Part shown: positions 1 to 18,046 of the stretch, piece after piece | How positions within the stretch are numbered: position 1 is the stretch's first letter | How the letters are laid out: each line of letters begins with the position of its first letter | From: a virus | Taxonomy: Duplodnaviria > Heunggongvirae > Uroviricota > Caudoviricetes | Virus record (IMG/VR): IMGVR_UViG_2802429220_000008 | Span: 1 to 18,046 of that record | DNA length: 18,046 bases | Strand: one strand, 5' to 3' | Made by a program: the position numbers and the translations under genes | Notes under the pieces: generated by a model | Database searches by the model: none | What the model was told of the DNA's origin: nothing | What the model saw: only the letters and a program-made list of their open reading frames with translations

Positions 1-415
1 ACAATTCCTGTGCGCTAATAACCATATCAACGGTGATGTTTTCACATGTGTCGAACTTAACCATGACAGCGTTCTGTACTTCAGGGGCCAGCTTGTCAAA
101 AGTGACGTTCATCGGATCTGATTCAGTCTCAACCGGGACAAAGGAAGCAGACTCCTCATCCCAGCGGTTTTCCTGCATATATTCAGCATCCCAGGAATCT
201 AGGGCAGGGCGGGGTATACCGGGTTTATCCTCGCAGACAAGAAATTTATAAGCGCAGTCCTGAGCAGCCGGATAATGTTCCAGGAATTGCCAGTGAAATT
301 TTGCGCGGGCGCGACGTTCATCACCGGCTTCAATGGCAGTGGCTACAGCGACGGCACCTTCTTCCTTTATTGCCTGTTCGTCCGGAATGGCGGCGCAAAT
401 AAAGACTTTACTCAT
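1..415 (-). CDS. Hypothetical acidic prophage early protein, partial (C-terminus lies beyond window start)
   Basis: Manual translation of minus strand from ATG at 415..413 (MSKVFICAAIPDEQAIKEEG...) stays open to position 1; GAGG about 11 nt upstream. Absent from the ORF track because it has no in-window stop. Confidence 0.55.
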   Translation of the reverse strand, partial: MSKVFICAAIPDEQAIKEEGAVAVATAIEAGDERRARAKFHWQFLEHYPAAQDCAYKFLVCEDKPGIPRPALDSWDAEYMQENRWDEESASFVPVETESDPMNVTFDKLAPEVQNAVMVKFDTCENITVDMVISAQEL

Positions 416-510
416 TTTGTTTTAACCTCATTACAGATTTCAGGGTGAACGAATCCCTGCCATTGCTGGCATTTTTAATCCGTTGGTATGGTGTTAATAT
501 GGCTGGAGGG

Positions 511-699
511 TTATCCAGCCGGTGTTTCGTTATTCAGGTACAGCGATACTTTTTTTAGCGGGAGGCATTCACCAGAAATTTTTTGCTCGTCTCTTGCCTG
601 GAGGCAGGATTCTTTACTTGCATAAATTCCGGTAATCACATTCTGTGATTCACCCGTTATAAGAAAAACCGTCATCATCAGTGCAAATGCTGAAGTCAT
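511..699 (-). CDS. Small protein with hydrophobic N-terminus, YdfD-like (Qin prophage lysis protein family)
   Basis: 62 aa MTSAFALMMTVFLITGE...EQKISGECLP...ETPAG; ATGA start/stop overlap with upstream dicB-like gene; resemblance to YdfD is from memory. Confidence 0.55.
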   Translation of the reverse strand: MTSAFALMMTVFLITGESQNVITGIYASKESCLQARDEQKISGECLPLKKVSLYLNNETPAG

Positions 700-884
700 T
701 GACGTTCTCCGAAAATACCAAGTTCAAGAAGAGCAATTCGGGAAAGTATGGAATTATCATTGAGCAGATAAGGCTCATATTTCCTCATATTAATGGCATC
801 TTCAGTAAACTCCCGGTTACTGAGCAGAACACCAATATCAAAACAACCTTCAGACGTATTAACGTTTGGTAATAACGTTTCCAT
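696..884 (-). CDS. dicB: DicB-like cell division inhibitor (MinC-dependent FtsZ-ring inhibitor)
   Basis: 62 aa METLLPNVNTSEGCFDIGV...FTEDAINMRK matches remembered DicB N-terminus (MKTLLPNVNTSEGCFEIGV...); GAGGA 8 nt upstream of ATG; same length as DicB. Confidence 0.75.
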   Translation of the reverse strand: METLLPNVNTSEGCFDIGVLLSNREFTEDAINMRKYEPYLLNDNSILSRIALLELGIFGERQ

Positions 885-1062
885 TATCGCGTCCTCAACA
901 ATGAATTTTGTGATGCAGTGCCTGGTGCCTCCAGGTGACGTTAACCAGTTAACAATTAACGCCGGATTAGTTGATGCTCGTTACGCCCGTAAAATACCGC
1001 CTTACTGCTTTAACTGTTCCGCGTGCGCATAGCCGCATTCACCGCATCACAAAATTCACTTT

Positions 1063-1110
1063 AAAAAGGGCGGATATCCGTTTCCGCCGAATCACCAGAA
1101 AAGTGATAAC
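1063..1110 (-). ncRNA. dicF: Candidate DicF-like sRNA ending at an intrinsic terminator about 180 nt upstream of dicB
   Basis: Minus strand reads ttttctggtgattcggcggaaacggatatccgcccttttt: 6-bp stem ggcgga/tccgcc, 8-nt loop, U-tract; the downstream stretch aaagtgaattttgtgatgcggtgaatgcgg matches my memory of the dicF-dicB spacer. 5' end not determinable from sequence. Confidence 0.35.
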
Positions 1111-1403
1111 AGAGGGCGTTGCAGCGGGGTTGTCACTTAAGCGTATGGTCAACCTGACAACCCGGTGTCCTCAGCGGGGAAGGAATAACCCCGCCATACT
1201 TACCGCCGCGCCATTTCGCGGATTGCCACAACCGGAAGCGCACGGTCGAATTAAATTTAACGACTACCTACAGAGAGACGAACTTCGCCGTGCGCTTTCG
1301 CGTTATGCCCTGACTTTTCAGGGATATATCCTTTTCAGTAAACTGTCAGTGCCGGATTCTTATCCGTGTCCGGCGCACGCACTCTACCTCACCTGTGAAT
1401 AAA

Positions 1404-1790
1404 TTAATGATTAATTGATATTTTGTTGTTTGATTCAACTTTCCCATCGGATGTGTGATGCTTTAAATCACAGGAATTAATACTGCTTGCTGTAAAATGA
1501 TTTTCAAGGGGAGCTATTCGAATCCCTTTCTTTTTCATTAACAAGCCAAATCCTTTATTAATGATGTCCATTAATTCCAGGAAGTATTTTTCATGTAAAT
1601 CCTGGTTATCAGAGAGCTGCTTCTCTTCGCACAGACCGATAAAGGCACGACGCACGTTACCGGATATAGTATCGATGGTTTCTTTTTCTACAGTACTCAG
1701 GTCAAGAGTCGCCAGTTGAGAGCGAACCACATTCGATGCCATTTCCTGGAATGGTACTGGTAAATCTTTAAATTCCATCGTCAACCTCAT
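1404..1790 (-). CDS. Hypothetical early-operon protein (possibly an intact YdfB/YdfC-like gene)
   Basis: 128-aa ORF with ATGA overlap to the upstream YdfA-like gene; position between ydfA-like and dicF-like elements as in the Qin dicB operon. Confidence 0.6.
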   Translation of the reverse strand: MRLTMEFKDLPVPFQEMASNVVRSQLATLDLSTVEKETIDTISGNVRRAFIGLCEEKQLSDNQDLHEKYFLELMDIINKGFGLLMKKKGIRIAPLENHFTASSINSCDLKHHTSDGKVESNNKISINH

Positions 1791-1942
1791 CAGTCAGTGT
1801 TTCTGGTTAACCAGCGACGCTCGCCAGCTTCAGTTTTAAACGTTTTGCTTCTGGTATACGTCATCGCGGTGAACGTACCGTCCTGGTTGGGGAACACACC
1901 ACATACCAGAGATTCGTTGTTGCCAAGATCGATAGTATCCAT
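1790..1942 (-). CDS. YdfA-like small protein (DUF1391-type)
   Basis: 50 aa MDTIDLGNNESLVCGVFPNQDGTFTAMTYTRSKTFKTEAGERRWLTRNTD; GAGG 5 nt upstream of internal ATG at 1942 (track ORF 1790..2020 starts further upstream without an RBS). Confidence 0.6.
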   Translation of the reverse strand: MDTIDLGNNESLVCGVFPNQDGTFTAMTYTRSKTFKTEAGERRWLTRNTD

Positions 1943-2118
1943 GCTGACCTCATTTCCCCTTAACGCCGGGGTAGCGGAACAAAAACCTGCTGCATAGTTA
2001 AAGTTGAACCCTGCCGTCATGTTCTTACGCCTCGGGCTGGCTACTTAACCCCTGACCACTGCCGGGTAACTCGAAGTATTTCCCTGCGTTCTGTGGGGCG
2101 TGGTGGGGTAGTGGAAAT

Positions 2119-2148
2119 AATCTACAATTAAAAACTGTTTTGTGTCAA
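2119..2148 (-). promoter_or_regulatory. Candidate leftward early promoter (PL-like) embedded in the operator palindrome
   Basis: On minus strand: -35 TTGACA (2148..2143), 18-bp spacer, -10 TAGATT (2124..2119); faces the ydfA-like/dicB operon. Confidence 0.4.
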
Positions 2149-2160
2149 CAGTTTTTAATT
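2126..2160. promoter_or_regulatory. Operator palindrome (OL-like): aattaaaaactgtt-ttgtgtc-aacagtttttaatt
   Basis: Perfect 14-bp inverted arms around a 7-bp centre; same half-site (AAAAACTGT-N9-ACAGTTTTT) as the palindrome at 3161-3195 on the other side of the repressor operon. Confidence 0.65.
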
Positions 2161-2171
2161 GTTGTATTGGG

Positions 2172-2197
2172 CAAAAAAACTCCCTCGAATGAGGGAG
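2172..2197 (-). terminator. Intrinsic terminator ending the repressor-antitoxin-toxin operon
   Basis: Stem ctccctc/gagggag with loop gaat; on the minus strand it is followed by a 7-8 nt U-tract; lies 18 bp past the toxin stop. Confidence 0.6.
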
Positions 2198-2214
2198 TGT
2201 GAAAATTGTTCAGT

Positions 2215-2502
2215 TCAGATAGGGAAGGGAAATTGTCGGCGGGCATGCACAATATTTGCAATTTCAATGCTTGAAGCTGCTACTCGGTACAAAACGATAT
2301 AATTAGGGTGAACCACAATTTCCCGCAAACCGGATACTCGATCACTTGGCGGATATAGATATGGATGCTCAGAGAGGGCTAAAACAGACGTTTCAATCCG
2401 TATTTTTAGTCTGCGTGCTGCAGGAATATTTTCCTTAGCAATATAGGCTACGATCTGACGCAAATCATCGCGAGCAGATGGTAGCCACAAAATGGGTAAC
2501 AT
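2215..2502 (-). CDS. parE: ParE/RelE-superfamily type II toxin (ParE-like)
   Basis: 95 aa with typical ParE features (LWLPSARDDL, GLREIVVHPNYIVLYRV, IANIVHARR); TAATG stop/start overlap with the upstream antitoxin gene. Confidence 0.85.
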   Translation of the reverse strand: MLPILWLPSARDDLRQIVAYIAKENIPAARRLKIRIETSVLALSEHPYLYPPSDRVSGLREIVVHPNYIVLYRVAASSIEIANIVHARRQFPFPI

Positions 2503-2693
2503 TACTCGCTCCTGTTAGTTACAGCAATTTGAGCAATAAGATTCTCCATTTCAGCCATTACCTCATCATGTGGAATTGAGGGACGAGGGTCAGCAAGGCT
2601 TGACGCCACTTTAGCGCGTAACCATTCGTTGTAACTGTTTTCTTGTTCGGTAGTTTCGAATTCTGAAACTATCGGAGAAAGGGCTGTACTCAT
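2502..2693 (-). CDS. Small antitoxin paired with ParE (PaaA-like, 63 aa)
   Basis: 63-aa acidic ORF immediately upstream of and overlapping the ParE toxin; size and context match PaaA-type antitoxins of the paaR-paaA-parE three-component modules (from memory). Confidence 0.75.
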   Translation of the reverse strand: MSTALSPIVSEFETTEQENSYNEWLRAKVASSLADPRPSIPHDEVMAEMENLIAQIAVTNRSE

Positions 2694-2720
2694 GGCATAA
2701 CTCCTCTTCTTGTACTGTGG

Positions 2721-3122
2721 TCACGCCCGGCGGCTTTTTTGTGCCGCCAACCACCGGGCAATGGTTTCTTCCATTGATTTTTTCTTGTCTTTGATTTCTT
2801 GAAGCATTTTTTCTTGGTCTTCCTCTGGAAACGCACTAAAAGCCTGGAGCAGTTCGCGTTGACGAGGACCAATTTTCATCGTGTCAGGGGTGAAAATTTG
2901 CTCCCCCTCTTCAGGAGGCAATAAAAACCAATGCAATGGATGCCCTGTAACCTCAACCAGTTTATCCAAACTTGAGGCTTTAGGTGTAGCCTTACCGCTG
3001 ACCCATTGTTGAACAGTTTGTTGTGTCACACCAATTCTACGGGCAAGCTCAGCCTGGCTCCATCCAGTTTCCTGAAGAAGCTTGCTGATTCTGTACATAG
3101 ATACTTCTAGGGCGTTCATCAT
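2721..3122 (-). CDS. Prophage repressor, HTH_XRE type without a LexA-like peptidase domain (DicA/PaaR-like)
   Basis: 133 aa; N-terminal HTH (ISKLLQETGWSQAELARRIGVTQQTVQQWVSG), C-terminal SPRQRELLQAFSAFPEEDQEKM similar in style to DicA; divergent from the cro-like gene; operators on both sides. Confidence 0.8.
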   Translation of the reverse strand: MMNALEVSMYRISKLLQETGWSQAELARRIGVTQQTVQQWVSGKATPKASSLDKLVEVTGHPLHWFLLPPEEGEQIFTPDTMKIGPRQRELLQAFSAFPEEDQEKMLQEIKDKKKSMEETIARWLAAQKSRRA

Positions 3123-3160
3123 TATTCAATTTTACAGGTAAATACTGTTAAAAGCATCAC

Positions 3161-3195
3161 AATAAAAAACTGTTGATTGTGTACAGTTTTTTATT
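3161..3195. promoter_or_regulatory. Operator palindrome (OR-like): aataaaaaactgt-tgattgtgt-acagttttttatt
   Basis: Perfect 13-bp inverted arms in the repressor/cro-like intergenic region; same half-site and spacing as 2126-2160; candidate -10 TATAGT at 3208-3213 just downstream. Confidence 0.65.
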
Positions 3196-3231
3196 GTAGG
3201 CTTTGCTTATAGTTTTTTAGAGGAGAGCAAA

Positions 3232-3504
3232 ATGCTAGATAGCACTCGCGAAAAAATTAGGCAGAAATACACTCAAGCTGAAATAGGTCGTTATATGGGG
3301 GTCGCTCAACAGACAGTTTGGCAATGGTTTAGCTTTGACGTTCCCCCAAAGCAGGTAATTCCGTTATGTCAGCTAATGAAGTGGGAAGTTACCCCGCATG
3401 AAATTCGCCCTGATATTTATCCTAACCCAACCGACGGTTTACCTGTTGGATTCAAGGTTAACACATCAAATGCACCGGAGTTGATTCATGAAAATCAAGC
3501 ATGA
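3232..3504 (+). CDS. Cro-like regulator, YdaS family
   Basis: 90 aa; HTH-like AEIGRYMGVAQQTVWQWF and the YdaS-type motif TPHEIRPDIYPNP; AGGAGAG RBS; divergent from repressor. Confidence 0.75.
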   Translation: MLDSTREKIRQKYTQAEIGRYMGVAQQTVWQWFSFDVPPKQVIPLCQLMKWEVTPHEIRPDIYPNPTDGLPVGFKVNTSNAPELIHENQA

Positions 3505-3913
3505 ACACATCCGCATGGCGATGAATGCCTGGGCGCGTCCTGATGGCGAAAAAGTTCCAGTAGCTGGAATAACCCAGGCTTATTTTGAGTTGGGTATGAC
3601 GTTTCCTGAACTGTATGACGACAGCCATCCGGAAGCCCTGTCTCGTAATACCCAGAAAATTTTCCGCTGGGTAGAAAAAGACACCCCTGATGCGGTTAAA
3701 AAAATTCAGGCGTTGTTACCGGCGATCGAAAAAGCAATGCCGCCTCCACTGGTGGCCCGAATGCGCAGCCACAGTTCGGAATATCACCGGGAGCTTGTCG
3801 AGCGACGGGAGCGCCTGGTGAAAGATATCGATGAGTTTGTTGCGGCAGCGATCGTGTTGTTCGATCAGATGAATCGTGGTGGTCCGGCGGGAAATGCCGT
3901 GGTGGCGCATTGA
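3488..3913 (+). CDS. YdaT-family protein (CII-like regulator / toxic when derepressed)
   Basis: 141 aa starting MKIKHEHI, which matches my memory of YdaT; follows the YdaS-like gene with a 17-nt overlap. Confidence 0.7.
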   Translation: MKIKHEHIRMAMNAWARPDGEKVPVAGITQAYFELGMTFPELYDDSHPEALSRNTQKIFRWVEKDTPDAVKKIQALLPAIEKAMPPPLVARMRSHSSEYHRELVERRERLVKDIDEFVAAAIVLFDQMNRGGPAGNAVVAH

Positions 3914-3933
3914 TAACGTGTTCTGGGGGGGGG

Positions 3934-4899
3934 ATGAAGCTCCTTTTTGCTGAACGTCCGCTGGTTATAAACACGCAGCTGGCGATGAAAATTGGTCTGA
4001 ACGAAGCCATCGTGTTGCAGCAGTTGCATTACTGGTTGAGAGATACCGGTTCCGGCATGGAATGTGATGGTGTTCGCTGGATTTATAACACAACAGAACA
4101 ATGGCTGGAGCAGTTCCCGTTCTGGTCAGAGTCAACGTTAAAACGCGCATTTGCAAGTCTGAAAACGCTGGGGCTTTTGCGTTGCGAAAAGCTCAATAAA
4201 TCAAAGCGTGATATGACTAATTTTTACACGATTAATTACGAGAGCGAGCTTTTAAATGGTGGCAAAGTGAGCGAATCCATCAGGTCAAAATGCGCTGCTC
4301 CATCAGGTCAGAATGACACGATGGAAGGGGCCAAAATGGCACGTTCCATTGGTTCAAAACGACTCAATGTCATCGGGTCAAAATGGCCTGATGATCTTAC
4401 AGAGAATACAACAGAGATTACTACAGAGAATAAAAACACTTCTCGTCCGGAAGCTTCGCAACCGGACCCGCAGACGGTTGAACAGGATTTTTTAACCCGA
4501 CACCCTGACGCGGTTGTGTTCAGTGCAAAAAAACGCCAGTGGGGCAACCAGGAAGATTTGGCGTGTGCGCAGTGGATCTGGGGACGAATCGTGAGTCTTT
4601 ACGAGCAGGCCGCCAGCGATGATGGCGAGATTTCGCGACCGAAAGAACCCAACTGGACCGCATGGGCCAACGACGTGCGCACAATGCGGATGCTGGATGG
4701 CAGAACTCACAGACAAATTTGTGAAATGTTTGGTCGGGCGCAGCGGGATCCATTCTGGGTAAAAAATATCATGAGTCCGTCAAAGCTTCGCGAAAAATGG
4801 GATGAACTGGTTATCCGCCTGGGGCGTTCGTCTGTACAGCGTTGCGTGAATCATATTTCTGAGCCGGATACCGAAATTCCGCCGGGGTTCAGGGGGTAA
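3934..4899 (+). CDS. Replication initiator (lambda O-like / YdaU-like) containing the origin
   Basis: N-terminal domain LVINTQLAMKIGLNEAIVLQQLHYWL; internal iteron array plus AT-rich tract; start chosen at ATG 3934 after a G-rich tract (track start 3910 is TTG). Confidence 0.75.
   Translation: MKLLFAERPLVINTQLAMKIGLNEAIVLQQLHYWLRDTGSGMECDGVRWIYNTTEQWLEQFPFWSESTLKRAFASLKTLGLLRCEKLNKSKRDMTNFYTINYESELLNGGKVSESIRSKCAAPSGQNDTMEGAKMARSIGSKRLNVIGSKWPDDLTENTTEITTENKNTSRPEASQPDPQTVEQDFLTRHPDAVVFSAKKRQWGNQEDLACAQWIWGRIVSLYEQAASDDGEISRPKEPNWTAWANDVRTMRMLDGRTHRQICEMFGRAQRDPFWVKNIMSPSKLREKWDELVIRLGRSSVQRCVNHISEPDTEIPPGFRG
4276..4386. repeat. Five iterons at 23-24 bp spacing (candidate replication origin inside the initiator gene)
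   Basis: Core ggtcaaaatg at 4283, ggtcagaatg at 4306, ggccaaaatg at 4329, gttcaaaacg at 4352, ggtcaaaatg at 4376, each preceded by tccatca-like; followed by AT-rich acagagaata repeats at about 4395-4440. Confidence 0.7.
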
Positions 4900-4905
4900 C
4901 GGGCC

Positions 4906-5652
4906 ATGAAAAATATCGCGACAGGTGGTGTTCTTGAGCGTATCCGTAAGCTGACCCCGCAGCATGTAATCGCGCCGTACCGGACAGTGGACGAGTGGCG
5001 CGAGTGGCAACTGGCAGAAGGGCGAAAACGTAGCGAGGAGATCAACCGCCAGAATCGCCAGTTGCGGGTGGAAAAAATCCTGAATCGTTCGGGCATCCAG
5101 CCTCTGCACAGCAAATGCTCGTTTGCGAATTATCAGGTGCAGAACGACGGGCAAAAACATGCGCTGAGCCAGGCAAAATCCATCGCTGACGAACTGATGA
5201 CAGGGTGCACGAATTTTGTGTTCAGCGGTAAGCCGGGTACCGGAAAGAACCACCTTGCAGCCGCCATTGGCAATCATCTTCTGGCGAAAGGTCGCAGCGT
5301 GATTGTGATAACGGTGGCTGATGTGATGCTGGCGTTACACAACAGCTACGACAACAAAAACTCAGGCGAAAAATTTTTACAGGGGTTGTGTGATGTTGAC
5401 CTGCTTGTCCTGGATGAAATCGGAATGCAGCGGGATACGCGCAACGAGCAGGTCACACTGAACCAGATAGTCGACCGCAGAACGGCTTCGATGCGTAGTG
5501 TCGGAATGCTGACGAACCTGAACCACGTAGCGATGAGTACGCTTCTTGGCGAGCGTGTGATGGACCGCATGGTCATGAACGGTGGTCGCTGGGTGAATTT
5601 TAACTGGGAGAGCTGGCGTTCGAATGTCAGACACCTGAGGGTTGTGAAGTAA
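4906..5652 (+). CDS. dnaC: DnaC-like helicase loader (IstB-like AAA+ ATPase)
   Basis: 248 aa; Walker A GKPGTGKNHLAAAIG, Walker B DLLVLDEIG; near-colinear with remembered E. coli DnaC (MKN..., RSGI.PLH..CSF.NY, GMLTN.N, LGERVMDRM). Confidence 0.9.
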   Translation: MKNIATGGVLERIRKLTPQHVIAPYRTVDEWREWQLAEGRKRSEEINRQNRQLRVEKILNRSGIQPLHSKCSFANYQVQNDGQKHALSQAKSIADELMTGCTNFVFSGKPGTGKNHLAAAIGNHLLAKGRSVIVITVADVMLALHNSYDNKNSGEKFLQGLCDVDLLVLDEIGMQRDTRNEQVTLNQIVDRRTASMRSVGMLTNLNHVAMSTLLGERVMDRMVMNGGRWVNFNWESWRSNVRHLRVVK

Positions 5653-5673
5653 TTTTGTCCGGAGGAAATTTTA

Positions 5674-6444
5674 ATGGAAACCGTTTTTGACGCACTGAAA
5701 GCAATGGGAAAAGCCACATCGGTAGAACTGGCCGCGCGACTTGATATCAGTCGTGAAGAGGTTCTCAACGAGCTGTGGGAACTCAAAAGAAATGGCGTCG
5801 TTGATAAAACTGGTCACACCTGGTTTCTGGCTGGCGAAGGTGAATCCCTGGTAACCGAAGAGCGGCCAGTAAAATCTGAAGCACAGGATATGCTGACCGG
5901 GGAGGTCGAACAAAAAGTTACCGCAGACATGATGATTGAGTTTATCGGTCAGGATGGGGCTAAAACGTGTGAGGAACTGGCGGGTAAGTTCGGCATCAGT
6001 ACTCGCAAGGTTGCTTCCACGCTGGCGGTGGTAACTGCAACGGGGCGGCTGGCACGCGTTAATCAGAGCGGTAAATTTCGTTACTGCATGCCGGGCGGTA
6101 ATTTACCAGCAGAGCCGAAAGCAGCATCGGTAACGGAAAATGATGGTAAGGCCTTTCCTCAGCCAGCAGGTGTTGCGTTACCAGTCCGGGAAGCCGCAAC
6201 ACAGGAAGAAATTAAAACAGAAACTGTGGCGGACATTGTGCAGCCGTTGCTATCGTTTACCGAAACGCAAGCAGATGAGCTGATTTTTCCGTCCCTGCGC
6301 AGGGCAAACCTGGCGCTGCGCAGGGCGAAAAGTGATGTTCAGAAGTGGGAGCGAGTCTGCGCCGCGCTGCGGGAGCTGAACAAGCACCGGGATATTGTTC
6401 GACAGATTACTGATTCTTCCCGCCGTGTTGTATCGGAAAAGTGA
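5674..6444 (+). CDS. Hypothetical prophage protein with two tandem winged-helix-like segments
   Basis: 256 aa; GGAGG RBS 8 nt upstream; two similar segments ([30 protein letters not shown] and [31 protein letters not shown]). Confidence 0.65.
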
Positions 6445-6459
6445 TAGCCGGAGGCGCTT

Positions 6460-6855
6460 ATGGCGAAACCTTTTACACACGAACAGCGTGAAGAACTGAA
6501 GGCCCGAATTATCGGGCTGGTACGCAAAAATGAACGCATGACGATATCACAACTGGAGAGAGCGACGGGAGCAGGCTGGCATTCAGTCAGACGTTGCCTT
6601 GTGGATGTACTGGCTTGTGGCGATTTATACATGCCCGGTAAATACGGTGTTTTTACATCAGAACAGGTGTATCGCGTATGGCGTAAGGCAGCGGAGAAAG
6701 CAACCGACCAGACATTGATTCGAAAGTTACCAGACGGAGAAATACGCCGCTACGACAGACAACAGAACATAATCTGTGGCGAGTGCCGGAAGAGTGAAGT
6801 TATGCTGCGTGTACTGGCGTTCTATCAGGGCAATTTTCAGGAGGCGGTACTGTGA
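6460..6855 (+). CDS. Hypothetical prophage protein
   Basis: 131 aa; GGAGG RBS 6 nt upstream of ATG; ends in a 4-nt overlap with the next ORF. Confidence 0.6.
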   Translation: MAKPFTHEQREELKARIIGLVRKNERMTISQLERATGAGWHSVRRCLVDVLACGDLYMPGKYGVFTSEQVYRVWRKAAEKATDQTLIRKLPDGEIRRYDRQQNIICGECRKSEVMLRVLAFYQGNFQEAVL

Positions 6856-6911
6856 GTGAATTAGCTATCAGGCTTCAATTGTCGCTGGCATTCGCATCAA
6901 AGGAGAATGAG

Positions 6912-7496
6912 ATGATCACTTTTACAAAAGAGCAGTTAATCAGTCATGTTAGTGAAAATGTAAAGGCGATGAAATTTGCAGTAAAACAGACAGTATTCAA
7001 AAATTCTCTCGAGGCAATTGAGTTGGATTTAGCACTGGCCCTTGTTGCTCAGGCTTCGCTGGAAGCAGAGCCCGTGCTTTATATGAATCGATTTACCGGA
7101 AAGACATTCTCACTGGAAGAGCAACCCGGTGCTGATAAGGAACCGGAAATATACGTGCCGCTATATGCTGCCCCGCCAGACAGCGCCGCCATGCTTCAGG
7201 CTGGAAACTTTCGGGAAAATAAGGGTTCGTCAACCAATAATTTTCGGGAAATCTCGGAAACGTCAACCAACTATCCGGTAACTCCGGATGGTTGGATAAG
7301 CTGTAGTGAGCGAATGCCGGATGATGGTCAGCACGTAATTATTTTATGTGATGGCGCATTCGTTCTTTATGCGCAATATCGAGACGGTGAGTTTTTTGAT
7401 GTAGTCCGTAATGGTGATGAATTTTTCGAAACACAGAGCCGCAATGTAACCGACTGGATGCCGCTACCAGAACCGCCGCAGGAGGTGCGCCAATGA
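6912..7496 (+). CDS. DUF551-domain phage protein
   Basis: C-terminal DGWISCSERMPDDGQHVIILCDG...WMPLPEPP is DUF551-like; start placed at ATG 6912 after AAGGAG (track start 6852 is GTG without RBS). Confidence 0.65.
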   Translation: MITFTKEQLISHVSENVKAMKFAVKQTVFKNSLEAIELDLALALVAQASLEAEPVLYMNRFTGKTFSLEEQPGADKEPEIYVPLYAAPPDSAAMLQAGNFRENKGSSTNNFREISETSTNYPVTPDGWISCSERMPDDGQHVIILCDGAFVLYAQYRDGEFFDVVRNGDEFFETQSRNVTDWMPLPEPPQEVRQ

Positions 7497-7576
7497 TCTG
7501 GCCTGAAGCCTTTGCAATTACAGGCGTTGCTATAGCTATTGATTTTTTAGTATATGTTATTTGTCGGTGGGGGTAA
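7493..7576 (+). CDS. Small hydrophobic peptide (27 aa)
   Basis: MIWPEAFAITGVAIAIDFLVYVICRWG; GGAGGTG 5 nt upstream; ATGA overlap with the DUF551 gene stop. Below the track size cut-off. Confidence 0.45.
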   Translation: MIWPEAFAITGVAIAIDFLVYVICRWG

Positions 7577-7611
7577 AAACGTTCGCCGGGATTCACACCA
7601 AAGGAGGGAAT

Positions 7612-7716
7612 ATGTCGGATGATATTTCACTGGCAATGGAAGGTGCTCTGGCTGTTATTGCTGTTGTGGGCGTTTACTGCCTGGTTGTGTTTTTGATGGA
7701 TCGACTAGGGAACTGA
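7612..7716 (+). CDS. Small hydrophobic membrane peptide (34 aa)
   Basis: MSDDISLAMEGALAVIAVVGVYCLVVFLMDRLGN; AAGGAGGG RBS 5 nt upstream. Below the track size cut-off. Confidence 0.5.
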   Translation: MSDDISLAMEGALAVIAVVGVYCLVVFLMDRLGN

Positions 7717-7758
7717 ATTCATTACGATATGGGAATTCCCATATCGGGTAAAAACGGT

Positions 7759-7786
7759 TTGCGGTAAAGCGAGAGTTAAGTAGAAT
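7759..7786 (+). promoter_or_regulatory. Candidate promoter of the hok/mok mRNA
   Basis: -35 TTGCGG (7759-7764), 16-bp spacer, -10 TAGAAT (7781-7786); predicted 5' leader begins with gcgggtgcttgagg, complementary to the 3' end of the transcript. Confidence 0.45.
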
Positions 7787-7849
7787 TGCTGCGGGTGCTT
7801 GAGGCTGTCTGCCTCGGGCATGCCACCGTAAGGCAGACAGAGAAAAGCC

Positions 7850-7915
7850 CCAGTTAACATTACGCGTCCTGCAAGACGCCTAACATTAATCTGAGGCCAA
7901 TTTCATGCTAGACAT
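7850..7915 (-). ncRNA. Predicted Sok-like antisense RNA region (boundaries uncertain)
   Basis: Inferred from hok-family organisation; candidate minus-strand promoter -35 TTGCCT (7948..7943), 17-bp spacer, -10 TAACCT (7925..7920) would give an RNA antisense to the mok start; no clean terminator found. Confidence 0.25.
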
Positions 7916-8117
7916 ATGTAGGTTAGCCTCTTACGCGCCGAAAGGCAAGGAGAAGCAGGCTATGAAGCAGCAAAAGGCGATGTTAATCGCCCTGATCGTC
8001 ATCTGTATCACCGTCATAGTGACGGCACTGGTAACGAGGAAAGACCTCTGCGAGGTACGAATCCGAACCGGCCAGACGGAGGTCGCTGTCTTCACAGCTT
8101 ACGAACCTGAGGAGTAA
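7905..8117 (+). CDS. Mok-like reading frame (in-frame leader encompassing hok)
   Basis: 70-aa ORF MLDICRLASYAPKGKEKQAMKQQK... with GAGG 8 nt upstream; same frame as hok, resembling the arrangement remembered for MokC/HokC. Confidence 0.5.
   Translation: MLDICRLASYAPKGKEKQAMKQQKAMLIALIVICITVIVTALVTRKDLCEVRIRTGQTEVAVFTAYEPEE
7962..8117 (+). CDS. hok: Hok/Gef-family type I toxin (HokD/RelF-like, 51 aa)
   Basis: MKQQKAMLIALIVICITVIVTALVTRKDLCEVRIRTGQTEVAVFTAYEPEE: single TM helix plus conserved TRKDLCE...REVA.F.AYE motif. Confidence 0.9.
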   Translation: MKQQKAMLIALIVICITVIVTALVTRKDLCEVRIRTGQTEVAVFTAYEPEE

Positions 8118-8185
8118 GAGACCTGGCGAGGGAGAAATCCCTCGCCACCTCTGATGAATCAGGCATCCTCAACGCACCCGCACTT

Positions 8186-8212
8186 AACCCGCTTCGGCGG
8201 GTTTTGTTTTTT
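8186..8212 (+). terminator. Intrinsic terminator of the hok transcript
   Basis: Stem aacccgc/gcgggtt, loop ttcg, followed by ttgtttttt; sits directly after the fbi-like element at 8167-8181. Confidence 0.7.
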
Positions 8213-8284
8213 CCTGGCATTCTGGTTTACAATTCGCACGCCAGCCTGAACAACTGGCACCTGCTGCGCCAGCAGAGACAACCG

Positions 8285-8563
8285 ATGGCGCACGATACCA
8301 AATTATACAATTCTGATGATTCTGCCGTCTTTGCCAGCAGGCGCGGACGGTGTTTTCACGCATTCAAATCTGACTGGTACCAGCATCCCCCATGCACTGA
8401 AGAACAGGCCGAATGGCTCATTCAGTGTTACCGCAGGCGCGGATGCGAGGTTAAAAAAGCCCTTAGCCTCGACTACCGTCACTGGATAATCTCCGTCAGG
8501 CTCCCTTACTCCGAACGGCCACCGCGTCCGTCCCGCACATTCCAGCAACGGATCTGGAGGTAA
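8285..8563 (+). CDS. Hypothetical protein (position equivalent to rem in Qin); start uncertain
   Basis: ORF 8204..8563 in track; ATG at 8285 avoids overlap with the hok terminator; weak RBS; Cys/Arg-rich product. Confidence 0.4.
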   Translation: MAHDTKLYNSDDSAVFASRRGRCFHAFKSDWYQHPPCTEEQAEWLIQCYRRRGCEVKKALSLDYRHWIISVRLPYSERPPRPSRTFQQRIWR

Positions 8564-8564
8564 T

Positions 8565-9614
8565 GTGCGGGTATTACTTCGACCTGTTCTGGTACCGGAA
8601 CTCGGTCTGGTTATCGTTAAGCCAGGCCGTGAATCAATGTCAGCATTCCATAACGGCAGAATACTGGTGGAGCCGGAACCAAAAAGCATGCGAGCTCTGC
8701 CGTCCGGGGTTGTACCTGCCGTTCACCAGCCGCTGGCGGAAGATAAATCACTACTGCCATTTTTCAGCGATGAGCGGGTGAGCCGTGCTGCGGGTGGCGC
8801 TGGTGCACTGTCTGACTGGTTATTACGTCACGTGAAATCCTGCCAGTGGCTACACGGTGATTATCATCACAGCGAAACCGTCATTCACCGTTACGGTACC
8901 GGCGCAATGGTGTTGTGCTGGCACTGCGACAACCAGCTGCGTGACCAGACATCCGAATCACTCGAGCAACTTGCTCATCAAAACCTGTCAGCATGGATGA
9001 TTGACGTCATCGGTCACGCAATAAGCGGTACGCAGGAGCGTGAATTATCTCTGGCTGAATTATCCTGGTGGGCGGTCCGCAATCAGGTGGCGGACGCGCT
9101 ACCGGAAGCGGTATTACGTCGTTCGCTGGGGTTGCGTGCGGAAAAAATCCGCTCCATGTACCGTGAAAGCGACATCGTACCGGGAGAGCAGACCGCCACC
9201 AGCATACTGAAACAGCGCACAAAAAATCTTGCGCCGCTGCCTCACGCCCACCAGCAACAGAACCCACCACAGGAAAAGACGGTGGTCAGCATTGCCGTTG
9301 ATCCTGAGTCTCCGGAATCTTTCATGAAACGACCTAAACGTCGCCGCTGGGTTAACGAGAAATACACTCGCTGGGTGAAGACACAGCCGTGTGCGTGTTG
9401 TGGTAAGCCAGCCGACGATCCCCATCACCTGATTGGTCATGGTCAGGGCGGAATGGGGACAAAATCTCACGATATTTTCACGCTACCGCTGTGTCGGGAG
9501 CATCATAACGAGCTTCATGCGGATCCGCTGGCGTTCGAAGAAAAGCATGGTTCTCAGGTTGATTTAATTTTTCGTTTTCTTGATCACGCCTTTGCAACCG
9601 GTGTGCTTGGGTAA
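8565..9614 (+). CDS. DUF968-domain protein (YdfU-like)
   Basis: 349 aa; C-terminal Cys/His-rich motif CACCGKPADDPHHLIGHGQGGMGTKSHD...LCREHHNELH; GGAGG just upstream of GTG start at 8565. Confidence 0.75.
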   Translation: MRVLLRPVLVPELGLVIVKPGRESMSAFHNGRILVEPEPKSMRALPSGVVPAVHQPLAEDKSLLPFFSDERVSRAAGGAGALSDWLLRHVKSCQWLHGDYHHSETVIHRYGTGAMVLCWHCDNQLRDQTSESLEQLAHQNLSAWMIDVIGHAISGTQERELSLAELSWWAVRNQVADALPEAVLRRSLGLRAEKIRSMYRESDIVPGEQTATSILKQRTKNLAPLPHAHQQQNPPQEKTVVSIAVDPESPESFMKRPKRRRWVNEKYTRWVKTQPCACCGKPADDPHHLIGHGQGGMGTKSHDIFTLPLCREHHNELHADPLAFEEKHGSQVDLIFRFLDHAFATGVLG

Positions 9615-9627
9615 AAGGGGGGTATTG

Positions 9628-9990
9628 ATGTGTATAGAGTTTGTTTTGCCTTACCCGCCGACGGTGAATACTTACTGGCGACGTCGTGGCAGCACATATT
9701 TTGTATCAAAAGCCGGGGAGCGTTATCGCCGGGCAGTGGCGTTTATTGTTCGCCAGCAGCAGTTGAAATTAAGCCTGTCCGGACGGCTGGCAATAAAAAT
9801 TATTGCAGAGCCACCGGATAAGCGCCGCCGTGACCTGGACAATATTCTGAAAGCACCGCTGGATGCGCTGACGCACGCGGGGTTGTTAATGGACGATGAA
9901 CAGTTTGATGAAATCAATATTGTACGTGGTCAGCCAGTATCTGGTGGACGGCTGGAAATAAGAATTACAGAGGTGGGTGTGCATGAATAA
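9628..9990 (+). CDS. rusA: RusA Holliday junction resolvase
   Basis: 120 aa from ATG 9628: LPYPPTVNTYW...RRRDLDNILKAPLDALTHAGLLMDDEQ...GGRLEIRITE, colinear with E. coli RusA. Confidence 0.9.
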   Translation: MCIEFVLPYPPTVNTYWRRRGSTYFVSKAGERYRRAVAFIVRQQQLKLSLSGRLAIKIIAEPPDKRRRDLDNILKAPLDALTHAGLLMDDEQFDEINIVRGQPVSGGRLEIRITEVGVHE

Positions 9991-10672
9991 CCAGTATTTA
10001 CAGTTTGTTCGTGAGCAACTCATGATTGCCACTGCAGATCTCAGTGGGTCGACAAAAGGCCAGCTGGAAGCCTGGCAGGAAAATGCCCTGTTCGATACAG
10101 GGCGTTACAGACGCAAAAAAATTCGTTACCGCGATGAGGTAACTGGAAAAATGATCACGCGGGATAATCCCCCGATCCAGGGTAAACAATCACTGGCGAA
10201 AGGCTCATCAATTGCGCTGGTCAGTCCTGTTGAGTTTGCAACATCATCGTGGCGGCGTGCCCTTCTGGAACTGGAAGAACATCAGAAGGCGTGGTTGTTG
10301 TGGTGTTATGGCGGAAACATTTGCTGGGAGCATCAGATCGCGATAACGCAGTGGGTGTGGAGTGAATTTAAAACTCAGTCCGGCTCCAGAAAAATTGCAG
10401 TGAAAACGCTGGAGCGTGTGAAGAAGTTGATCTGGCTGGCGGCACAGGATGTCAGAGGATGGGTTACCGGGTGTGAGGTCTACCAGAGACAGGAGCTTGC
10501 CAGACTGTGTGGAGTTAAGCCTGATAACTGGAGCCATAATTATGCGAACTACTGGCGTGAGATGTGCGATATTTTTAAGCGCCTCGATAGAGAATCCTTG
10601 ATTTGCTCCGTGAAAATAAGAGCGCAACAAAAAGCGACCTTTTCACGACGAGATATTGCAAAAGTCAATTAA
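9983..10672 (+). CDS. Late-gene antiterminator Q-like protein (Qin QuuQ / phage 82-type), assigned mainly by position
   Basis: 229 aa directly after rusA and before a short terminated region; start ATG 9983 overlaps the rusA stop with GAGG upstream; no sequence-level confirmation. Confidence 0.5.
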   Translation: MNNQYLQFVREQLMIATADLSGSTKGQLEAWQENALFDTGRYRRKKIRYRDEVTGKMITRDNPPIQGKQSLAKGSSIALVSPVEFATSSWRRALLELEEHQKAWLLWCYGGNICWEHQIAITQWVWSEFKTQSGSRKIAVKTLERVKKLIWLAAQDVRGWVTGCEVYQRQELARLCGVKPDNWSHNYANYWREMCDIFKRLDRESLICSVKIRAQQKATFSRRDIAKVN

Positions 10673-10732
10673 ATCGCGTATGTTTCGTATAAATCTGATA
10701 TTTTGCCGATTTTGTACGCGATGGCAAAGTAA

Positions 10733-10760
10733 GAAAAAACCACCGCTAGGTGGTTTTTTT
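10733..10760 (+). terminator. Intrinsic terminator about 60 bp after the Q-like gene (tR'-like candidate)
   Basis: A-tract, stem ccacc/ggtgg with loop gcta, then 7 Ts; candidate promoter elements TTGCAA (10656-10661) and TATGTT (10679-10684) upstream. Confidence 0.6.
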
Positions 10761-10883
10761 ATGTCCGAAAATCTCGTCAGTACAGTAAACGCGCTGGTGG
10801 TGGTGAATACCGGTCTTTCAGCTTGCTGGCTTTTTTGACAAGAGTTATTGGTGTGTCACGTTAACCGGAAAAGGGAAAAAGAC

Positions 10884-11081
10884 ATGCTGAAACAGCAGGA
10901 TATGACCGAAACCGCCAGAGTGGTGTTTAATGAATTAAGCGTCACTGAACCGGCGACAGTCGGGGAGATTGCGCAGAATACTTATCTTTCACGTGAACGC
11001 TGCCAGTTAATACTGACCCAGCTTGTTATGGCGGGGCTGGCAGACTATCAGTTCGGTTGTTACAGACGCCTTCAGTCCTGA
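10884..11081 (+). CDS. Small winged-helix-like protein (65 aa)
   Basis: MLKQQDMTETARVVFNELSVTEPATVGEIAQNTYLSRERCQLILTQLVMAGLADYQF; start moved to ATG 10884; followed by a terminator. Confidence 0.5.
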   Translation: MLKQQDMTETARVVFNELSVTEPATVGEIAQNTYLSRERCQLILTQLVMAGLADYQFGCYRRLQS

Positions 11082-11091
11082 AGGCTTTTTT
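11068..11091 (+). terminator. Intrinsic terminator
   Basis: Stem gccttcag/ctgaaggc around loop tc, then tttttt; overlaps the stop codon of the preceding small gene. Confidence 0.6.
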
Positions 11092-11232
11092 ATTTGTGGT
11101 AAATGGGCGGCTGGTGGGTGTTAGGGGCACTCACCAGCCATCTGCTCATGCGTCCGGATCACAAGCAAACCTCAGGCCCATCTGCTTTGCGCAAAAGCAG
11201 AATGAGCCTATCAGAGACAGGCTTAATGATCC

Positions 11233-12291
11233 ATGCTTAATACTGTAAAAATATCCAGTTGTGAGTTAATCAACGCCGACTGCCTGGAATTTATCCGGTC
11301 GTTACCCGAAAATTCTGTTGACCTGATAGTCACGGACCCGCCGTACTTTAAAGTGAAGCCTGAGGGCTGGGATAACCAGTGGAAGGGCGACGATGATTAC
11401 CTGAAGTGGCTGGACCAGTGTCTTGCGCAGTTCTGGCGGGTGCTGAAACCTGCCGGAAGTCTTTACCTGTTCTGTGGCCATCGCCTGGCATCTGATATCG
11501 AAATCATGATGCGTGAACGCTTCAGTGTGCTGAACCATATTATCTGGGCGAAGCCGTCCGGACGCTGGAACGGGTGCAACAAGGAAAGCCTGCGGGCGTA
11601 TTTTCCGGCAACAGAGCGCATTCTGTTCGCGGAACATTATCAGGGGCCGTATCGTCCGAAAGATGCCGGGTATGAGGCGAAGGGCAGGGCACTGAAACAG
11701 CATGTGATGGCCCCGCTGATTGCTTACTTTCGTGATGCGCGCGCTACCCTGGGGATAACGGCAAAACAGATTGTGGATGCCACAGGAAAGAAAAACATGG
11801 TGTCGCACTGGTTCAGTGCCAGCCAGTGGCAGTTACCGAACGAGGATGATTACAGAAAACTTCAGGTGCTGTTTGCCCGGGTGGCAGAAGAGAAACATCA
11901 GCGGGGTGAACTGGAAAAGCCACATCACCAACTGGTCAGCACATACAGTGAGCTGAACCGGCAGTATGCCAGCCTGCTGGAAGAGTACAAATCACTGCGG
12001 CGTTATTTTTCCGTATCGGCAGCCGTTCCTTATACGGATGTCTGGACGCACAAGCCTGTGCAGTATTATCCGGGCAAACATCCCTGTGAAAAACCGGCAG
12101 ATATGTTGCGGCAAATGATTACCGCCAGCAGTCGTCCGGGTGACCTGGTTGCAGATTTCTTCATGGGGTCCGGTTCGACAGTCAAAGCAGCGATGGCGCT
12201 GGGGCGTCGTGCAATTGGTGTCGAGCTGGAGGCTGAACGTTTTGAGCAGACCGCAAGGGATGTACAGAATTTAATCAGAAAGAGAGAGTGA
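11233..12291 (+). CDS. Orphan DNA methyltransferase (N6-adenine or N4-cytosine, DPPY motif)
   Basis: 352 aa; DLIVTDPPYF near the N-terminus and FFMGSGST near the C-terminus; no adjacent restriction endonuclease ORF. Confidence 0.8.
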   Translation: MLNTVKISSCELINADCLEFIRSLPENSVDLIVTDPPYFKVKPEGWDNQWKGDDDYLKWLDQCLAQFWRVLKPAGSLYLFCGHRLASDIEIMMRERFSVLNHIIWAKPSGRWNGCNKESLRAYFPATERILFAEHYQGPYRPKDAGYEAKGRALKQHVMAPLIAYFRDARATLGITAKQIVDATGKKNMVSHWFSASQWQLPNEDDYRKLQVLFARVAEEKHQRGELEKPHHQLVSTYSELNRQYASLLEEYKSLRRYFSVSAAVPYTDVWTHKPVQYYPGKHPCEKPADMLRQMITASSRPGDLVADFFMGSGSTVKAAMALGRRAIGVELEAERFEQTARDVQNLIRKRE

Positions 12292-12331
12292 TATTGCTGA
12301 ATTTATTCTGTAACGTTATCATTATGTTATC

Positions 12332-12407
12332 GGCCCTTTAGCTCAGTGGTGAGAGCGAGCGACTCATAATCGCCAGGTCGCTGGTTCAAATCCAGCAAGG
12401 GCCACCA
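12332..12407 (+). tRNA. tRNA with CAU anticodon (Met, or Ile2 if lysidine-modified)
   Basis: Manual fold: acceptor ggccctt/aagggcc, D-arm gctc..gagc, anticodon loop cuCAUaa, T-arm gctgg-ttcaaat-ccagc, 3' ACCA. Confidence 0.85.
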
Positions 12408-12408
12408 A

Positions 12409-12474
12409 CCGCCACTAGCTCATCAGGAAAGAACGTCACCCTGTGCGAGATTCGGAGTCCCCGGTGGCGGTCCA
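12409..12474 (+). other. tRNA-like remnant (perfect acceptor stem and CCA but too short, no canonical T-arm)
   Basis: ccgccac ... gtggcgg followed by tcca, 66 nt overall, sitting between two intact tRNAs where Stx-type phages carry three tRNAs. Confidence 0.35.
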
Positions 12475-12487
12475 TTATCAGCATTAT

Positions 12488-12564
12488 GCGTTGTTAGCTC
12501 AGCCGGACAGAGCAATTGCCTTCTAAGCAATCGGTCACTGGTTCGAATCCAGTACAACGCGCCA
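12488..12564 (+). tRNA. tRNA-Arg (anticodon UCU)
   Basis: Manual fold: acceptor gcgttgt/acaacgc, D-arm gctc..gagc, anticodon stem attgc/gcaat with loop cuUCUaa, T-arm cactg-gttcgaat-ccagt, GCCA end. Confidence 0.85.
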
Positions 12565-12575
12565 TATTTATTTAC

Positions 12576-12617
12576 CTGGCTCGCTTTTGCGGGCCTTTTT
12601 TGTATCTGCGTTACACC
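12576..12617 (+). repeat. Terminator-like element, copy A (ggctcgc-tttt-gcgggcc + ttttttgtatctgcg)
   Basis: Imperfect hairpin plus T-tract directly downstream of tRNA-Arg; about 80 percent identical to 13173-13213. Confidence 0.6.
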
Positions 12618-12653
12618 ATTAACTAATAAATCGAGTGCTTATCAGGAGGCTAT

Positions 12654-12878
12654 GTGAAAAAACTGATGGTGACGATTGGTCCGTTCGAAACAGAAGTTAG
12701 TTTTCGTGTTGTTCAGGGGGAGAGTGTACTTGTTGAAGATGTATTTCATGGAAAATCAACAGGTCCTTATGTAAAAGAATATCTTATCGACGCCACGGAT
12801 GAAAATATTGAGGTGGTGTACGATTCCGTCAATCACCCTGATTTGATCATTAAGGCAAAATTGAAGCCACTTTATTGA
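12654..12878 (+). CDS. Hypothetical small protein (74 aa), AT-rich cargo gene
   Basis: AGGAGG 4 nt upstream of GTG start; MKKLMVTIGPFETEVSFRVVQGESVLVEDVFHGK...; no family recognised. Confidence 0.5.
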   Translation: MKKLMVTIGPFETEVSFRVVQGESVLVEDVFHGKSTGPYVKEYLIDATDENIEVVYDSVNHPDLIIKAKLKPLY

Positions 12879-12930
12879 TCTGACCGGGAGCAATCATAAA
12901 ATATCTCTGGGTACCCACAAGGAGATAAAT

Positions 12931-13140
12931 ATGTTTGTTTCTGAAGTGTTAATGGAAGATAAGGACAACAAAGGATGGGTTAAAGGTTGGGCTGTGGTAA
13001 GAAGCTCGCCCTGGCATCTTGTTGGGGTTTTTGCGACAGAGGAAGACGCAGAAACGGAAGCAAGAAAGATGGGAGATAAGTACGAGGTTCACTATGGCTC
13101 GCATCGAACAGGAAGTGATGATTTTGTCTGGGGGGAGTAA
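12931..13140 (+). CDS. Hypothetical small protein (69 aa)
   Basis: AAGGAG 6 nt upstream of ATG; MFVSEVLMEDKDNKGWVKGWAVVRSSPWHLVGVFATEEDAETEARKMG...; no family recognised. Confidence 0.55.
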   Translation: MFVSEVLMEDKDNKGWVKGWAVVRSSPWHLVGVFATEEDAETEARKMGDKYEVHYGSHRTGSDDFVWGE

Positions 13141-13172
13141 CAGTCGTTTAACCCCAGAATAATCCCGTAACT

Positions 13173-13213
13173 GAGGTCGCTATTGGCGGCCTTTTTTGTA
13201 TCCGCGCCACGCC
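13173..13213 (+). repeat. Terminator-like element, copy B (ggtcgc-tatt-ggcggcc + ttttttgtatccgcg)
   Basis: Second copy of the element at 12576-12617; together they bracket the two small ORFs. Confidence 0.6.
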
Positions 13214-13329
13214 CGGCACATATCAACCACAGAGCCTTTCGGGGGTGAGCTTACGGAGTGGTCAGTGTGACTTTCTCTGTGGGCAGATCGCTCCCGGGCG
13301 TTGGCTCACCCACCCAAAGGAACGTCACG

Positions 13330-13761
13330 ATGTTTGGTATTTTCAAAAAGAAAACCCGCAGAGCAGCAGCGGAAATTAAAAAGTTTGAGAAACGTGATCT
13401 GGCACAGGCGGTTATTAATGCTGCCTATCTGGTGGCCTATGCAGATGGTGAATGTGAGGCTTCAGAGAAAGCGAAGATCGAGCAGGTCTTGCGTAACCAG
13501 CCAGCGTTGTCCGCGTTTACGTCAGAAATTAATGCTATCAGTGCCACGATCACAGGTCAGCTTGACACCAACTTTAAAATTGGTCGTCGAGCGGCGTTGC
13601 GTGAAATTGAAGATGTGAAACACGATACGCGTGAAGCGGAAGATGTGCTGGATGTGGCGGTGGCCATTGCTGAAGCAGATGGTGAAATTGAGCCGGAAGA
13701 GCGTAAGGTTCTGGAAGAGATCGCCGGTGTTCTTGGCCTGCGACTGGAGAACCACCTGTGA
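13330..13761 (+). CDS. TerB-like domain protein
   Basis: 143 aa from ATG 13330 (AGGA 8 nt upstream); two TerB-like repeats AYADGECEASEKAKIEQVL and AEADGEIEPEERKVLEEIAGVLGL. Confidence 0.6.
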   Translation: MFGIFKKKTRRAAAEIKKFEKRDLAQAVINAAYLVAYADGECEASEKAKIEQVLRNQPALSAFTSEINAISATITGQLDTNFKIGRRAALREIEDVKHDTREAEDVLDVAVAIAEADGEIEPEERKVLEEIAGVLGLRLENHL

Positions 13762-13922
13762 CGGTAAAACTGCGTCTGGCCGCTGTGGCACTCCTGCTGT
13801 TTCTGGTGGTGATGGTGGACTTCACCAGCAGGATCATGTCGGTGCTGGCGGATGGAGTGCTGGTGGTCGGTATTGTGGTGGTGCTTTTTCCTTTGGTGAA
13901 AAAGGAGATGTCAGGTAGTTAG
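13758..13922 (+). CDS. Small two-helix membrane protein (54 aa), translationally coupled to the TerB-like gene
   Basis: GTG start overlapping the TerB-like stop (GTGA); GGAGA 8 nt upstream; LLLFLVVMV and VLVVGIVVVLF hydrophobic segments. Below the track size cut-off. Confidence 0.35.
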   Translation: MTVKLRLAAVALLLFLVVMVDFTSRIMSVLADGVLVVGIVVVLFPLVKKEMSGS

Positions 13923-14156
13923 CCGGGTATCAGTCATGCCCTGAAAATTTTAAATGTCTCACAATTCAGACGGTTGACAGTTGTCTGGTTTGCGGGGAGT
14001 TTGTTAAAAGAAACTGGCATGGTGAATCCCCCTGAGCGGAGGGGCATATCAGCGCAGGTGTTTCTACTCTATCCTTTCTGTGCGGGTTCAGGTGCTGATA
14101 CTGAACTCACCGGGAGGCACCCGGCACCATGCAAGAAAAAGAATGTGCATGCAAAC

Positions 14157-14184
14157 ATGCCCCTCTCCGGAGGGGCATTTTTAT
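14157..14184 (+). terminator. Intrinsic terminator
   Basis: Perfect 9-bp stem atgcccctc/gaggggcat, loop tccg, then ttttat. Confidence 0.6.
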
Positions 14185-14397
14185 GGGTAAAAAATGCCCG
14201 AATGGGTTCGGGCAATAGCATGAGATACTGATATTGTTGTGTTGTTATCGTGTGGATTTTAACCAGGGTTTATCAGGCTGCGCAACTGCGTGGCCTTTTT
14301 TCATTTCTTGGGCTGTAGTCCCCGTGTGTCATTCAGGCTTCCGGACTACAGCCCACTCCATATCTGATTTAATACACTATCCCGGCCGGGAGGAATA

Positions 14398-18046: not shown

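Follow-up and report, generated by a model that had tools for sequence, protein, structure and literature searches.

The small RNA DicF of E. coli K-12, encoded in the Qin prophage (b1574; Rfam RF00039), arises from a 190-nt precursor processed by RNase III (PMC10448788). It pairs through its 3' region with ftsZ and pykA, and through its 5' end with xylR (Balasubramanian et al. 2016, PMC5069750); the mutant DicF9, which has a functional 5' end, still represses xylR but has lost the repression of ftsZ (PMC5069750). In K-12, overexpression of dicB is toxic (PMC5069750). The EHEC O157:H7 strains Sakai and 86-24 are described, in the passage of PMC7873438 that cites Melson and Kendall 2019, as carrying four dicF copies. 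Like the allele considered below, these EHEC copies reside in early-left operons of lambdoid prophages.

The window, that is, the whole analysed stretch of 18,046 nucleotides (IMG/VR record IMGVR_UViG_2802429220_000008), contains a leftward operon that, as judged from its sequence, is an early-left operon of the ydfA...dicF-dicB-ydfD type from a lambdoid prophage related to Sakai Sp4. Its features, with all coordinates of the dicF-like element on the minus strand, are as follows.

2162..2124, minus strand: inverted repeat with 16-bp arms, a probable operator that encloses the candidate promoter (putative function)
2148..2119, minus strand: candidate operon promoter TTGACA-18-TAGATT, 10 of 12 matches in a consensus scan (putative function)
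1790..2020, minus strand: ydfA-like DUF1391 gene (Pfam PF07151, E 7e-27)
1404..1790, minus strand: 128-aa ORF upstream in the operon, with no Pfam match
1103..1340, minus strand: conserved untranslated leader 5' of the cassette, putatively corresponding, by homology, to the 5' part of the 190-nt RNase III precursor of K-12 DicF
1063..1102, minus strand: short dicF allele (cassette class C), predicted RNA of about 39-40 nt, UUUUCUGGUGAUUCGGCGGAAACGGAUAUCCGCCCUUUUU, from alignment to the K-12 and O157 loci
1092..1102, minus strand: conserved DicF 5' segment ttttctggtga, 10/10 identical to DicF nt 1-10
1069..1088, minus strand: 6-bp hairpin with stem GGCGGA (1088..1083), loop AACGGATA (1082..1075) and stem TCCGCC (1074..1069)
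1063..1067, minus strand: U-tract TTTTT after the C 3' of the stem, read from the sequence and from a terminator scan
852..1070, minus strand: dicF-dicB spacer and dicB leader, holding the hairpin CCTGG-AGGCA-CCAGG at 935..921
696..884, minus strand: dicB, encoding a 62-aa cell-division inhibitor (ORF 884..696; Pfam PF05358)
511..699, minus strand: ydfD-like DUF1482 gene (Pfam PF07358, E 1.5e-14), overlapping the dicB stop codon

The dicB homolog placed in the leftward early operon by the earlier note is real and intact. In a profile search all residues, 1-62 of 62, align to PF05358 (E 6.4e-37, 125.5 bits, with the curated cut-off at 27 bits), and identity to K-12 DicB is 63%, with the N-terminal half conserved and the C-terminal half divergent. 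Strain 2013C-4991 has 100% identical DNA, annotated in RefSeq as "cell division inhibition protein DicB". Family membership suggests that this protein would block FtsZ ring formation in a MinC-dependent manner. The ydfD-like gene has the position of ydfD in Qin, and the ydfA-like gene and the 128-aa ORF (1404..2020) reproduce the upstream operon layout of Sakai prophage Sp4. The promoter and operator region (2119..2162) varies between prophages with different repressors.

The short hairpin and U-tract reported about 180 nt upstream of dicB were located at 1088..1063, with 178 nt measured between the last position of the U-tract (1063) and the dicB ATG (884), and the ttttctggtga segment does precede them, at 1102..1092. 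The 5' end of the short RNA was set by homology to the annotated MG1655 dicF, and in both the MFE and the centroid structures the ttttctggtga segment is predicted to be unpaired. A terminator scan flags the hairpin independently (6 pairs, 5 of them G-C, loop of 8, tail CTTTTTAAAG, with CTTTTT after the stem); the scanned region has 10 terminator-like sites versus 2.8 expected from shuffles. With a G+C-rich stem (5 bp or more), a short loop, and a U-tract immediately 3', the element is a predicted intrinsic terminator. The fold of the hairpin alone, -10.7 kcal/mol, is statistically unexceptional (z = -1.2 versus shuffles). The sequence immediately upstream reads AUCACU|UUUCUGG here versus AUCAAU|UUUCUGG in K-12, and the 5' UUUCUGGUGA adjoins this A/U-rich sequence, a putative RNase E-type site.

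According to the alignment and to the annotations of Qin and related loci, the short allele occupies the orthologous dicF position, in the same place of the operon and between a conserved leader and spacer. The proximal ~165 nt upstream of the element are almost identical to the K-12 dicF locus, and the leader is about 90% identical to long-cassette loci over 238 nt. In the interval between the element and dicB, near-identity to K-12 extends over ~60 nt 3' of the U-tract and over the ~85 nt leading up to the ATG, with a ~40-nt variable stretch between them. Two mechanically called ORFs cross the element, at 1039..1152 on the minus strand (37 aa) and at 971..1402 on the plus strand (143 aa). 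Both are absent from the annotation, and a coding reading was rejected because the cassettes (41, 57, 58, 60, and 61 nt) differ by non-multiples of three inside conserved flanks.

Thus aligned, the element is a truncated dicF allele at the orthologous position. It has in common with K-12 DicF nt 1-10, the stem base GGCGG/CCGCC, and the CUUUUUAAAG tail, but lacks 19 nt of its length: UUC stands in place of the 5-nt linker CGUUU, and 10 unrelated nucleotides, AAACGGAUAU, occupy the place of the 27-nt upper stem-loop (nt 21-47). The hairpin energy is -10.7 versus -15.9 kcal/mol for K-12 DicF. The resemblance to DicF that had been noted therefore holds for the position, the first ten nucleotides, the stem base, and the U-tract, and fails for the linker and the hairpin body; the description of a shorter and divergent RNA body was accurate. 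Likewise, alignment beyond the terminator gave an intermediate result, reaching the 5' ten nucleotides and the terminator base and leaving out the body. A covariance search spoke against DicF: the Rfam model (gathering threshold 48 bits, 76.7 bits for K-12 DicF as positive control) has no match in the window at the gathering threshold, none on 600..1500 at E<=10, and none at E<=1 to the identical allele in E. albertii.

The replaced nucleotides 21-47 are the anti-Shine-Dalgarno part, which in K-12 is predicted, and also indicated by the published genetics, to pair with ftsZ, pykA, and manX. In a windowed pairing scan, used in place of RNAduplex without a length limit, which gave unrealistically long duplexes with large loops, K-12 DicF nt 31-53 pair with ftsZ -28..-7 at -7.9 kcal/mol, and no counterpart of this duplex was found for the short RNA. 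The short allele reaches -5.1 through an 8-bp duplex with three G.U pairs, between about nt 1-9 and the Shine-Dalgarno region, that is common to all alleles. Since DicF9 with its functional 5' end fails on ftsZ, such a weak 5' duplex is evidently insufficient in K-12. For the other targets the scan gave -12.6 versus -3.4 kcal/mol on xylR +10..+19 (K-12 nt 6-15, GGUGACGUUU, of which the short allele keeps GGUGA alone), -12.5 versus -5.8 on pykA -18..0 (nt 26-43), and -12.3 versus +0.4 on manX +33..+52 (nt 35-54). In a control with the K-12 RNA, 20 of 50 mononucleotide shuffles did as well as or better than its ftsZ score of -7.9, since a shuffled RNA has lost the terminator hairpin and is free to pair along its whole length. 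Energies are thus weak evidence, and the case against ftsZ regulation rests on the missing nucleotides. The suggestion of an RNA inhibitor of FtsZ in this prophage, by analogy with Qin, is not supported, given the loss of most ftsZ-pairing nucleotides, the missing RF00039 match, and the DicF9 genetics; pairing with the ftsZ ribosome-binding region, proposed along with it, was not borne out.

Related loci place the short hairpin in a series. The class B cassette GGCGGCAUCUGUUUGCCCAUGAACUGAUGUCCGCC, from IMG/VR contigs and E. albertii, has the flanks, the 5' seed, and the terminator base of the short allele, and the 3' half of its stem, GAUGUCCGCC, resembles GAUAUCCGCC of the short allele; its hairpin, however, is full-length (-17.3 kcal/mol), and it scores 43.5 bits with RF00039, just below 48. 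The kil/kilR leaders of Rac-type and N-carrying lambdoid phages, represented by Rac-SA53 and PhiR5_2, also have the stem base, the U-tract, and the same ~190-nt spacer before a small division-inhibitor gene, and PhiR5_2 has all six base pairs GGCGGA/UCCGCC in common with the short allele. Unlike the short allele, both lack the UUUCUGGUGA 5' seed and precede kil, not dicB, and the Rac-type and PhiR5_2 stems are long and strong (-19 and -23.9 kcal/mol). The RF00039 scores are graded from 43.5 bits in class B through 41.1 in Rac and 29.5 in PhiR5_2 to none for the short allele, whose hairpin is the weakest of the related series (-10.7 versus -15.9 to -23.9 kcal/mol). The short allele looks like a class B or PhiR5_2 type with the upper stem-loop deleted. 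As the same module precedes kil without the DicF seed, its constant parts track the division-inhibitor gene and not the trans-acting seed, which favours a role in cis. These relationships suggest an origin of DicF as the variable part of a terminator hairpin in a conserved leader that also serves kil.

The short allele was found in 442 of 5426 complete E. coli genomes (about 8%), chiefly those of O157:H7 and other STEC, as well as in E. albertii, where it is identical to the allele in the window. Five other loci carry the identical allele with 100% identical flanks, and an intact dicB follows the cassette in 25 of 26 short-cassette loci. The allele-specific sequence is GGAAA(C/U)GGAUAUCC. Variation among the four short alleles is confined to the loop, apart from one exchange of G-C for G.U; the stem is kept in all four and weakened to -8.5 kcal/mol in one, and so little variation cannot reveal selection on the structure. 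The full cassette was not found in 50,697 sequenced phage records. A pattern scan of genome contigs returned 57 stretches, 52 of which were discarded as chance matches without dicF flanks. In the literature covered, to which Melson and Kendall 2019, Faubladier and Bouche 1994, and Murashko and Lin-Chao 2017 did not belong, there is no mention of a short DicF allele.

Sakai Sp4, which resembles the window, carries one reported dicF copy, but with a long cassette; no short copy was found in the two Sakai regions examined, Sp4 (long dicF) and Sp10 (Rac-like, kil). The O157:H7 genomes among the matches listed have three to four long copies, and those among the short-cassette matches listed have one to two short copies. 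The short locus looks like an extra, uncounted dicF-type locus, the long and the short counts being drawn from separate lists and not from the same genome.

We favour, with somewhat better than even confidence, the explanation that this truncated allele works chiefly in cis, as a weak intrinsic terminator and processing hairpin before dicB, and that its RNA has no predicted hold on ftsZ. The hairpin would form the 3' end of the upstream transcript and, as a rather weak terminator, would curb read-through from the early-left promoter into dicB; given the toxicity of the product, a terminator ahead of this gene is likely to matter. A cut by RNase E at the A/U-rich site just 5' of UUUCUGG may free an RNA of ~39 nt, consisting of a 13-nt single-stranded 5' tail, the 6-bp hairpin, and the U-tail, which would not repress ftsZ. 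Division inhibition would then proceed via DicB alone, probably the sole division inhibitor in this prophage. For termination, processing, and RNA accumulation at the short allele we infer by homology what is described for K-12 (PMC10448788). The single-stranded, conserved 5' tail and the persistence of the allele would be explained equally well by a retained function in trans.

Such a function could be that of a retargeted small RNA, a "division-neutral" DicF paralog of ~39 nt that binds Hfq and uses the seed UUUCUGGUGAUUC on targets other than ftsZ; we consider this possible, if rather unlikely. The 5' tail, which is predicted to be unpaired and matches DicF at 10/10 positions, the retained RNase E-type site, a terminator tail identical to that of the Hfq-binding K-12 DicF, and the spread of the allele through STEC and O157:H7, with an identical copy in E. 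albertii, are all consistent with it. In EHEC the candidate target is pchA, on which a DicF site has reportedly been validated by Melson and Kendall in 2019: a duplex of -7.8 to -8.7 kcal/mol is predicted between nt 1-13 of the short RNA and pchA +92..+105, similar to the best sites that long DicF has on this mRNA (-6.6 to -8.9). In the shuffle control, however, such energies lie within the noise; moreover, nt 35-58, the 3' part with which long DicF forms its stronger duplex on pchA, are kept only in part, and the xylR seed is broken. Nor does the window offer a notable site, the complements of the 5' 15 nt of the short RNA being the element itself and two matches with three mismatches, a count that is rare and not exceptional (4 of 200 shuffles reached three matches).

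The hairpin may instead be a neutral deletion remnant that hitch-hikes with dicB and the prophage, with neither termination nor a trans-acting RNA of any consequence, which we regard as unlikely. A fold no better than shuffles, the weakest hairpin of the family, very few alleles, one of them with its stem down to -8.5 kcal/mol, and the missing cassette in sequenced phage records are in line with such decay. Against it, changes in all four alleles are confined to the loop or exchange G-C for G.U, the U-tract and the flanks are intact, and the same module is maintained before kil in viable phages; the toxicity of overexpressed dicB also makes the terminator likely to be relevant. A true DicF equivalent, inhibiting FtsZ synthesis by antisense pairing, is highly improbable, since beyond the orthologous position, the common 5' end and terminator, and the 8-bp duplex of nt 1-8 (-5.1 kcal/mol), which K-12 DicF has as well and which DicF9 marks as insufficient, it would have to act with most of the ftsZ-pairing region (nt 31-53 in the scan; the 3' region in PMC5069750) absent and no match to the Rfam family.

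If the short hairpin acts mainly in cis, as we favour, its weakness may alter the amount of toxic DicB made on induction. Counts of DicF rely on resemblance to the 53-nt RNA of K-12, and the short allele escapes the Rfam model completely. The genomes that carry it, among them most O157:H7 genomes of the matches listed, therefore have a dicF-type locus that is unannotated and, in the literature covered, not discussed. Having dicF is not equal to having an RNA inhibitor of FtsZ. A bolder proposal, which we think quite doubtful, is that the short allele is an expressed, Hfq-dependent RNA of ~39 nt that lacks the ftsZ-, pykA-, and manX-pairing loop, keeps the DicF 5' seed, and, as a division-neutral paralog, governs a regulon of its own, with the virulence regulator pchA as a possible member. 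The dicF-type loci of EHEC O157:H7 would then number five instead of four and fall into two or more functional classes, and a conserved leader common to dicB and kil would carry the DicF hairpin as its hypervariable tip, which defines the targets.

Finally, the spacer at 852..1070 on the minus strand has a similarity to STnc100 (Rfam RF02076) of 31.2 bits (E 8e-5), below the gathering threshold of 47. A true STnc100 lies elsewhere in the window, at 13988..14188 on the plus strand (151.6 bits).

The short element upstream of dicB shares homology with the terminator module of dicF and would work like it, and it falls short of a DicF-type ftsZ antisense RNA in covariance-model score, ftsZ complementarity and xylR seed. 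The parts named in the earlier note, a dicB homolog in the leftward operon and, about 180 nt upstream of it, a hairpin and U-tract following ttttctggtga, are all present, and the hairpin was flagged independently by a terminator scan:

1102..1092 (-), motif ttttctggtga
1088..1069 (-), 6-bp hairpin GGCGGA-AACGGATA-TCCGCC
1067..1063 (-), U-tract TTTTT, 178 nt before the dicB ATG
884..696 (-), dicB, 62 aa, full-length Pfam DicB match (E 6.4e-37)

Taken alone, the folding of the hairpin does not stand out statistically (-10.7 kcal/mol, z = -1.2), and we count it as non-random because of its context, not its fold. The surrounding region (600..1450) was found by megablast in 4729 of 5426 complete E. 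coli genomes, the best match being strain 2013C-4991 (100% identity). When the window is aligned with the K-12 prophage Qin and one O157:H7 locus, about 165 nt 5' of the element are almost invariant, as are two blocks on the 3' side, the first ~60 nt and the ~85 nt leading up to the dicB ATG, which are separated by a variable stretch of ~40 nt. Within the element, the proposed resemblance to K-12 dicF holds for three identical parts: the first ten bases of DicF, nt 1-10 (UUUCUGGUGA), the base of the stem (GGCGG/CCGCC), and the tail (CUUUUUAAAG). The linker reads UUC in place of CGUUU, and AAACGGAUAU takes the place of nt 21-47 (UAUCAGUUUUACUCCGUGACUGCUCUG). The predicted short RNA, with its 5' end placed by homology to MG1655 b1574, has 34 nt to the last C and 39 nt including the U-tail, versus 53 or 58 nt for K-12 DicF counted in the same way. 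The Rfam DicF model RF00039, which assigns 76.7 bits to K-12 DicF, produced no match at its gathering threshold anywhere in the window, none at E<=10 on 901 nt of it, and none at E<=1 on the identical short allele from E. albertii.

The dicB operon and its neighborhood contain the following additional features:

699..511 (-), ydfD-like DUF1482 ORF overlapping the dicB stop codon
1790..1404 (-), 128-aa ORF without a Pfam match, in the place of ydfB and ydfC in Qin
2020..1790 (-), ydfA-like DUF1391 ORF, upstream in the operon
2148..2119 (-), near-consensus candidate promoter TTGACA-18-TAGATT within the inverted repeat 2162..2124 (16-bp arms)
2198..2179 (-), strong terminator from the terminator scan, 3' of parE and directly followed by this promoter
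3122..2215 (-), HTH repressor (133 aa), PaaA2 antitoxin (63 aa), and ParE toxin (95 aa), immediately 5' of the operon promoter
3232..3913 (+), YdaS/YdaT-like genes (by similarity), divergent from the PaaA2/ParE module

The segment 2119..2198 (-) varies among prophages with different repressors, and the promoter at 2148..2119 is probably a repressor-controlled early-left promoter. The ParE protein matches the solved O157:H7 ParE2 structures 5cw7 and 5cze (E 1e-37). DicB is 63% identical to its K-12 counterpart, with the N-terminal 33 residues well conserved and the C-terminal half largely different. Elsewhere in the window, the sok antitoxin RNA of a hok/sok locus (7793..7967 (+)) and two tRNA genes (12332..12404 and 12488..12561 (+)) score above the Rfam gathering thresholds.

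In IMG/VR, the stretches enclosed by the invariant flanks CTCTGTTATCA and AAAGTGAATTTTGTG, collected by pattern scans, fall into three classes of cassettes:

Class A, 60 nt (61 in one allele), K-12 type, dominant
Class B, 57-58 nt, distinct upper stem-loop, 43.5 bits with RF00039 (just below threshold)
Class C, 41 nt, the short type of the window

Class B, found in E. albertii (L173, 4612..4661) and in the IMG/VR loci L009, L088, L129, L132, and L135, has the seed and linker intact and keeps predicted pairing with xylR, but not with ftsZ, pykA, or manX. Four class C alleles were seen; two positions in the loop vary among them, and one stem pair changes from G-C to G.U. With a class-specific 44-nt probe, class C was detected at 528 places in complete E. 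coli genomes, 442 of the 5426 being positive; 43 of these have the allele exactly as in the window, and a one-mismatch allele is typical of O157:H7. The class A probe matches 4011 complete E. coli genomes, with three to four copies per O157:H7 genome among the matches listed. This agrees with the four dicF copies mentioned for strains Sakai and 86-24 in PMC7873438 (citing Melson & Kendall 2019), and thus the short locus looks like a further dicF-type locus outside that count, the short and long cassettes being counted in separate genome listings. Among one-genome-per-species representatives, true dicF-flanked matches are confined to Escherichia; the E. albertii type strain carries the exact window allele and one class B copy. 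Long-type dicF loci do occur in deposited phage genomes, and the full short cassette is present in none of the 50,697.

The cassette reassorts independently of its neighbors, since the exact window DicB protein lies downstream of long cassettes in 21 loci and of short ones in 11, and some long-cassette loci are 99.5% identical to the window in the downstream flank and only ~90% in the upstream flank. The operon surrounding the cassette is intact, as is dicB in 25 of 26 short-cassette loci. Prophage Sp4 of O157:H7 Sakai, an ~89-94% relative of the whole window, has an ORF of the same size and position as the 128-aa ORF (ECs_1063), the same repressor/PaaA2/ParE layout (paaR2-like/paaA2/parE2, ECs_1067-1069) and the ydaS/ydaT layout, but carries a long dicF instead of the short allele.

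Relatives among Rac-type and N-carrying lambdoid phages, Rac-SA53 and PhiR5_2, emerged from partial matches in the phage collection. In both, kil/kilR, which also encodes a small division inhibitor, is preceded by the same base of the stem, the same U-tract, and the same spacer of ~190 nt, and the 5' flank is devoid of UUUCUGGUGA, the DicF 5' seed:

L211 (Rac-SA53), 2457..2511, DicF-like terminator hairpin, RF00039 41.1 bits, sub-threshold
L210 (PhiR5_2), 2462..2511, DicF-like terminator hairpin, RF00039 29.5 bits, sub-threshold

Since the module occurs there without the seed, the constant parts of DicF represent a leader/terminator module preceding division-inhibitor genes, and the hairpin body is the variable part. 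Every one of the short hairpin's six base pairs (GGCGGA/UCCGCC) recurs in the PhiR5_2 hairpin, and the short allele looks like a class B or PhiR5_2-type hairpin that would have lost its upper stem-loop. The dicF-dicB spacer (852..1070 (-)) has a sub-threshold match to STnc100 (31 bits), and the same spacer before kil in Rac-SA53 and PhiR5_2 scores 28-44 bits. Its hairpin at 935..921, CACC(U/G)GGAGGCACC(A/C)GGCAC, is common to the true STnc100 copy of the late region (13988..14188 (+)), with a compensatory U-A to G-C change between the two. The spacer before dicB or kil may be a common cis-regulatory leader. The anti-GcvB sponge AgvB (14189..14250 (-), above the Rfam gathering threshold) is antisense to and abuts the 3' end of the late-region STnc100.

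In K-12, transcription of the operon begins at a promoter 5' of ydfA, there is no internal promoter, and DicF is processed by RNase III to a 190-nt precursor and by RNase E at the 5' end of the 53-nt form (PMC10448788). By homology, the window transcript would start at 2148..2119 and terminate in part at 1067..1063. RNase E prefers the motif RN|WUU, which is retained with a shift of one base (A-C|U-U-U in the window versus A-U|U-U-U in K-12), so that an RNA of ~39-40 nt could be released. The other hairpins of the family are all stronger (class A -15.9, class B -17.3, Rac-SA53 -19, PhiR5_2 -23.9 kcal/mol), and the weakness of this one predicts more read-through into dicB. We lean, with moderate confidence, toward a truncated dicF allele whose main role would be cis termination and 3'-end formation before dicB, division inhibition being left to DicB.

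A short sRNA retargeted to another message is unlikely: nt 1-13 are predicted to pair with pchA at +92..+105, adjoining a region able to mask the pchA ribosome-binding site, but the energy (-7.8 to -8.7 kcal/mol) is at noise level. Somewhat less probable again is a neutral remnant. Bearing on DicF-like activity, a duplex scan (24 x 28-nt windows, ViennaRNA, opening energies added) with K-12 DicF recovered sites in the regions described in the literature.

Predicted duplexes of K-12 DicF and the short allele (kcal/mol)
ftsZ -28..-7, DicF nt 31-53: K-12 -7.9, short allele -5.1
xylR +10..+19, DicF nt 6-15: K-12 -12.6, short allele -3.4
pykA -18..0, DicF nt 26-43: K-12 -12.5, short allele -5.8
manX +33..+52, DicF nt 35-54: K-12 -12.3, short allele +0.4

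The top ftsZ site of the short allele involves nt 1-8, an 8-bp duplex with three G.U pairs that is common to all classes. The K-12 ftsZ score is equaled by 20 of 50 shuffles, so pairing energies alone prove nothing. The DicF 3' region forms base pairs with both ftsZ and pykA, and xylR is bound through the 5' end; the DicF9 mutant still represses xylR through its functional 5' end and no longer represses ftsZ, and the 5' mutant DicF3 keeps ftsZ repression (Balasubramanian et al. 2016, PMC5069750). Given these findings and the absence of the nucleotides that pair with ftsZ, no repression of ftsZ is expected from an RNA reduced to the first ten nucleotides of DicF plus the base of the stem. A DicF that truly inhibits ftsZ, as the earlier note envisaged, is very improbable.

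No description of the short allele was found in the literature searched, which lacked a 1994 survey of prophage sequences resembling dicF and the paper on dicF in EHEC. The truncated allele exposes an annotation blind spot in about 8% of E. coli genomes, O157:H7 included, and a dicF-like locus should not be equated with FtsZ control. The simple picture suggested by these comparisons is that DicF evolved from a terminator hairpin.

Follow-up and report, generated by a model that had tools for sequence, protein, structure and literature searches.

Paired 434-like operator sites flanking a DicA/PaaR2-class repressor operon as the probable OL and OR of a lambdoid prophage immunity switch

We conclude, with a probability of roughly 0.8, that two inverted repeats in the window (the whole stretch of DNA that was analysed, 18,046 bp) are the OL and OR of the immunity switch of an E. 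coli lambdoid prophage, each comprising two adjacent 15-bp sites that resemble those of phage 434, with a third site at OR, and that the corresponding repressor belongs with the short, non-cleavable DicA/PaaR2/Gifsy class. The layout is of the ordinary multi-operator lambdoid OL/OR kind and not a new type of switch; the immunity specificity that it carries is seemingly undescribed.

The genes of the immunity region are as follows:

1790–2020, minus strand: first gene of the PL operon, DUF1391/ydfA-like (Pfam DUF1391)
2215–2502, minus strand: parE-family toxin gene, 95 aa (Pfam ParE_toxin, E = 6.6e-16; ParE2 structure 5CW7, E = 1e-37)
2502–2693, minus strand: paaA-family antitoxin gene, 63 aa (Pfam PaaA2, E = 1e-21; PaaA2 structure 3ZBE, E = 1.5e-22)
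2721–3122, minus strand: gene for the 133-aa repressor (434-like HTH_3 domain at the N terminus, linker, PaaR2/DicA-like helical domain at the C terminus)
3232–3504, plus strand: ydaS, cro-like, 90 aa (Pfam YdaS_toxin)
3488–3913, plus strand: ydaT, cII-like, 141 aa (YdaT structure 8BT1, E = 1.9e-81)

Farther left of the ydfA-like gene lie ydfB, ydfC and dicB (RefSeq annotation of a 99.9% identical locus). A regulator followed in one operon by a PaaA-family antitoxin and a ParE-family toxin, with a terminator after parE, is the arrangement of a PaaR-PaaA-ParE module, but the regulator lacks the PaaR2 DNA-binding domain and the region lacks GTTTAGT-type operators.

The first-pass annotation of this DNA had described two perfect palindromes at 2126–2160 and 3161–3195. 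Repeats are indeed present at both positions, and their symmetry extends 2 nt farther on each side; ‘perfect’ was imprecise, however, as the central 7–9 nt are asymmetric. The left repeat occupies 2124–2162 (perfect arms of 16 nt around a 7-nt centre) and the right repeat 3159–3197 (perfect arms of 15 nt around a 9-nt centre), and each centre contains the −35 hexamer of an outward promoter. The motif said to be common to both, AAAAACTGT-N9-ACAGTTTTT, held up in a scan of the window: it has exactly two matches in 18,046 bp, with up to three mismatches allowed, against 0.01 expected, and none of 200 shuffles reached two. The placement of the repeats was also read correctly, with the left one overlapping a leftward TTGACA/TAGATT promoter (as found by a promoter scan), the right one lying inside the 109-bp divergent region between the repressor and ydaS genes, and the leftward repressor-paaA-parE operon bracketed between them.

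Closer division of the repeats gives an operator unit of 15 bp, ACA(A/G)T-N5-A(C/T)TGT, with a distance of 10 bp between its half-sites, which are the same as the half-site of phage 434, ACAAT. Each arm of each repeat is one such unit, and OR contains a further, solitary one, for two sites at OL and three at OR (no strand assigned):

2124–2138: OL1, 15-bp operator ACAATTAAAAACTGT, between the PL −35 and −10
2148–2162: OL2, 15-bp operator ACAGTTTTTAATTGT, directly upstream of the PL −35
3134–3148: OR3, 15-bp operator ACAGGTAAATACTGT, over the PRM spacer and abutting the PRM −10
3159–3173: OR2, 15-bp operator ACAATAAAAAACTGT, directly upstream of the PR −35
3183–3197: OR1, 15-bp operator ACAGTTTTTTATTGT, between the PR −35 and −10

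All five matches with at most one mismatch in the 18-kb window fall within OL or OR, four of them being perfect and OR3 the only one with a single mismatch to the strict pattern. Site centres are 24 bp apart at OL and 25 and 24 bp apart at OR, where the lone third 15-mer is 25 bp from OR2. One motif recurs on both sides of the repressor operon, in each case overlapping an early promoter that points outward, with adjacent operators spaced by about two helical turns and OR spanning the divergent PR and PRM, as is typical of lambdoid OL and OR regions. A possible fourth OR site at 3209–3223 was rejected, being conserved neither in E. coli haplotypes nor in other genera.

Six further loci were picked by the repressor protein alone (Arsenophonus, Salmonella, Serratia, Klebsiella, Pluralibacter and Morganella; 49–82% identity); a genome-contig scan gave a single locus, in Arsenophonus. 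Together with the window, all seven loci display three 15-mers, whose offsets from the repressor ATG are about −75, −51 and −26, and two more around a TTGAC −35, downstream of variable cargo. A few of these 35 sites are degenerate (the Morganella counterpart of OR3 has two mismatches to a loose consensus), and the OR3-equivalent site stays at about the same offset, −26/−27, in the homologous loci. Across the 70 half-sites, positions 1–3 (ACA) are near-invariant, position 4 is A or G, position 5 is T or G, and the centre is A/T.

These comparisons bear on the proposal of the first-pass annotation that each repeat is a single palindrome, unlike the tripartite operators of lambda. Under that proposal each 27–39-bp palindrome would be one operator, with AAAAACTGT-N9-ACAGTTTTT read by a single dimer or rigid tetramer and one operator per promoter. 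The arms in the window are perfectly symmetric over 15–16 nt, A-tracts included, which is more than the 15-mer consensus needs; we nevertheless regard a single operator per promoter as very unlikely to be correct. A distance of 14 bp separates the centre of ACTGT from that of ACAGT, a misfit to a helix-turn-helix dimer, whereas ACAAT and ACTGT within one arm are 10 bp apart, which fits. The half-site proposed earlier omits the outer ACAAT, yet this is as conserved as the inner ACTGT, the two ACA triplets being conserved equally. Relatives have 8, 9 or 10 nt between the arms (the inter-site spacing ranging from 23 to 25 bp, including N10 at the OL of E. coli relatives), while N5 within an arm is fixed. 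One OL site of Arsenophonus has ACAAT as its inner half, which breaks the large palindrome and leaves each 15-mer symmetric. Finally, the solitary third 15-mer is conserved at OR. Each arm is thus best described as an independent 15-bp operator.

The promoters and associated elements around these sites are as follows:

2119–2124, minus strand: PL −10 hexamer TAGATT (promoter scan), whose first T doubles as the final base of OL1
2143–2148, minus strand: PL −35 hexamer TTGACA (promoter scan), in the OL2–OL1 spacer; TTGAC in seven of seven loci
2179–2198, minus strand: intrinsic terminator (terminator scan; 8-bp stem with 5 GC pairs, then T7)
3129–3134, minus strand: putative PRM −10 TAAAAT, 6 nt upstream of the repressor ATG
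3173–3178, plus strand: PR −35 hexamer TTGATT, read from the sequence
3197–3202, plus strand: putative PR −10 TAGGCT, deduced from the sequence, with geometry as at PL
3481–3498, no strand assigned: YdaT (CII-like) box TTGATTCATGAAAATCAA, a perfect match to TTGATT-N6-AATCAA, at the ydaS end

PL (TTGACA-N18-TAGATT, 2148–2119) is the only sigma-70 consensus match in 1900–3600. PR is weak by consensus and fell below the threshold of the promoter scan, which did not call it; TTGAnn is present in the OR1–OR2 spacer of the seven loci, and TAnnnT follows the operator at the same position at both PL and PR in all of them. The PRM −35 is poor. The PRM −10 lies so close to the start codon (T[AG][AG]AAT-N6-ATG is conserved in six loci, and Arsenophonus has TATAAT-N7-ATG) that the repressor mRNA appears to be leaderless, with its start at 3122; a leaderless paaR2 transcript has been demonstrated experimentally (PMC8630535). 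The footprinted OM site of CP-933P is, like the YdaT box, located at the ydaS end (PMC9986795).

The terminator at 2179–2198 is predicted to end the repressor-paaA-parE transcript immediately before OL. This placement bears on whether the repeats could themselves be structural elements, such as RNA hairpins or terminators, cruciforms, or recombination junctions for the exchange of immunity modules, which we consider extremely improbable. The terminator scan did flag the left repeat as terminator-like on the minus strand, and homology with the PaaR2-type phage Evi resumes directly outside PL; but the stem of the left repeat is A/T-rich (3 GC pairs of 16) and follows a genuine GC-rich terminator, the OR repeat would be excluded from both predicted transcripts, and what is conserved is the half-site pattern and not stem pairing, with site centres and inter-site spacers varying freely. 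A role at the RNA level was rejected, as no Rfam match was found in the region and the conservation is unlike that of a stem.

Its domains place the repressor among the short, non-cleavable proteins of the DicA/PaaR2/Gifsy type. It is 133 aa long (the class being ∼120–140 aa), with an N-terminal HTH, a homologous C-terminal helical domain and no S24 peptidase domain; Pfam returned HTH families only, plus one sub-threshold unrelated match. Its identity to PaaR2 is 42% over 98 aa, mainly in the C-terminal half, and its N-terminal 35 residues gave no alignment with PaaR2 (the sequence used was that of phage Evi, as a PDB sequence search contained no PaaR2 entry). Its identity to DicA is 28% over 111 aa (E = 2e-12). 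These alignments, together with the presence of paaA/parE, ydaS and ydaT, support the earlier assignment to a DicA/PaaR-class switch. The route by which it had been reached, from a single palindrome, was faulty: several operators per region have been reported for both proteins, with three per side for dicA (PMC10448788) and, in the case of PaaR2, four inverted repeats at OR plus three operators at OL (PMC8630535).

The N-terminal domain is of the XRE/434 five-helix type; its recognition helix begins with Gln-Gln and carries Gln at the equivalent of 434 Gln33. In an alignment of its helix-turn-helix to the one in the 434 repressor (GVTQQTVQQW against GTTQQSIEQL, E = 2e-5; phmmer, structures 2R63 and 1PER), Q34, Q35 and Q39 correspond to 434 Gln28, Gln29 and Gln33. 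An AF2 model of this domain (block-mean pLDDT 74–87) matches 2OR1 with an rmsd of 1.3 Å over 60 columns; the C-terminal domain was modelled with low confidence (pLDDT 44–64).

The operator motif and the recognition helix occur together. The QQTVQQW helix is kept in all six repressor-selected loci, and the ACA(A/G)T-N5-A(C/T)TGT motif was not found at four homologues with altered helices, two of which (L009 and L010) have matched OR and OL sites of their own. In a scan of 2.9 million viral contigs the double site was found in 49 stretches; 41 of these adjoin this repressor, and a further one forms the OL of a contig of that kind. How the E. coli and viral loci were found accounts in part for the invariance of their operators. 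The diversity seen within E. coli is unusable as evidence of operator constraint, those loci having been found through the motif itself; there, information comes only from unconstrained positions and from OL where a locus had been selected on its OR. In E. coli relatives chosen on OR only, the OL 15-mers are intact, with a spacing of N10. For a third altered-helix homologue (L008), matched OR and OL sites of its own are apparent by eye.

That motif presence tracks the repressor's recognition helix also argues against the sites serving chiefly as operators of Cro (YdaS) or as targets of a host factor, LexA for instance, a reading that is in our judgement very unlikely. The YdaS recognition helix (AQQTVWQW) does resemble that of the repressor (TQQTVQQW) in alignment; YdaS would most likely share the sites and not own them, as the PaaR2 and YdaS footprints overlap in CP-933P (PMC8630535). 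The CTGT...ACAG element is superficially like an SOS box, but its gap is 9 nt here (8–10 nt in relatives) instead of 8, and there is no match to the LexA box CTGT-N8-ACAG in the 18-kb window; a LexA-box reading was rejected.

The sequence anatomy, the homology and the joint occurrence of operator and recognition helix are observed; repressor binding, activation, looping and the induction route of the lambdoid OL/OR switch are inferred. One repressor dimer probably binds each 15-bp site through its 434-like helix-turn-helix; the site exceeds the 434 operators in length by 1 bp, and the contact geometry may therefore differ. The OL sites are on either side of the PL −35, where their occupancy would shut off the leftward ydfA-ydfB-ydfC...dicB early operon, and OR1 and OR2 flank the PR −35, where occupancy would shut off ydaS (cro), ydaT (cII) and replication. 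OR2 has its centre 44 bp upstream of the putative leaderless start of PRM, a position from which bound repressor could activate expression of itself, and OR3, over PRM, would mediate autorepression at high repressor levels. The Cro-like YdaS, with its near-identical recognition helix, presumably competes for the same sites to give a bistable switch, and YdaT probably binds the box at 3481–3498 for establishment transcription. The C-terminal domain common to PaaR2 and DicA probably provides cooperativity of adjacent dimers and possibly OL–OR looping, the latter being a conjecture given that the OL–OR distance varies from 547 to 1657 bp across loci with no helical phasing seen. For PaaR2, a leaderless PRM, repression of PL and PR, low-level activation of PRM and an octamer in solution have been described (PMC8630535).

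Among 5,426 complete E. coli genomes, 509 carry this immunity type (query coverage ≥80%), which is also present in Salmonella, Klebsiella, Serratia and other genera. Megablast with the immunity region gave no match in 50,697 phage records, and tblastn against the same number of sequenced phage isolates returned only repressors of less than 60% identity and no close relative (>60%). The map of five sites and three promoters is concrete and testable. The operators would control both the ParE toxin-antitoxin pair and the dicB cell-division-inhibitor operon, and the map therefore predicts when genes that affect the host are switched on. The evolution of repressor specificity and heteroimmunity could also be studied with the natural helix/half-site pairs that this family provides. 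A more tentative possibility, which we hold to be doubtful at present, is that the repressor family forms a natural immunity-specificity series on one scaffold, in which a PaaR2/DicA-type oligomerisation domain is combined with 434-like helices reading 15-bp operators, and changes of the Gln33 equivalent from Q to K or R are matched by changes at half-site positions 4–5, as in a pairing of QQTVQQW with ACA[A/G]T and of QQTVQRW with ACAC[A/T]. The exact 39-bp mirror symmetry that OL and OR both show in E. coli might, in addition, reflect a dyad-symmetric tetramer or a PaaR2-like octamer bridging OL and OR.

Among known systems, phage 434 cI/Cro is alike in its ACAA(T/G) half-site, its A/T-rich uncontacted centre, the common start of the repressor and Cro recognition helices, and a tripartite OR over divergent PR and PRM. 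It differs in the length of the operator, which is 14 bp in 434 (N4; ACAA-N6-TTGT, the reference operator being ACAAT-N4-ATTGT; PMC1636474) and 15 bp (N5) in every site here and in the related loci, in having three sites at OL instead of two, and in a RecA-cleavable C-terminal domain in place of the short PaaR2/DicA-type helical domain.

GfoR and GtgR of Gifsy-1 and -2 are ∼135 aa, have no self-cleavage motif, are ∼33% identical to the repressor here and belong to a family that includes DicA and RacR (PMC3121763), but their specificity differs. Gifsy induction proceeds via LexA-controlled antirepressors (PMC3121763), whereas no LexA box is found in the 18-kb window. The DicA/PaaR2/Gifsy class is expected to be induced through an antirepressor, or through stochastic switching driven by Cro, and not by cleavage that RecA mediates; the analysis identified no antirepressor. 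DicA, of the E. coli K-12 prophage Qin, is likewise non-cleavable; the antirepressor Rem relieves its repression, and its behaviour is bistable (PMC10448788). Qin (DicA/DicC) has a repressor homologous over its full length, the same left operon (ydfA(DUF1391)-ydfB-ydfC...dicB) and, in our own reading of the sequence, repeats flanking a TTGACC −35 immediately downstream of dicA. Its operators are TTAG-type, unlike the sites here; it has no toxin-antitoxin cargo between repressor and PL, has DicC in place of a YdaS-type Cro, and has no ydaT annotated in the stretch examined.

CP-933P of E. coli O157:H7 (PMC8630535, PMC9986795) has operators that, like those of phage Evi, are unrelated to the ones here, its YdaS shares 21% identity with YdaS here, and PaaA and ParE are clear matches to its PaaA2/ParE2 but diverged copies. 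It has the same gene order of PL, parE-paaA-repressor, PRM/PR, ydaS, ydaT and an O-like replication initiator, a homologous repressor C-terminal domain, an identical YdaT box, a YdaT whose structure is the match noted above, and the −10-N6-ATG geometry that the leaderless repressor mRNA here would share.

Sequence-level evidence lends good support to a real system of left and right operator regions (OL and OR), of the ordinary lambdoid multi-operator kind, built around two inverted repeats in an E. coli lambdoid prophage. A 1.7-kb stretch surrounding the repeats is found at 98.5–99.9% identity in many RefSeq chromosomes, with at least 80% of it covered in 509 of 5,426 genomes. Between the repeats lie three leftward genes, forming an operon closed by an intrinsic terminator; ydaS, ydaT and replication genes lie to the right, and DUF1391/ydfA, ydfB, ydfC and dicB to the left, in the gene order that the Qin prophage shows downstream of dicA.

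Predicted features of the immunity region (PL and PR, outward early promoters)
2124–2162: left inverted repeat, perfect arms of 16 nt, centre of 7 nt
2124–2138: OL1, between PL −35 and −10
2148–2162: OL2, abutting PL −35
2179–2198: intrinsic terminator, end of the repressor-paaA-parE operon
2215–2502, leftward: ParE-family toxin
2502–2693, leftward: PaaA-family antitoxin
2721–3122, leftward: HTH_3 repressor, 133 aa
3134..3129, minus strand: TAAAAT, −10 of the repressor gene, 6 nt before its ATG
3134–3148: OR3, abutting that −10
3159–3197: right inverted repeat, perfect arms of 15 nt, centre of 9 nt
3159–3173: OR2, related to PR as OL2 is to PL
3173–3178: PR −35 TTGATT, read from sequence
3183–3197: OR1, related to PR as OL1 is to PL
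3197–3202: PR −10 TAGGCT, read from sequence
3232–3504: gene for Cro-like YdaS, right of the repeats
3488–3913: gene for CII-like YdaT, E = 1.9e-81 against structure 8BT1

Both repeats occupy the positions at which the first-pass annotation had placed matching palindromes, and a scan of the 18,046-bp window for the shared motif, AAAAACTGT-N9-ACAGTTTTT, returned exactly these two matches with up to three mismatches allowed (0.01 expected; none of 200 shuffles gave two). That annotation was also right to place the left repeat over a leftward promoter (TTGACA-N18-TAGATT, minus strand, the sole consensus match of a promoter scan across 1900–3600) and the right one in the divergent region, between the repressor gene and ydaS. 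Its description of them as perfect palindromes does not hold: the centre of each is asymmetric, and contains an outward-facing promoter's −35 hexamer.

Nor is either repeat a single palindromic operator. Each arm on its own forms a 15-bp pseudo-palindrome, ACAAT-N5-ACTGT (generally ACA(A/G)T-N5-A(C/T)TGT), with 10 bp from one pentamer centre to the other, as expected for a helix-turn-helix dimer; for the ACTGT and ACAGT paired in the earlier reading this distance is 14 bp. Scanning the entire window for ACARTNNNNNAYTGT with at most one mismatch gave five sites, of which four are the repeat arms and the fifth, ACAGGTAAATACTGT at 3134–3148, is a third OR site 25 bp from the closest arm. We infer that the recognition unit is the 15-mer rather than the long palindrome, because spacing between sites varies (23–25 bp) while the N5 within a site is constant, and because one Arsenophonus OL site, ACAATTATTTATTGT, breaks the large palindrome and leaves the 15-mer symmetry intact. 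The E. coli arms are exact mirror images even in their A-tracts (the non-contacted A5/T5 centre), a symmetry exceeding what the consensus requires and only partly kept in other genera.

Repressor homologues were gathered on protein sequence alone and their loci then fetched, making this a test independent of the motif. The recognition-helix sequence [T/A]QQTVQQW is kept in six loci (Arsenophonus, Salmonella, Serratia, Klebsiella michiganensis, Pluralibacter and Morganella) at 49–82% identity. In these and the window, three 15-mers begin about −75, −51 and −26 relative to the ATG of the repressor gene. A further two lie 471–1605 bp downstream of the repressor start, past cargo genes that differ by locus; they are spaced by 23–24 bp and enclose a TTGAC −35, after which comes a TAnnnT −10. 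Most of these sites fit the loose consensus at every position, with a few degenerate exceptions (OR1 and OR2 of Serratia, OR2 of Arsenophonus, OR3 of Morganella). Across 70 half-sites, ACA at positions 1–3 hardly varies, with A/G at position 4, T/G at position 5 and A/T in the centre; this conservation is slightly understated, one Arsenophonus site having been counted 1 nt out of register. The motif is absent from four homologue loci with the helices QQSVQKW, QQTVQRW, QQTIQKW and QQSVQRW; where examined, such loci have matched sites of their own at OR as well as downstream, namely ACAC[A/T]-N5-TGTGT with QQTVQRW (L009), ACAAC-type sites with QQTIQKW (L010) and, judged by eye, an apparent matched set in L008. 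The double-site pattern turned up in 49 stretches among 2.9 million viral contigs, 41 adjoining this repressor and one more being the OL of such a contig. Several E. coli relatives, selected on OR alone, have intact OL 15-mers 25 bp apart (N10 gap).

The half-site is identical to that of phage 434, in a site 1 bp longer: the reference operator of 434, ACAAT-N4-ATTGT, is contacted at its outer 5+5 bases and preferably has an A/T-rich centre (PMC1636474; PMC3317979). The repressor's HTH matches that of 434 repressor (E = 2e-5, GVTQQTVQQW against GTTQQSIEQL), and a fold search retrieved XRE/434-type domains including 2OR1 (rmsd 1.3 Å, 60 columns). It keeps the equivalents of 434 Gln28, Gln29 and Gln33, which contact the operator. 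YdaS has QQTVWQW at the position equivalent to this recognition helix, and repressor and Cro therefore have its first four residues in common, as do 434 cI and Cro. An AF2 model of the repressor has an N-terminal domain of five helices (block-mean pLDDT 74–87), a disordered linker (residues 66–84) and, at low confidence, a C-terminal helical hairpin.

We infer operator and switch functions for these sites from their placement. PR, weak by consensus, is positioned by the TTGAnn and TAnnnT conserved in seven loci. The repressor −10 and ATG are also conserved, as T[AG][AG]AAT-N6-ATG in six enterobacterial loci and TATAAT-N7-ATG in Arsenophonus; given the −10-N6-ATG arrangement, the repressor mRNA would be leaderless, with its start at 3122. 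The OR2 centre would lie 44 bp upstream of this start, close to lambda OR2 at about −42 relative to PRM, the repressor promoter. This near-lambda geometry makes it plausible that low repressor levels would activate the repressor's own promoter from OR2, with autorepression through OR3. The −10-N6-ATG spacing is identical in phage Evi, which carries PaaR2. For paaR2 itself the mRNA has been shown experimentally to be leaderless, and PaaR2 activates its own promoter at low level (PMC8630535). Looping between OL and OR is a conjecture; their distance ranges over 547–1657 bp, with single-base-pair differences among E. coli relatives.

Between PR −35 and OR1, the five nucleotides at 3178–3182 are hypervariable, with about ten variants among 19 E. 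coli haplotypes and a pairwise diversity of 0.395, compared with 0.053 at nearby synonymous sites (repressor third codon positions) and about 0 in 60 nt of flanking sequence. That OR1, OR2, OL1 and OL2 show zero diversity in the set of viral contigs is partly by construction.

Several further observations concern the surrounding genes. The slot between repressor gene and OL (2215–2693; loci L004–L011) is a cargo hotspot, parallel to lambda rexAB: the window, L008 and L011 have PaaA/ParE there, L009 has a HigB-like toxin together with an HTH protein, L010 a P63C-domain protein, and the other loci unknown ORFs. A second toxin-antitoxin system, the type I locus hok/sok, lies downstream of the replication genes (7793–8117; Rfam sok, Pfam HOK_GEF). 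The sRNA STnc100 (13988–14188, plus strand) and the anti-GcvB sRNA AgvB (14189–14250, minus strand) are flanked by two tRNA genes (12332–12404, 12488–12561) and a NanS-like esterase gene (14398–16248); in Stx phages the stx genes sit downstream of Q, and no stx gene was seen in this region of the window. Qin-like ydfABC-dicF-dicB order would predict DicF in 1–1400; from ydfC to the dicB end of the window, that stretch gave no Rfam DicF match at gathering threshold, and RefSeq annotation of a 99.9% identical genome has a truncated hypothetical gene within its equivalent. In metagenomic L011 (2170–3022), a 123-aa ORF beside a PaaR2-type ydaS, at the PaaR2-type repressor position, is overlapped and directly followed by a repressor of the present family; L011 may carry two tandem repressor genes, the first likened to PaaR2-type by position.

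In its C-terminal half the repressor shows homology to PaaR2 (42% identity over 98 aa) and DicA (28% over 111 aa); PaaR2 is octameric in solution according to earlier work cited in PMC8630535. The repressor studied here lacks an S24 peptidase domain, and no LexA box was found within the 18,046-bp window. This repressor belongs with the short non-cleavable DicA, RacR and GfoR/GtgR, whose switching is antirepressor-responsive or stochastic (PMC10448788; PMC3121763). The first-pass assignment to a DicA/PaaR type was thus correct as to family; its derivation from a single palindrome fails, as DicA and PaaR2 are each reported to have several operators per region (PMC10448788; PMC8630535). By our sequence reading Qin of E. 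coli K-12 shares the OL layout: downstream of dicA (L062 3360–3440), two TTAGC/TTAGT-type repeats flank a TTGACC −35 just before ydfA.

A literature search found no paper describing this immunity specificity, and among isolated phages none has a repressor more than 60% identical; it is apparently an uncharacterised specificity within the DicA/PaaR2 repressor class. The O157:H7 prophage CP-933P, also with PaaR2, has the same immunity-region gene layout, and its high-affinity OM site was footprinted at the position, and has the sequence pattern, of a perfect YdaT box (TTGATTCATGAAAATCAA, 3481–3498) at the end of ydaS, the ydaS/ydaT junction (PMC9986795). The repressor of the present prophage, however, differs in its DNA-binding domain at the N terminus, and the GTTTAGT-type repeats of CP-933P and Evi are therefore unrelated to the operators here. 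Because operators and DNA-binding domain differ while homology to Evi picks up again immediately past the PL −10 on the left and regains its strength at ydaT on the right, the two appear to travel together as one immunity cassette.

Follow-up and report, generated by a model that had tools for sequence, protein, structure and literature searches.

Is the immunity repressor of this prophage transcribed together with the toxin-antitoxin (TA) pair that follows it, and does the resulting module belong to a known family? The question is raised by an 18,046-nt stretch of viral DNA (IMG/VR record IMGVR_UViG_2802429220_000008, positions 1 to 18,046; in the following, the window), which represents the early part of a lambdoid prophage genome. 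A sequence-only reading had described there an immunity repressor cotranscribed with a PaaA-like antitoxin and a ParE toxin, at the position that is occupied by rexAB in phage lambda, and had proposed possible consequences for addiction or abortive infection.

The three open reading frames were all recovered where the sequence-only reading had placed them, on the minus strand, and the following elements were assigned:

2721-3122, minus strand: PaaR-type repressor gene, 133 aa, intact open reading frame with an HTH
2502-2693, minus strand: PaaA2-family antitoxin gene, 63 aa, intact open reading frame
2215-2502, minus strand: ParE-family toxin gene, 95 aa, full-length open reading frame
2172-2198, minus strand: intrinsic terminator of the repressor-antitoxin-toxin operon, 8-bp stem, 4-nt loop, U7

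The repressor and the antitoxin genes are separated by a short gap on the same strand, as had been claimed, but its length is 27 nt (2694-2720) and not 28 bp. A GAGGAG Shine-Dalgarno motif lies inside this gap at 2701-2706, 7 nt before the antitoxin ATG. The antitoxin and toxin genes indeed overlap, by the 1 nt that the antitoxin stop codon and the toxin start codon share (TAATG). The intrinsic terminator at which the operon had been said to end begins 16 nt past the toxin stop codon. Its stem (2179-2198) is followed by U7, with a folding energy of -13.8 kcal/mol and a z of -3.1, and the terminator (2172-2198) is also kept in the Sakai prophage Sp4.

A terminator of the repressor gene's own, which would have split off the TA pair and had been named beforehand as an argument against the operon, was looked for and was not found. 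Consensus scans of the minus strand detected no terminator-like site between the repressor gene and the TA pair, and no sigma-70-like site in the region 2694-3122. In the 3′-terminal part of the repressor gene, a GGCGGC...GCCGCC hairpin is present, but no U tract lies behind it, and therefore the objection of a separate terminator fails. At the sequence level, the three genes thus appear as one repressor-antitoxin-toxin operon on one strand with a single terminator at its end.

The profile searches that the sequence-only reading had proposed yielded matches for all three proteins, i.e., HTH_3, PaaA2, and ParE_toxin. For the repressor, Pfam gave HTH_3 in the N-terminal part (1.7e-13), Phage_CI_repr (9.7e-6), and further, weaker HTH models, while the DicA model of NCBIfam aligned over nearly the full length (4e-14), with a score under its curated cutoff. 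Among solved structures, the HTH of the 434 repressor was the only match. BLASTP comparisons revealed 42% identity to PaaR2 over 98 aa (E 2e-20) and 28% identity to DicA of Qin over 111 aa (E 2e-12), the latter including the C-terminal domain. This C-terminus is a DicA/PaaR-type helical domain of about 46 aa. It was aligned for five loci with differing N-terminal HTH domains of the repressor (immunity types), and the last ~46 residues (Q-x-ELLQ-x-F-x-AFPEEDQ...ARWLAAQK-x-RRA) are common to all five. No Peptidase_S24 autocleavage domain was detected in the repressor with Pfam or NCBIfam, in contrast to the CI/LexA-type repressors of lambda, which have this domain. PaaR2 is likewise devoid of an S24 domain (PMC8630535), and so is DicA. 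By sequence, the HTH gene directly upstream of the TA pair is a PaaR homologue, as is characteristic of the family, and the identities to PaaR2 and DicA bear out its earlier description as an immunity repressor, of the DicA/PaaR type.

For the 63-aa antitoxin, the sole Pfam match was the PaaA2 'stability determinant' (PF21217, 1.1e-21). The NCBIfam model TA_RelB_antitoxin was matched with 96 bits at a cutoff of 50, and thus passed as an equivalog, and the comparison with PaaA2 in the PDB (3ZBE/5CW7) resulted in an E value of 1.5e-22. No HTH, RHH, or AbrB DNA-binding domain was detected in the antitoxin. The toxin matched ParE_toxin (PF05016, 6.6e-16) at positions 1-89 of the 89 profile positions. 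With phmmer, it aligned without gaps to residues 1-93 of ParE2 of E. coli O157:H7 (5CW7/5CZE, E 1.2e-37), and it is 65% identical overall to this crystallised toxin; the conserved C-terminal HARRQFP is present. Other ParE 'plasmid stabilization' proteins were the next solved structures after ParE2. The CP-933P structures used for comparison were 5CW7, 5CZE, and 3ZBE. Both the Pfam and the PDB matches agree with the proposed PaaA-like antitoxin and ParE toxin. A RelE/StbE mRNA interferase was also considered and was rejected, because the NCBIfam model TIGR02385 gave 26.1 bits, below its cutoff of 27.9, and ParE2 was by far the closest structure.

The surroundings of the operon contain operator-like palindromes, promoter-like elements, and two divergent genes:

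2124-2162, no strand: putative OL-like operator, palindrome of 39 bp whose two arms, ACAATTAAAAACTGT(T) / (A)ACAGTTTTTAATTGT, measure 15-16 nt
2119-2148, minus strand: PL-like leftward promoter, TTGACA-18-TAGATT, 10/12 consensus matches in the promoter scan
3129-3134, minus strand: putative -10 hexamer of a PRM-like promoter (TAAAAT), with 6 nt between it and the repressor ATG
3159-3197, no strand: putative OR-like operator, 39-bp palindrome (inverted repeat I3), 15-nt arms 100% complementary
3173-3202, plus strand: putative PR-like rightward promoter, TTGATT-18-TAGGCT, embedded in the OR-like palindrome
3232-3504, plus strand: YdaS-family Cro analogue, 90 aa, Pfam YdaS_toxin 1.6e-9, phrog_35 transcriptional repressor 8.5e-28
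3481-3498, no strand: YdaT operator motif TTGATT-N6-AATCAA, the single exact match in the window, at the ydaS/ydaT junction
3488-3913, plus strand: YdaT-family CII analogue, 141 aa, Pfam YdaT_toxin 3.2e-10, phrog_163 CII-like activator 3.5e-47

The flanking palindromes that had been noticed before are real, and two exact copies of their core bracket the operon. There are exactly two occurrences of the core, AAAAACTGT-N9-ACAGTTTTT, in the 18 kb (2130-2156 and 3165-3191), while 0.01 would be expected by chance. The OL-like palindrome is the inverted repeat I2, its 16-nt arms are 100% complementary, and it is kept in Sp4. The OR-like palindrome lies inside the 109-nt intergenic region between the repressor gene and ydaS (3123-3231), which also holds the direct-repeat families D1 and D2, and an extra half-site-like copy is found beside it at 3203-3219. 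The window thereby exhibits the layout expected of a lambdoid immunity region, with divergent repressor and Cro-like genes, a short intergenic region that would bear the operators, and a putative second operator set over the leftward PL promoter at the far side of the repressor operon. The OR and OL assignment and the order of occupancy would hold by analogy only.

The -35 element of the PL-like promoter is situated within the spacer of the OL-like palindrome. The promoter faces ydfA (DUF1391) as well as a 128-aa open reading frame (1404-1790) and the genes beyond them on the leftward side, where related prophages have an annotated dicB farther along. It is analogous to PL933P of CP-933P (PMC8630535). 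The PR-like element has the same geometry as the PL-like element, but its -10 is weak (TAGGCT) and below the consensus scan; by analogy, this putative promoter would drive ydaS-ydaT, which run divergently from the repressor gene. Ahead of the repressor ATG, no Shine-Dalgarno motif is present, and the PRM-like -35 is weak and was not called by the consensus scan. The geometry of a -10 hexamer, 6 nt, and the ATG is shared with the leaderless paaR2 (GATAAT-TACCAC-ATG; PMC8630535), which suggests that the repressor mRNA may be leaderless as well. The YdaT operator motif and its function have been defined for CP-933P (PMC9986795), and by analogy the copy at 3481-3498 could be the site of a PRE-like alternative start for the repressor-TA operon. 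Farther rightward, the window contains O-like and DnaC-like replication genes, hok/sok, Q, tRNAs, and lysis genes.

The distribution of the locus was analyzed in complete genomes. Several E. coli chromosomes carry the 1.15-kb region with 100% identity, near matches were found in 569 of the 5426 complete E. coli genomes (about 10%), and distant matches in 842. The identical sequences carry the annotation of a TA pair in RefSeq. At the DNA level, the module had no match in deposited phage genomes. At the protein level, phage Evi is the only deposited phage with a ParE of this type, combined with a paaR2-like regulator, and thus the family is seen almost only in prophages.

O157:H7 genomes contain exactly two related loci each. 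One of them belongs to the Sakai prophage Sp4 and is annotated as ECs_1069 ('phage repressor protein'), ECs_1068, and ECs_1067 ('plasmid stabilization system protein'). Its proteins are 98% (repressor), 90% (antitoxin), and 86% (toxin) identical to those of the window. The toxin of the other locus (L007) is 100% identical to ParE2, and its regulator begins with MQKKE, which is the experimentally determined N-terminus of PaaR2 (PMC8630535). The window and CP-933P are 34%, 65%, and 65% identical for repressor, antitoxin, and toxin, respectively. A homologue of paaR2-paaA2-parE2 is described on CP-933M (PMC8630535). Because the other O157 locus is that of ParE2/PaaR2, the Sp4 copy is, by elimination, the CP-933M homologue. 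We take this equivalence, together with the naming as paaR1/paaA1/parE1, as given on the basis of elimination, a secondary citation, and prior knowledge. By sequence comparison, the window locus is an ortholog of the Sp4/CP-933M copy and a paralog of paaR2-paaA2-parE2 of CP-933P.

The Sp4/CP-933M locus is like that of the window in gene order, gene sizes (402, 192, and 288 bp), overlaps, terminator, OR and OL palindromes, and neighbours, with ydfA on one side and ydaS/ydaT on the other. The two differ in that the parE body of the window is divergent and the surrounding prophage is mosaic. The nucleotide identities to Sp4 are 97.5% for the repressor, 93.8% for the antitoxin, and 78.8% for the toxin gene. 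The divergence is restricted to 2215-2450, i.e., the parE body, where the identity drops to 70-82%, whereas it is 90-100% in the flanks. The dN/dS values are 0.14, 0.25, and 0.06, respectively, with a dS of 1.35 for the toxin. The divergence of parE is a local replacement of the allele under strong purifying selection and not decay. The divergent parE allele is the sole local peculiarity in comparison with Sp4.

In the aligned loci, the C-terminus of PaaA and the N-terminal region of ParE co-vary in two classes. One class comprises the window, Sp4, and two further loci (L003 and L005), and the other comprises CP-933P and L004. The sequence pattern suggests that the two classes may be specificity types.

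The paaR2-paaA2-parE2 system of the cryptic prophage CP-933P reportedly goes back to Hallez in 2010. For this paralog, a considerable body of experimental work is available (Jurėnas et al. 2021, PMC8630535). In that prophage, the part of CI is played by PaaR2, that of Cro by YdaS, and that of CII by YdaT, and the module is addictive. EMSA, footprints on OR, and reporters revealed that PaaR2 represses PR and PL; paaR2 is leaderless, YdaT activates PRE, and the switch is bistable. The module stabilises a mini-F plasmid, and the decay of PaaA2 depends on ClpAP/ClpXP. The structure as a three-gene operon is given there as well, citing Hallez 2010. The TA pair of CP-933P is transcribed, with a detectable reporter, in both switch states, but no role was detected, and activation of ParE2 was seen in neither state (PMC8630535).

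The window shares with CP-933P the three-gene architecture, its slot in the immunity region between OR and OL/PL, and the divergent ydaS-ydaT genes. The C-terminal domain of PaaR, the N-terminal ParE-binding region of PaaA, and the ParE fold are also shared, as are the spacing of 6 nt between a -10 hexamer and the repressor ATG and the YdaT operator motif. In contrast, the repressor HTH is unrelated in sequence (34% identity overall), and the immunity specificity is another one. CP-933P carries four GTTTAGTAA-type 18-bp repeats, whereas the window has two-arm 39-bp palindromes, and the PaaA C-terminus and the ParE N-terminal region belong to the other co-varying class. The locus has every defining feature that can be judged from sequence, both for a lambdoid immunity region and for the PaaR-PaaA-ParE family. 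The likeness to paaR-paaA-parE is therefore stronger than the sequence-only reading had claimed, because the locus is a member of the family.

Comparison with lambda cI-rexA-rexB reveals the same kind of leftward, lysogen-expressed operon, with the immunity repressor as the first gene, brackets formed by OR and OL, and accessory genes able to harm the host cell. However, in the two open reading frames after the repressor gene no homology to RexA or RexB was found, and Pfam gave PaaA2 and ParE_toxin only. Lambda has a Rex-type sensor and a membrane channel, whereas the module of the window would be a type II TA addiction system by analogy. The operon lies between the OR-like and the OL/PL-like operators, and the rexAB-equivalent position proposed before thus holds as a positional equivalence only. 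For CP-933P, it has been stated outright that paaA2-parE2 replace rexA-rexB (Prolič-Kalinšek et al. 2023, PMC9986795).

The DicA-DicC region of Qin contains a homologous repressor and ydfA (DUF1391) as the leftward neighbour; ydfB, ydfC, and dicB come after ydfA in Qin and in related TA-carrying prophages. In K-12 Qin, however, dicA is followed after a 166-nt gap by ydfA, and there is no TA pair. The direct sequence of dicA and ydfA in Qin indicates that the TA pair is accessory cargo in the slot between repressor and OL. Canonical parDE systems (RK2, Vibrio, Caulobacter) also have a ParE-family toxin, and the antitoxin gene lies upstream of the toxin gene and overlaps it. Their antitoxin is the ribbon-helix-helix protein ParD, whereas the antitoxin of the window is not a ParD, and in the family of the window autoregulation is handed to a separate phage repressor.

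Taken together, we assign a probability of roughly 0.88 to the reading that this is the operon which a lambdoid E. coli prophage expresses in lysogeny, a paaR-paaA-parE member with the Sp4/CP-933M-type allele, which works as an addiction module. What the sequence analysis demonstrates is the gene content and its homologies, the geometry of the operon, the anatomy of its operators and terminator, and purifying selection. The repressor would be the CI analogue, probably translated from a leaderless PRM-like transcript, and it would probably bind the palindromes OR (3159-3197) and OL (2124-2162). Bound repressor would shut off the rightward ydaS/ydaT operon (the Cro/CII analogues) and the leftward PL-like promoter. 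The repressor transcript would take in paaA and parE and end at the terminator (2172-2198), and because of this shared transcript the lysogen would make the toxin and a labile antitoxin alongside immunity. Since PaaA is devoid of a DNA-binding domain, the prophage switch would control the transcription of the TA pair. Transcription of the operon could also begin in a second way, from a YdaT-activated, PRE-like start. If the region were lost or replaced, PaaA would decay and ParE would be freed, leading to nucleoid-associated DNA damage, SOS induction, and killing of the segregant. Such an addiction module would stabilise the immunity region and the prophage. From the behaviour of the CP-933P paralog, the repressor is expected to bind DNA and to be translated without a leader, ParE to be toxic, PaaA to be labile, and the module to be addictive.

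Several other explanations have to be weighed against an addictive lysogeny operon. In lambda, PLIT is an internal promoter for rexB, and on this model paaA-parE could be a separate transcription unit with its own promoter in or just after the repressor gene, its adjacency to the repressor being incidental. A structured region that spans the repressor gene's 3′ end together with the 27-nt spacer would fit such a promoter, as would the expression of the CP-933P TA reporter in both switch states (PMC8630535). However, no minus-strand sigma-70-like site was found in 2694-3122 and no terminator behind the repressor gene, the 27-nt gap contains the Shine-Dalgarno motif only, and the paralog has been reported as a three-gene operon (PMC8630535). 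Moreover, an internal promoter would supplement co-transcription and not replace it, and we regard a separate unit as improbable. That the HTH protein serves solely as a dedicated TA regulator (a 'split antitoxin') and is not an immunity repressor is very unlikely. The operator palindrome is repeated ~1 kb away over the PL-like promoter toward ydfA, the homologous DicA holds the equal position in Qin without a TA pair, the HTH gene is divergently paired with Cro- and CII-like genes, and PaaR2 represses PR and PL (PMC8630535). These observations stand against the facts that the family entered the literature as a three-component TA system and that the protein does not have the S24 autocleavage domain of CI.

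A disrupted or decaying toxin had been named by the sequence-only reading as a counter-argument, and the module could indeed be dead if its toxin were an inactive remnant in a cryptic prophage. Many such prophages are cryptic, and parE has a nucleotide identity of 78.8% to Sp4, compared with 97.5% for the repressor gene. Yet the open reading frame is full-length, its gapless alignment to ParE2 covers residues 1-93, its Pfam match extends over the complete profile, HARRQFP is kept, the antitoxin is intact and matches the type-1 allele, and a dN/dS of 0.06 at a dS of 1.35 reveals strong purifying selection; a decayed toxin was rejected on these grounds and is hardly to be expected. Other prophage-borne type II TA systems are known to defend against phages, and the TA pair could be mainly a device for abortive infection or superinfection exclusion, i.e., a functional analogue of RexAB, in which infection by another phage would free ParE and the lysogen would be killed or arrested. 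Its place in the lysogen-expressed slot of rexAB (PMC9986795) would be in accordance with this role, as would the transcription of the CP-933P TA pair in both switch states without a detectable role (PMC8630535). In contrast, PaaA and ParE match no PADLOC defence model, the repressor gives generic HTH matches only, and no phage-defence phenotype is reported for the family in PMC8630535 and PMC9986795. The demonstrated phenotype is post-segregational killing (PMC8630535), and thus exclusion as the main function is rather unlikely; one role does not preclude the other.

Both the arrangement and the way it is read here, with the equivalence to rexAB and the addiction function, have already been published, and the locus is a module type known from E. 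coli O157:H7 prophages; it raises no new question. The CP-933P model could be examined on it in a second prophage, a heteroimmune one. For annotation, the three genes should be named paaR/paaA/parE (type 1) instead of 'RelB/RelE' or 'hypothetical', and YdaS and YdaT should be described as Cro- and CII-like regulators and not as toxins. With some reserve, and as a speculation that is unlikely to hold in full, the sharp divergence of the parE body between near-identical paaA, repressor, and operator flanks and the co-variation of the PaaA and ParE termini might reflect an ongoing swapping of alleles, by which TA specificities that do not cross-neutralise would arise among co-resident lambdoid prophages, and the module might perhaps act also in a RexAB-like exclusion of heteroimmune relatives or in abortive infection against them. 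If this were true, each immunity region would be individually 'addictive'. In summary, the results confirm that the PaaR-PaaA-ParE immunity-region architecture of the O157:H7 cryptic prophages is widespread in E. coli, and that it is found with several repressor specificities that have one C-terminal domain in common.

The parE body was the only divergent part of the operon. Its nucleotide identity to the allele of the E. coli O157:H7 prophage Sakai Sp4 was just 70–82% (2215-2450), whereas the flanking paaA gene, the repressor gene, the terminator and the OL-like palindrome were 90–100% identical. The comparison of the two parE genes yielded a dS of 1.35 and a dN/dS of 0.06. This pattern is that of a local allele swap of the parE body within an otherwise conserved operon.

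At the junction of repressor and paaA, local RNA structures were predicted. In the spacer (2694-2720, minus strand), a helix was predicted with a z of -2.4, in which the region of the repressor stop codon and the start of the spacer pair with the stretch between the Shine-Dalgarno motif and the AUG of paaA. In addition, the repressor ORF carries a GC hairpin at its 3' end:
2722-2745, minus strand, 6-bp hairpin GGCGGC-A/C-rich loop-GCCGCC
The predicted structures near the paaA start could modulate translation of the antitoxin or the stability of the mRNA, or else they could have arisen by chance.

An exact inverted repeat was present at the junction of the ydaS stop and the ydaT start:
3481-3498, TTGATT-N6-AATCAA
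Its form is identical to that of the YdaT operator OM of prophage CP-933P, and by analogy this implies that a PRE-like leftward start under YdaT control is conserved. In the leftward direction, a further ORF lies downstream of ydfA:
1404-1790, minus strand, 128-aa ORF matching phrog_6937 (3e-75), function unknown
It had no matches in Pfam, NCBIfam or PADLOC, and it would be transcribed from the predicted PL-like promoter.

The antiterminator gene and the region downstream of it contain the following features:
9977-10672, antiterminator Q
11233-12291, DNA methylase
12332-12404 and 12488-12561, two tRNA matches (Rfam)
13258-13761, 167-aa ORF with a TerB domain (Pfam, 3.8e-16)
The segment 11233-13761 corresponds to the slot in which Stx phages have stx as cargo; no stx gene was seen there.

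Three matches to small RNAs were also obtained:
7793-7967, plus strand, sok antitoxin RNA (Rfam, 114 bits)
13988-14188, plus strand, STnc100 sRNA (152 bits)
14189-14250, minus strand, anti-GcvB sRNA AgvB (96 bits)
The latter two adjoin each other; the tRNA cluster lies on one side of them and, on the other, a gene for a SASA-family esterase (14398-16248). The sok match indicates that the prophage carries a hok/sok type I toxin-antitoxin locus in addition to paaA-parE, and thus at least two toxin-antitoxin systems.

Escherichia phage Evi (LR597642.1; L008 2416-3276) was alone among the deposited phage genomes in having a ParE of the PaaA-ParE type. A regulator resembling paaR2 and a 192-bp gene for the antitoxin are present as well, and the parE ORF of Evi (L008 3001-3276) is unannotated in the record. 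In an E. coli O170:H18 locus (L005 2985-3984), a paaA-parE pair of type 1, the class of the window and Sp4 alleles, is coupled to a 166-aa repressor, which has an unrelated N-terminal HTH but shares the C-terminal 46-aa PaaR/DicA domain. The paaA-parE pair moves with several immunity specificities.

Follow-up and report, generated by a model that had tools for sequence, protein, structure and literature searches.

Positions 4255-4467 of the 18,046 bp window (the whole stretch of DNA that was analyzed) very probably form the replication origin of a lambda-like Escherichia coli prophage, and this origin would be bound by the product of the gene in which it lies. The evidence observed was the anatomy of the element, the constraint on its DNA, the conservation of its layout and the co-variation of protein and DNA. 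Genes for immunity and replication of a common lambda-like E. coli prophage occupy the neighborhood at 2721-5652. These genes, and the parts of the initiator gene that encode protein domains, were as follows.

2721-3122, minus strand: cI-like repressor, upstream of the initiator gene
3232-3504: YdaS-like Cro, upstream of the initiator gene
3488-3913: YdaT-like cII-type gene, upstream of the initiator gene
3934-4899, plus strand: O-like replication initiator gene, 321 amino acids, ATG at 3934, containing the candidate origin
3934-4254, plus strand: predicted N-terminal winged-helix domain, aa 1-107, proposed iteron-binding module, with a predicted recognition helix at aa 66-78
4132-4134, plus strand: Ser67 codon, candidate specificity residue at the start of the predicted recognition helix
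4480-4815, plus strand: C-terminal region homologous to the lambda O C-terminal domain (BLASTP)
4840-4896, plus strand: C-terminal tail RCVNHISEPDTEIPPGFRG (ending in SEPDTEIPPGFRG), resembling the ends of DnaT and YdaU
4906-5652, plus strand: DnaC-like AAA+ helicase loader gene, putative partner of the initiator, starting seven bases after the initiator gene

The ATG at 3934 was chosen as the counterpart of the annotated starts in relatives. The initiator ORF was assigned to phrog_391, replication initiation O-like (E = 9.8e-96). No family for either the N-terminal domain or the lambda-like C-terminal domain was found in Pfam and NCBIfam, where the sole match of the initiator was a weak and irrelevant one to Slx4. 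The N-terminal domain is predicted to be a winged helix with a fold closest to those of RepA_N (a plasmid initiator) and DnaD. The Pfam models of RepA_N and DnaD did not match the initiator, so it does not belong to either family at the sequence level. A staphylococcal relative, Sa96, carries a DnaB_2 domain in its C-terminal part only. The C-terminal tail matches the final 19 residues of DnaT from E. coli, and a sequence search of the PDB with the initiator gave this DnaT-like tail as its sole match. The adjoining loader was typed as a DnaC/IstB-type AAA+ protein (NCBIfam PRK12377, 499.5 bits with a cut-off of 389; DnaC model, E = 1e-94). The candidate origin is located mid-gene, at nt 322-534 of 966, between the parts coding for the N-terminal domain, which ends at about aa 107, and the C-terminal domain. 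This is also the location of an in-gene origin of the lambda kind.

The elements of the candidate origin are listed in order.

4255-4277, plus strand: iteron 0, degenerate, core CAAAGTG at 4263-4269, in phase, 23 bp before iteron 1
4278-4300, plus strand: iteron 1, CATCAGGTCAAAATGCGCTGCTC
4301-4323, plus strand: iteron 2, CATCAGGTCAGAATGACACGATG
4324-4346, plus strand: iteron 3, GAAGGGGCCAAAATGGCACGTTC
4347-4370, plus strand: iteron 4, CATTGGTTCAAAACGACTCAATGT
4371-4393, plus strand: iteron 5, CATCGGGTCAAAATGGCCTGATG, with the best dyad, arms CATCGGGTCA and TGGCCTGATG
4399-4434, plus strand: three 12-bp repeats ACAGAGAWTACW, proposed DNA-unwinding element
4445-4467, plus strand: inverted repeat GTCCGG-(11 nt)-CCGGAC

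The region 4255-4393 consists of six head-to-tail 23-bp units with spacings of 23, 23, 23, 23, and 24 bp, a CAAAWTG core and dyad arms GGT/ACC. Cores resembling GGTCAAAATG were located on the plus strand at 4283, 4306, 4329, 4352, and 4376 with 0, 1, 1, 2, and 0 mismatches, respectively. Across the 18-kb window GGTCAAAATG with up to two mismatches was matched 26 times compared to 22 expected, which is the chance level. The phased chain of five cores at 22-25 bp spacing compares to a longest chain of two in 1000 Markov-1 random sequences. The significance of the iteron motif lies only in this phased clustering and not in the window-wide motif count. The 23-bp period was recovered both by the repeat search and by Tandem Repeats Finder. 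Dyad arms within the iterons were seen as inverted repeats I1 and I2 in the repeat search and again in the cross-phage comparison; the right arms are poor in iterons 0, 1, and 3. Iteron 0 was included by Tandem Repeats Finder in its array and by the repeat search in family D3, qualifies as an iteron under a definition set on other phages, and has a good copy as its counterpart in relatives L002 and L003 (GAGGTCAAAGTGA). A first, sequence-only reading had described five iterons at a strict 23-24 bp period within an element at 4276-4450. The period and the location stand. The count does not, as a weaker sixth unit in phase lies at 4255-4277, and the element both starts earlier, with iteron 0, and ends later, reaching the inverted repeat at 4445-4467.

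The 12-mers ACAGAGAATAC, ACAGAGATTAC, and ACAGAGAATAA start at 4399, 4411, and 4423 (three matches compared to 0.41 expected). The tract at 4398-4435 has a GC content of 29% and is 71% purine on the plus strand. At -42.3 kcal/mol this 38-mer has the lowest stability in the gene and falls at the 99.6th percentile of the window. A low-stability, strand-asymmetric tract adjoining the iterons is thus in place, as in an in-gene origin of the lambda kind, and the description of an AT-rich tract with acagagaata repeats after the iterons was borne out. The tract is only moderately AT-rich and its sequence is conserved more strongly than a simple melting region would need, an observation that counts against the origin reading.

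Beyond the weak tract lies the inverted repeat, again as in an origin of the lambda kind; it would be the third element of the origin. In relatives it has a 10+3+10 form, GTCMGGTTGC nnn GCAACCMGAC, and the window version pairs at eight of those ten arm positions (6+6 contiguous); this incomplete pairing and the poor right arms of iterons 0, 1, and 3 likewise count against the origin reading. The inner pairs change jointly among relatives (TTGC/GCAA, TTTC/GAAA, TTCC/GGAA, and GGCTCA/TGAGCC). At pair 12/18 the 29 distinct sequences have GC 18 times, CG seven times, UA four times and no unpaired bases. The covariation score over these sequences was 0.144 vs. 0.037 and was exceeded by none of 500 shuffles; the outer six pairs were preset by the selection pattern and so carry no weight in this test. 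No Rfam match was found in 3900-4900, indicating that the region is not a known RNA element. DnaA boxes were matched 36 times with 36 expected and none in the origin was perfect, so they give no evidence for direct DnaA involvement. No sigma-70-like site was found in 3000-5000 under a simple consensus, and no terminator was found in the origin.

The origin lies within a coding region, and the periodicity could be a by-product of a repeated peptide motif (IGSK/SGQN) in a disordered linker with no function at the DNA level. The region is indeed translated with short recurring peptides (SIRSKC, IGSKR, and IGSKW), and the peptide LTENTTEITTE is kept in relatives. A 23-bp period is however incompatible with a fixed reading frame. 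The six iteron cores fall in codon phases 2, 1, 0, 2, 1, and 1, and one and the same DNA core word is translated as SKC, GQN, AKM, and SKR/SKW. Column identity at codon positions 1, 2, and 3 among 13 Enterobacterales sequences was.89,.95, and.68 in the N-terminal domain, a normal coding pattern, compared to.89,.90, and.87 in the iterons and.98,.85, and.99 in the 12-mers. The third positions of the iterons are therefore conserved like the first and second, and those of the 12-mers more than the second. Synonymous choice is strongly biased to ACA-GAG. In about 75 species the Thr-Glu pairs of the 12-mer zone use ACA in 89% of cases and GAG in 88%, compared to 21 and 54%, respectively, in the N-terminal domain of the same genes. 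The iteron arms in addition co-vary as reverse complements. The peptide explanation was refuted by the frame and codon-position data and deserves almost no credence. An amino acid repeat with synonymous drift, which had been named as the finding that would overturn the origin claim, does not account for the DNA motif. With cores in all three phases, third-position conservation and ACA-GAG bias, the repeats act at the DNA level.

The same conservation bears on whether the element might be an inactive relic in a defective prophage. The window derives from a mosaic prophage for which matches in complete E. coli genomes extend over at most 81% of the length, and iterons 0, 1, and 3 are imperfect. 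Against this, the ORF is intact, several complete E. coli genomes have it at 100% identity, and conservation at synonymous sites implies continuing selection. The same elements are also present in database entries submitted as phage genomes; those of phages PhiR42_1 (host given as E. coli ECOR13), HannyBb, and mEp460 contain the same module at approximately 90% identity. A relic is accordingly very unlikely. The allele is very common, the initiator gene being covered to at least 80% in 1794 of 5426 complete E. coli genomes (approximately one third).

The N-terminal 107 aa of the initiator were used as a tblastn query. The domain was found in phages of Klebsiella, Erwinia, Pantoea, Hafnia, Providencia, Pseudomonas, Vibrio, Staphylococcus, Bacillus, Listeria, Lactobacillus, and others. 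Loci that were read individually had the N-terminal domain followed at the same place by two to six iterons with the CAAAWTG core and then by ACAGAGA-type repeats. Bacillus phage vB_BhaS-171 had GGTCAAAATGACC twice together with GGGACAAATTGTCC, Staphylococcus phage 96 had GGGACAAAATGGCCC, Erwinia phage PEp14 had five copies of GAGGGCAAATTGCCCT and Hafnia phage yong2 had GGGACAAATTGTCC. A scan of viral contigs yielded solely loci of 93-100% identity, which are uninformative on divergence, and the diverse set was taken from genome contigs. With one genome per species this cross-species set comprised 80 loci, of which 79 had sufficient length for scoring. The same iterons, 12-mers, period, and spacing followed the N-terminal domain in Enterobacterales, Pseudomonas, Campylobacterales, Staphylococcus, Bacillus, and Lactobacillaceae (79 species). 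Exact CAAAWTG occurred at 6.8 per kb in the 270 nt after the N-terminal domain compared to 0.21 elsewhere (33-fold), and AYAGAGA at 7.0 per kb compared to 0.075 (94-fold). The spacing of the iterons was 22-24 bp in nearly all of the 79 loci. Of 118 intervals between 12-mers, 110 had a period of 12. In 36 of 56 loci the 12-mer array began 17-20 bp beyond the last iteron core detected. Several of the remaining loci had this gap lengthened by a multiple of 23, which would be expected where a weak iteron escaped detection. The iteron sequence had been taken to be specific to this phage; its core is in fact common to phages of E. coli, Bacillus, and Staphylococcus. Several Bacillaceae members of the N-domain family were found to have neither iterons nor 12-mers. 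This weighs against the origin reading, as it implies that the N-terminal domain does not require an origin within its gene.

The core is flanked by two arms, one the reverse complement of the other, which differ among lineages and switch together. GGT/ACC was the pair in 15 loci, the window among them, GGG/CCC in seven and GGA/TCC in five, and further pairs seen were GTG/CAC, TGC/GCA, GAT/ATC, and GCT/AGC. The consensus bases at -1 and +1 were complementary in 55 of 65 loci. When all columns of the protein alignment were compared with iteron base -1, residue 67 gave the highest mutual information (1.33 bits, with 0.74 for the next column). Ser at residue 67 was accompanied by T in 28 of 34 loci, Asp by G in all 22 and Lys or Arg by A in all six. 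Among clusters at 70% identity eight were Ser/T and nine Asp/G with none crossed (Fisher approximately 4e-5); these statistics are counts by locus and by 70%-identity cluster, uncorrected for a phylogenetic tree. The switch of residue and arm base was also seen within one Pantoea pair of 91% identity. Such a correlation is what direct read-out of the arm base would predict. Specificity thus appears, from the sequences compared, to lie in the arm base adjoining the core and in residue 67. It had earlier been assigned to the iteron sequence together with the presence of five repeats. The iteron count varies from two to six in relatives and is six in known Stx phages, so the count does not set specificity. 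The tracking of the arm base by residue 67 would provide a simple testable rule for origin specificity and for incompatibility among co-resident prophages.

The candidate origin was compared to that of phage lambda, which is likewise located mid-gene, in gene O. The lambda iterons occupy nt 349-433 of 900 and the five clear iterons of the window nt 345-460 of 966. The annotated lambda iterons have spacings of 20, 24, and 23 and are followed by an A-rich tract and then a palindrome. The order of elements is the same in the window, with the palindrome at the same relative place as the inverted repeat. Both sets of iterons are dyad-symmetric with a TCAAAAYG-like center and a spacing of approximately 23 bp. 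The C-terminal half of the initiator is homologous to lambda O (BLASTP, 35% identity, E = 9e-28, aa 147-294); the alignment starts at aa 147 inside the origin and clear identity of the C-terminal domain begins only at approximately aa 200. With the mid-gene place, the order of iterons, weak A-rich tract and inverted repeat, and the homology of the C-terminal half, the lambda ori-in-O architecture proposed in the sequence-only reading was confirmed.

There are also clear differences from lambda. No N-terminal similarity to lambda O was found by BLASTP, and PF04492 (Phage_rep_O), which matches lambda O at 5.7e-36, gave no match to the window initiator even at an E-value of 10. Judged by these comparisons the putative DNA-binding domain of the initiator is not of the lambda O type. 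Lambda has four iterons with arms CCCTC/GAGGG, whereas the window has six with arms GGT/ACC, and the iterons do differ in sequence from those of lambda as had been noted. The weak tract of lambda is a plain AT-rich stretch while that of the window is a conserved 12-bp repeat. The lambda initiator is partnered by lambda P; the window initiator has the DnaC-like AAA+ loader, which is not of the lambda P type.

Iteron number varies among lambda-like phages, with six iterons instead of four in Stx phages (PMC7466680). The origins of the Stx phages 933W and P27 are, like that of the window, E. coli lambda-like prophage origins with six iterons. These phages have O proteins and iterons of the lambda type, whereas the window has a different DNA-binding module and a different iteron sequence. 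RepA_N plasmids have the same kind of element, an origin in their own initiator gene, and the RepA_N plasmid initiators of Gram-positive bacteria (pSK41/pTZ2162 RepA) are among the closest known systems. A replisome organizer that binds an origin in its own gene is found in SPP1 (G38P/oriL) and has been proposed for ORF20 of staphylococcal phage 80alpha (PMC5499656). The SPP1-type Pfam N-terminal domain gave no match in the window initiator. Staphylococcal phage 96 belongs to the N-domain family of the initiator. The Rac prophage (ydaU-ydaV, oriJ) has the same gene order as the window after the YdaS-like and YdaT-like genes. Its YdaV is 81% identical to the DnaC-like loader over 248 aa, and the loader is YdaV-like. 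YdaU on the other hand is a DUF1376 protein and not a counterpart of the initiator, with only its last 22 aa (the ..IPPGFRG tail) aligning. As YdaU is unrelated to the initiator apart from this tail, the window origin is not of the Rac type.

At the DNA level the C-terminal region of the initiator is 75% identical to the O genes of SfII and SfIV. Both of these differ from the window in N-terminal domain and iterons and share only 4430-4808 with it. The O-like gene of SfIV has a different N-terminal domain and different iterons (CCGTCAAAATCTGAC at 15-18 bp) and lacks the ACAGAGA repeats, and it is near-identical to the window lineage from AAAACTTCTCGTCCGGA onward. The comparison with SfIV indicates that the iterons and 12-mers are inherited with the N-terminal domain and the inverted repeat with the C-terminal domain. 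In mEp460_4F5 a window-type N-module is joined to a SfIV C-module. The mosaic joint in SfII, SfIV, and mEp460_4F5 falls exactly between the 12-mers and the inverted repeat. This would suit the suggestion that the two elements are linkers promoting recombination between phage modules and not parts of an origin. The 12-mers are however kept in phages of Staphylococcus, Campylobacterales, and Lactobacillaceae, whose hosts are too distant for regular homologous exchange, and both the 12-mer period and the distance to the iterons are fixed. The symmetry of the inverted repeat is kept by compensatory changes, which linkers would not require. It is highly improbable that recombination explains the two elements.

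The element would on the origin reading be a vegetative (theta-type) origin located in the middle of its own initiator gene, where the linker is encoded. Dimers of the N-terminal winged-helix domain may bind the six 23-bp dyad-symmetric iterons, each dimer occupying half-sites GGTC and GACC about one helical turn apart. Through its recognition helix, which includes residue 67, the domain would read the arm base adjoining the CAAAWTG core. The nucleoprotein complex so formed would strain the adjacent purine-rich 12-mer array at 4399-4434 and lead to its opening. The lambda-O-like C-terminal domain and the DnaT-like tail would then bring in host DnaB via the phage DnaC-like loader, and the origin would fire. 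In the searchable literature initiator binding or origin activity was reported for no member of the N-domain family.

The repeats could alternatively be initiator-binding sites for control alone (autoregulation, titration, or exclusion of related phages), with replication starting elsewhere. Plasmid iteron arrays also serve such roles, in copy-number control and incompatibility. Cloned ori-lambda fragments are reported to inhibit lambda-type phages (PMC3349717, PMC4488673). The array is however positioned at a fixed 17-20 bp from a conserved low-stability tract followed by an inverted repeat, as in lambda ori, and a search of the 18-kb window revealed no second array of repeats and nothing comparable. 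A role in control would moreover add to the role as an origin and not replace it. Control as the sole function is therefore unlikely.

The in-gene origin layout itself is already well known from lambda, SPP1 G38P/oriL and the RepA_N plasmids. A wider proposal is that a single origin design extends across phyla. It would comprise a winged-helix N-terminal domain without a Pfam family, 23-bp CAAAWTG dyad iterons, two to five ACAGAGA 12-mers 17-20 bp further on and, in Enterobacterales, a covarying inverted repeat; a code between residue 67 and the arm base would largely set replicon specificity and the 12-mers would be sequence-specific. This proposal as a whole is tentative and, on balance, doubtful. 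If it is true, two points would be new. Replicon specificity would be largely set by a code of one residue and one base pair (Ser, Asp, or Lys/Arg at residue 67 with T, G, or A, respectively). The 12-mers would not be a passive AT-rich melting region; instead, the initiator or the loader would recognize their specific sequence, perhaps in single-stranded form as with the DnaA-trio. The comparison itself shows one cassette of origin and DNA-binding domain joined to many different C-terminal domains and to various helicase partners, in phages that range from Proteobacteria to Firmicutes. No description of the cross-phyla conservation of the layout at the DNA level or of the residue 67 rule was found in the searchable literature; much of the older subscription literature lies outside this search and may hold an earlier account. 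Words in the literature that matched the origin motifs were chance matches to primers.

The placing of the prophage origin at 4255-4467, with its parts defined, would help in annotating the prophage and in work that constructs or cures replicons. The iteron and 12-mer layout provides a search pattern for origins in unannotated phage genomes.

The O-like replication initiator ends in a tail that is almost identical to the 19-residue C-terminus of E. coli DnaT (RDVNTVSEPDSQIPPGFRG), and the terminus of YdaU, the initiator of the Rac prophage, is likewise nearly the same.

4840-4896, C-terminal tail of the initiator, RCVNHISEPDTEIPPGFRG, near-match to the DnaT and Rac YdaU ends

A dnaC or dnaC-like gene lies immediately downstream of the initiator gene, the DnaT gene and the YdaU gene. 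The ..P(A/H)GFR(G/S) ending was retained even in initiator relatives without a DnaC-like neighbour. The common tail may be a DnaC/DnaB-recruiting element. The way in which DnaT recruits DnaB and DnaC is unknown according to a 2026 paper (PMC13377028).

The N-terminal and C-terminal modules of the initiator were found in other combinations. The O-like gene of Shigella phage SfIV (locus L175, 1350-1500) has another N-domain followed by another iteron set, with CCGTCAAAATCTGAC-like iterons at a period of 15-18 bp that are translated as DPSKSDASKSDPSKFDASKS. Its C-terminal module is the same as in the window lineage. Phage mEp460_4F5 combines a window-type N-module with an SfIV-type C-module. In nine Bacillaceae loci (L142, L146, L148, L152, L154, L158, L164, L167 and L171) an N-domain of the same family as in the window passes directly into a DnaD-like C-terminal part. 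Both the iterons and the ACAGAGA repeats are missing after the N-domain in these loci, and the origin, if any, must be located elsewhere.

A second stretch of low stability, at -43.2 kcal/mol (98.8th percentile) and with a GC content of approximately 0.28, was observed immediately left of the iterons, at 4192-4240. It encodes the conserved NFYTINY motif. A Dam site, GATC, is located at 4393-4396, exactly where the last iteron meets the first 12-mer (GATGATCTTACAGAG). Relatives from E. coli, Citrobacter, Klebsiella and Xenorhabdus carry this junction GATC, and those from Pantoea lack it.

Sequence with 95-96% identity to the E. coli prophage initiator gene also occurs in three metagenome-assembled genomes (L097, L098 and L161), which bear the labels Veillonella parvula, Bacillota bacterium and Collinsella. 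Binning contamination is the most likely explanation.

Other genes and RNAs predicted in the window were as follows.

2215-2693, minus strand, ParE-family toxin (PF05016, E 7e-16) and PaaA2-type antitoxin (PF21217, E 1e-21), Pfam
7793-7967, sok antitoxin RNA
12332-12561, two tRNAs
13258-13761, TerB-domain ORF, Pfam
13988-14250, sRNAs STnc100 and AgvB (anti-GcvB)
14398-16248, DUF1737/SASA esterase gene

The toxin/antitoxin pair adjoins the cI-like repressor gene. Between the tRNAs and the esterase gene, Pfam gave no match other than the TerB-domain ORF. The layout of the sok RNA, tRNAs, STnc100, AgvB and esterase gene resembles that of the late region of Stx-type phages.

Follow-up and report, generated by a model that had tools for sequence, protein, structure and literature searches.

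Escherichia coli possesses small single-pass inner-membrane proteins, among them AcrZ, MgtS, PmrR and KdpF, that modulate larger membrane proteins, and one such small protein, YohP, has 27 residues, as has one of the two peptides described here. In Shiga-toxin-type prophages, accessory genes of the early region affect induction, host killing and phage-phage competition. Furthermore, DicB of the Qin prophage has been described as a small prophage protein that alters the function of a host inner-membrane protein and phage susceptibility (PMC6832061).

The window, i.e., the whole stretch of DNA that was analysed, comprises 18,046 nucleotides of a virus of the Caudoviricetes (IMG/VR record IMGVR_UViG_2802429220_000008). 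According to the original prediction, it contains two hydrophobic micro-ORFs of 27 and 34 aa just upstream of hok, and their coordinates and sequence features proved to be as claimed. Both ORFs are coding, and it is likely that the interval represents two separate, genuine phage genes for very small single-pass peptides, predicted to be located in the inner membrane, that bind a membrane protein.

Organization of the locus and properties of the two ORFs

The gene upstream of the two ORFs (6912-7496, plus strand) encodes a DUF551 protein (Pfam PF04448, E 6.8e-21); the start given is that of RefSeq, where the CDS of an identical locus is WP_000627694.1, and the longest ORF begins at 6852. ORF1 (7493-7576, plus strand; 27 aa, MIWPEAFAITGVAIAIDFLVYVICRWG) starts with an ATG at 7493-7495, which, as had been proposed, overlaps the TGA of the DUF551 gene (7494-7496) as ATGA, and it ends with a TAA at 7574-7576. 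Its Shine-Dalgarno motif, AGGAGGT (7480-7486, plus strand), lies within the last DUF551 codons, 6 nt 5' of the ATG. ORF2 (7612-7716, plus strand; 34 aa, MSDDISLAMEGALAVIAVVGVYCLVVFLMDRLGN) is preceded at a distance of 4 nt by AAGGAGG (7601-7607, plus strand). Both motifs were read directly from the DNA, match over 7 nt each and bear out the claim of strong Shine-Dalgarno sequences.

ORF2 belongs to the first of two subfamilies, A and B, both of which sit just 5' of a hok promoter. In subfamily A, it forms a cassette of about 175 bp between ORF1 and that promoter, flanked by an 11-nt direct repeat, GGGTAAAAACG, of which the left copy (7571-7581) includes the ORF1 stop codon and the right copy occupies 7746-7756; loci that lack ORF2 contain a single copy, which links ORF1 to the hok promoter. 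A perfect 22-bp palindrome, CGATATGGGAATTCCCATATCG (7725-7746), which would form a hairpin without a U-tract, is located between the stop codon of ORF2 and this promoter, and the RNA around the palindrome has a folding energy of -22 kcal/mol (z -3.87). The hok promoter (TTGCGG, 16-nt spacer, TAGAAT; 7759-7786, plus strand) was deduced from its sequence and from the position at which the Rfam match begins (7793), which places it just 5' of the hok mRNA 5' end, and a promoter scan gave no call at this site. It is followed on the plus strand by the leader of the hok mRNA together with the sok region (7793-7967; Rfam RF01794, 114 bits), by mok (7905-8117) and by hok (7962-8117; Pfam HOK_GEF, PF01848, E 2.3e-23; annotated as hokD in RefSeq), so that the hok/sok locus is directly downstream of ORF1 and ORF2. 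The hok -10 region and the leader are invariant in six aligned loci.

The prediction of a single transmembrane helix in each peptide was corroborated, the best 17-residue Kyte-Doolittle windows being 2.32 for ORF1 and 2.95 for ORF2, and the AlphaFold2 model of ORF2 being one helix of residues 3-33 (pLDDT 90.6). The orientation is ambiguous by the positive-inside rule and differs between ORF2 subfamilies A, with an acidic N-terminus, and B, with Lys5. A chance test covered every start-to-stop ORF of 20-60 aa in the window, 569 on the two strands together: a Shine-Dalgarno match of at least 6 nt was present in three and a GRAVY of at least 1.2 in 16, and ORF1 (GRAVY 1.42) and ORF2 (1.33) were the only two that combined both traits, also at relaxed cut-offs, compared with about 0.08 expected. 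A terminator-like site within ORF2 (7667-7683) is most simply read as a by-product of its GTT- and TTT-rich hydrophobic codons.

Neither peptide had a Pfam match at E <=1, and profile searches of Pfam, NCBIfam, PHROG and PADLOC revealed no credible family; the best PHROG E-values ranged from 0.01 to 0.7, including the holin family phrog_785 at 0.11, and were not significant. In a paper search, the locus names and peptide strings were absent from the main texts, and neither peptide is present in those supplements of an Enterobacteriaceae microproteome preprint that are available as text. Homologues were detected with tblastn, degenerate DNA pattern scans and exact protein-cluster look-up.

ORF1 and ORF2 are protein-coding

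Full-length homologues of ORF1 were found by tblastn in 92 phage records, and six phages, belonging to four kinds, share an unannotated match whose start lies inside the upstream CDS, exactly 3 nt from its end. A DNA pattern scan of IMG/VR, which did not enforce an open frame, yielded 129 matches, representing 56 different DNA and 37 different protein sequences, and all 129 were intact 27-codon ORFs. Applied as a control to unrelated bacteria, this pattern produced about 28 chance matches, but no hydrophobic 27-codon ORF with a stop at codon 28 was among them. The family has the consensus M-x-W-P-[ED]-A ... [YF]-x-[IV]-C-R-W-[GWR], a length of 27 codons and the ATGA overlap with the upstream stop, and the allele of the window shows all of these features; it carries Asp17 in the middle of the helix, where its closest relatives have Ala or Thr.

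The variation within the family follows the reading frame. In unconstrained columns, variability is 0.23 at codon position 3 versus 0.12 at position 1 and 0.09 at position 2, and mismatched residues have a mean BLOSUM62 score of +0.45 in the ORF1 frame compared with -0.58 to -1.85 in the five other frames, while interior pN/pS is only 0.44. The homology block ends at the ORF1 stop codon: mean pairwise identity is 0.70-0.94 within ORF1, 0.38 right after the stop in 27 downstream contexts and about 0.36 beyond position -25. An interpretation of ORF1 as a lipoprotein signal peptide cleaved before Cys24 was dropped, as the sequence appears to have neither a basic N-region nor a lipobox.

The ATGA overlap is kept behind every one of the varied upstream genes examined, and a GGAG or GGGG motif precedes ORF1 at a constant distance also behind unrelated genes. 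Scanning of seven upstream genes revealed DUF551 in two, no Pfam match in four and only a sub-threshold Laminin_II match in one; DUF551 was thus rejected as an obligate partner of ORF1, five of the seven genes lacking it. ORF1 might best be described as a self-contained 'tail' module, composed of the Shine-Dalgarno motif, the last codons and the stop of the preceding early gene, and the ATG overlapping it. From this module structure, it would be expected that translation of the upstream DUF551 or 'Ea'-type gene always entails synthesis of ORF1, either by re-initiation or by direct initiation, and its timing would be that of phage early-operon expression. The conserved residues, Trp3, Pro4 and an acidic residue 5 at one end, Cys24-Arg25-Trp26 at the other, and the small residues Gly11 and Ala13/15/17 in between, fit a helix that would span the bilayer with the Arg end probably in the cytoplasm and the small residues forming a helix-packing face.

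ORF1 is present in 1631 of 5426 complete E. coli genomes (at least 30%), with up to seven copies per genome, and in 181 mostly non-mobilizable plasmid records. Its carriers include lambdoid/Stx phages, rV5-like lytic phages and P1-like phage-plasmids; beyond Escherichia/Shigella phages and P1-like plasmids, both ORFs occur only on some Salmonella and Klebsiella plasmids. In E. coli K-12, no copy follows the annotated yfdS of prophage CPS-53. Both ORFs had been described as unannotated, which holds for ORF1 at every RefSeq locus and phage record inspected, GenBank containing only a few entries, named 'hypothetical protein', many of which are artificially extended at the N-terminus. It does not hold for ORF2, which is the RefSeq hypothetical protein WP_001278450.1, with the same coordinates, in a genome 100% identical over 7300-7950, which had an exact match in the protein-cluster look-up, and which is the same protein as ECs_5710 of O157:H7 Sakai (prophage Sp6) and coincides with the last 34 residues of XECs145. 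Between 7470 and 7760, a single synonymous substitution separates the Sakai locus from the window.

XECs145 has been reported by Hücker et al. (2017; PMC5597208) to be translated and has been predicted to be an inner-membrane protein with one transmembrane segment; the study gives no function, family analysis or link to hok. In uninduced Sakai cells grown in LB, it had a translatome RPKM of 346, an RCV of 4.35 and a coverage of 0.99 (thresholds: 1 RPKM, RCV 0.25, coverage 0.5; PMC5597208), for an interval that begins 57 nt 5' of the ORF2 ATG and with footprints that are not start-resolved and are possibly inflated by multi-copy mapping. Ribosome profiling, one of the checks proposed originally, thus speaks for ORF2 and is silent on ORF1, whose 27 residues are below the 30-aa cut-off of that study. 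The authors called a 54-aa product from an upstream start (PMC5597208), but initiation at the 34-aa start is favoured by its strong Shine-Dalgarno motif, by the RefSeq gene model and by subfamily B. ORF2 has a strong ribosome-binding site of its own and, as these Sakai data show, is translated in uninduced lysogens.

Segregating sites of ORF2 are concentrated at the third codon position (positions 1/2/3: 4/1/10 in subfamily A, 7/3/17 in subfamily B), pN/pS is 0.20 in A and 0.28 in B, and replacements between the subfamilies are conservative. A change of the start codon from ATG to GTG is tolerated, and all subfamily A alleles have the Shine-Dalgarno motif AAGGAGG or AGGGAGG. An exhaustive HMMER search of 1.84 billion representatives returned only near-identical E. 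coli sequences and did not recover subfamily B. Conservation of the reading frames in relatives, on which the original prediction had been made to depend, was found for both ORFs, with occasional nonsense alleles: codon 3 is TAG in phage POCJ13, and two contigs have TGA as codon 26.

Alternative explanations

It had also been suggested that the ORFs could encode small membrane toxins. One or both might be Hok-like type I toxins that damage the membrane, are restrained by antisense RNA or mRNA structure and kill or arrest the cell on release. Their size and hydrophobicity are typical of such toxins, they adjoin a bona fide hok/sok locus, ORF2 is nearly always adjacent to hok (49/49 in subfamily A, about 55/61 in subfamily B), and two weak promoter-like sites are present on the minus strand of the interval (7636 to 7609 and 7577 to 7549). 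However, neither peptide matches HOK_GEF or another toxin family, and the three promoter-like sites found are no excess over the 1.4 +/- 1.3 found in shuffled sequences; on reading the sequences of subfamily B, no equivalent antisense site was found, and the Rfam sok/hok-leader model has no significant match over 7480-7720. The ribosome-binding regions are strong and not more structured than shuffles (z +1.1 for ORF1, +0.55 for ORF2), whereas those of type I toxins are sequestered. Furthermore, whatever the context, the gene to which ORF1 is coupled is an ordinary early gene, ORF2-B occurs in some contigs without hok, and many hok loci lack ORF2. ORF2 is heavily translated in exponentially growing, uninduced cells, which argues against a potent toxin because the cells would not tolerate it. 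A type I toxin arrangement was not supported, and the two peptides are unlikely to be the toxins of antisense-RNA systems; we would give this explanation only a small chance.

An explanation of similarly low probability retains both ORFs as genes and assigns them separate roles. ORF1 would be a mobile 'tail-gene' cassette that has spread through unrelated types of E. coli phage (lambdoid, rV5-like lytic, P1-like) because its peptide serves a general membrane task in infection, such as superinfection exclusion, the blocking of a host membrane defence or transporter, or the timing of lysis, and ORF2 would be a functional partner of hok in a two-peptide module, for example a membrane peptide that modulates the insertion of Hok or its killing activity. 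The near-constant adjacency of ORF2 and hok raises the question of whether ORF2 is a third, overlooked component of hok/sok.

Still less probable is the possibility that the ORF2 region is a regulatory part of the hok locus, in which an upstream unit or uORF together with the hairpin would tune or insulate the hok/sok promoters and the peptide would be incidental. It would explain the fixed, tight spacing between ORF2 and the hok leader (74-76 nt in subfamily A, 42 nt in subfamily B), the strong hairpin between ORF2-A and the hok -35 element, and the motif TTGAA(T/G)-17 nt-CATATT 5' of most ORF2-B alleles, which on reading might be a promoter. Nevertheless, the purifying selection on the peptide, with its third-position bias and its conservative replacements between A and B, argues against an incidental role. 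The palindrome accompanies hok also in PPompW phages that have no ORF2, some contigs contain ORF2-B but no hok, and the majority of hok loci are without ORF2, the wider region including hok having been matched in 4068 genomes and most of the ORF1-ORF2 segment in 673.

That ORF1 is not a gene, but a DNA or RNA element, part of an antisense ORF of 85 codons (7596-7339, minus strand) or a membrane anchor added to DUF551 by a -1 frameshift, is highly improbable: the antisense frame is free of stops in 55 of 56 alleles and has a pN/pS of 0.38, but both are automatic because it shares the wobble positions of ORF1 and stops are impossible where the second base of the sense codon is T or C, its replacements are non-conservative (BLOSUM62 -0.58 versus +0.45), and its boundaries would lie in flanks that are unrelated between loci; and although ORF1 lies at -1 with respect to the DUF551 frame, its frame is open for at least 16 codons upstream in the class of the window, and partial database entries in this frame are sometimes labelled 'DUF551', there is no slippery heptamer, in several contexts a stop closes this frame 2-5 codons upstream, and among 5.8 billion clusters the longest fusion has 74 aa, so that the frameshift product was rejected. 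It should be noted that pN/pS as the sole discriminator between ORF1 and the antisense frame fails, and that the matter was settled by the conservativeness of the substitutions and the boundaries of the module.

Significance and relation to known systems

The preferred explanation remains that of two separate genes for membrane peptides. Most likely, both would insert into the inner membrane and bind a host or phage membrane protein, by analogy with the known small modulators, and the originally suggested role as regulators of membrane proteins is compatible with the evidence. ORF1 clearly exemplifies the conserved genes that escape standard pipelines: about one in three complete E. coli genomes has it, often in several copies, as do phages whose lifestyles differ greatly, and its addition to annotations and phage protein family libraries would be straightforward. 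Both ORFs occur in Shiga-toxin-type prophages of pathogenic E. coli. If both encode ordinary accessory membrane peptides, the outcome is a useful annotation correction and not a conceptual advance; the result thus has value for annotation and is only modestly surprising.

Four known systems invite comparison. The Sakai locus of XECs145/ECs_5710 has the same order as the window, DUF551 - (ORF1) - ORF2 - mok/hok. The Hok/Gef family (PF01848), including the adjacent hokD/hokW-type gene, likewise consists of small hydrophobic peptides with a single helix in the inner membrane, as predicted for ORF1 and ORF2, encoded on lambdoid prophages. However, ORF1 and ORF2 have no sequence match to Hok/Gef and lack its periplasmic Cys-containing tail, the mok-type leader ORF and the fold-back architecture of the mRNA, and they appear to lack a Sok-type antisense RNA. 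DicB is a soluble protein of 62 aa with a different mechanism, so that its functional analogy to ORF1 and ORF2 is plausible but conceptual only. The small inner-membrane modulators of E. coli are a functional class without sequence similarity to ORF1 and ORF2, which are phage-borne. Nevertheless, they have in common with the two peptides a similar length (27-49 aa), a single helix, interfacial aromatic or charged residues, a strong ribosome-binding site of their own or operon coupling, and the fact that they have often been missed by annotation.

Two hydrophobic micro-ORFs 5' of hok

Both hydrophobic micro-ORFs upstream of hok, one of 27 aa (ORF1, 7493-7576, plus strand, product MIWPEAFAITGVAIAIDFLVYVICRWG) and one of 34 aa (ORF2, 7612-7716, plus strand, product MSDDISLAMEGALAVIAVVGVYCLVVFLMDRLGN), are real genes; ORF2 has been recorded before, as a hypothetical protein that is translated, and ORF1 is a conserved micro-gene of wide distribution that annotation essentially overlooks. 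The window is a segment of a lambdoid prophage with the gene order replication genes, DUF1627, DUF977, DUF551, hokD, DUF968, RusA and antiterminator, and its positions 7300-7950 are 100% identical to E. coli O103:H2 12009 and many further strains. The start ATG of ORF1 overlaps the TGA of the DUF551 gene (6912-7496, plus strand) in an ATGA junction and is preceded at a distance of 6 nt by the Shine-Dalgarno motif AGGAGGT, while ORF2 carries AAGGAGG 4 nt before its ATG, both on the plus strand. Each ORF encodes a single strongly hydrophobic stretch, and the hok locus lies directly 3' of ORF2 (Rfam sok/hok-leader model at 7793-7967, 114 bits; Pfam HOK_GEF match of the hok product, E 2.3e-23). 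The original prediction had thus described the sequence features correctly, including the ATGA overlap of ORF1 with DUF551. The two strands of the window together contain 569 start-to-stop ORFs of 20-60 aa, of which only ORF1 and ORF2 pair a good Shine-Dalgarno match with high hydrophobicity, against a chance expectation of about 0.08. In an AlphaFold2 model, ORF2 is one helix (residues 3-33, pLDDT 90.6).

Several other features were observed further downstream. Rfam isrK matches 8126-8207 below threshold (27.7 bits, gathering score 50), a stretch that overlaps the 3' region of hok and an obvious intrinsic terminator (8186-8203) with a T-run after it. The small gene after hok (8285-8563) is RefSeq WP_001341388.1, a hypothetical protein that matches PHROG 1212 of unknown function (E 5.9e-36) and no Pfam family, and it is frameshifted in at least one relative (locus L003). 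Genes for tRNA-Met (CAT; 12332-12407) and tRNA-Arg (TCT; 12488-12564) lie downstream of the antiterminator region, an arrangement that is common in Stx-type lambdoid prophages; no stx-sized ORF was noticed near them.

Conservation of ORF1 at the protein level

Full-length tblastn matches to ORF1 (50-63% identity) were found in 92 phage records, among them the Stx phages 933W, VT2-Sakai, VT1-Sakai, BP-4795 and Min27, as well as Vequintavirinae (Av-05, TH18), one Punavirus and small siphoviruses. In all six phage records fetched, the start of the match lies exactly 3 nt short of the upstream CDS end, which preserves the ATGA overlap, and ORF1 is annotated in none of the six. The claim that both ORFs are unannotated holds for ORF1, for which no annotation was found at the RefSeq loci or in the phage records inspected, and fails for ORF2, which is a RefSeq CDS. 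The databases contain only a few GenBank hypothetical entries for ORF1, often lengthened artificially by 40-57 aa at the N-terminus.

IMG/VR was searched with a degenerate DNA pattern in which only parts of codons 1-6 and 24-26 are fixed. The 129 matches comprise 56 distinct DNA and 37 distinct protein sequences and are without exception intact ORFs of exactly 27 codons; conservation of the reading frame, which had been proposed as a check, is thereby borne out for ORF1. When the pattern was applied to one genome per bacterial species, true members were confined to Escherichia, Shigella and two tiny contaminant-like contigs. About 28 chance matches in unrelated phyla often had stops inside the matched span, and none formed a hydrophobic ORF of 27 codons with its stop at codon 28, so the pattern itself does not create the open frame. 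Nonsense alleles are rare: codon 3 (TGG) has become TAG in Shigella phage POCJ13 (825-908 of locus L006), where two minus-strand ORFs are annotated instead, and codon 26 (likewise TGG) is TGA in two IMG/VR contigs. An in-frame deletion of 6 nt accounts for a 25-codon allele.

The commonest ORF1 allele is present in 1,631 of 5,426 complete E. coli genomes at up to 7 copies per genome, and the ORF1-ORF2 segment of the window type in 673 genomes. A further 181 plasmid records carry ORF1; most are non-mobilizable replicons of about 95 kb, a size that suggests a P1-like type, and the hosts include Salmonella, Klebsiella and E. fergusonii. In the window allele, codon 17 (7541-7543) places an Asp midway along the predicted membrane helix, against Ala or Thr in the closest relatives (GCT to GAT); it is this Asp17 allele that has spread through O157, O103 and strains related to them.

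Variability of ORF1 at columns left free by the pattern is 0.23 at codon position 3, 0.12 at position 1 and 0.09 at position 2, and pN/pS of its interior is 0.44. The antisense frame that shares the wobble position has a similar pN/pS (0.38), and 55 of 56 alleles keep it open, but this is automatic for a hydrophobic ORF, because a T or C at the second base of sense codons yields antisense codons that start with A or G and are never stops. The mean BLOSUM62 score of mismatches is +0.45 in the ORF1 frame, -0.58 in this antisense frame and -0.95 to -1.85 in the others; replacements are conservative in the ORF1 frame only. An 85-codon antisense ORF (7339-7596, minus strand) over the DUF551 3' end and the whole of ORF1 is therefore a shadow frame and not a gene.

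The block of similarity is ORF1 itself: mean pairwise identity, taken over 27 different downstream contexts, amounts to 0.70-0.94 within the ORF, 0.38 in the 12 nt past its stop and about 0.36 beyond -25. The upstream genes fall into several C-terminal classes, and a Pfam scan of seven of them found DUF551 in two, no match in four and a sub-threshold Laminin_II match in 933W L0139; a GGAG/GGGG motif and the ATGA junction are retained in all. A -1 frameshift fusion of DUF551 and ORF1 is not supported: a slippery heptamer is missing, the ORF1 frame is shut 2-5 codons upstream in several contexts, and 5.8 billion clusters hold no such protein of more than 74 aa.

Translation of ORF2 and its association with hok

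ORF2 is annotated as WP_001278450.1 (hypothetical protein; cluster of 83 members, exact sequence on at least 1000 contigs) and, in the present record of O157:H7 Sakai, as ECs_5710 of prophage Sp6. Over 7470-7760, a single synonymous base separates the Sakai locus from the window. ORF2 forms the last 34 residues of XECs145, one of 465 intergenic ORFs judged translated by RIBOseq in Sakai at thresholds of 1 RPKM, a ribosomal coverage value (RCV) of 0.25 and a coverage of 0.5 (Hücker et al. 2017, PMC5597208). The published values are a transcriptome RPKM of 79, a translatome RPKM of 346, an RCV of 4.35 and a coverage of 0.99 in LB, and 121, 150, 1.14 and 0.84, respectively, in BHI, while footprints were nearly nil under cold and osmotic stress; these values may include multi-copy mapping. 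Ribosome profiling, also proposed as a check, thus covers the ORF2 interval, although the footprints are not start-resolved, since the XECs145 call starts 57 nt upstream of the real-looking ORF2 start. The same study noted a hypothetical-protein annotation in another EHEC strain and a predicted inner-membrane location, and its size cut-off of 30 aa lies above the 27 aa of ORF1 (PMC5597208).

ORF2 gave weak tblastn matches (44-50% identity) in four lambdoid phages, also directly 5' of hok, and the 1.84 billion representatives searched contain no relatives other than near-identical sequences. Two subfamilies emerged from a pattern scan of IMG/VR, ORF2-A, the 34-aa type of the window, and ORF2-B, with 29 aa (VLVLKCALAIAAVMAIYCLAVVLMDRLSD) and a GTG start 5 nt past GGAGG that is confirmed by the replacement of the preceding GTG by GTC in some alleles. 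Segregating sites at codon positions 1/2/3 number 4/1/10 in ORF2-A and 7/3/17 in ORF2-B, with pN/pS of 0.20 and 0.28, respectively; between the subfamilies, pS is 0.60 and pN 0.26 over 23 shared codons, with replacements of the types V/I, A/G and N/D and an opposite charge distribution. The spacing to the hok leader is 74-76 nt in all 49 ORF2-A loci with enough flank and 42 nt in 51 of 61 ORF2-B loci, and about 55 of these 61 have the hok CDS; in the remaining ORF2-B loci hok is diverged or absent. A TTGAA(T/G)-17 nt-CATATT motif about 45 nt upstream of the ORF2-B GTG (phages Tritos, L014 ~640-720, and HannyBb, L015 ~640-700) is kept in two backgrounds with differing spacers, which makes it a candidate promoter; its -35 element is altered in a few alleles.

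Many loci have hok without ORF2, and in 933W and E. coli 2013C-3033 the ORF1 stop leads straight into the hok promoter (inferred at 7759-7786 in the window) through one copy of an 11-nt sequence, GGGTAAAAACG, that brackets the ORF2-A segment of about 175 bp as a direct repeat in the window (7571-7581 and 7746-7756). This difference in copy number likens ORF2-A to an inserted cassette, and the repeat resembles a target-site duplication or a recombination scar. A perfect 22-bp palindrome with a central EcoRI site (CGATATGGGAATTCCCATATCG, 7725-7746) is separated by 8 nt from the ORF2 stop and by 12 nt from the inferred hok -35, and also accompanies hok in PPompW phages that lack ORF2. The RNA of 7700-7770 folds at -22 kcal/mol (z -3.87) and has no U-tract; possible roles of the palindrome are to block read-through, to stabilise an RNA 3' end or to bind a protein.

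Predicted membrane proteins versus type I toxins

The suggestion that the ORFs encode small membrane toxins fared less well. Neither has a family match in Pfam, NCBIfam, PHROG or PADLOC, the true hok leader is the sole match to the Rfam sok model, minus-strand promoter-like sites are not enriched and ribosome-binding regions are not more structured than in shuffled sequence. Together with the coupling of ORF1 to an ordinary early gene and the translation of ORF2 during growth (Sakai RIBOseq, PMC5597208), these results argue against type I toxins.

ORF1 and ORF2 are instead predicted to be phage-borne small membrane proteins, and analogy with known proteins of this type makes it most likely that each attaches to a larger membrane protein or forms oligomers in the inner membrane. 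The ORF1 product would cross the bilayer as a helix, with Trp3, Pro4 and an acidic residue placed at one interface and Cys24, Arg25 and Trp26 at the opposite one; the positive-inside rule would put the Arg end in the cytoplasm, and Gly11, Ala13, Ala15 and Ala17 might form a small-residue packing face. Synthesis of ORF1 would go together with that of the preceding early gene. For ORF2, a helix that carries a conserved LMDRL tail is predicted, probably made from its own ribosome-binding site, also in lysogens. The chief value of these results lies in the annotation of the two genes and in the tractable experimental question that they pose.

Follow-up and report, generated by a model that had tools for sequence, protein, structure and literature searches.

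The region at about 7750-8215 of the DNA analyzed here (18,046 nt, referred to in full as the window) very probably holds a complete hok/mok/sok type I toxin–antitoxin cassette. As far as can be judged from the sequence, it belongs to the hokD/hokW lineage, is a moron, and would have a mechanism like that of plasmid R1. An earlier sequence-only reading had proposed a complete hok/mok-type toxin locus, intact rather than decayed, and both parts of this proposal were supported, as every named element is present and the sequence-testable features of the family were all found. The cassette is of a common, known type that has been annotated and published before. Reading raw sequence was enough to recover the entire regulatory architecture of hok, a result of little weight beyond correct annotation.

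E. coli SCPM-O-B-9504 contains a stretch with 100% identity to the locus region, annotated as hokD by RefSeq. This copy lies in a Rac/Qin-like lambdoid prophage and is flanked by a DUF551 gene on one side and by a DUF968 gene, RusA and the Q antiterminator on the other. At the sequence level, the carrier of the cassette in the window is a Rac/Qin-like lambdoid E. coli prophage, with the cassette positioned between the replication genes and the nin/Q region. A search with the whole window showed that this prophage is mosaic: the best genome reached 81% coverage at 95% identity, and a near-complete match was absent. Because of this mosaicism, no single reference prophage name can be assigned. 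Downstream of the Q antiterminator, two tRNA genes are found together with the sRNA STnc100 and the anti-GcvB sRNA AgvB, an arrangement usual for the late region of EHEC-type lambdoid prophages. No stx-sized ORF, however, is present.

Homology to copies in other genomic contexts begins at 7746-7779 and stops at 8200-8215, and these bounds define the cassette as a module of about 450 bp that moves between phage backbones. The left end had originally been placed at 7725, which is too far out. The segment 7725-7746 is a perfect 22-bp palindrome, CGATATGGGAATTCCCATATCG, lying directly left of the cassette boundary and common only to copies in the same phage context. It belongs to the flanking phage DNA and was rejected as a part of the locus, since homology in other contexts starts to its right. 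With no T-run behind it, the palindrome is not a terminator; it could be a binding site for a protein or a scar left by recombination. Both boundaries of the mobile cassette coincide with the arms of a 9-nt imperfect inverted repeat, GGTAAAAAC (7747-7755) and GTTTTTTCC (8206-8214). This may well be due to chance, given that the repeat is short and that its right arm is the T-run of the terminator.

The toxin ORF matches Pfam PF01848 HOK_GEF with E = 2.3e-23 and 81.9 bits (cutoff 22), and PHROG 251 ‘MokW-like host killing’, category moron, with 2.8e-33. The protein is 98% identical to HokD of K-12, from which it differs by a single residue (Ile16 here for Leu). The in-frame mok-like leader of the earlier reading was also borne out, as the 70-aa mok ORF is open, contains the Hok ORF in frame, and is kept in homologues. 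The GAGG upstream of it corresponds to the mok Shine-Dalgarno (SD) sequence of R1 (PMC9841398), and by analogy hok is predicted to be translated through mok by translational coupling. In the RefSeq annotation of the locus, the Hok CDS alone is marked, while mok and Sok are omitted. The positions of all features are collected in Table 1.

Table 1. Features of the hok/mok/sok cassette and of the late region of the window.
Feature	Position	Strand	Details
hok promoter -10, TAGAAT	7781-7786	+	corresponds base for base to TATGAT in the alignment with the R1-type hok promoter
tac	7793-7804	+	translational activator element, GGGUGCUUGAGG; forms the 5' end of hok mRNA and is paired with fbi in the MFE fold
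Metastable 5' hairpin of nascent transcript	7793-7824	+	tac paired with the sequence directly downstream, GCCUCGGGCAUGCC
5' stem-loop	7805-7840	+	10-bp perfect stem, in closed and open folds
ucb (anti-SD), AAGCCCC	7845-7851	+	upstream complementary box; pairs with the mok SD region (full-length RNA) or tac (truncated RNA)
Sok/sokT hairpin	~7853-7890
Predicted Sok antisense RNA	7913→7843	-	~71 nt; coordinates transferred from the 933W sokW annotation
mok Shine-Dalgarno, GAGG	7893-7896	+	8 nt upstream of mok AUG; invariant in 24 loci
mok leader ORF	7905-8117	+	70 codons, mok AUG 7905, in frame with hok, common stop codon
sok promoter	7920-7948	-	-35 TTGCCT (7948-7943), 17-nt spacer, -10 TAACCT (7925-7920); lies inside mok
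dcb, GCCUC	7926-7930	+	downstream complementary box; partner of the mok SD region, GAGGC, when the RNA is in the open form; Rfam consensus, fold of 7793-7935
hok Shine-Dalgarno, AAGGAG	7947-7952	+
hok toxin ORF	7962-8117	+	51 aa, hok AUG 7962; ORF list, Pfam, PHROG, RefSeq hokD
GC-rich 3' stem-loop	8124-8147	+	just past the hok stop codon; folds
fbi	8167-8179	+	fold-back inhibitory element, CCUCAACGCACCC; complementary to tac with one bulged C
Intrinsic terminator	8186-8212	+	stem 8186-8203, then T-run; terminator scan and fold; homology ends at 8200-8215
tRNA/sRNA features downstream of Q	12332-12404, 12488-12561, 13988-14188 (+), 14250-14189 (-)

Two tiny hydrophobic ORFs lie directly upstream of hok on the same strand (+). 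The ORF at 7493-7576 encodes 27 aa and overlaps the stop codon of the DUF551 gene, while the ORF at 7612-7716 encodes 34 aa, has a strong AAGGAGG SD, and corresponds to the RefSeq hypothetical protein WP_001278450.1. Neither gave a match in the PHROG and Pfam searches, and both may be small membrane proteins. Within the toxin gene itself, the Tyr47 codon TAC (8100-8103) stands in a TACG context, which is the context recognised by TadA.

The earlier reading had also proposed an upstream promoter, of which the -10 part is convincing and the -35 part is weak. The -10 hexamer is conserved, and a TAnnnT hexamer is found at a constant distance from the GGG start in diverse homologues. The -35 element is either TTGCGG (7759-7764, 16-nt spacer) or TTTGCG (7758-7763, 17-nt spacer), and a simple sigma-70 consensus scan, in which the hok and sok promoters both fell short of the threshold, called nothing there. 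The placement of both promoters relied instead on conservation and on alignment with the R1-type and 933W loci. The hok transcript most likely starts at G7793, judging from two alignments: position 1 of the Rfam model RF01794 falls at 7793, and the 5' end of the window locus aligns with the 5' end of the R1-type hok mRNA, GGCGCUUGAGG.

This start position bears on the complementarity that had been noticed between the two ends of the locus, gcgggtgcttgagg (7791-7804) and cctcaacgcacccgc (8167-8181). The two segments do form 14 pairs with one bulged C (8173), but transcription starting at G7793 would probably leave the two outermost pairs, 7791/8181 and 7792/8180, out of the RNA. Among the 24 homologues, the former is unpaired in 10 and the latter in 16. 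The core of the complementary segments, CCTCAA-N(0,1)-GCACCC, is found at these two sites and nowhere else in the 18-kb window, with 0.01 expected from 200 shuffles. Two further elements were recovered just as they had been described, namely the 10-bp perfect stem-loop, in which ctgtctgcct (7805-7814) pairs with aggcagacag (7831-7840), and the terminator, whose stem at 8186-8203 and T-run were found by the scan. By analogy with R1, the 3' stem-loop past the hok stop codon is presumed to be the 3' end protector of the processed (truncated) mRNA. The R1 element definitions, the metastable structure and the role of the 3' hairpin are taken from published work (PMC9841398).

The Rfam model RF01794 matches 7793-7967 over its full length (model positions 1-157) with 114 bits. 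It is named ‘sok’ and lies on the sense strand, where its consensus extends from the 5' end of the hok mRNA to the hok AUG. What the model recognises is the open-form hok leader, comprising the tac/ucb stem, the Sok-target hairpin and the stem between the mok SD and dcb, and not the antisense Sok. An annotation pipeline that relies on RF01794 would consequently put ‘sok’ on the wrong strand and with the wrong extent.

The antisense RNA predicted from the 933W annotation folds into a long hairpin with a single-stranded 5' tail of 15 nt and a terminal UUUU (-31.3 kcal/mol, z = -5.41), and its 5' tail covers the mok AUG. The hexamers of the predicted sok promoter are identical to those of 933W sokW, and the pattern TTGCCT/TTGACC, 17-nt spacer, TAnnnT is kept in 22 of the 24 diverse loci. 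The -10 hexamer TAACCT matches the consensus at just three of six positions. For sokW, transcription from its own promoter has been reported, and a -10 mutation unmasks toxicity (PMC8621323).

The Sok/sokT hairpin at 7853-7890 bears a GC-rich extension of about 20 nt, CGCGTCCTGCAAGACGC. This extension is present in 10 of the 24 aligned loci (hokD/hokW type, Kluyvera, Pseudocitrobacter and others), with compensatory changes inside it, and is missing in hokC-type, Photorhabdus and Pantoea loci. The predicted 5' recognition tail of Sok (7899-7913) differs from that of 933W sokW at 6 of 15 nt, and no part of the leader varies more among homologues than the mok-start region. A divergent tail may insulate co-resident copies from cross-talk. 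Going further, co-resident hokD/hokW cassettes could have diversified the Sok tail and its mok-start target such that each antitoxin protects its own copy and the loss or induction of each prophage is sensed individually; at its position just upstream of nin/Q, the cassette would act as an induction-timed lysis helper, as for Sp5. We put this forward tentatively, as a possibility that we do not favor.

The regulatory structure was compared across homologous loci. A Mok/Hok protein search in one genome per species and in IMG/VR gave 140 loci, and 24 non-redundant full-length loci from about nine genera were aligned (Escherichia, Photorhabdus, Pantoea, Erwinia, Kluyvera, Citrobacter, Pseudocitrobacter, Kalamiella and a further enterobacterium). 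The elements themselves were placed by aligning the locus with an R1-type IncF hok/sok locus, phage 933W and K-12 hokD, and the fold elements were kept rather than disrupted in the 24 loci. When the full-length structure was imposed on the 24 loci, 85.9% of the cells were paired, as opposed to 38-47% with the partners slid, and the number of pairs with double changes was 39 compared with 11-23. In the tac/fbi helix, 87% of the cells were paired and four pairs were compensatory. One of these involves U7796 in tac, which forms U-A in 17 sequences, C-G in 5 and U-G in 2, and three further tac/fbi pairs have double changes. U7796 is bulged out of the tac/ucb stem, and this accounts for its being the tac position that is free to vary. 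The helices of the 5' stem-loop and of the 3' stem-loop at 8124-8147 each contain five pairs with compensatory changes.

The pairings of the open form are essentially invariant. All seven tac/ucb pairs can form in 23 to 24 of the 24 loci, and the five pairs between the mok SD region and dcb are kept in 22 to 24 of them, so that covariation speaks neither for nor against these stems. Their invariance is consistent with the double duty of the bases involved. In the outer half of tac/fbi, 4 to 6 sequences appeared unpaired. This is an artefact of the alignment, in which the fixed columns are partly out of register because some lineages are without the bulged C. The energies calculated for each locus separately confirm the tac/fbi pairing despite the mis-registered columns, with a median tac/3'-UTR duplex energy of -21.1 kcal/mol compared with -12.4 kcal/mol when the 3' UTR was shuffled.

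Folding alone reproduced the three-state pathway of R1, from a metastable 5' hairpin via a closed full-length form to an open truncated form, although these states are model predictions. For the nascent state, the first 36 nt (7793-7828) folded with -21.2 kcal/mol (z = -3.57) and tac paired downstream, which matches the metastable structure reported for R1 (PMC9841398). The closed state is the MFE fold of 7791-8212 (-184.2 kcal/mol, z = -8.95), in which the 5' and 3' ends are paired through tac/fbi and ucb pairs with the mok SD region. Once the 3' end of the RNA was removed, the MFE fold switched to the tac/ucb stem. The 143-nt leader folds exactly as in the Rfam consensus: dcb is paired with the mok SD region, and the mok start region lies in the loop. 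In the 358-nt truncated fold, the mok SD region goes into a different long-range pairing and not into the SD/dcb hairpin. The 3' hairpin at 8124-8147 and a removable tail made up of fbi and the terminator are both visible in the fold.

The mechanism we propose is modeled on the R1 paradigm, for which the sequence requirements were checked in the window. A weak promoter would give a stable hok mRNA starting at G7793, and in the nascent RNA tac would be locked in the metastable 5' hairpin. When the 3' end has been transcribed, tac would pair with fbi and ucb would mask the mok SD, leaving a closed full-length RNA accessible neither to translation nor to Sok. The fbi element would then be lost as the 3' end is slowly trimmed back to the 8124-8147 hairpin, after which tac could pair with ucb, and the hairpin between the mok SD region and dcb would present the mok start region. 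As long as the short-lived Sok is available, it would bind the mok start region, and the resulting duplex would be destroyed. After Sok has decayed, mok would be translated, and the coupled hok ORF would yield the 51-aa membrane toxin.

The toxicity of Hok, the expression of Sok and the 3' processing at this locus are assumed by analogy with hokW-sokW of the Sakai prophage Sp5, which was described as a functional type I toxin–antitoxin system in 2021 (PMC8621323). In Sp5, HokW arrests growth and sokW neutralises HokW. Treatment with mitomycin C leads to the loss of sokW and to a RecA-dependent build-up of HokW in the inner membrane, and deletion of hokW-sokW halves phage release (PMC8621323). 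The role of the cassette in the window is likely linked to the prophage. The cassette could serve addiction or, as shown for hokW-sokW, aid lysis once the prophage is induced; phage exclusion is a further candidate role.

An intact cassette sequence is no guarantee of activity. The cassette might be physiologically silent, like chromosomal hokA, hokB and hokC, releasing too little Hok for killing or for stabilising the prophage, and persist only by hitch-hiking on phage DNA. The weak -35 element and a promoter that the scan left uncalled would fit such silence, as would the work of Pedersen and Gerdes, in which, as summarized in a preprint, chromosomal hok loci failed in post-segregational killing and rifampicin activation (bioRxiv 10.1101/2025.08.07.668861). 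However, the regulatory helices are conserved with compensatory changes across genera, which argues for selection on regulation. In addition, hokW-sokW of Sp5 makes HokW after induction and doubles phage release (PMC8621323), the 933W locus is 91% identical to that of the window, and the HokD coding sequence is toxic on expression (bioRxiv 10.1101/2025.08.07.668861). We therefore consider a silent cassette improbable.

The RefSeq label hokD, which is the name of a truncated K-12 gene, might instead suggest a decayed remnant like K-12 hokD (relF), i.e., a toxin ORF stripped of its own control elements. However, tac, ucb, the mok SD, the mok start, the sok promoter and the Sok hairpin are all present in the window and all absent from K-12 hokD, and the Rfam leader model matches end to end. 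Decay was rejected on these grounds; the sequence refutes it, and we give it almost no credence. An intact, regulated cassette of the hokD/hokW lineage remains the reading that we prefer.

Such cassettes are widespread. The locus query matched 4,723 of 5,426 complete E. coli genomes, with a median of 2 places per genome and a maximum of 10, as well as 110 phage records and 861 plasmid records. At least 115 of the 135 copies assessed combine an intact Hok ORF with the tac motif and a strong tac/3'-UTR duplex, and by these sequence features intact copies are the norm. A recent survey likewise describes hok as enriched in prophages and the HokD coding sequence as toxic when expressed (bioRxiv 10.1101/2025.08.07.668861). 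Loci with 89-94% nucleotide identity were also seen in records labelled Actinobacillus phage vB_Apl-pPE4 (PP818812.1), Veillonella parvula MAG, Xanthomonas pisi and Acinetobacter idrijaensis. Contamination with E. coli or mislabelling, and not a true host, is the most likely origin of these loci.

Among known systems, the locus can be compared with hokW/mokW/sokW of Stx2 phage 933W, all three of which are annotated in its GenBank record. The two are 91% identical over 441 nt and have the in-frame mok/hok layout and the position of Sok in common. They differ in location, as the 933W cassette lies near the genome end by tail-fibre-side genes while that of the window lies between the DUF551 and DUF968 genes, and in the C-terminus of Hok, which reads FTAYEPEE in the window and FVDYESEK in 933W. 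In addition, 933W is without the terminator sequence found at 8186-8203 of the window.

All named regulatory elements of hok/sok from plasmid R1 (IncF parB) are present in the window and in the same order: promoter -10, tac, 5' stem, ucb, Sok hairpin, mok SD, dcb, hok SD, 3' hairpin, fbi and terminator. At the nucleotide level, however, the two are barely alignable outside the conserved boxes, and megablast with the R1-type sequence misses the lineage of the window. HokW, a close relative of the window toxin, is 44% identical to R1 Hok (PMC8621323). The mok AUG is in another frame than the hok AUG in the R1-type sequence but in frame with it here, and the Sok/sokT hairpin of the window carries its GC-rich extension of about 20 nt relative to R1. 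The carrier also differs, being a prophage for the window cassette and a plasmid for R1.

The hokC (gef)/mokC/sokC locus resembles the window in its in-frame mok/hok layout and its conserved tac, ucb, dcb and fbi boxes. It differs in having about 75% nucleotide identity to the window, a short Sok hairpin, and a fixed chromosomal site that is not in a phage.

K-12 hokD (relF) in the cryptic prophage Qin has the same 3' UTR as the window, including the 3' hairpin, fbi and the terminator, and a DUF968 (ydfU-type) gene follows downstream in both. However, the shared sequence begins only at the hok SD, and upstream of it relBE sequence takes the place of everything that the window has kept. As K-12 hokD retains nothing upstream of the hok SD, the window carries the intact, unrearranged form, in agreement with the description of hokD as inactivated by rearrangement (PMC12214031). 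The common prophage ‘hokD’ is thus the intact form of the gene that is truncated in K-12.

Follow-up and report, generated by a model that had tools for sequence, protein, structure and literature searches.

M.EcoGII and M.EcoGI, which are encoded by prophages of E. coli O104:H4 C227-11, methylate adenines without sequence specificity (Murray et al., 2018; PMC5778455). The two enzymes share 333 of 349 residues (PMC5778455), and M.EcoGII was found to be off in the lysogen and toxic upon forced expression (PMC5778455; for the family also PMC12707154). The family is reported as orphan (PMC5778455; PMC12707154), and an anti-restriction role was proposed by the authors who described M.EcoGII (PMC5778455). 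Homologues from O111 strains (92-93% similarity) are listed as non-specific in REBASE while their lysogens gave no methylation signal, and reconstructed ancestors of M.EcoGII were still largely non-sequence-specific. Enzymes of this type already serve as a commercial reagent and as a chromatin-mapping tool. As to how they are kept silent and yet deployed in time, the original authors guessed at transcriptional silencing. In the published work on M.EcoGII and M.EcoGI, a conserved leader and an upstream small ORF go unmentioned.

The com-mom system of phage Mu is likewise silent in lysogens, and its enzyme, too, is toxic and modifies DNA broadly. There, a small ORF immediately precedes the enzyme gene, and mRNA structure by the start codon makes the ribosome-binding site inaccessible.

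The stretch of DNA analysed here (the window; 18,046 nt of the IMG/VR record IMGVR_UViG_2802429220_000008, Caudoviricetes) encodes a methylase (Table 1) that the initial annotation had described as a DPPY-motif methyltransferase. This description is borne out by a match to PF01555 (N6_N4_Mtase, residues 29-340; E 2e-44; 152.6 bits, with the cutoff at 26.7) and by the motifs DPPY (in VTDPPYF; residues 35-38, nt 11335-11346) and FxGxG (FMGSG in DFFMGSGST; residues 310-314, nt 12160-12174). With DPPY near the N-terminus, the recognition domain in the centre and the SAM-binding FxGxG motif near the C-terminus, the order is that of the beta class and not that of the alpha-class Dam family, in which FxGxG comes first and DPPY last. 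All NCBIfam matches of the methylase stayed far under their cutoffs (best 112.8 bits vs 292), with no Dam model among them. PADLOC called it MTase_II (PDLC03265, E 3.4e-159), and its relatives in the PDB (8urk, M.RsrI, CcrM, MboIIA) align in two stretches on either side of residues ~115-280. The initial annotation had let the feature start at position 11170, which falls within the untranslated leader described below; the ORF itself begins at 11233.

The relationship to M.EcoGII, which the initial annotation had missed, extends over the full length of the protein (320 of 349 residues identical), although the resulting value of ~92% is only approximate because the reference is a copy machine-read from a PDF (supplement 5 of PMC11551740) with visible errors. 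Two one-residue gaps in the alignment appear to be such reading errors, and the linker and the recognition domain align free of gaps. Relative to M.EcoGII the window enzyme carries three extra C-terminal residues and ~27 substitutions, some of them inside the target-recognition domain. Even closer is the E. coli cluster representative P0002 (97% identity), and the nucleotide identity to phage 1720a-02, whose methylase was named as very similar to M.EcoGII (PMC5778455), is 89.8%. Given this sequence similarity, the beta-class order, the length (349-352 aa), the location on a prophage and the lack of an endonuclease partner, we assign the protein to the M.EcoGII/M.EcoGI family of SAM-dependent N6-adenine methyltransferases of Enterobacterales lambdoid prophages. 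It is an ordinary member of an already known family, one more copy, and there is nothing new in the gene itself.

The surroundings agree with the late-region position proposed earlier. On the plus strand, the antiterminator gene Q, the terminators at 10734 and 11068, the methylase, two tRNA genes, the terminator at 12578 and the lysis genes follow each other in this order and orientation, so that the methylase is the first large gene past Q and two intrinsic terminators (Table 1). In the prophage of E. coli OkiPb01678, which is 97.7% identical, the annotation of this gene reads antitermination protein Q. The first terminator is probably tR' of the short transcript from pR', a promoter whose position we infer; at 10682-10760, Rfam gave a weak match to isrK that stayed below the threshold (19.4 bits, E 0.076). 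The stem of the second hairpin is kept in relatives via compensatory changes, and its T run is sometimes missing. All domain matches of the small ORF in front of the methylase are sub-threshold and of the winged-helix type (TrmB, E 0.0024; MarR_2, E 0.036). Immediately before the leader, a conserved TGTG(G/A)AAAT looks like an extended -10 element; judged by its sequence, it could allow Q-independent transcription of the methylase.

Table 1. Features of the methylase locus (positions refer to the window).
Feature	Position	Strand	Details
Late-gene antiterminator Q	9977..10672	+	PF06323 Phage_antiter_Q, E 3.7e-83
First intrinsic terminator after Q	10734..10766	+	11-bp perfect stem AAAAAACCACC/GGTGGTTTTTT, then T run
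Small ORF	10884..11081	+	65 aa; phrog_331 (unknown function), E 1e-37
Second terminator-like hairpin	11068..11095	+	overlaps stop codon of small ORF; GCCTTCAG-TCC-TGAAGGC, then TTTTTTATTT
Conserved structured methylase leader, helices P1-P5	11101..11232	+	~130 nt; covariance model R1, Rfam-negative
Three-way junction P1-P2-P3	11104..11180	+	
P1	11104-11108 / 11176-11180	+	nearly invariant, one AU compensation
P2	11109-11120 / 11128-11139	+	12 bp with bulges
P3	11143-11150 / 11160-11167	+	
P4 hairpin (palindrome of the initial annotation)	11181..11201	+	8-bp stem, 5-nt loop
P5 hairpin	11203..11225	+	TGAGCCT / AGGCTTA; ends 7 nt before ATG
UGAUC before start codon	11227..11231	+	nearly invariant; conserved in alignments A4, A7, A8
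Methylase gene, M.EcoGII-family beta-class DNA adenine methyltransferase	11233..12291	+	ATG, 352 aa; PF01555, PADLOC
tRNA, CAU anticodon (ileZ-type)	12332..12407	+	ARAGORN tRNA-Met(cat), annotated tRNA-Ile in relatives; Rfam tRNA 72.5 bits
tRNA-Arg (UCU)	12488..12564	+	ARAGORN; Rfam tRNA 70.1 bits
Intrinsic terminator after tRNAs	12578..12605	+	GGCTCGC-TTTT-GCGGGCC, then TTTTTTGTAT

Two other readings of the enzyme have to be weighed. In NCBI and PADLOC, the family goes under the names 'site-specific DNA-methyltransferase' or 'Type II methyltransferase', which, together with the substitutions in the recognition domain of the window allele, could point to a sequence-specific orphan with a short defined motif. 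These database names are generic, however, and with M.EcoGI non-specific, the reconstructed ancestors largely so and ~92% identity to M.EcoGII running without gaps through the linker and the recognition domain, we regard such a specificity as very unlikely. As to a restriction partner, the claim that none is present held wherever we looked: searches of the 18 kb against Pfam, PHROGs and PADLOC gave no restriction-enzyme match for any ORF, and in PADLOC the methylase is the sole match; the annotation of the closest prophage lists no endonuclease over 25 kb, from the exonuclease genes to the portal gene; and nine records of phages or prophages show none beside their homologous methylase gene. 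The immediate neighbours in the window are the small ORF of unknown function and the two tRNAs, with no adjacent cognate endonuclease. Admittedly, the window shows only 18 kb of the prophage, and other Stx phages carry a complete system, M.EcoGIII with R.EcoGIII. Against this stand the surveyed records and the description of the family as orphan, and since a non-specific methylase would offer no meaningful cognate site, we consider it barely credible that the enzyme is one half of a restriction-modification system with its endonuclease outside the window. The DUF968 protein (8565-9614), which gave a weak HNH signal, was considered as the missing endonuclease and rejected: its location is the early Nin-type region, PADLOC gives no match for it and it is not found beside the methylase in 1720a-02 or phiP27. 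In SfV and mEp460, this protein is labelled 'HNH endonuclease'.

What appears to be new at this locus lies between the second terminator and the start codon. The initial annotation had pointed out an imperfect palindrome about 40 bp upstream (ctgctttgcgcaaaagcag, 11182-11200). It is real and close enough to the distance given: its stem, TCTGCTTT (11181-11188) with AAAGCAGA (11194-11201), comprises 8 fully complementary base pairs, and the hairpin ends 32 nt before the ATG. Perfect 8-bp hairpins with loops of 3-8 nt occur 17 times in the window vs 2.0 +/- 1.7 times in dinucleotide shuffles, so that any given one of them is improbable by chance. The palindrome is not an isolated site but the fourth helix, P4, of a larger conserved leader of five helices, of which covariation supports three, in two sequence sets (0/500 shuffles).

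In the first set (60 sequences), 92.9% of the cells are paired vs 31-42% in slid controls, and 18 of 37 pairs have changed on both sides (8.3 +/- 1.6 in shuffled alignments) at a covariation score of 0.140 vs 0.067; neither value was reached by any of 500 shuffles. The second set (52 distinct, more divergent sequences) has 84.2% of its cells paired vs 32-47% in controls, and its covariation of 0.264 vs 0.130 was likewise reached in 0/500 shuffles. Both-side changes affect 9 of the 12 pairs of P2 in one set and 10 of 12 in the other. In P3, pair 55:79 is found as CG31/AU11/UA11/UG6, and pair 59:77 of the second set as UA23/CG17. The inner part of P4, GCUUU/AAAGC (11184-11188 / 11194-11198), is conserved, with a UA to GC compensation in four sequences of the first set and GC32/UA19 at pair 98:108 of the second; its outer two base pairs are not conserved (paired in 14/58 and 37/58). 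P1 is beyond the reach of covariation testing because it is almost invariant. P5, with 91% paired cells in the close set vs 68% in the divergent one, represents the variable 3' part of the leader.

The covariance model R1 finds the leader in the window at 11093-11238 with 110 bits (E 5e-26). Compared with Rfam 15 (4227 families), the window yielded no match over the leader at gathering thresholds, and at E up to 10 there were only chance-level matches on the P2 hairpin (P26, mir-2008; 12-17 bits). A literature search on the leader returned nothing. The leader is better conserved than the gene that it precedes, with a mean nucleotide identity to the window of 79.0% vs 72.4% for the coding sequence and the higher value in 56 of 58 loci. 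Among 119 matches of its core pattern in IMG/VR viral contigs, 117 have a methylase homologue downstream, in 116 of these at a distance of 52-53 nt from the core pattern to the start codon, and the remaining two are cut off by contig ends. The leader occurs only ahead of M.EcoGII-family genes and appears to be undescribed so far. Stems that covary, strongly conserved bases in the junction and the loops, a 5' core (P1-P3, P4) that is conserved while the part by the start codon is more variable, and a strict association with one gene family are traits that it shares with the riboswitches and cis-acting leaders of Rfam; it differs from them in matching none of the families and in that its change from one fold to the other is a prediction only.

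Such a switch would involve the region around the start codon. No AGGAGG-like sequence is present near the methylase start. The UGAUC in front of the ATG, which is complementary to GAUCA in 16S rRNA, is a possible ribosome-binding element of a non-canonical kind. In the predicted minimum-energy fold, the UGAUCC before the AUG pairs with GGAUCA in the P3 loop (11156-11161). This alternative fold consists of P1' (AUGGGC/GCUCAU) and GGAUCA/UGAUC, is well paired (95% and 82%) and is lower in energy in 47 of the 60 sequences; the variation of its pairs is no greater than in shuffles, and we keep it as a hypothesis only. An upstream ORF from the ATG at 11103 (48 aa, with a stop overlapping the methylase ATG) was considered as a coupling peptide and rejected, because in most relatives a stop follows after seven codons and indels break the frame.

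It is conceivable that the palindrome and its surroundings act as DNA and not as RNA, for instance as an operator for the product of the small ORF or as a GATC site sensitive to Dam and SeqA. Compensatory changes would also preserve DNA palindromes, and the counts of G.U vs A.C pairs (126 vs 58 in one set, 105 vs 114 in the other) leave the strands undifferentiated; the folding energy of -65.5 kcal/mol (z = -4.6) is likewise accompanied by a well-folding minus strand (z = -4.2). In addition, the GATC ahead of the ATG shows almost no variation, a putative DNA-binding small ORF is often located upstream, and TGTG(G/A)AAAT has the appearance of a promoter element. Nevertheless, the covariation pattern over five separate helices, of which two are long and irregular (P2 with 12 bp and bulges), fits a folded single strand better than a set of operators, 24 of 78 loci have the leader but no small ORF, and the place of the leader in the operon is on the transcribed strand, with a terminator before it and a start codon after it, which in our view makes a role as DNA unlikely. 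Alternatively, the leader could be a stable, processed small RNA with trans targets among the host transcripts, as are StxS and AgvB from prophages of the same kind. This would be in keeping with the late regions of EHEC prophages, which are rich in such RNAs (PMC4104026; PMC7547250), with the presence of STnc100 and AgvB (Rfam) in the window itself and with the very stable P1'-P2 hairpin, which persists alone in Xenorhabdus and Photorhabdus. We nonetheless judge this quite unlikely, as the spacing to the methylase start codon is fixed, the leader occurs nowhere else among the 119 matches and no terminator separates it from the methylase gene.

The reading that we favour, with a probability of roughly 80%, combines the M.EcoGII-family identity of the enzyme with Q-gated late expression, an anti-restriction role and the leader as a second layer of control. 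Going by the architecture of lambdoid phages, the methylase would be transcribed only when Q permits read-through after induction, and the toxic enzyme would be kept off in the lysogen, as was shown for M.EcoGII. Its similarity to that enzyme suggests that it would then modify adenines in essentially any context on the replicating phage DNA and, by analogy with the accepted though putative role of the family, the packaged genomes could resist most adenine-sensitive restriction in the next host. The leader would act in cis on the mRNA and set the amount of methylase translated, possibly with the alternative pairing hiding the UGAUC element ahead of the AUG; in this sense, we infer that it controls the translation of a toxic protein. 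An epigenetic role, which the initial annotation had also envisaged, is the weaker half of its interpretation, because an enzyme that is non-specific and off in lysogens would make a poor epigenetic regulator.

More tentatively, the leader might represent a new class of cis-regulatory RNA, riboswitch-like or protein-responsive, that gates translation of the toxic methylase in lambdoid prophages of E. coli, Shigella, Salmonella, Klebsiella, Citrobacter, Yersinia, Serratia and relatives. The P1-P2-P3 junction and P4 would then form the sensor. The output would be the region around UGAUC-AUG, which would alternate between an open state and a fold in which GGAUCA, comparable to an anti-Shine-Dalgarno sequence, hides it. 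We regard this as possible while leaning against it. Structured cis-elements that have gone unrecognised in E. coli and its closest relatives are rare, and the leader would, if this is correct, be one of them. A conserved, structured RNA whose spacing to the start codon is fixed offers a concrete, mutable target for the question of how these methylases are controlled, and it could help both to express these toxic enzymes and to predict which prophages release restriction-proof DNA.

The resemblance of the locus to Mu com-mom is one of analogy. There is no homology between the two, the small ORF lacks zinc-finger cysteine pairs and has weak winged-helix signals instead, and the leader is a multi-helix element of ~130 nt and not a single hairpin. 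Of 78 loci, 54 have a homologue of the small ORF no more than 330 nt upstream of the methylase gene; the small ORF was considered as an obligatory partner or Com analogue and rejected, as it is missing from the other 24 loci that keep the methylase.

The small ORF, the hairpin, the leader and the methylase form a cassette that is shared with the lambdoid phages 1720a-02, phiP27 (L24), SfV (orf48), mEp460 (gp53), cdtI (orf56) and Citrobacter phiNP ('dam'), in which the intergenic and leader segment is 72-95% identical to that of the window. In these phages it is located directly after Q, behind differing Q types, and before tRNAs, stx or lysis genes; in Sakai Sp5, no methylase is present between Q and the tRNAs. 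Erwinia endophytica and Pantoea have homologous methylase genes without the leader, and a short form of it occurs in Xenorhabdus and Photorhabdus. The window differs from the phages listed above in that TerB, DUF3927, small-RNA genes and a NanS-p-like esterase follow the tRNAs instead of stx. The 'dam' label in the phiNP record is a name only.

The segment that precedes the methylase gene (the leader, 11101-11232) is a structured element supported by covariation, which is strictly tied to a toxic enzyme and occurs in hundreds of enterobacterial prophages. When upstream regions from phages of E. coli, Shigella, Citrobacter and Klebsiella were aligned, the ~130 nt from the second hairpin to the ATG consisted of long near-invariant blocks, with the flanking small ORF diverging. 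Across 58 loci from different genera, mean identity to the window was 79.0% for the leader and 72.4% for the methylase coding sequence, the leader being the more conserved of the two at 56 of the 58, and 62.1% for the 132 nt further upstream. An ORF beginning at ATG 11103 is not conserved, and the constraint on the leader therefore does not act on a protein. The imperfect palindrome that the initial annotation had placed upstream of the methylase is indeed present, as a perfect 8-bp stem with a 5-nt loop that ends 32 nt 5' of the ATG; its inner GCUUU/AAAGC is conserved and its outer two base pairs are not. Hairpins of this quality number 17 in the window vs 2.0 +/- 1.7 in shuffles.

Positions of genes, terminators and leader helices, in order along the window
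Feature	Position	Remark
ParE/PaaA2 toxin-antitoxin pair, cI-like repressor, Cro/YdaS- and YdaT-like genes	ParE/PaaA2, 2215-2693 (-)	first in gene order
O-like and DnaC-like replication genes, then DUF1627, DUF977 and DUF551 genes		after repressor group
hok/sok, DUF968 gene, RusA, Q	hok/sok, 7793-8117 (+); Q, 9977-10672	before methylase
Candidate promoter TTGCAA-17-TATGTT	10656-10684	under scan threshold
isrK-like stretch	10682-10766	directly 3' of Q
Intrinsic terminator 1	10734-10759	between Q and methylase; T run after stem
phrog_331 ORF, 65 aa	10884-11081
Intrinsic terminator 2	11068-11085	between Q and methylase; T run after stem
TGTG(G/A)AAAT	11093-11103	directly 5' of P1
P1		UGGGC/GCCCA; encloses P2 and P3
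P2	11109-11139	12-bp hairpin
P3	11143-11150 with 11160-11167	conserved CA/AC internal loop
P4	11181-11201	palindrome of the initial annotation
P5		3' end 7 nt from ATG
Methylase gene, then two tRNAs	methylase, 11233-12291 (+)	after Q group
Third intrinsic terminator	12578	downstream of tRNAs
Two small ORFs, TerB, DUF3927	TerB-domain protein, 13258-13761	downstream of tRNAs
STnc100 and AgvB small-RNA genes	13988-14188 (+); 14189-14250 (-)	after DUF3927
NanS-p-like esterase, holin, DUF1327, lysozyme		end of gene order

Five helices were derived from RNAalifold and inspection, and a covariance model built from 28 diverse sequences located the leader upstream of the methylase gene at all 60 chosen loci (62-165 bits; window 110 bits, E 5e-26). 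The first set held 60 sequences; a second comprised 52 distinct, more divergent IMG/VR sequences (Yersinia-, Ewingella- and Serratia-like). Fitting to the model tilts both alignments towards the structure, a bias bounded by slid controls: 92.9% of cells were paired in the first set vs 31-42% in the controls, and 84.2% vs 32-47% in the second. The covariation score was 0.140 vs 0.067 in shuffles and 0.264 vs 0.130, respectively, and none of 500 shuffles per set reached the observed pairing or covariation values. Changes on both sides affected 18 of 37 pairs in the first set (8.3 +/- 1.6 in shuffles; 0/500) and 181 cells in the second (66.7 +/- 6.2; 0/500), where they amounted to 19 of 37 when counted by pair (15.6 +/- 1.2; 2/500). 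They are found in P2 (9 and 10 of its 12 pairs, first and second set), in P3 (pair 55:79, CG31/AU11/UA11/UG6, first set; pair 59:77, UA23/CG17, second set) and in P4, where UA is replaced by GC in four sequences of the first set and pairs 98:108 (GC32/UA19) and 94:112 (UA28/CG16) vary in the second. P1 is invariant, so that covariation cannot bear on it, and pairing in P5 drops to 68% in the divergent set. Overall, P1-P3 and P4 make up a conserved core, with a variable part after it that adjoins the start codon. In SfV-type leaders generally, as in L003 (the SfV locus; 2930-2945 vs 2975-2990), the GCUUACUG within the P3 loop equals the P5 3' arm (GCUUACUG-AUC), which gives the P5 5' arm two possible partners; the window allele shows this duplication in less exact form.

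A scan of IMG/VR with the core pattern TCACAAGCNAACCN{2,3}GGCCCA matched at least 119 stretches; among the matches listed, 117 of 119 have a methylase homologue downstream on the same strand, 52-53 nt away in 116 of the 117, and the other two are truncated at the contig end. Conversely, a survey of 80 species genomes with a methylase homologue (62-92% protein identity) contributed 52 of the 61 loci that carry the full leader. Xenorhabdus and Photorhabdus have the P2-type hairpin only, and Erwinia endophytica and a Pantoea have a homologous methylase without the leader. The short leader of the Xenorhabdus and Photorhabdus loci (L059-L086, ~2915-3000, ~85 nt) keeps GTGAAATGG.CGGCTGG...CCAGCC, i.e. 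the P2 hairpin and flanking pairing, and lacks the P1 3' arm, P3 and P4. In the divergent Serratia-like IMG/VR loci (L237-L262, ~600-610), the methylase uses an ATG within TTATGATC as its start codon, which lies 6-7 nt 5' of the start of E. coli type and has a standard AAGGG Shine-Dalgarno sequence in front of it; this indicates that the start-proximal part was rebuilt with P1-P4 retained. No Rfam 15 family matches the leader, and no published description of it was found in the literature.

The enzyme itself is a familiar one. As proposed initially, it is a DPPY-motif methyltransferase (PF01555, E 2e-44; 352 aa), with DPPY at residues 35-38 and FxGxG at residues 310-314, i.e. in beta-class order; the gene span proposed with it holds except for its start at 11170, which lies inside the leader, the ATG being at 11233. 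For DNA of 11100-12600, matches number 291 among phage records, mainly from Stx2-converting phages, and run to thousands among E. coli genomes; an E. coli cluster representative (P0002) is 97% identical to the protein. The count of 320/349 residues identical to M.EcoGII is probably slightly too low because the reference was machine-read supplement text of the SUPREM paper with visible errors. O104:H4 prophages encode M.EcoGII and, at 95% identity to it, M.EcoGI, two non-specific adenine methyltransferases that are silent in the lysogen, slow growth when expressed and were proposed to overcome restriction in the next host; the enzyme of phage 1720a-02, to which the window is 89.8% identical in nucleotides, was called very similar (PMC5778455). 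Homologues of O111 STEC (92-93% similarity) are listed as non-specific, with no signal from them in lysogen methylomes (PMC6602927), and reconstructed M.EcoGII ancestors are still largely non-sequence-specific (PMC11551740). Given this similarity and the literature on M.EcoGII relatives, we file the gene, on sequence grounds, as a new allele of the known M.EcoGII family and thus as already known in kind; the window allele would be expected to methylate adenines non-specifically. The initial interpretation is essentially the published view of this family. It had also held that the methylase has no partner endonuclease, which agrees with our searches: no restriction endonuclease was detected in the window's 18 kb (Pfam, PHROGs, PADLOC, the methylase being the sole PADLOC match), the annotation of the closest prophage lists none over 25 kb, and none stands beside the homologous methylase in nine phage records. 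The DUF968 protein has a weak HNH signal but was rejected as a partner, being encoded by an early-region gene unlinked to the methylase.

As to how the leader might work, no AGGAGG-like sequence precedes the methylase AUG; a nearly invariant UGAUC lies 1 nt upstream of it. This UGAUC is complementary to the 16S rRNA segment GAUCA, which lies directly on the 5' side of the anti-Shine-Dalgarno sequence, and the P3 loop contains GGAUCA or GGUCA. In the minimum-energy fold of the window leader (-65.5 kcal/mol, z = -4.6), the P3-loop GGAUCA pairs with UGAUCC and AUGGGC with GCUCAU, replacing P1 and P3. It is plausible that a two-state switch governs whether the methylase start region is hidden or exposed, because this alternative fold pairs well (95% and 82% in the two sets, values not beyond shuffles) and lies below the covariation-supported fold in energy in 47 of 60 sequences. 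Some probability remains with a role at the DNA level or as an antisense element, as the counts of G.U vs A.C single out no strand and the minus strand folds well too. Should the two-state switch operate, it may be set off by a ligand, by a protein or by temperature. The phrog_331 ORF has sub-threshold winged-helix hits, and its stop codon lies within a hairpin that compensatory changes keep even without the T run. The ORF is reminiscent of Mu Com, yet 24 of 78 methylase loci are without it; it precedes the gene in the other 54, including Xenorhabdus and Photorhabdus.

Between the terminators of the table, no sigma-70 consensus promoter was scored on the + strand. According to the lambdoid late-gene scheme, laid out for Stx phages (PMC7547250), the methylase would be read only once Q antitermination occurs. 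The isrK-like stretch (weak Rfam match, 19.4 bits vs a gathering score of 50) ends at a strong bidirectional terminator and probably corresponds to the short pR' transcript made constitutively, an analogue of StxS or IsrK. The conserved TGTG(G/A)AAAT looks like an extended -10 promoter (TGnGAAAAT). Were it active, transcripts would begin within the P1/P2 region and the methylase mRNA would not depend on Q.

The window covers half of a lambdoid prophage, from early to late genes, the nearest complete genome being OkiPb01678 from bovine E. coli (97.7% identity over 5 kb). In Stx phages, stxAB follows the ileZ/arg tRNAs; in the window, 12600-14400 instead holds the small ORFs phrog_2571 and phrog_4280, the TerB-domain protein and DUF3927, and the tRNAs are two (CAU, UCU) rather than the three of Sakai Sp5. 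In this classic Stx2a phage of E. coli Sakai (L317, 1024-1466), the Q-tRNA interval lacks the methylase cassette, a movable module that follows only some of the Q types. The window also carries two addiction-type modules, the ParE toxin with its PaaA2-type antitoxin adjoining the repressor gene and hok/sok in the Nin-like region (Rfam sok 114 bits; Pfam HOK_GEF). STnc100 (151.6 bits) and the anti-GcvB small RNA AgvB (96.5 bits), both full-length Rfam matches, lie back to back immediately 5' of the NanS-p-like esterase gene.

Follow-up and report, generated by a model that had tools for sequence, protein, structure and literature searches.

The late region of Stx2a phages such as Sp5/933W and Stx2_EH2246 comprises, in this order, the antiterminator gene Q, PR'-tR', the tRNA genes ileZ-argN-argO, stx2AB, EcOnc27/AsxR, nanS-p and S-R-Rz. 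The site downstream of PR' has been described as a moron insertion site with a convergent sRNA pair (Tree et al. 2014, PMC4104026) that is controlled by Q antitermination (Sy et al. 2020, PMC7547250), and the literature on the Stx phage late region, these two papers included, treats the logic of PR' and tR' as well as a promoter that serves the tRNAs separately. AgvB and a convergent partner are also described in Stx-negative EHEC prophages (Tree et al. 2014, PMC4104026). Stx-negative lambdoid prophages close to the locus studied here are Sakai Sp10 and Sp17, which carry AgvB, PPyecE_EH1910, JLK-2012 and the RefSeq prophages in O157:H7 F6321 and OkiPb01678. Phage P1 and the P1-like phage D6 have, beside phage tRNA genes, a gene of the TerB family with a DUF3927 mini-gene after it. 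As for translational control, preQ1-II and SAM-II/V are pseudoknotted translational riboswitches that sequester the Shine-Dalgarno sequence, and the translation of T4 homing endonucleases is limited to late transcripts by hairpins that occlude the ribosome-binding site.

The locus lies in a window of 18,046 nt (positions 1 to 18,046 of the IMG/VR record IMGVR_UViG_2802429220_000008, Caudoviricetes), in which 12332-14397 is the interval from the tRNA genes to nanS-p. On the + strand, the order from Q to the endolysin is Q, a terminator, a methylase gene, ileZ, an argN remnant, argO, a terminator, the pair ORF74-ORF69, a terminator, the leader-tciA-tciB module, an STnc100-like sRNA gene converging on AgvB, nanS-p, a terminator, the pinholin and the endolysin. 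The features of a Stx-phage-type late region are thus found here: Q is followed by an intrinsic terminator, the ileZ/argN/argO cluster stands upstream of the cargo, and downstream of it come the convergent sRNAs, nanS-p and the lysis cassette. A preliminary description of the window had seen a mirror of Stx prophages in the order Q-like gene, methylase, tRNAs, cargo, NanS-p and pinholin, at a known site for cargo; every element that it named is indeed present on the + strand, and the site is the one described in PMC4104026 and PMC7547250.

The synteny comparison that it had proposed was made with breakpoints taken against PPyecE_EH1910, JLK-2012, Stx2_EH2246, OkiPb01678, O157 F6321 and Sakai Sp5; against the two Stx2a phages, the breakpoints fall exactly on either side of the cargo. 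The window segments homologous to Stx2_EH2246 are 10736-12610, 13955-14184 and then 14398 onward, and those homologous to Sp5 are 12181-12610 and then 13955 onward. Because homology stops at 12610 and resumes at 13955, the 1344 nt of 12611-13954 take the place of stx2AB (1326 nt in comparison locus L003), and this position is filled by ORF74, ORF69, tciA (TerB family) and tciB (DUF3927). The presence of small genes and a TerB-like module in the place of toxin genes, as first proposed, is thus borne out: no homology to stx2A or stx2B was found within the window, which lacks the stxA/stxB that define a Stx-converting phage, and neither gene was found within 3 kb in any of 80 IMG/VR loci with the same TerB gene. 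These 80 loci carry the leader in 79 cases, STnc100 in 70, tRNAs in 63-64, AgvB in 30, a RelE-type pair in 8 and ORF74/69 in 6.

Order and strand are the same as in Sp5/933W and Stx2_EH2246, the methylase, tRNAs and tRNA terminator are 84-90% identical, nanS-p is 71-81% identical, and pinholin and endolysin correspond. Unlike these phages, the window has no stx and holds ORF74/69 and tciAB in the slot, its Q is of a different family (PF06323), the terminator next to Q has another sequence, argN has decayed, the place of AsxR is taken by AgvB, and there is no iraM-like gene. The Stx-negative prophages share the cassette gene for gene at 94-96% identity across the whole interval, with the annotation tRNA-Ile, tRNA-Arg, two hypothetical proteins, TerB, DUF3927 and SASA esterase. 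The slot layout is therefore already known, since the cassette is annotated in RefSeq genomes, in PHROGs and in phages PPyecE_EH1910 and JLK-2012. What is specific to the window is the combination of an 82-type Q, a two-tRNA variant and the ORF74/69 insertion; the full interval reaches at most 95.6% identity to any complete E. coli genome in the collection. Taken as a whole, the interval is very probably a moron slot, situated in the late operon of a toxin-free lambdoid prophage that resembles Stx phages, and these comparisons support the preliminary description as right, incomplete and not new.

Transcription of the slot would follow from the arrangement of Q and the terminators. The 82-type Q gene (9977-10672, +; Pfam PF06323, E=3.7e-83) is not of the Q933 type of Sp5, and homology to Stx2a phages begins downstream of it, at 10736. 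The presumptive tR', assigned by position alone, is the intrinsic terminator nearest downstream of Q (10734-10761, +), which forms a bidirectional hairpin with a T-run and is unlike the tR' of Sp5 in sequence. Within 9900-17200, a terminator scan counted 22 terminator-like sites, where shuffled sequence would give 6.4, and a promoter scan for PR' gave no convincing site near Q. Between Q and the tRNAs lie a 65-aa ORF of unknown function (10884-11081, +; phrog_331, 1e-37; annotated in comparison loci L001, L003 and L004), a terminator after it (11068-11085, +) and an orphan type II-like DNA methyltransferase (N6/N4) gene (11233-12291, +; PF01555, 2e-44; PADLOC MTase_II, 3.4e-159). Downstream of the interval, nanS-p encodes a phage 9-O-acetyl-sialate esterase (14398-16248, +; DUF1737, SASA and DUF6645) with 96-97% identity to yjhS/nanS-p of Stx1a phages. 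The nanS-p/holin spacer contains a strong intrinsic terminator with an 11-bp stem (16466-16492, +), possibly the 3' end of a PasA/PasC-type sRNA, given that its position coincides with the location of PasA/PasC in the preprint of Zhu et al. The lysis cassette (16548-17687, +) consists of an S21-type class II holin, or pinholin (16548-16754; PF04971, 8.8e-33), DUF1327/YdfR (16759-17103; PF07041) and a lysozyme/endolysin detected by domain search (17154-17687), with counterparts annotated in L001 and L005.

By analogy with Stx phages, transcription from PR' in the lysogen would halt at the first terminator after Q, while after induction the Q-modified RNA polymerase would pass all six or seven intrinsic terminators, so that the methylase, ORF74/69, tciA/tciB and nanS-p would be expressed together with the lysis genes. 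The terminator-rich layout and the Stx phage literature point in this way to cargo transcription that is Q-dependent and coupled to induction. The tRNAs and the two sRNAs would instead have their own promoters and be at work in the lysogen.

The interval starts with tRNA-Ile2 (ileZ, anticodon CAU; 12332-12407, +; Rfam tRNA 72.5 bits), which ARAGORN calls Met(CAU); the identical gene is tRNA-Ile2/ileZ in RefSeq and in the Sakai record, and reads AUA after lysidine modification. It is followed by argO, a tRNA-Arg with anticodon UCU that reads AGA (12488-12564, +; ARAGORN; Rfam 70.1 bits), and the two tRNAs would provide decoders for AUA and AGA. Alignment with three-tRNA versions revealed between them a decayed argN, the remnant of a tRNA-Arg(UCG) (12409-12474, +), in which a 12-nt deletion takes out the anticodon arm. 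The remnant has no ARAGORN or Rfam call and folds no better than shuffles (z=-0.89), and the same 80-nt variant is present in 42 of the 64 tRNA-bearing IMG/VR loci.

The cargo is modular, with the ORF74/69 insertion and the tciA module as separate units. ORF74/ORF69 form a 596-bp insertion between duplicated terminators, one after the tRNAs (12578-12617, +) and one before the tciA module (13173-13213, +), which contain the left and right copies of a 37-nt direct repeat (12581-12617 and 13177-13213; 81% identical, 596 nt apart). In other phages, the position of ORF74/69 is occupied by a RelE/ParE-type pair or by nothing, and the tciA module always starts at ~13177, that is, at the terminator. 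ORF74 (12654-12878, +; 74 aa; WP_000735807.1; phrog_2571, 1.9e-26) is the first gene of a conserved pair, with an AGGAGG ribosome-binding site upstream; ORF69 (12931-13140, +; 69 aa; phrog_4280, 6.1e-41) is the second. The preliminary description had spoken of unknown small genes, and the genes are present, but they are not uncatalogued as they already belong to PHROG families 2571 and 4280. Relatives of ORF74 are rare (only 4 clusters in a set of 5.8 billion proteins and 11 relatives in one of 1.84 billion representatives), and a Xenorhabdus prophage carries, before its ORF69 homologue, a gene product 36% identical to ORF74. Homologues of ORF69 form 17 clusters in Escherichia, Salmonella and Xenorhabdus, and 24 columns are invariant among them. 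The AF2 model of ORF74 was unusable (pLDDT 45), while that of ORF69 (pLDDT 84) predicts a beta-beta-alpha-beta-beta fold, for which the PDB gave no significant match (best E=0.9). The pair is found in 110 of 5426 complete E. coli genomes.

The second module comprises tciA (13330-13761, +), which encodes a 143-aa TerB-family protein with two ADGExE repeats, also detected as internal repeat D2, and tciB (13758-13922, +), which encodes a hydrophobic DUF3927 mini-protein of 54 aa (PF13064, 5.4e-16; phrog_1470, 1.1e-24). TciA passes the TerB domain model (PF05099, 1.4e-16; 61.2 bits against a cut-off of 24.4) and matches phrog_632 over its full length (1.8e-69). Both genes occur in 938 of the 5426 complete E. 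coli genomes (17%), with a median of 4 copies; they lie between Q and the holin in Escherichia and Klebsiella phages, while in an Actinobacillus phage the holin comes straight after them. The name TerB/tciA is given on homology, and a function in tellurite or colicin resistance or in the inhibition of cell division is putative; no experiment on these properties of tciA was found in the literature. TciA is predicted to be a cytosolic, acidic TerB fold and TciB a tiny membrane protein, and, because the genes are translationally coupled, the start of tciB overlapping the stop of tciA (GTGA), the two most likely act as a membrane-associated pair in late lytic growth. P1 has in addition tciC, which the window lacks; its tciABC score as non-essential, and therefore any role in the lytic programme would be accessory.

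Alternatively, tciA/tciB and ORF74/ORF69 could serve lysogenic conversion or defence, for instance superinfection exclusion or the tolerance of colicin or tellurite, and be transcribed in the prophage from promoters of their own instead of being late genes that depend on Q. Terminators bracket each module as in a classical moron, the ORF74/69 segment has a GC content of 41%, compared with ~51% in the flanks, the promoter scan found a promoter-like site, TTGATC-16-TAAAAT, before ORF69 (12875-12902), and ter operons have been linked to phage inhibition and colicin resistance (PMC9603915). On the other hand, PADLOC assigned no defence family to any of the four proteins (best E=0.002, to the candidate model PDC-S48), the methylase alone matching its models (MTase). 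No promoter of tciA was found by eye, a search that weak or non-sigma-70 promoters could escape, so that the gene may yet be expressed in the lysogen; no -10-like hexamer is conserved in the tciA leader across the alignments, and a terminator stands immediately 5' of this leader in lambdoid copies. Moreover, the same tciAB pair with its leader is present in strictly lytic jumbo phages, where lysogenic conversion would be meaningless. Prophage-state expression is thus unlikely as the explanation of the cargo.

The spacer between the TerB module and nanS-p, which the preliminary description had taken as empty, carries two Rfam sRNA genes. The first (13988-14188, +; RF02076, 151.6 bits against a gathering threshold of 47) is of the STnc100 family and is the EcOnc27/PasD-like member of a convergent pair; the match covers the full model (positions 1-206), and the gene has its own terminator (14157-14178). 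It lies directly after the cargo and shares 71-74% identity with the stretch that adjoins the end of stx2B in Stx2a phages, the position at which Sp5 has EcOnc27 (literature including PMC4104026), and PasD is related to STnc100 (Zhu et al. preprint). The second is AgvB (14189-14250, -; RF02702, 96.5 bits against 56), an anti-sRNA that sponges GcvB. At the 5' end of the minus-strand RNA lies AACAACACAACAAU, with the CACAACA target motif of GcvB R1, and its terminator is at 14214-14195. Function has been shown for the Sakai copies of AgvB, and the target motif of the GcvB R1 seed has been defined (PMC4104026); by analogy, the copy here would tie up the seed of GcvB and relieve the repression of peptide and amino-acid uptake. 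The two sRNAs are the only cargo in the interval with experimental characterisation elsewhere. Together with the decayed argN, the 596-bp insertion with duplicated terminators and the structured leader of tciA, they had been overlooked.

This leader is a conserved structured RNA of ~130 nt (13202-13332, +; alignments A1, A2, A6 and A7; covariance model R1, 145.9 bits). The alignments define, on the + strand, a hairpin P1 (13204-13208/13215-13219), a pseudoknot of CGCCC with GGGCG (13210-13214 with 13296-13300), a helix P2 of GGGUGAGC with GCUCACCC (13243-13250 with 13304-13311) and a CCUUU able to pair with the Shine-Dalgarno AAAGG (13235-13239 with 13316-13320). In these pairings, 97.7% of cells are paired and seven pairs have both sides changed, a value that none of 500 shuffles reached. 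Covariation supports the hairpin, the pseudoknot and a helix placed to hide the ribosome-binding site, whereas the helix that sequesters the Shine-Dalgarno is itself invariant, without covariation support, and is three pairs short in the jumbo-phage copies. A TerB ORF follows the leader in 103 of 119 instances found by pattern. A second, diverged copy (17825-17960, +; R1, 43 bits, E ~5e-10), with P1 as UGCGC-AUCUCAC-GCGCA, the pseudoknot CUCAC:GUGAG and GAACC:GGUUC, precedes a truncated antirepressor (ant) ORF of 14 codons (17958-18002, +; sequence comparison), and the same element stands before an intact 189-aa antirepressor in comparison loci L001, L003 and L005. Related leaders precede Rha, KilA-N, Ant, HNH endonuclease, tail-fibre-like and other phage genes, a heterogeneity that argues against a metabolite ligand. 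In the D6 copy of the gene pair, the motif is not recognisable by eye and the covariance-model search gave no match at E<=1. A search of four motif representatives against Rfam 15 (E<=10) returned matches at chance level only (10-19 bits); the leader thus matches no Rfam 15 family and appears new.

In sequence and covariation, the leader has the features of a pseudoknotted element that would gate the translation of tciA. The anti-Shine-Dalgarno CCUUU and helix P2 can hide the Shine-Dalgarno, and a mutually exclusive alternative pairing (GAGCC:GGCUC and GGGGGUG:CGCUCCC) would free it, so that the leader would switch between an occluded and a free fold. The signal could be a phage or host protein, the folding of the transcript as it leaves the Q-modified polymerase, temperature or a small molecule. 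On paper, the leader would work like preQ1-II, SAM-II/V and the T4 hairpins, being compact, with a helix able to hide the Shine-Dalgarno, a pseudoknot between a loop and a distal strand and an alternative pairing, and standing before mobile or accessory phage genes, HNH endonucleases included. It differs in that neither its sequence nor its model resembles any Rfam 15 family and that the genes after it are functionally heterogeneous. We give an even chance to the reading that the leader, ~115-140 nt long and present twice in the window, belongs to an undescribed class of cis-regulatory RNAs that gate the translation of accessory genes in phage late operons, in temperate enterobacterial phages and, for tciA, also in lytic jumbo phages.

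The element could instead be a boundary sequence at the DNA level, a homology arm for the swapping of cargo between phages, with its structure incidental. It does border, on their 5' side, a wide range of genes that have no relation to one another (TerB, Rha, KilA-N, Ant, HNH endonucleases, tail-fibre-like), mosaic breakpoints fall at it (13177), and much of it is invariant beyond what covariation can explain. However, the P1 stem varies around a constant loop in four versions (GCGCC/GGCGC, CUGUC/GACAG, ACAUC/GAUGU, UGCGC/GCGCA), and the P1 loop covaries with a 5-mer ~85 nt away (CGCCC:GGGCG, CGCUC:GAGCG, GGCUC:GAGCC, CUCAC:GUGAG, CGCAC:GUGCG), the two being complementary in 118 of the 119 instances when both variable positions were left free in the scan. 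The element, moreover, always terminates in a Shine-Dalgarno and a start codon at fixed spacing. An incidental structure is thus quite unlikely, and the roles of regulatory RNA and homology arm are compatible with each other.

The reading that the region is the decaying remnant of a Stx phage after the loss of stx, with the small ORFs and the TerB-like gene as non-functional debris, would fit the visibly decayed argN, the antirepressor ORF cut to 14 codons downstream of the endolysin and the best match of a complete E. coli genome to the whole window (~95% identity over 81%), but it is very improbable and largely refuted. All cargo ORFs are intact with ribosome-binding sites, 102 complete genomes carry ORF74/69 at 99-100% identity, and the invariant columns of ORF69 extend over three genera. 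The widespread tciA/tciB are intact in 103 of the 111 leader-bearing viral loci that could be evaluated, with proteins conserved out to lytic jumbo phages (66-74% amino acid identity), and both sRNAs score far over their gathering thresholds. There is no sign that the locus ever had stx, and the layout with tciAB is itself the common one.

Collectively, the slot finding as stated is a further example of a prophage layout that is already well described, and in itself matters little, while it bears out that the position of stx serves generally as a modular site for cargo; tciA/tciB are among its commonest occupants. For annotators, sRNA genes (STnc100/PasD-like, AgvB/AsxR-like) and tRNA remnants are to be expected in the apparently empty spacers of the region. 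The leader RNA is the part that could matter more: if real, it would be a widespread phage-specific element of translational control common to unrelated accessory and mobile genes, a handle on how potentially toxic cargo (antirepressors, KilA-like proteins, homing endonucleases, membrane proteins) is kept silent until the right moment, and a ready-made, testable RNA switch.

The late region occupies the right half of the window and is of the lambdoid type, with all of its genes on the plus strand. RusA precedes Q (9977-10672; PF06323, E=3.7e-83), which is followed by a 65-aa ORF (10884-11081), a DNA methylase gene (11233-12291; PF01555) and a pair of tRNA genes. The first tRNA is assigned as Met(CAU) by ARAGORN, and both RefSeq and the Sakai record label the identical gene tRNA-Ile (ileZ, anticodon cat); the second is Arg(UCU), that is argO. 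Two small ORFs, ORF74 (12654-12878) and ORF69 (12931-13140), then lie between the tRNAs and the TerB-family gene tciA (13330-13761), which is overlapped by the DUF3927 gene tciB (13758-13922). Further downstream are nanS-p (14398-16248; DUF1737, SASA and DUF6645) and an S21-type class II holin gene (16548-16754; PF04971), followed by DUF1327 and lysozyme genes. Every element of the order Q, methylase, tRNAs, cargo, NanS-p and pinholin reported in the preliminary description was thus found, on the plus strand.

When 9900-17800 is aligned by pairwise BLAST with the fetched loci, the breakpoints with the Stx phages are sharp. In particular, the Stx2a phage Stx2_EH2246 matches 10736-12610 at 89.5%, from just past Q, across the methylase and the tRNAs, as far as the terminator behind these; the match restarts at 13955-14184 (71%), the segment located directly after stx2B, and then from 14398, at nanS-p. 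The limits given by a second Stx2a phage, Sakai Sp5, agree (12181-12610, then from 13955). Because both matches break there, window 12611-13954 (1344 nt) stands in for stx2AB (1326 nt), which places the cargo in the toxin slot and supports the reading of a Stx-prophage-like architecture with non-toxin cargo. The absence of toxin genes also holds beyond the window, as neither stx2A nor stx2B lies within 3 kb in any of 80 IMG/VR loci encoding a near-identical TerB protein (0/80). Among these loci, the tRNAs are present in 63-64, an STnc100-like element in 70, AgvB in 30 and the leader that precedes tciA in 79.

That the site is known for cargo is borne out by the literature. Indeed, the position downstream of the Q-antiterminated PR' was described as a moron insertion site with convergent sRNA pairs (Tree et al. 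2014, PMC4104026), borne by Sp5 (stx2) and by the non-Stx prophages Sp3, 4, 9, 10, 11, 15 and 17. The earlier observation is confirmed and its interpretation supported, and the architecture is an ordinary one, described before. The same cassette has been annotated, one gene after the other, in complete E. coli genomes, with 95.6% identity across the whole interval in OkiPb01678 and 94.7% in O157:H7 F6321, and it is carried by the phages PPyecE_EH1910 ('TciA/TerB-like protein') and JLK-2012 (tciA, tciB). The cargo proteins are likewise already catalogued, all four being covered by PHROG families. Of 5426 complete genomes, 938 have tciA/tciB DNA (median, four copies) and 110 have that of ORF74/ORF69, 102 of these with identity of at least 99%. 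A 2026 preprint also lists TerB and STnc100 as conserved neighbours of prophage sRNAs, sited around the esterase gene. As to the whole window, the best complete E. coli genome in the collection reaches only about 95% identity over 81%, and the ORF74/ORF69 and tciAB modules have 100% matches in different strains. On sequence comparison, the window is a mosaic absent from the genome collection.

The preliminary description overlooked two Rfam sRNAs in the apparent spacer between tciB and nanS-p: STnc100 on the plus strand (13988-14188; 151.6 bits, gathering score 47) and AgvB on the minus strand (14189-14250; 96.5 bits, gathering score 56). The two converge end to end, as EcOnc27 and AsxR do in Sp5. 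The minus-strand AgvB RNA starts CGAUAACAACACAACAAU and therefore keeps the CACAACA motif, by which the R1 seed of GcvB is targeted. The AgvB of Sakai relieves the repression of DppA and gives better growth in bovine rectal mucus (PMC4104026). A terminator-like hairpin lies on the plus strand at 14275-14296, inside the apparent AgvB promoter region (minus strand TTGCGC-18-TAAAAT, by eye). Between ileZ and argO, a decayed argN, tRNA-Arg(UCG), is found at 12409-12474, with several substitutions and a 12-nt deletion that takes away the anticodon arm; related viral loci have this variant more often than not (42/64). The 80-nt gap between the tRNAs, considered as a novel tRNA-like element, is argN minus its anticodon arm, and that candidate was rejected. 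Other RNA loci were also observed. The nanS-p/holin spacer (16249-16547) holds a strong terminator (16466-16492, 11-bp stem) and is conserved in O157 F6321 but not in PPyecE_EH1910; the 2026 preprint places the PasA/PasC sRNAs at this position, and the likeness here is positional. A hok/sok-type type I toxin-antitoxin locus lies in the nin region at 7793-8117 (Rfam sok, 114 bits, 7793-7967; 70-aa ORF, 7905-8117). Matches below threshold include an isrK-like one at 8126-8207 and, well away from the late region, an STnc100-like one on the minus strand at 852-1070 (31 bits; gathering score 47).

ORF74 and ORF69 form a discrete 596-bp unit between 37-nt direct repeats of a terminator (12581-12617 and 13177-13213, 81% identical), with a GC content of 41% against about 51% in the flanks and good ribosome-binding sites for both ORFs. 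The same position holds a RelE/ParE-type pair in PPyecE_EH1910 and is empty in JLK-2012. ORF74 is a near-orphan, with four clusters among 5.8 billion proteins and 11 weak relatives in an exhaustive HMMER search of 1.84 billion representatives. Two of these relatives are long repeat proteins with Pfam MBG, SprB and LRR content, which was set aside as uninformative and probably spurious, and the single-sequence AF2 model of ORF74 is unusable (pLDDT 45). Salmonella and Xenorhabdus have relatives of ORF69 (60-70% identity; 24 invariant columns), and one of the five ORF69 models (pLDDT 84; the other four about 57) has a small beta-beta-alpha-beta-beta fold. Foldseek gave no significant PDB neighbour for this model, and its weak top hits, to the anti-CRISPR AcrIIC1, were rejected as chance matches (E about 1-2, TM 0.37-0.40). 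Neither ORF could be assigned to a Pfam, NCBIfam or PADLOC family. In a prophage of Xenorhabdus sp. SF857 (L100, 3695-4216), homologues of ORF74 (36% identity) and ORF69 (65%) are adjacent, upstream of a holin gene, so the two represent a conserved pair. A gene of the Acb2/Tad1-hairpin family is located a few genes downstream of the pair in this prophage.

The names tciA and tciB originate in phage P1, from homology to ter-operon genes, and the tci genes are non-essential there. TciA is an acidic TerB-fold protein in which the ADGExE repeat occurs twice, and TciB is a hydrophobic protein of 54 aa; the start of tciB overlaps the stop of tciA (GTGA), which implies translational coupling. In Escherichia and Klebsiella phages the pair lies downstream of Q and upstream of the lysis genes, and in an Actinobacillus phage with no Q annotated nearby it directly precedes the holin gene. 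In lytic jumbo phages of Erwinia and Salmonella, it neighbours tRNA genes. Since it is found in lytic phages and a terminator lies just upstream of the lambdoid copies, a late lytic role is favoured over lysogenic conversion. Four kinds of phage have a TerB-DUF3927 pair beside their tRNA genes (L101-L105 and L002 among the fetched loci; 12332-12564 in the window), the tRNAs being ileZ/argO or Asn/Thr/Gly in lambdoid phages, Trp/Cys in the jumbo Machinavirus and Erskinevirus, and Asn/Thr/Ser in P1-like phages. PADLOC gave no usable defence-system assignment for the four cargo proteins, and a kinship of tciA with DjlA/YmfL was dropped, as the NCBIfam similarity is below threshold. A literature search by name for tciA/tciB returned only papers on Trypanosoma cruzi genotypes, and mentions of DUF3927 were uninformative.

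The leader, a structured RNA element of about 130 nt before tciA (13202-13332), may be the only element that is new here. It was first noticed through BLAST matches to Klebsiella phages, which covered no more than the stretch of about 130 nt leading up to the start codon of tciA. Indeed, the leader is 81-82% identical between the window and the Klebsiella and LMessi phages, against 57-58% for the coding sequence and 43% for the protein. In IMG/VR, at least 119 copies were recovered by a pattern scan; a TerB ORF comes next in 103, the contig end in eight and a disrupted ORF in eight. A 20-mer scan of the genome collection gave only eight loci, of which two (Chloroflexi-type MAGs) lack the motif and matched by chance. 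None of the leader classes has a match in Rfam 15, and literature searches found no paper that connects TerB with RNA motifs or riboswitches, or pseudoknots with antirepressors.

Folded as a single sequence, the leader is not significant (z=-1.45), and a first RNAalifold run on closely related sequences gave almost no covariation. The alignments contain long invariant blocks, and compensatory changes appear after adding jumbo-phage copies; the structure was testable only once these and the class-2 copies were included. The tested fold (leader alignment A7, 22 representatives) comprises the P1 hairpin, a pseudoknot in which the loop of P1 pairs with a 5-mer located some 85 nt downstream, and two further helices; in the tciA leader, the P1 loop CGCCC faces the distal GGGCG, with GGGUGAGC/GCUCACCC as further pairing strands. 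In this alignment the fold is 97.7% paired, against 38-55% with the partners slid, both sides are changed in seven pairs, and on four of five measures the observed value is attained by 0/500 shuffles. Among 25 hand-parsed representatives, pairing amounts to 93.6% in P1, 99.2% in the pseudoknot and 89.5% in P2, against 56%, 80% and 82% in strand shuffles (0/5000 reaching the observed pairing for every helix), the structure having been derived from the very sequences on which pairing was scored. Parses were anchored, a generic hairpin-plus-pseudoknot regex having been dropped as too permissive. A second scan left both the loop base (G/T) and the distal base (C/A) free, and its 119 instances comprise 68 U-A, 50 G-C, one mismatch and no G-A, with both matched combinations present within one leader subclass (Fisher's p 3e-21 on unique sequences, phylogeny not corrected for).

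The element may alternatively act at the DNA level as a recombination linker, a role that leaves the covariation between loop and distal base unexplained. A sigma-70 promoter within the tciA leader was rejected, since conservation is lowest at the candidate -10 region. Returning to the structured RNA, every leader class has CCUUU or UCUUU just 5' of P2 and the Shine-Dalgarno (SD) sequence AAAGG just 3' of it, so P2 can be extended into a helix that occludes the SD; being invariant, this helix is unsupported by covariation. From the sequence, mutually exclusive pairing would free the SD in the tciA-class leader.

A second, diverged copy lies at 17825-17960 (43 bits, E about 5e-10 with a covariance model built from A7), where the pairings are preserved with other letters: UGCGC/GCGCA in P1, CUCAC:GUGAG in the pseudoknot and GAACC:GGUUC. 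It precedes an antirepressor remnant located after the endolysin gene (17958-18002), with a stop after 14 codons (MNMMAVPFHGNRLI*), and intact antirepressors follow this element in PPyecE_EH1910 (189 aa), O157 F6321 and a Stx2a phage. The window copy of the antirepressor is divergent beyond about 12 codons, suggesting a breakpoint of recombination or deletion. Related leaders occur in several hundred viral contigs, before genes for Rha, KilA-N, KilAC/ANT, AntA-like proteins, HNH endonucleases, a tail-tip-fibre-like protein and unknown proteins.

Given the observed anatomy and by extension from Stx-phage biology, a working of the locus can be proposed. Terminators are unusually many (22 found against 6.4 expected). 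In the lysogen, PR' transcripts would end at the first terminator after Q, by analogy with Stx phages (PMC7547250), while the tRNAs and sRNAs would be transcribed from promoters of their own; a separate tRNA promoter has been mapped in Sp5. Upon induction, Q-modified polymerase would pass the terminators, so that the methylase, ORF74/ORF69, tciAB and nanS-p would be expressed with the lysis genes, and the leader may represent an additional translational gate on tciA.

Follow-up and report, generated by a model that had tools for sequence, protein, structure and literature searches.

Three tRNA genes, ileZ, argN and argO, form an operon upstream of stx2 in the 933W-type Stx2 phages. These names are taken from record annotations; the 933W genome paper of Plunkett et al. 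from 1999 is reportedly to be credited with them. The middle gene, argN, is a full-length and functional-looking tRNA with a T7-A66 pair and a CCAGC/GCTGG anticodon stem. A second type of gene found in the same slot is the tRNA-Lys(UUU)-type gene, which occurs in the arrangements ileZ-Lys-argO and ileZ-Lys-Thr-Gly. PGAP annotates one copy as tRNA-Lys in an ileZ-Lys-argO arrangement of E. coli RM14723 (locus L125, 1505-1581), and the same allele is present at 7270-7346 of locus L008. In tRNA pseudogenes, as defined by the tRNAscan-SE rules, clear tRNA homology goes together with disabling lesions, and the covariance-model score is low or missing.

The DNA analysed here, referred to as the window, is a whole stretch of 18,046 nucleotides from a caudoviral IMG/VR record (IMGVR_UViG_2802429220_000008). 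It contains a 66-nt element between an ileZ-type and an argO-type tRNA (Table 1). The original prediction had described a 66-nt element with a perfect 7-bp acceptor stem and a 3´ CCA between the CAU and UCU tRNAs, and both the coordinates and the description are exact, with the pairing read directly and the flanks taken from ARAGORN. The element has the operon position and the flanking ileZ and argO genes of argN but differs from it in the features listed above. It shares the slot, the acceptor stem, the D loop, the variable region, the discriminator and the CCA with the Lys(UUU)-type gene, from which it is distinguished by 12 missing nucleotides, by a T loop with one additional G and by base changes at positions 12433, 12439 and 12450. 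It resembles tRNA pseudogenes in the three properties named above; compared with tRNA pseudogenes in general, it escaped detection under relaxed settings too (ARAGORN -ps; Rfam tRNA with E up to 10). Full-text searches of the literature on ileZ/argN/argO, the tRNA of Stx2c phage 2851, the 933W tRNA genes and Stx phage genomics yielded no description of this element. Its homology, its lesions, the failure of tRNA detectors on it and the wide distribution of one nearly invariant allele were observed directly, and it is very probably a non-functional pseudogene of the middle gene of an ileZ-X-argO operon, acting only as a spacer.

Table 1. Coordinates of the 66-nt element, its parts and its surroundings in the window.
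Feature	Position	Strand	Remarks
sok (Rfam), full-length match	7793-7967	+	114.3 bits; 18-nt insertion in one hairpin loop
Q antiterminator	9977-10672		PF06323
DNA methylase	11233-12291		PF01555
Putative tRNA-operon promoter region	12294-12322	+	TTGCTG, 17-nt spacer, TATCAT; aligns with 'pT putative tRNA promoter' of phage 06-3462 (L003 306-334)
ileZ-type tRNA, anticodon CAT, intact, first operon gene	12332-12407	+	ARAGORN; Rfam tRNA 72.5 bits; PGAP in 100%-identical genomes
Spacer (A), ileZ CCA to element	12408	+	1 nt
66-nt element, whole	12409-12474	+	CCGCCACTAGCTCATCAGGAAAGAACGTCACCCTGTGCGAGATTCGGAGTCCCCGGTGGCGGTCCA
Acceptor stem, 5´ strand, CCGCCAC	12409-12415	+	Pairs 7/7 with 12464-12470
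D arm, GCTC / ATCAGGAAA / GAAC	12418-12434	+	Alignment to L008, L125
Anticodon-stem remnant, 5´ strand TCACC and first loop base	12436-12441	+	
Variable-region remnant, TGTG	12442-12445	+	Alignment
T arm, degraded, CGAGA / TTCGGAGT / CCCCG	12446-12463	+	Alignment to L008, L125
Acceptor stem, 3´ strand GTGGCGG (12464-12470), discriminator T (12471), encoded CCA (12472-12474)	12464-12474	+	
Spacer TTATCAGCATTAT, element to argO	12475-12487	+	13 nt; three spacer haplotypes among loci with the element
argO-type tRNA-Arg, anticodon TCT, intact, last operon gene	12488-12564	+	ARAGORN; Rfam tRNA 70.1 bits
Intrinsic-terminator-like hairpin GGCTCGC TTTT GCGGGCC, then TTTTTT, operon end	12578-12601	+	Corresponds to terminator annotation of phage 06-3462 (L003 607-630)
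Small ORF, 74 aa	12654-12878	+	No Pfam match
Small ORF, 69 aa	12931-13140	+	No Pfam match
TerB-family ORF	13330-13761	+	PF05099, E = 1.4e-16
STnc100 sRNA match	13988-14188	+	151.6 bits
AgvB (anti-GcvB sRNA) match	14189-14250	-	96.5 bits; identical to model consensus; abuts STnc100 on opposite strand
NanS-p-like esterase	14398-16248		

The Q antiterminator, the DNA methylase and the NanS-p-like esterase confirm that the surroundings are the late region of a lambdoid prophage. The tRNA operon follows the Q antiterminator and DNA methylase genes and precedes the site where Stx phages carry stx (stxAB); the prophage in the window has no stx there and bears the small ORFs and the TerB-family ORF instead. 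Two chromosomes of bovine E. coli, OkiPb01678 and OkiPb01712, match 12280-12640 with 100% identity, and in them PGAP annotates a tRNA-Ile and a tRNA-Arg only. tRNA-Ile is the PGAP name of the ileZ-type tRNA(CAT), which corresponds to tRNA-Ile2 after lysidine modification. The alignment of 12294-12322 to the annotation of phage 06-3462 weakly suggests a promoter; this region was not called in a consensus promoter scan, and its -35 hexamer matches the consensus at only 3/6 positions. The sok family, listed first in the table, is the RNA that serves as antitoxin in type I toxin-antitoxin systems of the hok/sok kind.

Three other identities for the element were rejected. A coding function was discarded on the observation that no ORF of at least 50 aa lies between 12292 and 12653, and a tmRNA on the observation that ARAGORN found none in the window. 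Origin by duplication of part of a tRNA at a prophage attachment site was rejected on two grounds: the element has both gene ends and an internal deletion, and it sits within a late-region tRNA operon, away from any prophage boundary.

General tRNA detectors recognize the flanking genes and pass over the element. In the whole window, ARAGORN called two tRNAs, the tRNA(CAT) and the tRNA-Arg(TCT), and the Rfam tRNA model scored the same two genes. At its default, -ps and mitochondrial settings, ARAGORN made no call on the element; the -ps80 and -ps60 settings gave only spurious overlapping calls that were out of register with it. The Rfam tRNA model (RF00005), run on 12395-12490 at E up to 10, did not detect it. 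For comparison, the Lys-type copy of RM14723 scores 37 bits on the Rfam tRNA model, and the element gives no score. Degradation has placed the element beyond the reach of general-purpose detectors, and current genome annotation therefore leaves it unflagged.

Descent from a tRNA was established by alignment. A megablast of 12280-12640 against phage records matched 289 records, mostly Stx2-converting phages. The corresponding part of the Stx2a phages bears the annotations ileZ, argN and argO, and ARAGORN calls three tRNAs there, with tRNA-Arg(TCG) in the middle; the earlier statement that related phages carry three tRNAs at this locus is borne out by these annotations at aligned positions. The Stx2c phages carry the same short allele as the window. 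The element is collinear with argN, except that 12 nt are missing from its anticodon region and its T loop is longer by one base, and it is homologous to the middle tRNA of the Stx-type cluster: 54/65 aligned bases are identical to argN (tRNA-Arg UCG) of Stx2a_F723. Identity to the Lys-type allele (L008) reaches 62/65 aligned bases (95%), so that a sequence without similarity to any tRNA is out of the question: a full-length tRNA of the same slot is its near match. Further features in common with the Lys-type allele are a spacer of 1 nt behind ileZ, C7 paired with G66, the stretch GTGTGCGAG and the D loop ATCAGGAAA. The direct parent is this tRNA-Lys(UUU)-type allele, a paralogue of argN in that slot, and the argN of Stx phages is a cousin. 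The Lys(UUU)-type lineage typically has a spacer of 1 nt after ileZ; it measures 7-9 nt in the argN lineage (TCACATA or TATCACATA).

The Lys(TTT)-type allele (L008 7270-7346, L125 1505-1581) is common in E. coli prophages and has peculiarities of its own, namely an A.C mismatch in the T stem and an anticodon loop CCTTTAA. This loop has C at position 33, where a U is found in nearly all tRNAs. A Lys(TTT)-type allele with the canonical loop CTTTTAT is found at L009 4006-4082. Across the slot, the anticodon has switched on one conserved acceptor stem, with UCG, UUU and, in L031, UCU.

The occupancy of the slot was surveyed in IMG/VR with the 3´ end of ileZ as anchor, which gave 118 loci, or 119 with the window. 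ileZ was followed by Arg(TCG) and Arg(TCT) in 61 loci. The 77-nt Lys(TTT) gene called by ARAGORN, followed by Thr and Gly tRNAs, was present in 15 loci, and one more locus had only that tRNA called. A 76-nt Lys-type version followed by argO was seen in 2 loci. ileZ and argO without a callable middle tRNA were found in 29/119 loci. A scan for the ileZ 3´ end in one genome per species returned only 8 loci, essentially from Escherichia, Shigella and a few metagenome bins, with no deeper reach.

A covariance model of the family, R1, was built from 30 distinct full-length alleles of the middle slot. They conform to the cloverleaf: 97.3% of their cells are paired, compared with only 29-53% in slid-partner controls, and four pairs change on both sides among them (alignment columns 4:70, 7:67, 28:44 and 31:41). 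The family of the parent is a genuine tRNA. R1 scores 54.4 bits (E = 7.6e-13) for the element, in a match at exactly 12409-12474 that takes in model positions 1-77, and gives 98.8 bits for the intact Lys-type allele of L008 and 107.2 bits for the argN of F723. The element is therefore a member of the middle-slot family by descent only, that is, a pseudogene; the full-length 77-nt cloverleaf is absent from it.

The same scores bear on the notion that the element is a chance inverted repeat followed by CCA and unrelated to tRNA. Perfect 7-bp stems that close 40-74 nt and are followed by NCCA occur at 5 sites in the window, compared with a mean of 1.4 and a maximum of 5 in first-order Markov simulations of the window, so such a combination is not rare on its own and the chance test does not discriminate. 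It is superseded by homology: with 95% identity to a full-length tRNA of the same slot and an R1 match of 54.4 bits at the exact coordinates, the element is real, and the probability of a chance origin is practically nil. We regard this explanation as refuted.

The lesions were located arm by arm. The acceptor stem is complete, and its C 12415-G 12464 pair is the C7-G66 state of the Lys-type lineage, which is T7-A66 in argN. In the D arm, a G-to-A change at 12433 breaks the second stem pair (C.A) and leaves 3/4 pairs around a 9-nt loop; the same change occurs in one full-length allele, L093. A 12-nt deletion has its junction at 12441/12442; lost with it are the anticodon and what else remained of its loop, the anticodon stem's entire 3´ strand and one base of the variable region. 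The gap can be read either as a 12-nt deletion with an A-to-C substitution at 12439 or as separate 11-nt and 1-nt deletions. The T loop has 8 nt, with one extra G (12454 or 12455) relative to the Lys-type allele, the canonical loop being of 7 nt and the TTCRANY type, and a G-to-A change at 12450 creates a second A.C mismatch in the T stem, of which 3/5 pairs are left. In total, 13/21 pairs are kept (acceptor 7/7, D 3/4, anticodon 0/5, T 3/5). Among the canonical features, the element has the acceptor stem with its discriminator and CCA but neither an anticodon stem-loop nor an intact T arm. When the 83-nt stretch 12405-12487 was used as a query against complete E. coli genomes, only query positions 1-38 (or 1-34) aligned in the full-length Lys-type genomes among the matches listed; these partial alignments suggest that the T-arm lesions may be confined to the deletion allele.

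The element can decode no codon, because the anticodon arm is absent. This point also decides the case of a functional unconventional (armless) tRNA. The intact acceptor stem, discriminator and CCA are what such a molecule would retain, but the anticodon and the 3´ stem strand have been deleted, and neither the mitochondrial nor the low-threshold modes of ARAGORN give a call. The armless tRNAs known to us that do without a D or a T arm always have an anticodon arm. A functional armless tRNA is scarcely conceivable here and effectively refuted. What had been proposed as a possible decayed third tRNA is indeed syntenic with and homologous to a middle tRNA, with its anticodon deleted and its stems broken.

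A non-functional pseudogene would have arisen as follows. The ancestor was probably a full-length 77-nt gene of the tRNA-Lys(UUU) type, a paralogue of the argN of Stx phages. The 12-nt internal deletion would have inactivated this gene, and the extra G in the T loop and the substitutions in the D and T stems would have added to the damage. From its position within the operon, between the putative promoter and the terminator, the element is probably co-transcribed with ileZ and argO. It may then serve as an internal transcribed spacer that is cut out and degraded as the flanking tRNAs mature. The intact acceptor stem and CCA would reflect a recent origin and not selection. Two observations speak against a mere pseudogene. 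The acceptor stem, the discriminator and the CCA are intact in both of the common anticodon-less alleles, the 66-nt element and an 80-nt allele described below, which could hint at selection for tRNA ends. Moreover, the element occurs without substitutions in at least three promoter-region and at least four downstream contexts, in a sample that was ascertained by exact match.

The preserved ends could alternatively mean that the element is kept as processing punctuation, in which the acceptor helix and NCCA, stacked on a residual T hairpin, would offer RNase P a site for defining the ileZ 3´ end and would aid maturation of the flanking tRNAs. Bacterial RNase P is said to cleave minihelices made of acceptor stem and T arm (work ascribed to McClain, Guerrier-Takada and Altman in 1987). 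The acceptor stem is 7/7 paired and followed by an encoded UCCA, the predicted fold sets a 3-bp hairpin (CGG/CCG) beside the 3´ acceptor strand, and only 1 nt separates the CCA of ileZ from the element. In addition, the independent 80-nt allele (1782/5426 genomes) keeps its acceptor stem and CCA without a normal anticodon arm. However, the T arm, which is part of the minihelix determinant, is damaged: 2 of its 5 pairs are mismatched and the loop has 8 nt. E. coli RNase E also separates polycistronic tRNAs, so that an RNase P site would be dispensable. The sole polymorphism of the element and one polymorphism of the 80-nt allele both break acceptor pairs, as expected under neutral drift, and no compensatory change was found among the copies of the element. 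We consider such punctuation unlikely and retain the non-functional pseudogene as the preferred reading.

An excised regulatory RNA was also weighed. In this role the element would titrate a tRNA-binding protein or a small RNA of the host, as a decoy or sponge. In E. coli, RyhB and RybB are reportedly sponged by transcribed spacers of tRNA operons, both internal and 3´ external ones, a finding attributed to Lalaouna et al. in 2015. The element allele is widespread, and AgvB (-) and STnc100 (+) are encoded in the same prophage region (Table 1), so that RNA regulators borne by phages are indeed present nearby. AgvB is the phage-encoded anti-sRNA described in enterohaemorrhagic E. coli. Against a sponge stand the predicted fold and the lack of a family. 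The minimum free energy of the element is -20.5 kcal/mol (z = -0.89), and 35/200 shuffles fold as well or better; the predicted fold is no stabler than shuffled sequence and gives no sign of a special structure. Rfam was searched with the window at the gathering threshold and, up to E = 10, with 12395-12490; over the element, only a chance-level minus-strand lncRNA match resulted. The allele is nearly invariant and hence offers no conservation signal, and its single-stranded stretches are indistinguishable from those of the intact parent tRNA. A regulatory role is very unlikely on these grounds. The original prediction had further offered a tRNA-derived structured RNA, which finds no support: the z value is the one just given, the only polymorphism breaks an acceptor pair, and the allele offers no covariation to count.

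The middle slot decays independently elsewhere, by an 80-nt allele with a replaced anticodon arm, by an argN/argO fusion, by a D-arm deletion and by truncation. The 80-nt anticodon-less allele (L014 2726-2805; also L024, L030, L033, L131 and many more) has the sequence CCGCCATTAGCTTATCAGGAAGAGCAGACGACACGATAACAGGGTTGTTGGTGCGGGGGCGGGTCCCCGATGGCGGTCCA. Like the 66-nt element, it lies between ileZ and argO, keeps a 7-bp acceptor stem and CCA, and is uncalled by ARAGORN, Rfam and PGAP; the Rfam tRNA model did not detect it at E up to 1. Unlike the element, it has an independent origin in the argN lineage (T7-A66), and its anticodon arm has been replaced rather than deleted, by an unrelated 28-nt stretch predicted to fold as a 7-bp hairpin with a triloop. 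Its predicted fold comprises the acceptor stem, the D arm, the replacement hairpin and a T stem with a 6-nt loop that lacks TTC. R1 gives it 52.4 bits (L014). It is present, without annotation, in 1782/5426 complete E. coli genomes, which makes it 4.5 times commoner than the 66-nt element (392). Its copies range from 80 to 100% in identity, and one of its few polymorphisms breaks the acceptor stem; this range of identity would permit a covariation test. A broader proposal, that the 66-nt and 80-nt anticodon-less alleles are both kept for their acceptor helix and CCA, either as an RNase P signal for the ileZ 3´ end or as a tRNA mimic that titrates a host or defence factor, appears distinctly improbable.

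Further variants of the slot were observed. L050 and L086 carry an 81-nt chimera of the 80-nt allele with a normal T arm. In L022, L049 and L094 from IMG/VR, the 5´ half of argN continues into the 3´ half of argO, the fusion point being the anticodon-loop sequence CCTTCTAAGC common to both genes, which leaves one chimeric and uncallable tRNA-like gene and represents another route of middle-tRNA loss. In L128 (Escherichia albertii NBRC 107761), argO is truncated just past the anticodon (…CCTTCTAAGCAGCTGTGG…), so that the tRNA operon is broken at this point by a rearrangement or an insertion.

The deletion allele was found in 392/5426 complete E. coli genomes, counted with the 83-nt query (12405-12487) at a query cover of at least 80%. 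Many of these belong to O157:H7 and other Shiga-toxin-producing serotypes, and the carriers include Stx2c phages. In none of the 392 genomes is a feature annotated over the element. Among the matches listed, the classes with identity below 100% are due to differences in the spacer that follows it. An IMG/VR scan for the 16-mer of the deletion junction returned 76 stretches, of which about 32 are true copies and the rest unrelated matches. The exact junction matches in IMG/VR, together with three GenBank/RefSeq loci and the window, make up 37 copies. Of these, 35 are identical, and two (L015 and L191) carry a G-to-A change at the equivalent of 12464, which gives a C7.A66 mismatch. Because the sample was ascertained by exact junction match, the near-invariance of the 37 copies is partly built in and is no proof of conservation. 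Covariation could not be counted in the element, the IMG/VR copies being identical save for the one pair-breaking variant.

The element was found with 3 promoter-region haplotypes, and its downstream contexts number at least 4, the 80 nt that follow argO having 5 haplotypes. Seen directly downstream of it were stx2c in L002, the small-ORF cargo of the window and, in L123 and L124, a NanS-p-like gene at a distance of about 520 nt. This variety of contexts indicates that the element has spread by recombination among prophages, and the population data fit a single recent origin of the deletion allele.

The element is best classed as an unannotated tRNA pseudogene, a case of ordinary gene decay and no new kind of RNA, and it matters little for biology at large. 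Its interest lies with the operon. Lambdoid prophages of the Stx type and their relatives can do without the middle gene of ileZ-X-argO, which has decayed time and again, with ileZ (AUA) and argO (AGA/AGG) being kept. The statement that Stx phages carry three tRNAs consequently needs qualifying: many have two working ones only. Both the 66-nt element (392/5426) and the 80-nt allele (1782/5426) could be flagged as tRNA pseudogenes in genome annotation, and the deletion junction is a handy lineage marker for prophage late regions, including those of Stx2c phages.

The genes that flank the element vary as well. ileZ has four haplotypes in the loci that carry it, one of them with a G-to-A change in the 3´ acceptor strand. 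Downstream of the element, 6/37 copies, all from IMG/VR, are followed by an argO variant that differs from the common argO at six positions. This variant shows a two-sided exchange in the T stem (CACTGG...CCAGT to CAGTGG...CCACT), and its T loop is changed from TTCGAAT to TTAGACT.

Follow-up and report, generated by a model that had tools for sequence, protein, structure and literature searches.

TerB-type proteins and their membrane partners

The tciA/tciB cassette was first named in phage P1, where it lies within the C1-repressed ban operon (P1 RefSeq annotation). P1 carries a third gene, tciC, encoding a 35-aa microprotein with a single transmembrane (TM) segment. TciA peptides have been detected in P1 lysate preparations (PMC9024508), and tciA, tciB and tciC each proved non-essential by CRISPRi (PMC10695390). 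In P1-like phage-plasmids, the tci operon falls in a highly variable region and is absent from about half of one subgroup (PMC9603915). The pairing, the gene names and both protein families are on record in Pfam, PHROGs, RefSeq and the P1 annotation. Beyond the reports just cited, no tciAB experiments or functional data were found in the literature searched.

The same domain, in a protein of about equal length, occurs in the terZABCDE(F) operon (TerB structure 2jxu). There too, the gene following terB encodes an inner-membrane protein: in the canonical ter operon used for comparison, terC starts 11 nt after terB, and an interaction between TerB and TerC has been reported (Turkovicova 2016, as cited in PMC11003894). 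TerC, however, is a 344-aa protein, whereas the neighbor of TciA is a 54-aa microprotein. Published work describes TerB as membrane-associated or amphitropic, and metal binding has been proposed for the duplicated acidic motif of its family, aDGxhxxxE. The recently validated anti-phage systems Bunzi, Shango and Dionysus also combine a TerB domain with membrane-associated components. A two-protein TerB unit that is kept from P1 to N4-like phages would offer a simple experimental handle on the role of the TerB domain, in the ter operon as in these defence systems.

The tciA and tciB genes of the prophage

The window (the whole 18,046-nucleotide stretch of viral DNA analysed here) contains, at positions 13330-13922, a gene pair that is almost certainly phage tciA/tciB, specifying a TerB-type protein and a 54-residue membrane protein. 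RefSeq holds the identical pair at 100% identity, under the labels "TerB family protein" and "DUF3927 family protein", and a 100% nucleotide match is present in E. coli YZ_2_1. Among 5426 complete E. coli genomes, 807 (15%) carry the pair, with a median of 4 copies, and 208 database clusters bear the name "DUF3927 family protein". A preliminary description of this DNA had suggested a new, unannotated pairing; this suggestion did not hold, as the pair corresponds to P1 tciA/tciB and RefSeq, PHROGs and Pfam hold both families. The same description placed the small ORF below the cut-off of its gene track, which is true of that track only, the ORF being annotated in RefSeq. With both genes, their pairing and their names on record, the pair is of little weight as a discovery. 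Of the cargo units in EHEC-type prophages to which no function has been assigned, it is nonetheless one of the most frequent, and a genome that carries it usually has several copies.

The tciA gene (13330-13761, on the plus strand like all features located below) encodes a stand-alone TerB-family protein of 143 aa. It runs from an ATG at 13330 to a TGA at 13759-13761 and is preceded, 8 nt upstream from the ATG, by a Shine-Dalgarno-like AAGGA (13317-13321). The TerB-like assignment, originally made from the sequence alone, was upheld by profile searches: residues 26-138 match Pfam family PF05099 (TerB) with 61.2 bits (cut-off 24.4, E 1.4e-16), and the match to PHROG 632 has an E-value of 1.8e-69. 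Similarity extends to the solved TerB 2jxu (E 1e-7, phmmer) and to the TerB protein of a ter operon (34% identity, E 1e-21, BLASTP). AlphaFold2 models TciA as a helical bundle, with pLDDT values of 79-93 across about residues 20-140. The top Foldseek match of the model is 2h5n (probability 1.00, TM 0.57-0.60, E-value only 0.024), which we take to be TerB-like by classification. The all-helical domain is acidic (net -13); ahead of it, residues 1-22 form a basic N-terminal tail of net charge +7 that begins with MFGIF. The duplicated, putatively metal-binding acidic motif of the TerB family is recognisable in TciA as two ADGE...E motifs, DGECEASE (residues 39-46) and DGEIEPEE (residues 117-124). 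In a set of eight diverse phage TciA proteins, D39, G40, E46, D117 and E124 are invariant and G118 is nearly so. Matches of TciA to zf-HC2/anti-sigma (E 4.5e-4, below cut-off) and to DjlA (28.9 bits against a cut-off of 162) were dismissed as cross-hits of the TerB repeat.

The tciB gene (13758-13922) begins with a GTG (13758-13760) that overlaps the tciA stop codon in the tetranucleotide GTGA (13758-13761), an arrangement that couples the translation of the two genes. A Shine-Dalgarno-like GGAG (13746-13749) can be read within the end of tciA, 8 nt upstream from the GTG. Both the overlap and the limits of the 54-aa hydrophobic ORF had been given exactly in the preliminary description. The encoded membrane microprotein belongs to family DUF3927 (Pfam PF13064; 58.8 bits, cut-off 25, E 5.4e-16) and matches PHROG 1470 ("TciB-like") with an E-value of 1.1e-24. 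By itself, a 54-codon ORF is within chance expectation, 47 ORFs of at least 30 aa overlapping the same 3.5 kb. That tciB is a real gene is shown by the Pfam and PHROG matches, by the recurrence of a homologue at the TerB stop across loci (see below) and by dN/dS ratios, which are 0.08-0.40 for most informative pairs. The gene is evolving under purifying selection, and selection is seen on both the tciA and the tciB frames.

TciB has a GRAVY value of 1.60. Its conserved core reads VDFTS(R/K)..S(V/I)LADG, and lysine or arginine residues are found at both termini. Hydrophobic stretches at residues ~6-20 and ~26-47 are divided by the VDFTS(R/K) motif, which would accommodate the two-helix topology proposed in the preliminary description, and the distribution of positive charges is compatible with an N-in/C-in hairpin. 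The AlphaFold2 model, however, shows one continuous helix spanning residues 3-52 (pLDDT 90.9). A tblastn search of the phage collection with TciB as query returned no match; nucleotide and HMM searches do find TciB in those records, and the empty result is attributed to the BLAST low-complexity filter acting on a hydrophobic query.

Relationship to ter genes and conservation of the pairing

A view of TciB as a fragmentary or miniature TerC was rejected, the two showing no detectable similarity (hhalign probability 0.2%); for this reason the parallel between TerB-TerC and TciA-TciB is an analogy only. Neither terC nor any gene of the terD family (terZ/A/D/E) was found among the window ORFs scanned, whereas all are present in the true ter operon used for comparison. 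The window ORFs of suitable size are DnaC-like, DUF1627, DUF551, DUF968, Q, methylase and lysozyme. A genuine tellurite-resistance determinant, the reading invited by the name of the family in databases, finds its sole support in that name and in the homology to TerB, and the lack of TerC, TerD/E and TerZ/A, all carried by a real ter operon, makes it exceedingly improbable. The authors of the PMBT3 genome likewise rejected tellurite resistance for a lone phage TerB.

In the lambdoid phage JLK-2012, the homologous genes are annotated tciA/tciB and their products are 97% (TciA) and 81% (TciB) identical to those of the window. JLK-2012 and the RefSeq pairs from EHEC-type prophages have the cassette in the same slot as the window (Q - tRNAs - tciAB - nanS-p/yjhS - lysis genes), from which they differ only allelically: the C-terminal tail of TciB, the set of upstream tRNAs and the presence or absence of two small hypothetical ORFs. 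The P1 cassette is similarly built, with a TerB-family protein of 141-144 aa, a 54-aa DUF3927 protein, overlapping stop and start codons, matches to PHROGs 632 and 1470 and flanking phage tRNA genes in both cases. It differs in sequence (identity 42-52% for TciA, 43% for TciB) and in control, P1 having the C1-controlled ban operon and the window the Q-dependent late region of a lambdoid prophage. It also differs in the presence of tciC: no ORF follows tciB in the window, and neither JLK-2012 nor the prophages annotated in RefSeq show a tciC.

Across a wider sample, a TciB homologue overlaps or adjoins the TerB stop codon in 100 of 110 loci examined, including 80/80 viral contigs and 14/21 species genomes, showing that the frame of the small ORF is conserved in homologous loci. 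The 14 species belong to the Enterobacterales and Aeromonadaceae. The GTGA junction itself is shared by 86 of 100 loci. Within a diverse phage set, junction spacing varies from -8 to +3 nt; this set comprises lambdoid phages, P1 and P1-like phage-plasmids, the N4-like virulent phages Pollock and SP-058, the Erwinia jumbo phage ChrisDB, Pantoea phage LIET2 and Klebsiella phage 5, in which the tciB homologue had been left unannotated. The pairing is therefore conserved across unrelated temperate and virulent phages, and tciAB is a mobile two-gene accessory module of phages. Identities of TciA and TciB show no tight correlation from phage to phage; therefore, both genes recombine independently to some extent. 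Phage TerB genes lacking a partner exist (PMBT3, Vibrio K480).

Pseudomonas phages and prophages present a variation of this scheme. They too pair a TciA-like TerB protein (38-51% identity) with a small membrane ORF, which overlaps the TerB stop in the prophages and begins 4 nt after it in phage Ebordelon. The product of this ORF, however, is a non-homologous 67-aa protein (PHROG 27356); it has two conserved cysteines and a single hydrophobic segment, at its N-terminal end. Database entries in which TerB is joined to DUF3927 (P0124, P0186, P0290) were considered as natural fusions and rejected as frameshift or chimera artefacts, as were two proteins joining TerB to other domains (P0252, P0294). 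All five contain out-of-frame linker peptides or unrelated N-termini. P0124 was modelled with AlphaFold2 to stand in for the TciA-TciB complex; the model was confident for the TerB domain, showed TciB as one helix of low confidence and was uninformative about an interface.

Late-region placement and proposed function

The Q antiterminator gene (9977-10672; Pfam PF06323, E 3.7e-83) provides the context for tciAB by defining the late transcription unit that contains it. Within this Q-dependent late region, the pair lies downstream of Q, amid terminator-like hairpins, and upstream of nanS-p and the lysis genes; the coupling of a TerB-like protein to a small hydrophobic membrane protein ahead of nanS-p had been correctly recognized. 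A consensus scan located one such hairpin, followed by a T run, 5′ of tciA (13173-13198), at the 5′ boundary of the cassette. If it functions as a terminator, transcription entering from upstream must read through it to reach tciA. The first feature 3′ of tciB, marking the other boundary, is the gene for the STnc100 sRNA (13988-14188; Rfam RF02076, 151.6 bits, gathering score 47), whose terminator hairpin was placed by the terminator scan at 14157-14178. A crude consensus scan revealed no recognisable promoter match in front of the pair, which is still compatible with weak expression in the lysogen. JLK-2012 and E. coli strain 2012C-4227 have the same gene order, Q - tRNAs - tciAB - esterase - holin. 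Stx phages carry stx in the late-region slot that tciAB occupies here.

Adjacency to tRNA genes is seen in P1, in E. coli lambdoid phages and in an Erwinia jumbo phage; it is missing in CharmingMan and, with few exceptions, in the remaining Enterobacterales and Pseudomonas loci inspected for tRNA genes. A mechanistic tie between tciAB and phage tRNA genes was rejected, the adjacency reflecting a shared cargo region. That the pair is accessory cargo and not a core phage function, as proposed in the preliminary description, agrees with the dispensability of the P1 genes (PMC10695390) and with the variability of the corresponding P1-like region (PMC9603915).

Position downstream of Q with no promoter match, inclusion in the ban operon of P1, the finding of TciA in P1 lysates and presence in virulent phages all argue for expression during lytic growth. 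Taken together, the evidence points to an accessory module made in lytic growth and not to a defence system of the lysogen. Defence had been part of the earlier reading. In such a system, TciB would be a small membrane-damaging effector and TciA the sensor of the membrane perturbation that an incoming phage causes, the two protecting the lysogen by anti-phage defence or abortive infection. The occurrence of TerB domains in Bunzi, Shango and Dionysus, where a role in "membrane surveillance" has been proposed, the phage inhibition and colicin resistance conferred by the ter operon (according to references as quoted elsewhere), the high variability, among P1-like phage-plasmids, of the region where tciABC lies and the cargo slot occupied by tciAB are in line with this reading. 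Against it, a PADLOC v2.0.0 scan gave no match for TciB and, for TciA, only a sub-threshold match to PDC-S48 (E 0.002) over a 35-residue stretch. Dionysus (2025) is outside this PADLOC version and was compared by its published description; it has additional components such as a four-TM pore-forming toxin and a MAEBL/TM protein, and such extra enzymatic or pore-forming components of the validated TerB systems are absent here. Furthermore, those systems are host defence-island genes, whereas tciAB is kept also by phages that make no lysogens, namely virulent N4-like and jumbo phages. No promoter could be recognised for the window pair itself, which lies in a late region behind terminator-like hairpins, and the P1 copy belongs to a repressor-controlled operon. 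Lysogen defence consequently appears unlikely. A "stress module" reading, also part of the preliminary description, is possible.

Presence in virulent phages, where the N4-like neighbors are a dUTPase, an ATPase and small unnamed genes, would suit a role in counter-defence or host takeover. A phage TerB and its membrane partner would then disturb host TerB-dependent functions (those behind the ter Phi phenotype or of Bunzi/Shango/Dionysus type) or another envelope stress response during infection. Mimicry is conceivable given the 34% identity of TciA to ter-operon TerB, and presence of the pair varies among close relatives. Yet P1 retains the genes though its E. coli K-12 hosts are devoid of ter operons, and simple mimicry leaves the conserved membrane partner unexplained. 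We regard this possibility as decidedly unlikely.

The lysis genes nearby suggest a further role, in lysis timing, with TciB as a small holin-like (or antiholin-like) membrane protein and TciA as its cytoplasmic regulator. The size and hydrophobicity of TciB are typical of small holins; the pair is found between Q and the holin/endolysin genes in CharmingMan, Klebsiella phage 5 and Pantoea prophages, and upstream of the esterase and lysis genes in the window. The pair does not adjoin lysis genes, however, in P1, in the N4-like phages or in the Erwinia jumbo phage; close relatives possess a separate class II holin, and the P1 genes are non-essential. A lysis-timing function is, on this evidence, very improbable.

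Our favored interpretation, which is probably correct, is that TciA and TciB form a two-protein, membrane-associated unit at work during the lytic cycle. The pair would ride in the Q-dependent late transcript, TciB being translated by coupling at the GTGA overlap and inserted in the inner membrane. TciA would be cytoplasmic, with its hydrophobic-then-polybasic N-terminal tail ahead of the acidic helical domain; the MFGIF sequence and net +7 charge of this tail, and the description of TerB as membrane-associated or amphitropic, suggest that it associates with the membrane. By analogy with TerC for TerB, TciB may serve as membrane partner or anchor of TciA. That the two would act as one unit, made during lytic growth, is suggested by the retention of a TciB homologue at the TerB stop, by the substitute ORF in Pseudomonas and by the terB-terC order and reported interaction. 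The phage TerB genes that lack a partner and the loose correlation between TciA and TciB identities weigh against it. Such a unit, dispensable for plaque formation, might condition the inner membrane of the infected cell, possibly as a buffer against ion, metal or envelope stress. Superinfecting phages or pore-forming colicins might be excluded as a by-product. These specific effects (membrane/ion conditioning, exclusion) are proposed only tentatively.

A bolder version, which we consider rather unlikely, would make tciAB a minimal, self-contained TerB switch, deployed in lytic growth by very different phages, virulent ones included, either to seal the membrane of the infected cell against superinfecting phages and colicins or to counter host immunity that relies on TerB. 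Between this prophage and the N4-like phages, TciB is 50-51% identical, while TciA is only 31-37% identical; the higher conservation of TciB would fit a contact of TciB with a conserved host inner-membrane target.

The tciA and tciB genes

ORF A extends on the + strand from an ATG at 13330 to a TGA at 13759-13761 (143 aa), and ORF B, on the same strand, from a GTG at 13758 to position 13922 (54 aa); the stop codon of the former and the start codon of the latter have the bases GTGA in common. An AAGGA motif is found 8 nt 5′ of the ORF A ATG, and a GGAG motif, lying within the end of ORF A, precedes the ORF B GTG by 8 nt. The preliminary description was accurate on the ORF ends, the GTGA overlap and the strong hydrophobicity of ORF B. 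The length of ORF B is by itself no evidence of a gene: the same 3.5 kb is overlapped by 47 ORFs of 30 aa or more, and chance alone could give 54 codons. Pairwise dN/dS values in the ORF B frame range from 0.08 to 0.40 in most informative pairs. Judged from their sequences, both ORFs are real genes from known families and constitute the tciA/tciB cassette.

The pair is already known and routinely annotated. RefSeq names its products "tellurite resistance TerB family protein" and "DUF3927 family protein", and homologous genes are called tciA and tciB in phage JLK-2012, in the order Q - tRNAs - tciA - tciB - yjhS - S - R. The names originate from phage P1, where tciA, tciB and tciC follow tRNA genes in the C1-controlled ban operon. 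The pair has a 100% nucleotide match in one E. coli chromosome, and the 593-bp cassette is present in 807 of 5426 complete E. coli genomes (median 4, maximum 8 copies per positive genome). It also occurs in 914 plasmid records; those among the matches listed are mostly non-mobilizable plasmids of ~90-115 kb from E. coli and Klebsiella, sizes typical of P1-like and other phage-plasmids.

Profile searches upheld the TerB-like assignment of ORF A (Pfam PF05099, 61.2 bits against a cut-off of 24.4, E 1.4e-16). The protein is also matched over its full length by PHROG 632, "tellurite resistance" (E 1.8e-69), is 34% identical (BLASTP, E 1e-21) to TerB of the canonical ter operon of a Pseudomonas plasmid, and matches the solved TerB structure 2jxu (phmmer, E 1e-7). 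Its AlphaFold2 model is all-helical, with pLDDT 79-93 over approximately residues 20-140, and has 2h5n as top PDB match in Foldseek (probability 1.00, E 0.024, target TM 0.57-0.60). The N-terminal tail of TciA (MFGIFKKKTRR...) is hydrophobic, then polybasic, with a net charge of +7 over 22 residues; the domain that follows is acidic (net -13) and carries two ADGE...E motifs. A role in tellurite resistance proper is most improbable, as no TerC or TerD-family partner is found among the window ORFs scanned.

ORF B belongs to the DUF3927 family (PF13064, 58.8 bits, cut-off 25) and matches PHROG 1470, "TciB-like" (E 1.1e-24). In a library of 1.84 billion representatives the family forms ~120 clusters at 50% identity; at 90% identity there are 208, nearly all named "DUF3927 family protein". 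TciB has a GRAVY of 1.60 and two hydrophobic stretches, spanning residues ~6-20 and ~26-47; both of its ends bear K/R residues. Its core, VDFTS(R/K)...S(V/I)LADG, is conserved and places an aspartate within the second of these stretches. The hydropathy profile and the distribution of charges would suit a two-helix hairpin, but AlphaFold2 renders TciB alone as one continuous helix (residues 3-52, pLDDT 90.9). Comparison of TciB with TerC revealed no similarity. Database proteins that seemingly fuse TerB to DUF3927 (P0124, P0186, P0290 and P0252) proved to be frameshift or assembly-chimera products and should not be taken as natural domain fusions. One apparent fusion in public databases bears the name "zinc-finger family protein". 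An AlphaFold2 model of one of the TerB-DUF3927 fusions revealed nothing about an interface.

TerB genes and their membrane partners

The coupling was surveyed in 80 viral contigs, 21 one-genome-per-species bacterial loci and 15 annotated phage or plasmid regions, using an HMM built from seven TciB sequences. A TciB ORF adjoins or overlaps the stop of TerB in every one of the 80 viral contigs and in 14 of the 21 species loci, confirming the existence of the overlapping gene pair and the conservation of the small frame at homologous loci. The positive species loci are from Franconibacter, Pantoea, Pseudescherichia, Enterobacter, Dryocola, Serratia, Symbiopectobacterium, Pectobacterium, an Aeromonadaceae MAG and an unclassified Proteobacteria MAG. 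At one more Pantoea locus the position of tciB is taken by a hydrophobic ORF of 49 aa that is divergent (PHROG 1470, E 0.021). Among the first 110 loci, GTGA forms the junction in 86 of the 100 with a detected TciB ORF, and the junctions of the diverse phage set are all tight (-8 to +3 nt).

The pair is not limited to temperate elements. Two virulent phages of the N4-like type, Pollock (gp27/gp28) and FSL SP-058, carry it, as do Erwinia jumbo phage ChrisDB (gp6/gp7; PHROG 1470, E 1.6e-19) and Pantoea phage LIET2. Klebsiella phage 5 LV-2017 (KY271399) has a 51-aa tciB homologue at 1923-2078 of the collected locus (HMM E 5.4e-30), in GTGA overlap with the TerB stop and absent from the GenBank annotation. 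Identities to the window proteins vary independently: 31% for TciA and 51% for TciB in Pollock, 70% and 37%, respectively, in ChrisDB. In some lambdoid elements the pair neighbours the holin and endolysin genes, which would agree with a role in lysis timing, but P1, the N4-like and the jumbo phages do not fit, and such a role is very unlikely.

In seven Pseudomonas prophages (loci L100 and L104-L109, ~4435-4640), the start of a 67-aa ORF overlaps the stop of a TciA-like TerB gene (GTGA/TTGA). This partner (PHROG 27356) is non-homologous to TciB and has one N-terminal hydrophobic segment and two conserved cysteines. A like ORF, annotated "membrane protein", begins 4 nt after the TerB stop in Pseudomonas phage Ebordelon (1643-1846 of its locus). 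The arrangement looks convergent with tciAB. In the canonical ter operon, terC, encoding an integral membrane protein, lies 11 nt after terB. With TciB, the PHROG 27356 ORF and TerC each next to TerB, the placing of a membrane partner beside TerB is thus a design that recurs, with at least three unrelated partners. Only PMBT3 and Vibrio K480, among the phages examined, have a lone TerB gene followed by a hairpin. What the present work adds is solely that the coupling extends broadly over temperate and virulent phages that are unrelated, and that Pseudomonas has small membrane partners not homologous to TciB.

The region between Q and the esterase

The window corresponds to the immunity-to-lysis portion of a lambdoid prophage. 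A CI-type HTH repressor is followed by a DnaC-like loader, DUF1627 (5674-6444), DUF977, a hok/sok locus, DUF968, RusA (9580-9990), Q (9977-10672), a DNA methylase (11233-12291), two tRNA genes (12332-12564), two + strand ORFs hypothetical in RefSeq (74 aa, 12654-12878; 69 aa, 12931-13140), tciAB, the sRNA genes STnc100 and AgvB, the nanS-p-type esterase (14398-16248), DUF1327 and lysozyme. In Stx1 phage BP-4795, stxA1 and stxB1 lie between Q and the esterase in place of tciAB; thus, tciAB and Shiga toxin share a cargo slot.

Terminator-like hairpins are enriched from 10500 to 16800 (17 on both strands against 5.6 expected), those on the + strand between Q and nanS-p starting at 10742, 11068, 12578, 13173, 14157, 14162 and 14275. 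This excess would be compatible with a late transcript relying on Q antitermination. A crude scan of the stretch from the hairpin at 13173-13193 to the start of tciA found no sigma-70-like promoter, and we infer that tciAB is probably transcribed mainly by Q-modified polymerase in lytic growth.

These data bear on the proposal, made in the preliminary description, that the pair is a stress or defence module. Accessory cargo combining a TerB protein with a membrane partner was correctly recognized, but the defence reading found no support. A system protecting the lysogen is unlikely: the pair has no PADLOC match, has no promoter of its own in the crude scan, is repressed in P1 lysogens and, what weighs most, is conserved in virulent phages.

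The tRNA genes flanking tciAB are Met-CAT and Arg-TCT in the window, Asn and Thr upstream and a CAT-anticodon tRNA downstream in P1, Asn, Thr and Gly in JLK-2012, and six in ChrisDB. This adjacency holds for P1, the lambdoid phages of E. coli and the Erwinia jumbo phage but fails in most other taxa; it suggests a cargo region in common or a block transferred together. The 74-aa ORF may be a gene remnant, since it covers only positions 100-171 of the 291-position PHROG 2571; the 69-aa ORF has a full-length match to PHROG 4280. The closest genome carries an IS66 insertion directly upstream of both. The 475-nt "intergenic" gap between tciB and nanS-p contains, back to back, STnc100 (RF02076, 13988-14188, + strand, 151.6 bits) and the anti-GcvB sRNA AgvB (RF02702, 14189-14250, - strand, 96.5 bits), each with its own terminator hairpin. 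The hok/sok-type toxin-antitoxin in the nin region (7793-7967 and 7905-8117, both +) comprises a sok RNA (RF01794, 114.3 bits) overlapping an ORF of 70 aa with a match to Hok/Gef (PF01848, E 2.3e-23). The window may also encode a PasA or PasC sRNA, because DUF1627, RusA and TerB, all present, are "PasA/PasC conserved genes" in a 2026 preprint on prophage Pas sRNAs (10.64898/2026.05.13.724894); the Rfam scan of the window gave no Pas match.

Possible role of the TciA-TciB pair

The literature searched on tciA, tciB, DUF3927 and the TerB domain yielded annotation-level statements only. TerB of the ter operon is reported to be membrane-associated. It is also reported to be a partner of TerC (Turkovicova 2016, as cited in PMC11003894). 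We consider it fairly probable that TciA and TciB form one membrane-associated unit acting in the lytic cycle. The unit would be produced during lytic development and would condition the inner membrane of the infected cell; candidate effects are ion or metal buffering, relief of envelope stress, exclusion of colicins or superinfecting phages, and interference with host TerB-dependent immunity. Lytic expression is supported by the Q-dependent position, by C1 control of the operon in P1 and by the occurrence of the pair in virulent phages, while the breadth of the coupling and the non-homologous Pseudomonas partners argue for a two-component membrane function in that cycle. The distribution of the pair would also be compatible with a counter-defence module, a reading that we regard as quite doubtful.

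Whatever its role, tciAB would offer a convenient minimal system for learning what TerB domains do. In P1, tciA, tciB and tciC are non-essential for plaque formation, as judged by CRISPRi (PMC10695390). P1-like phage-plasmids have eight highly variable regions; the tci operon occupies one of them, and about half the members of one subgroup lack it (PMC9603915). TciA peptides have been detected in P1 lysate preparations (PMC9024508).
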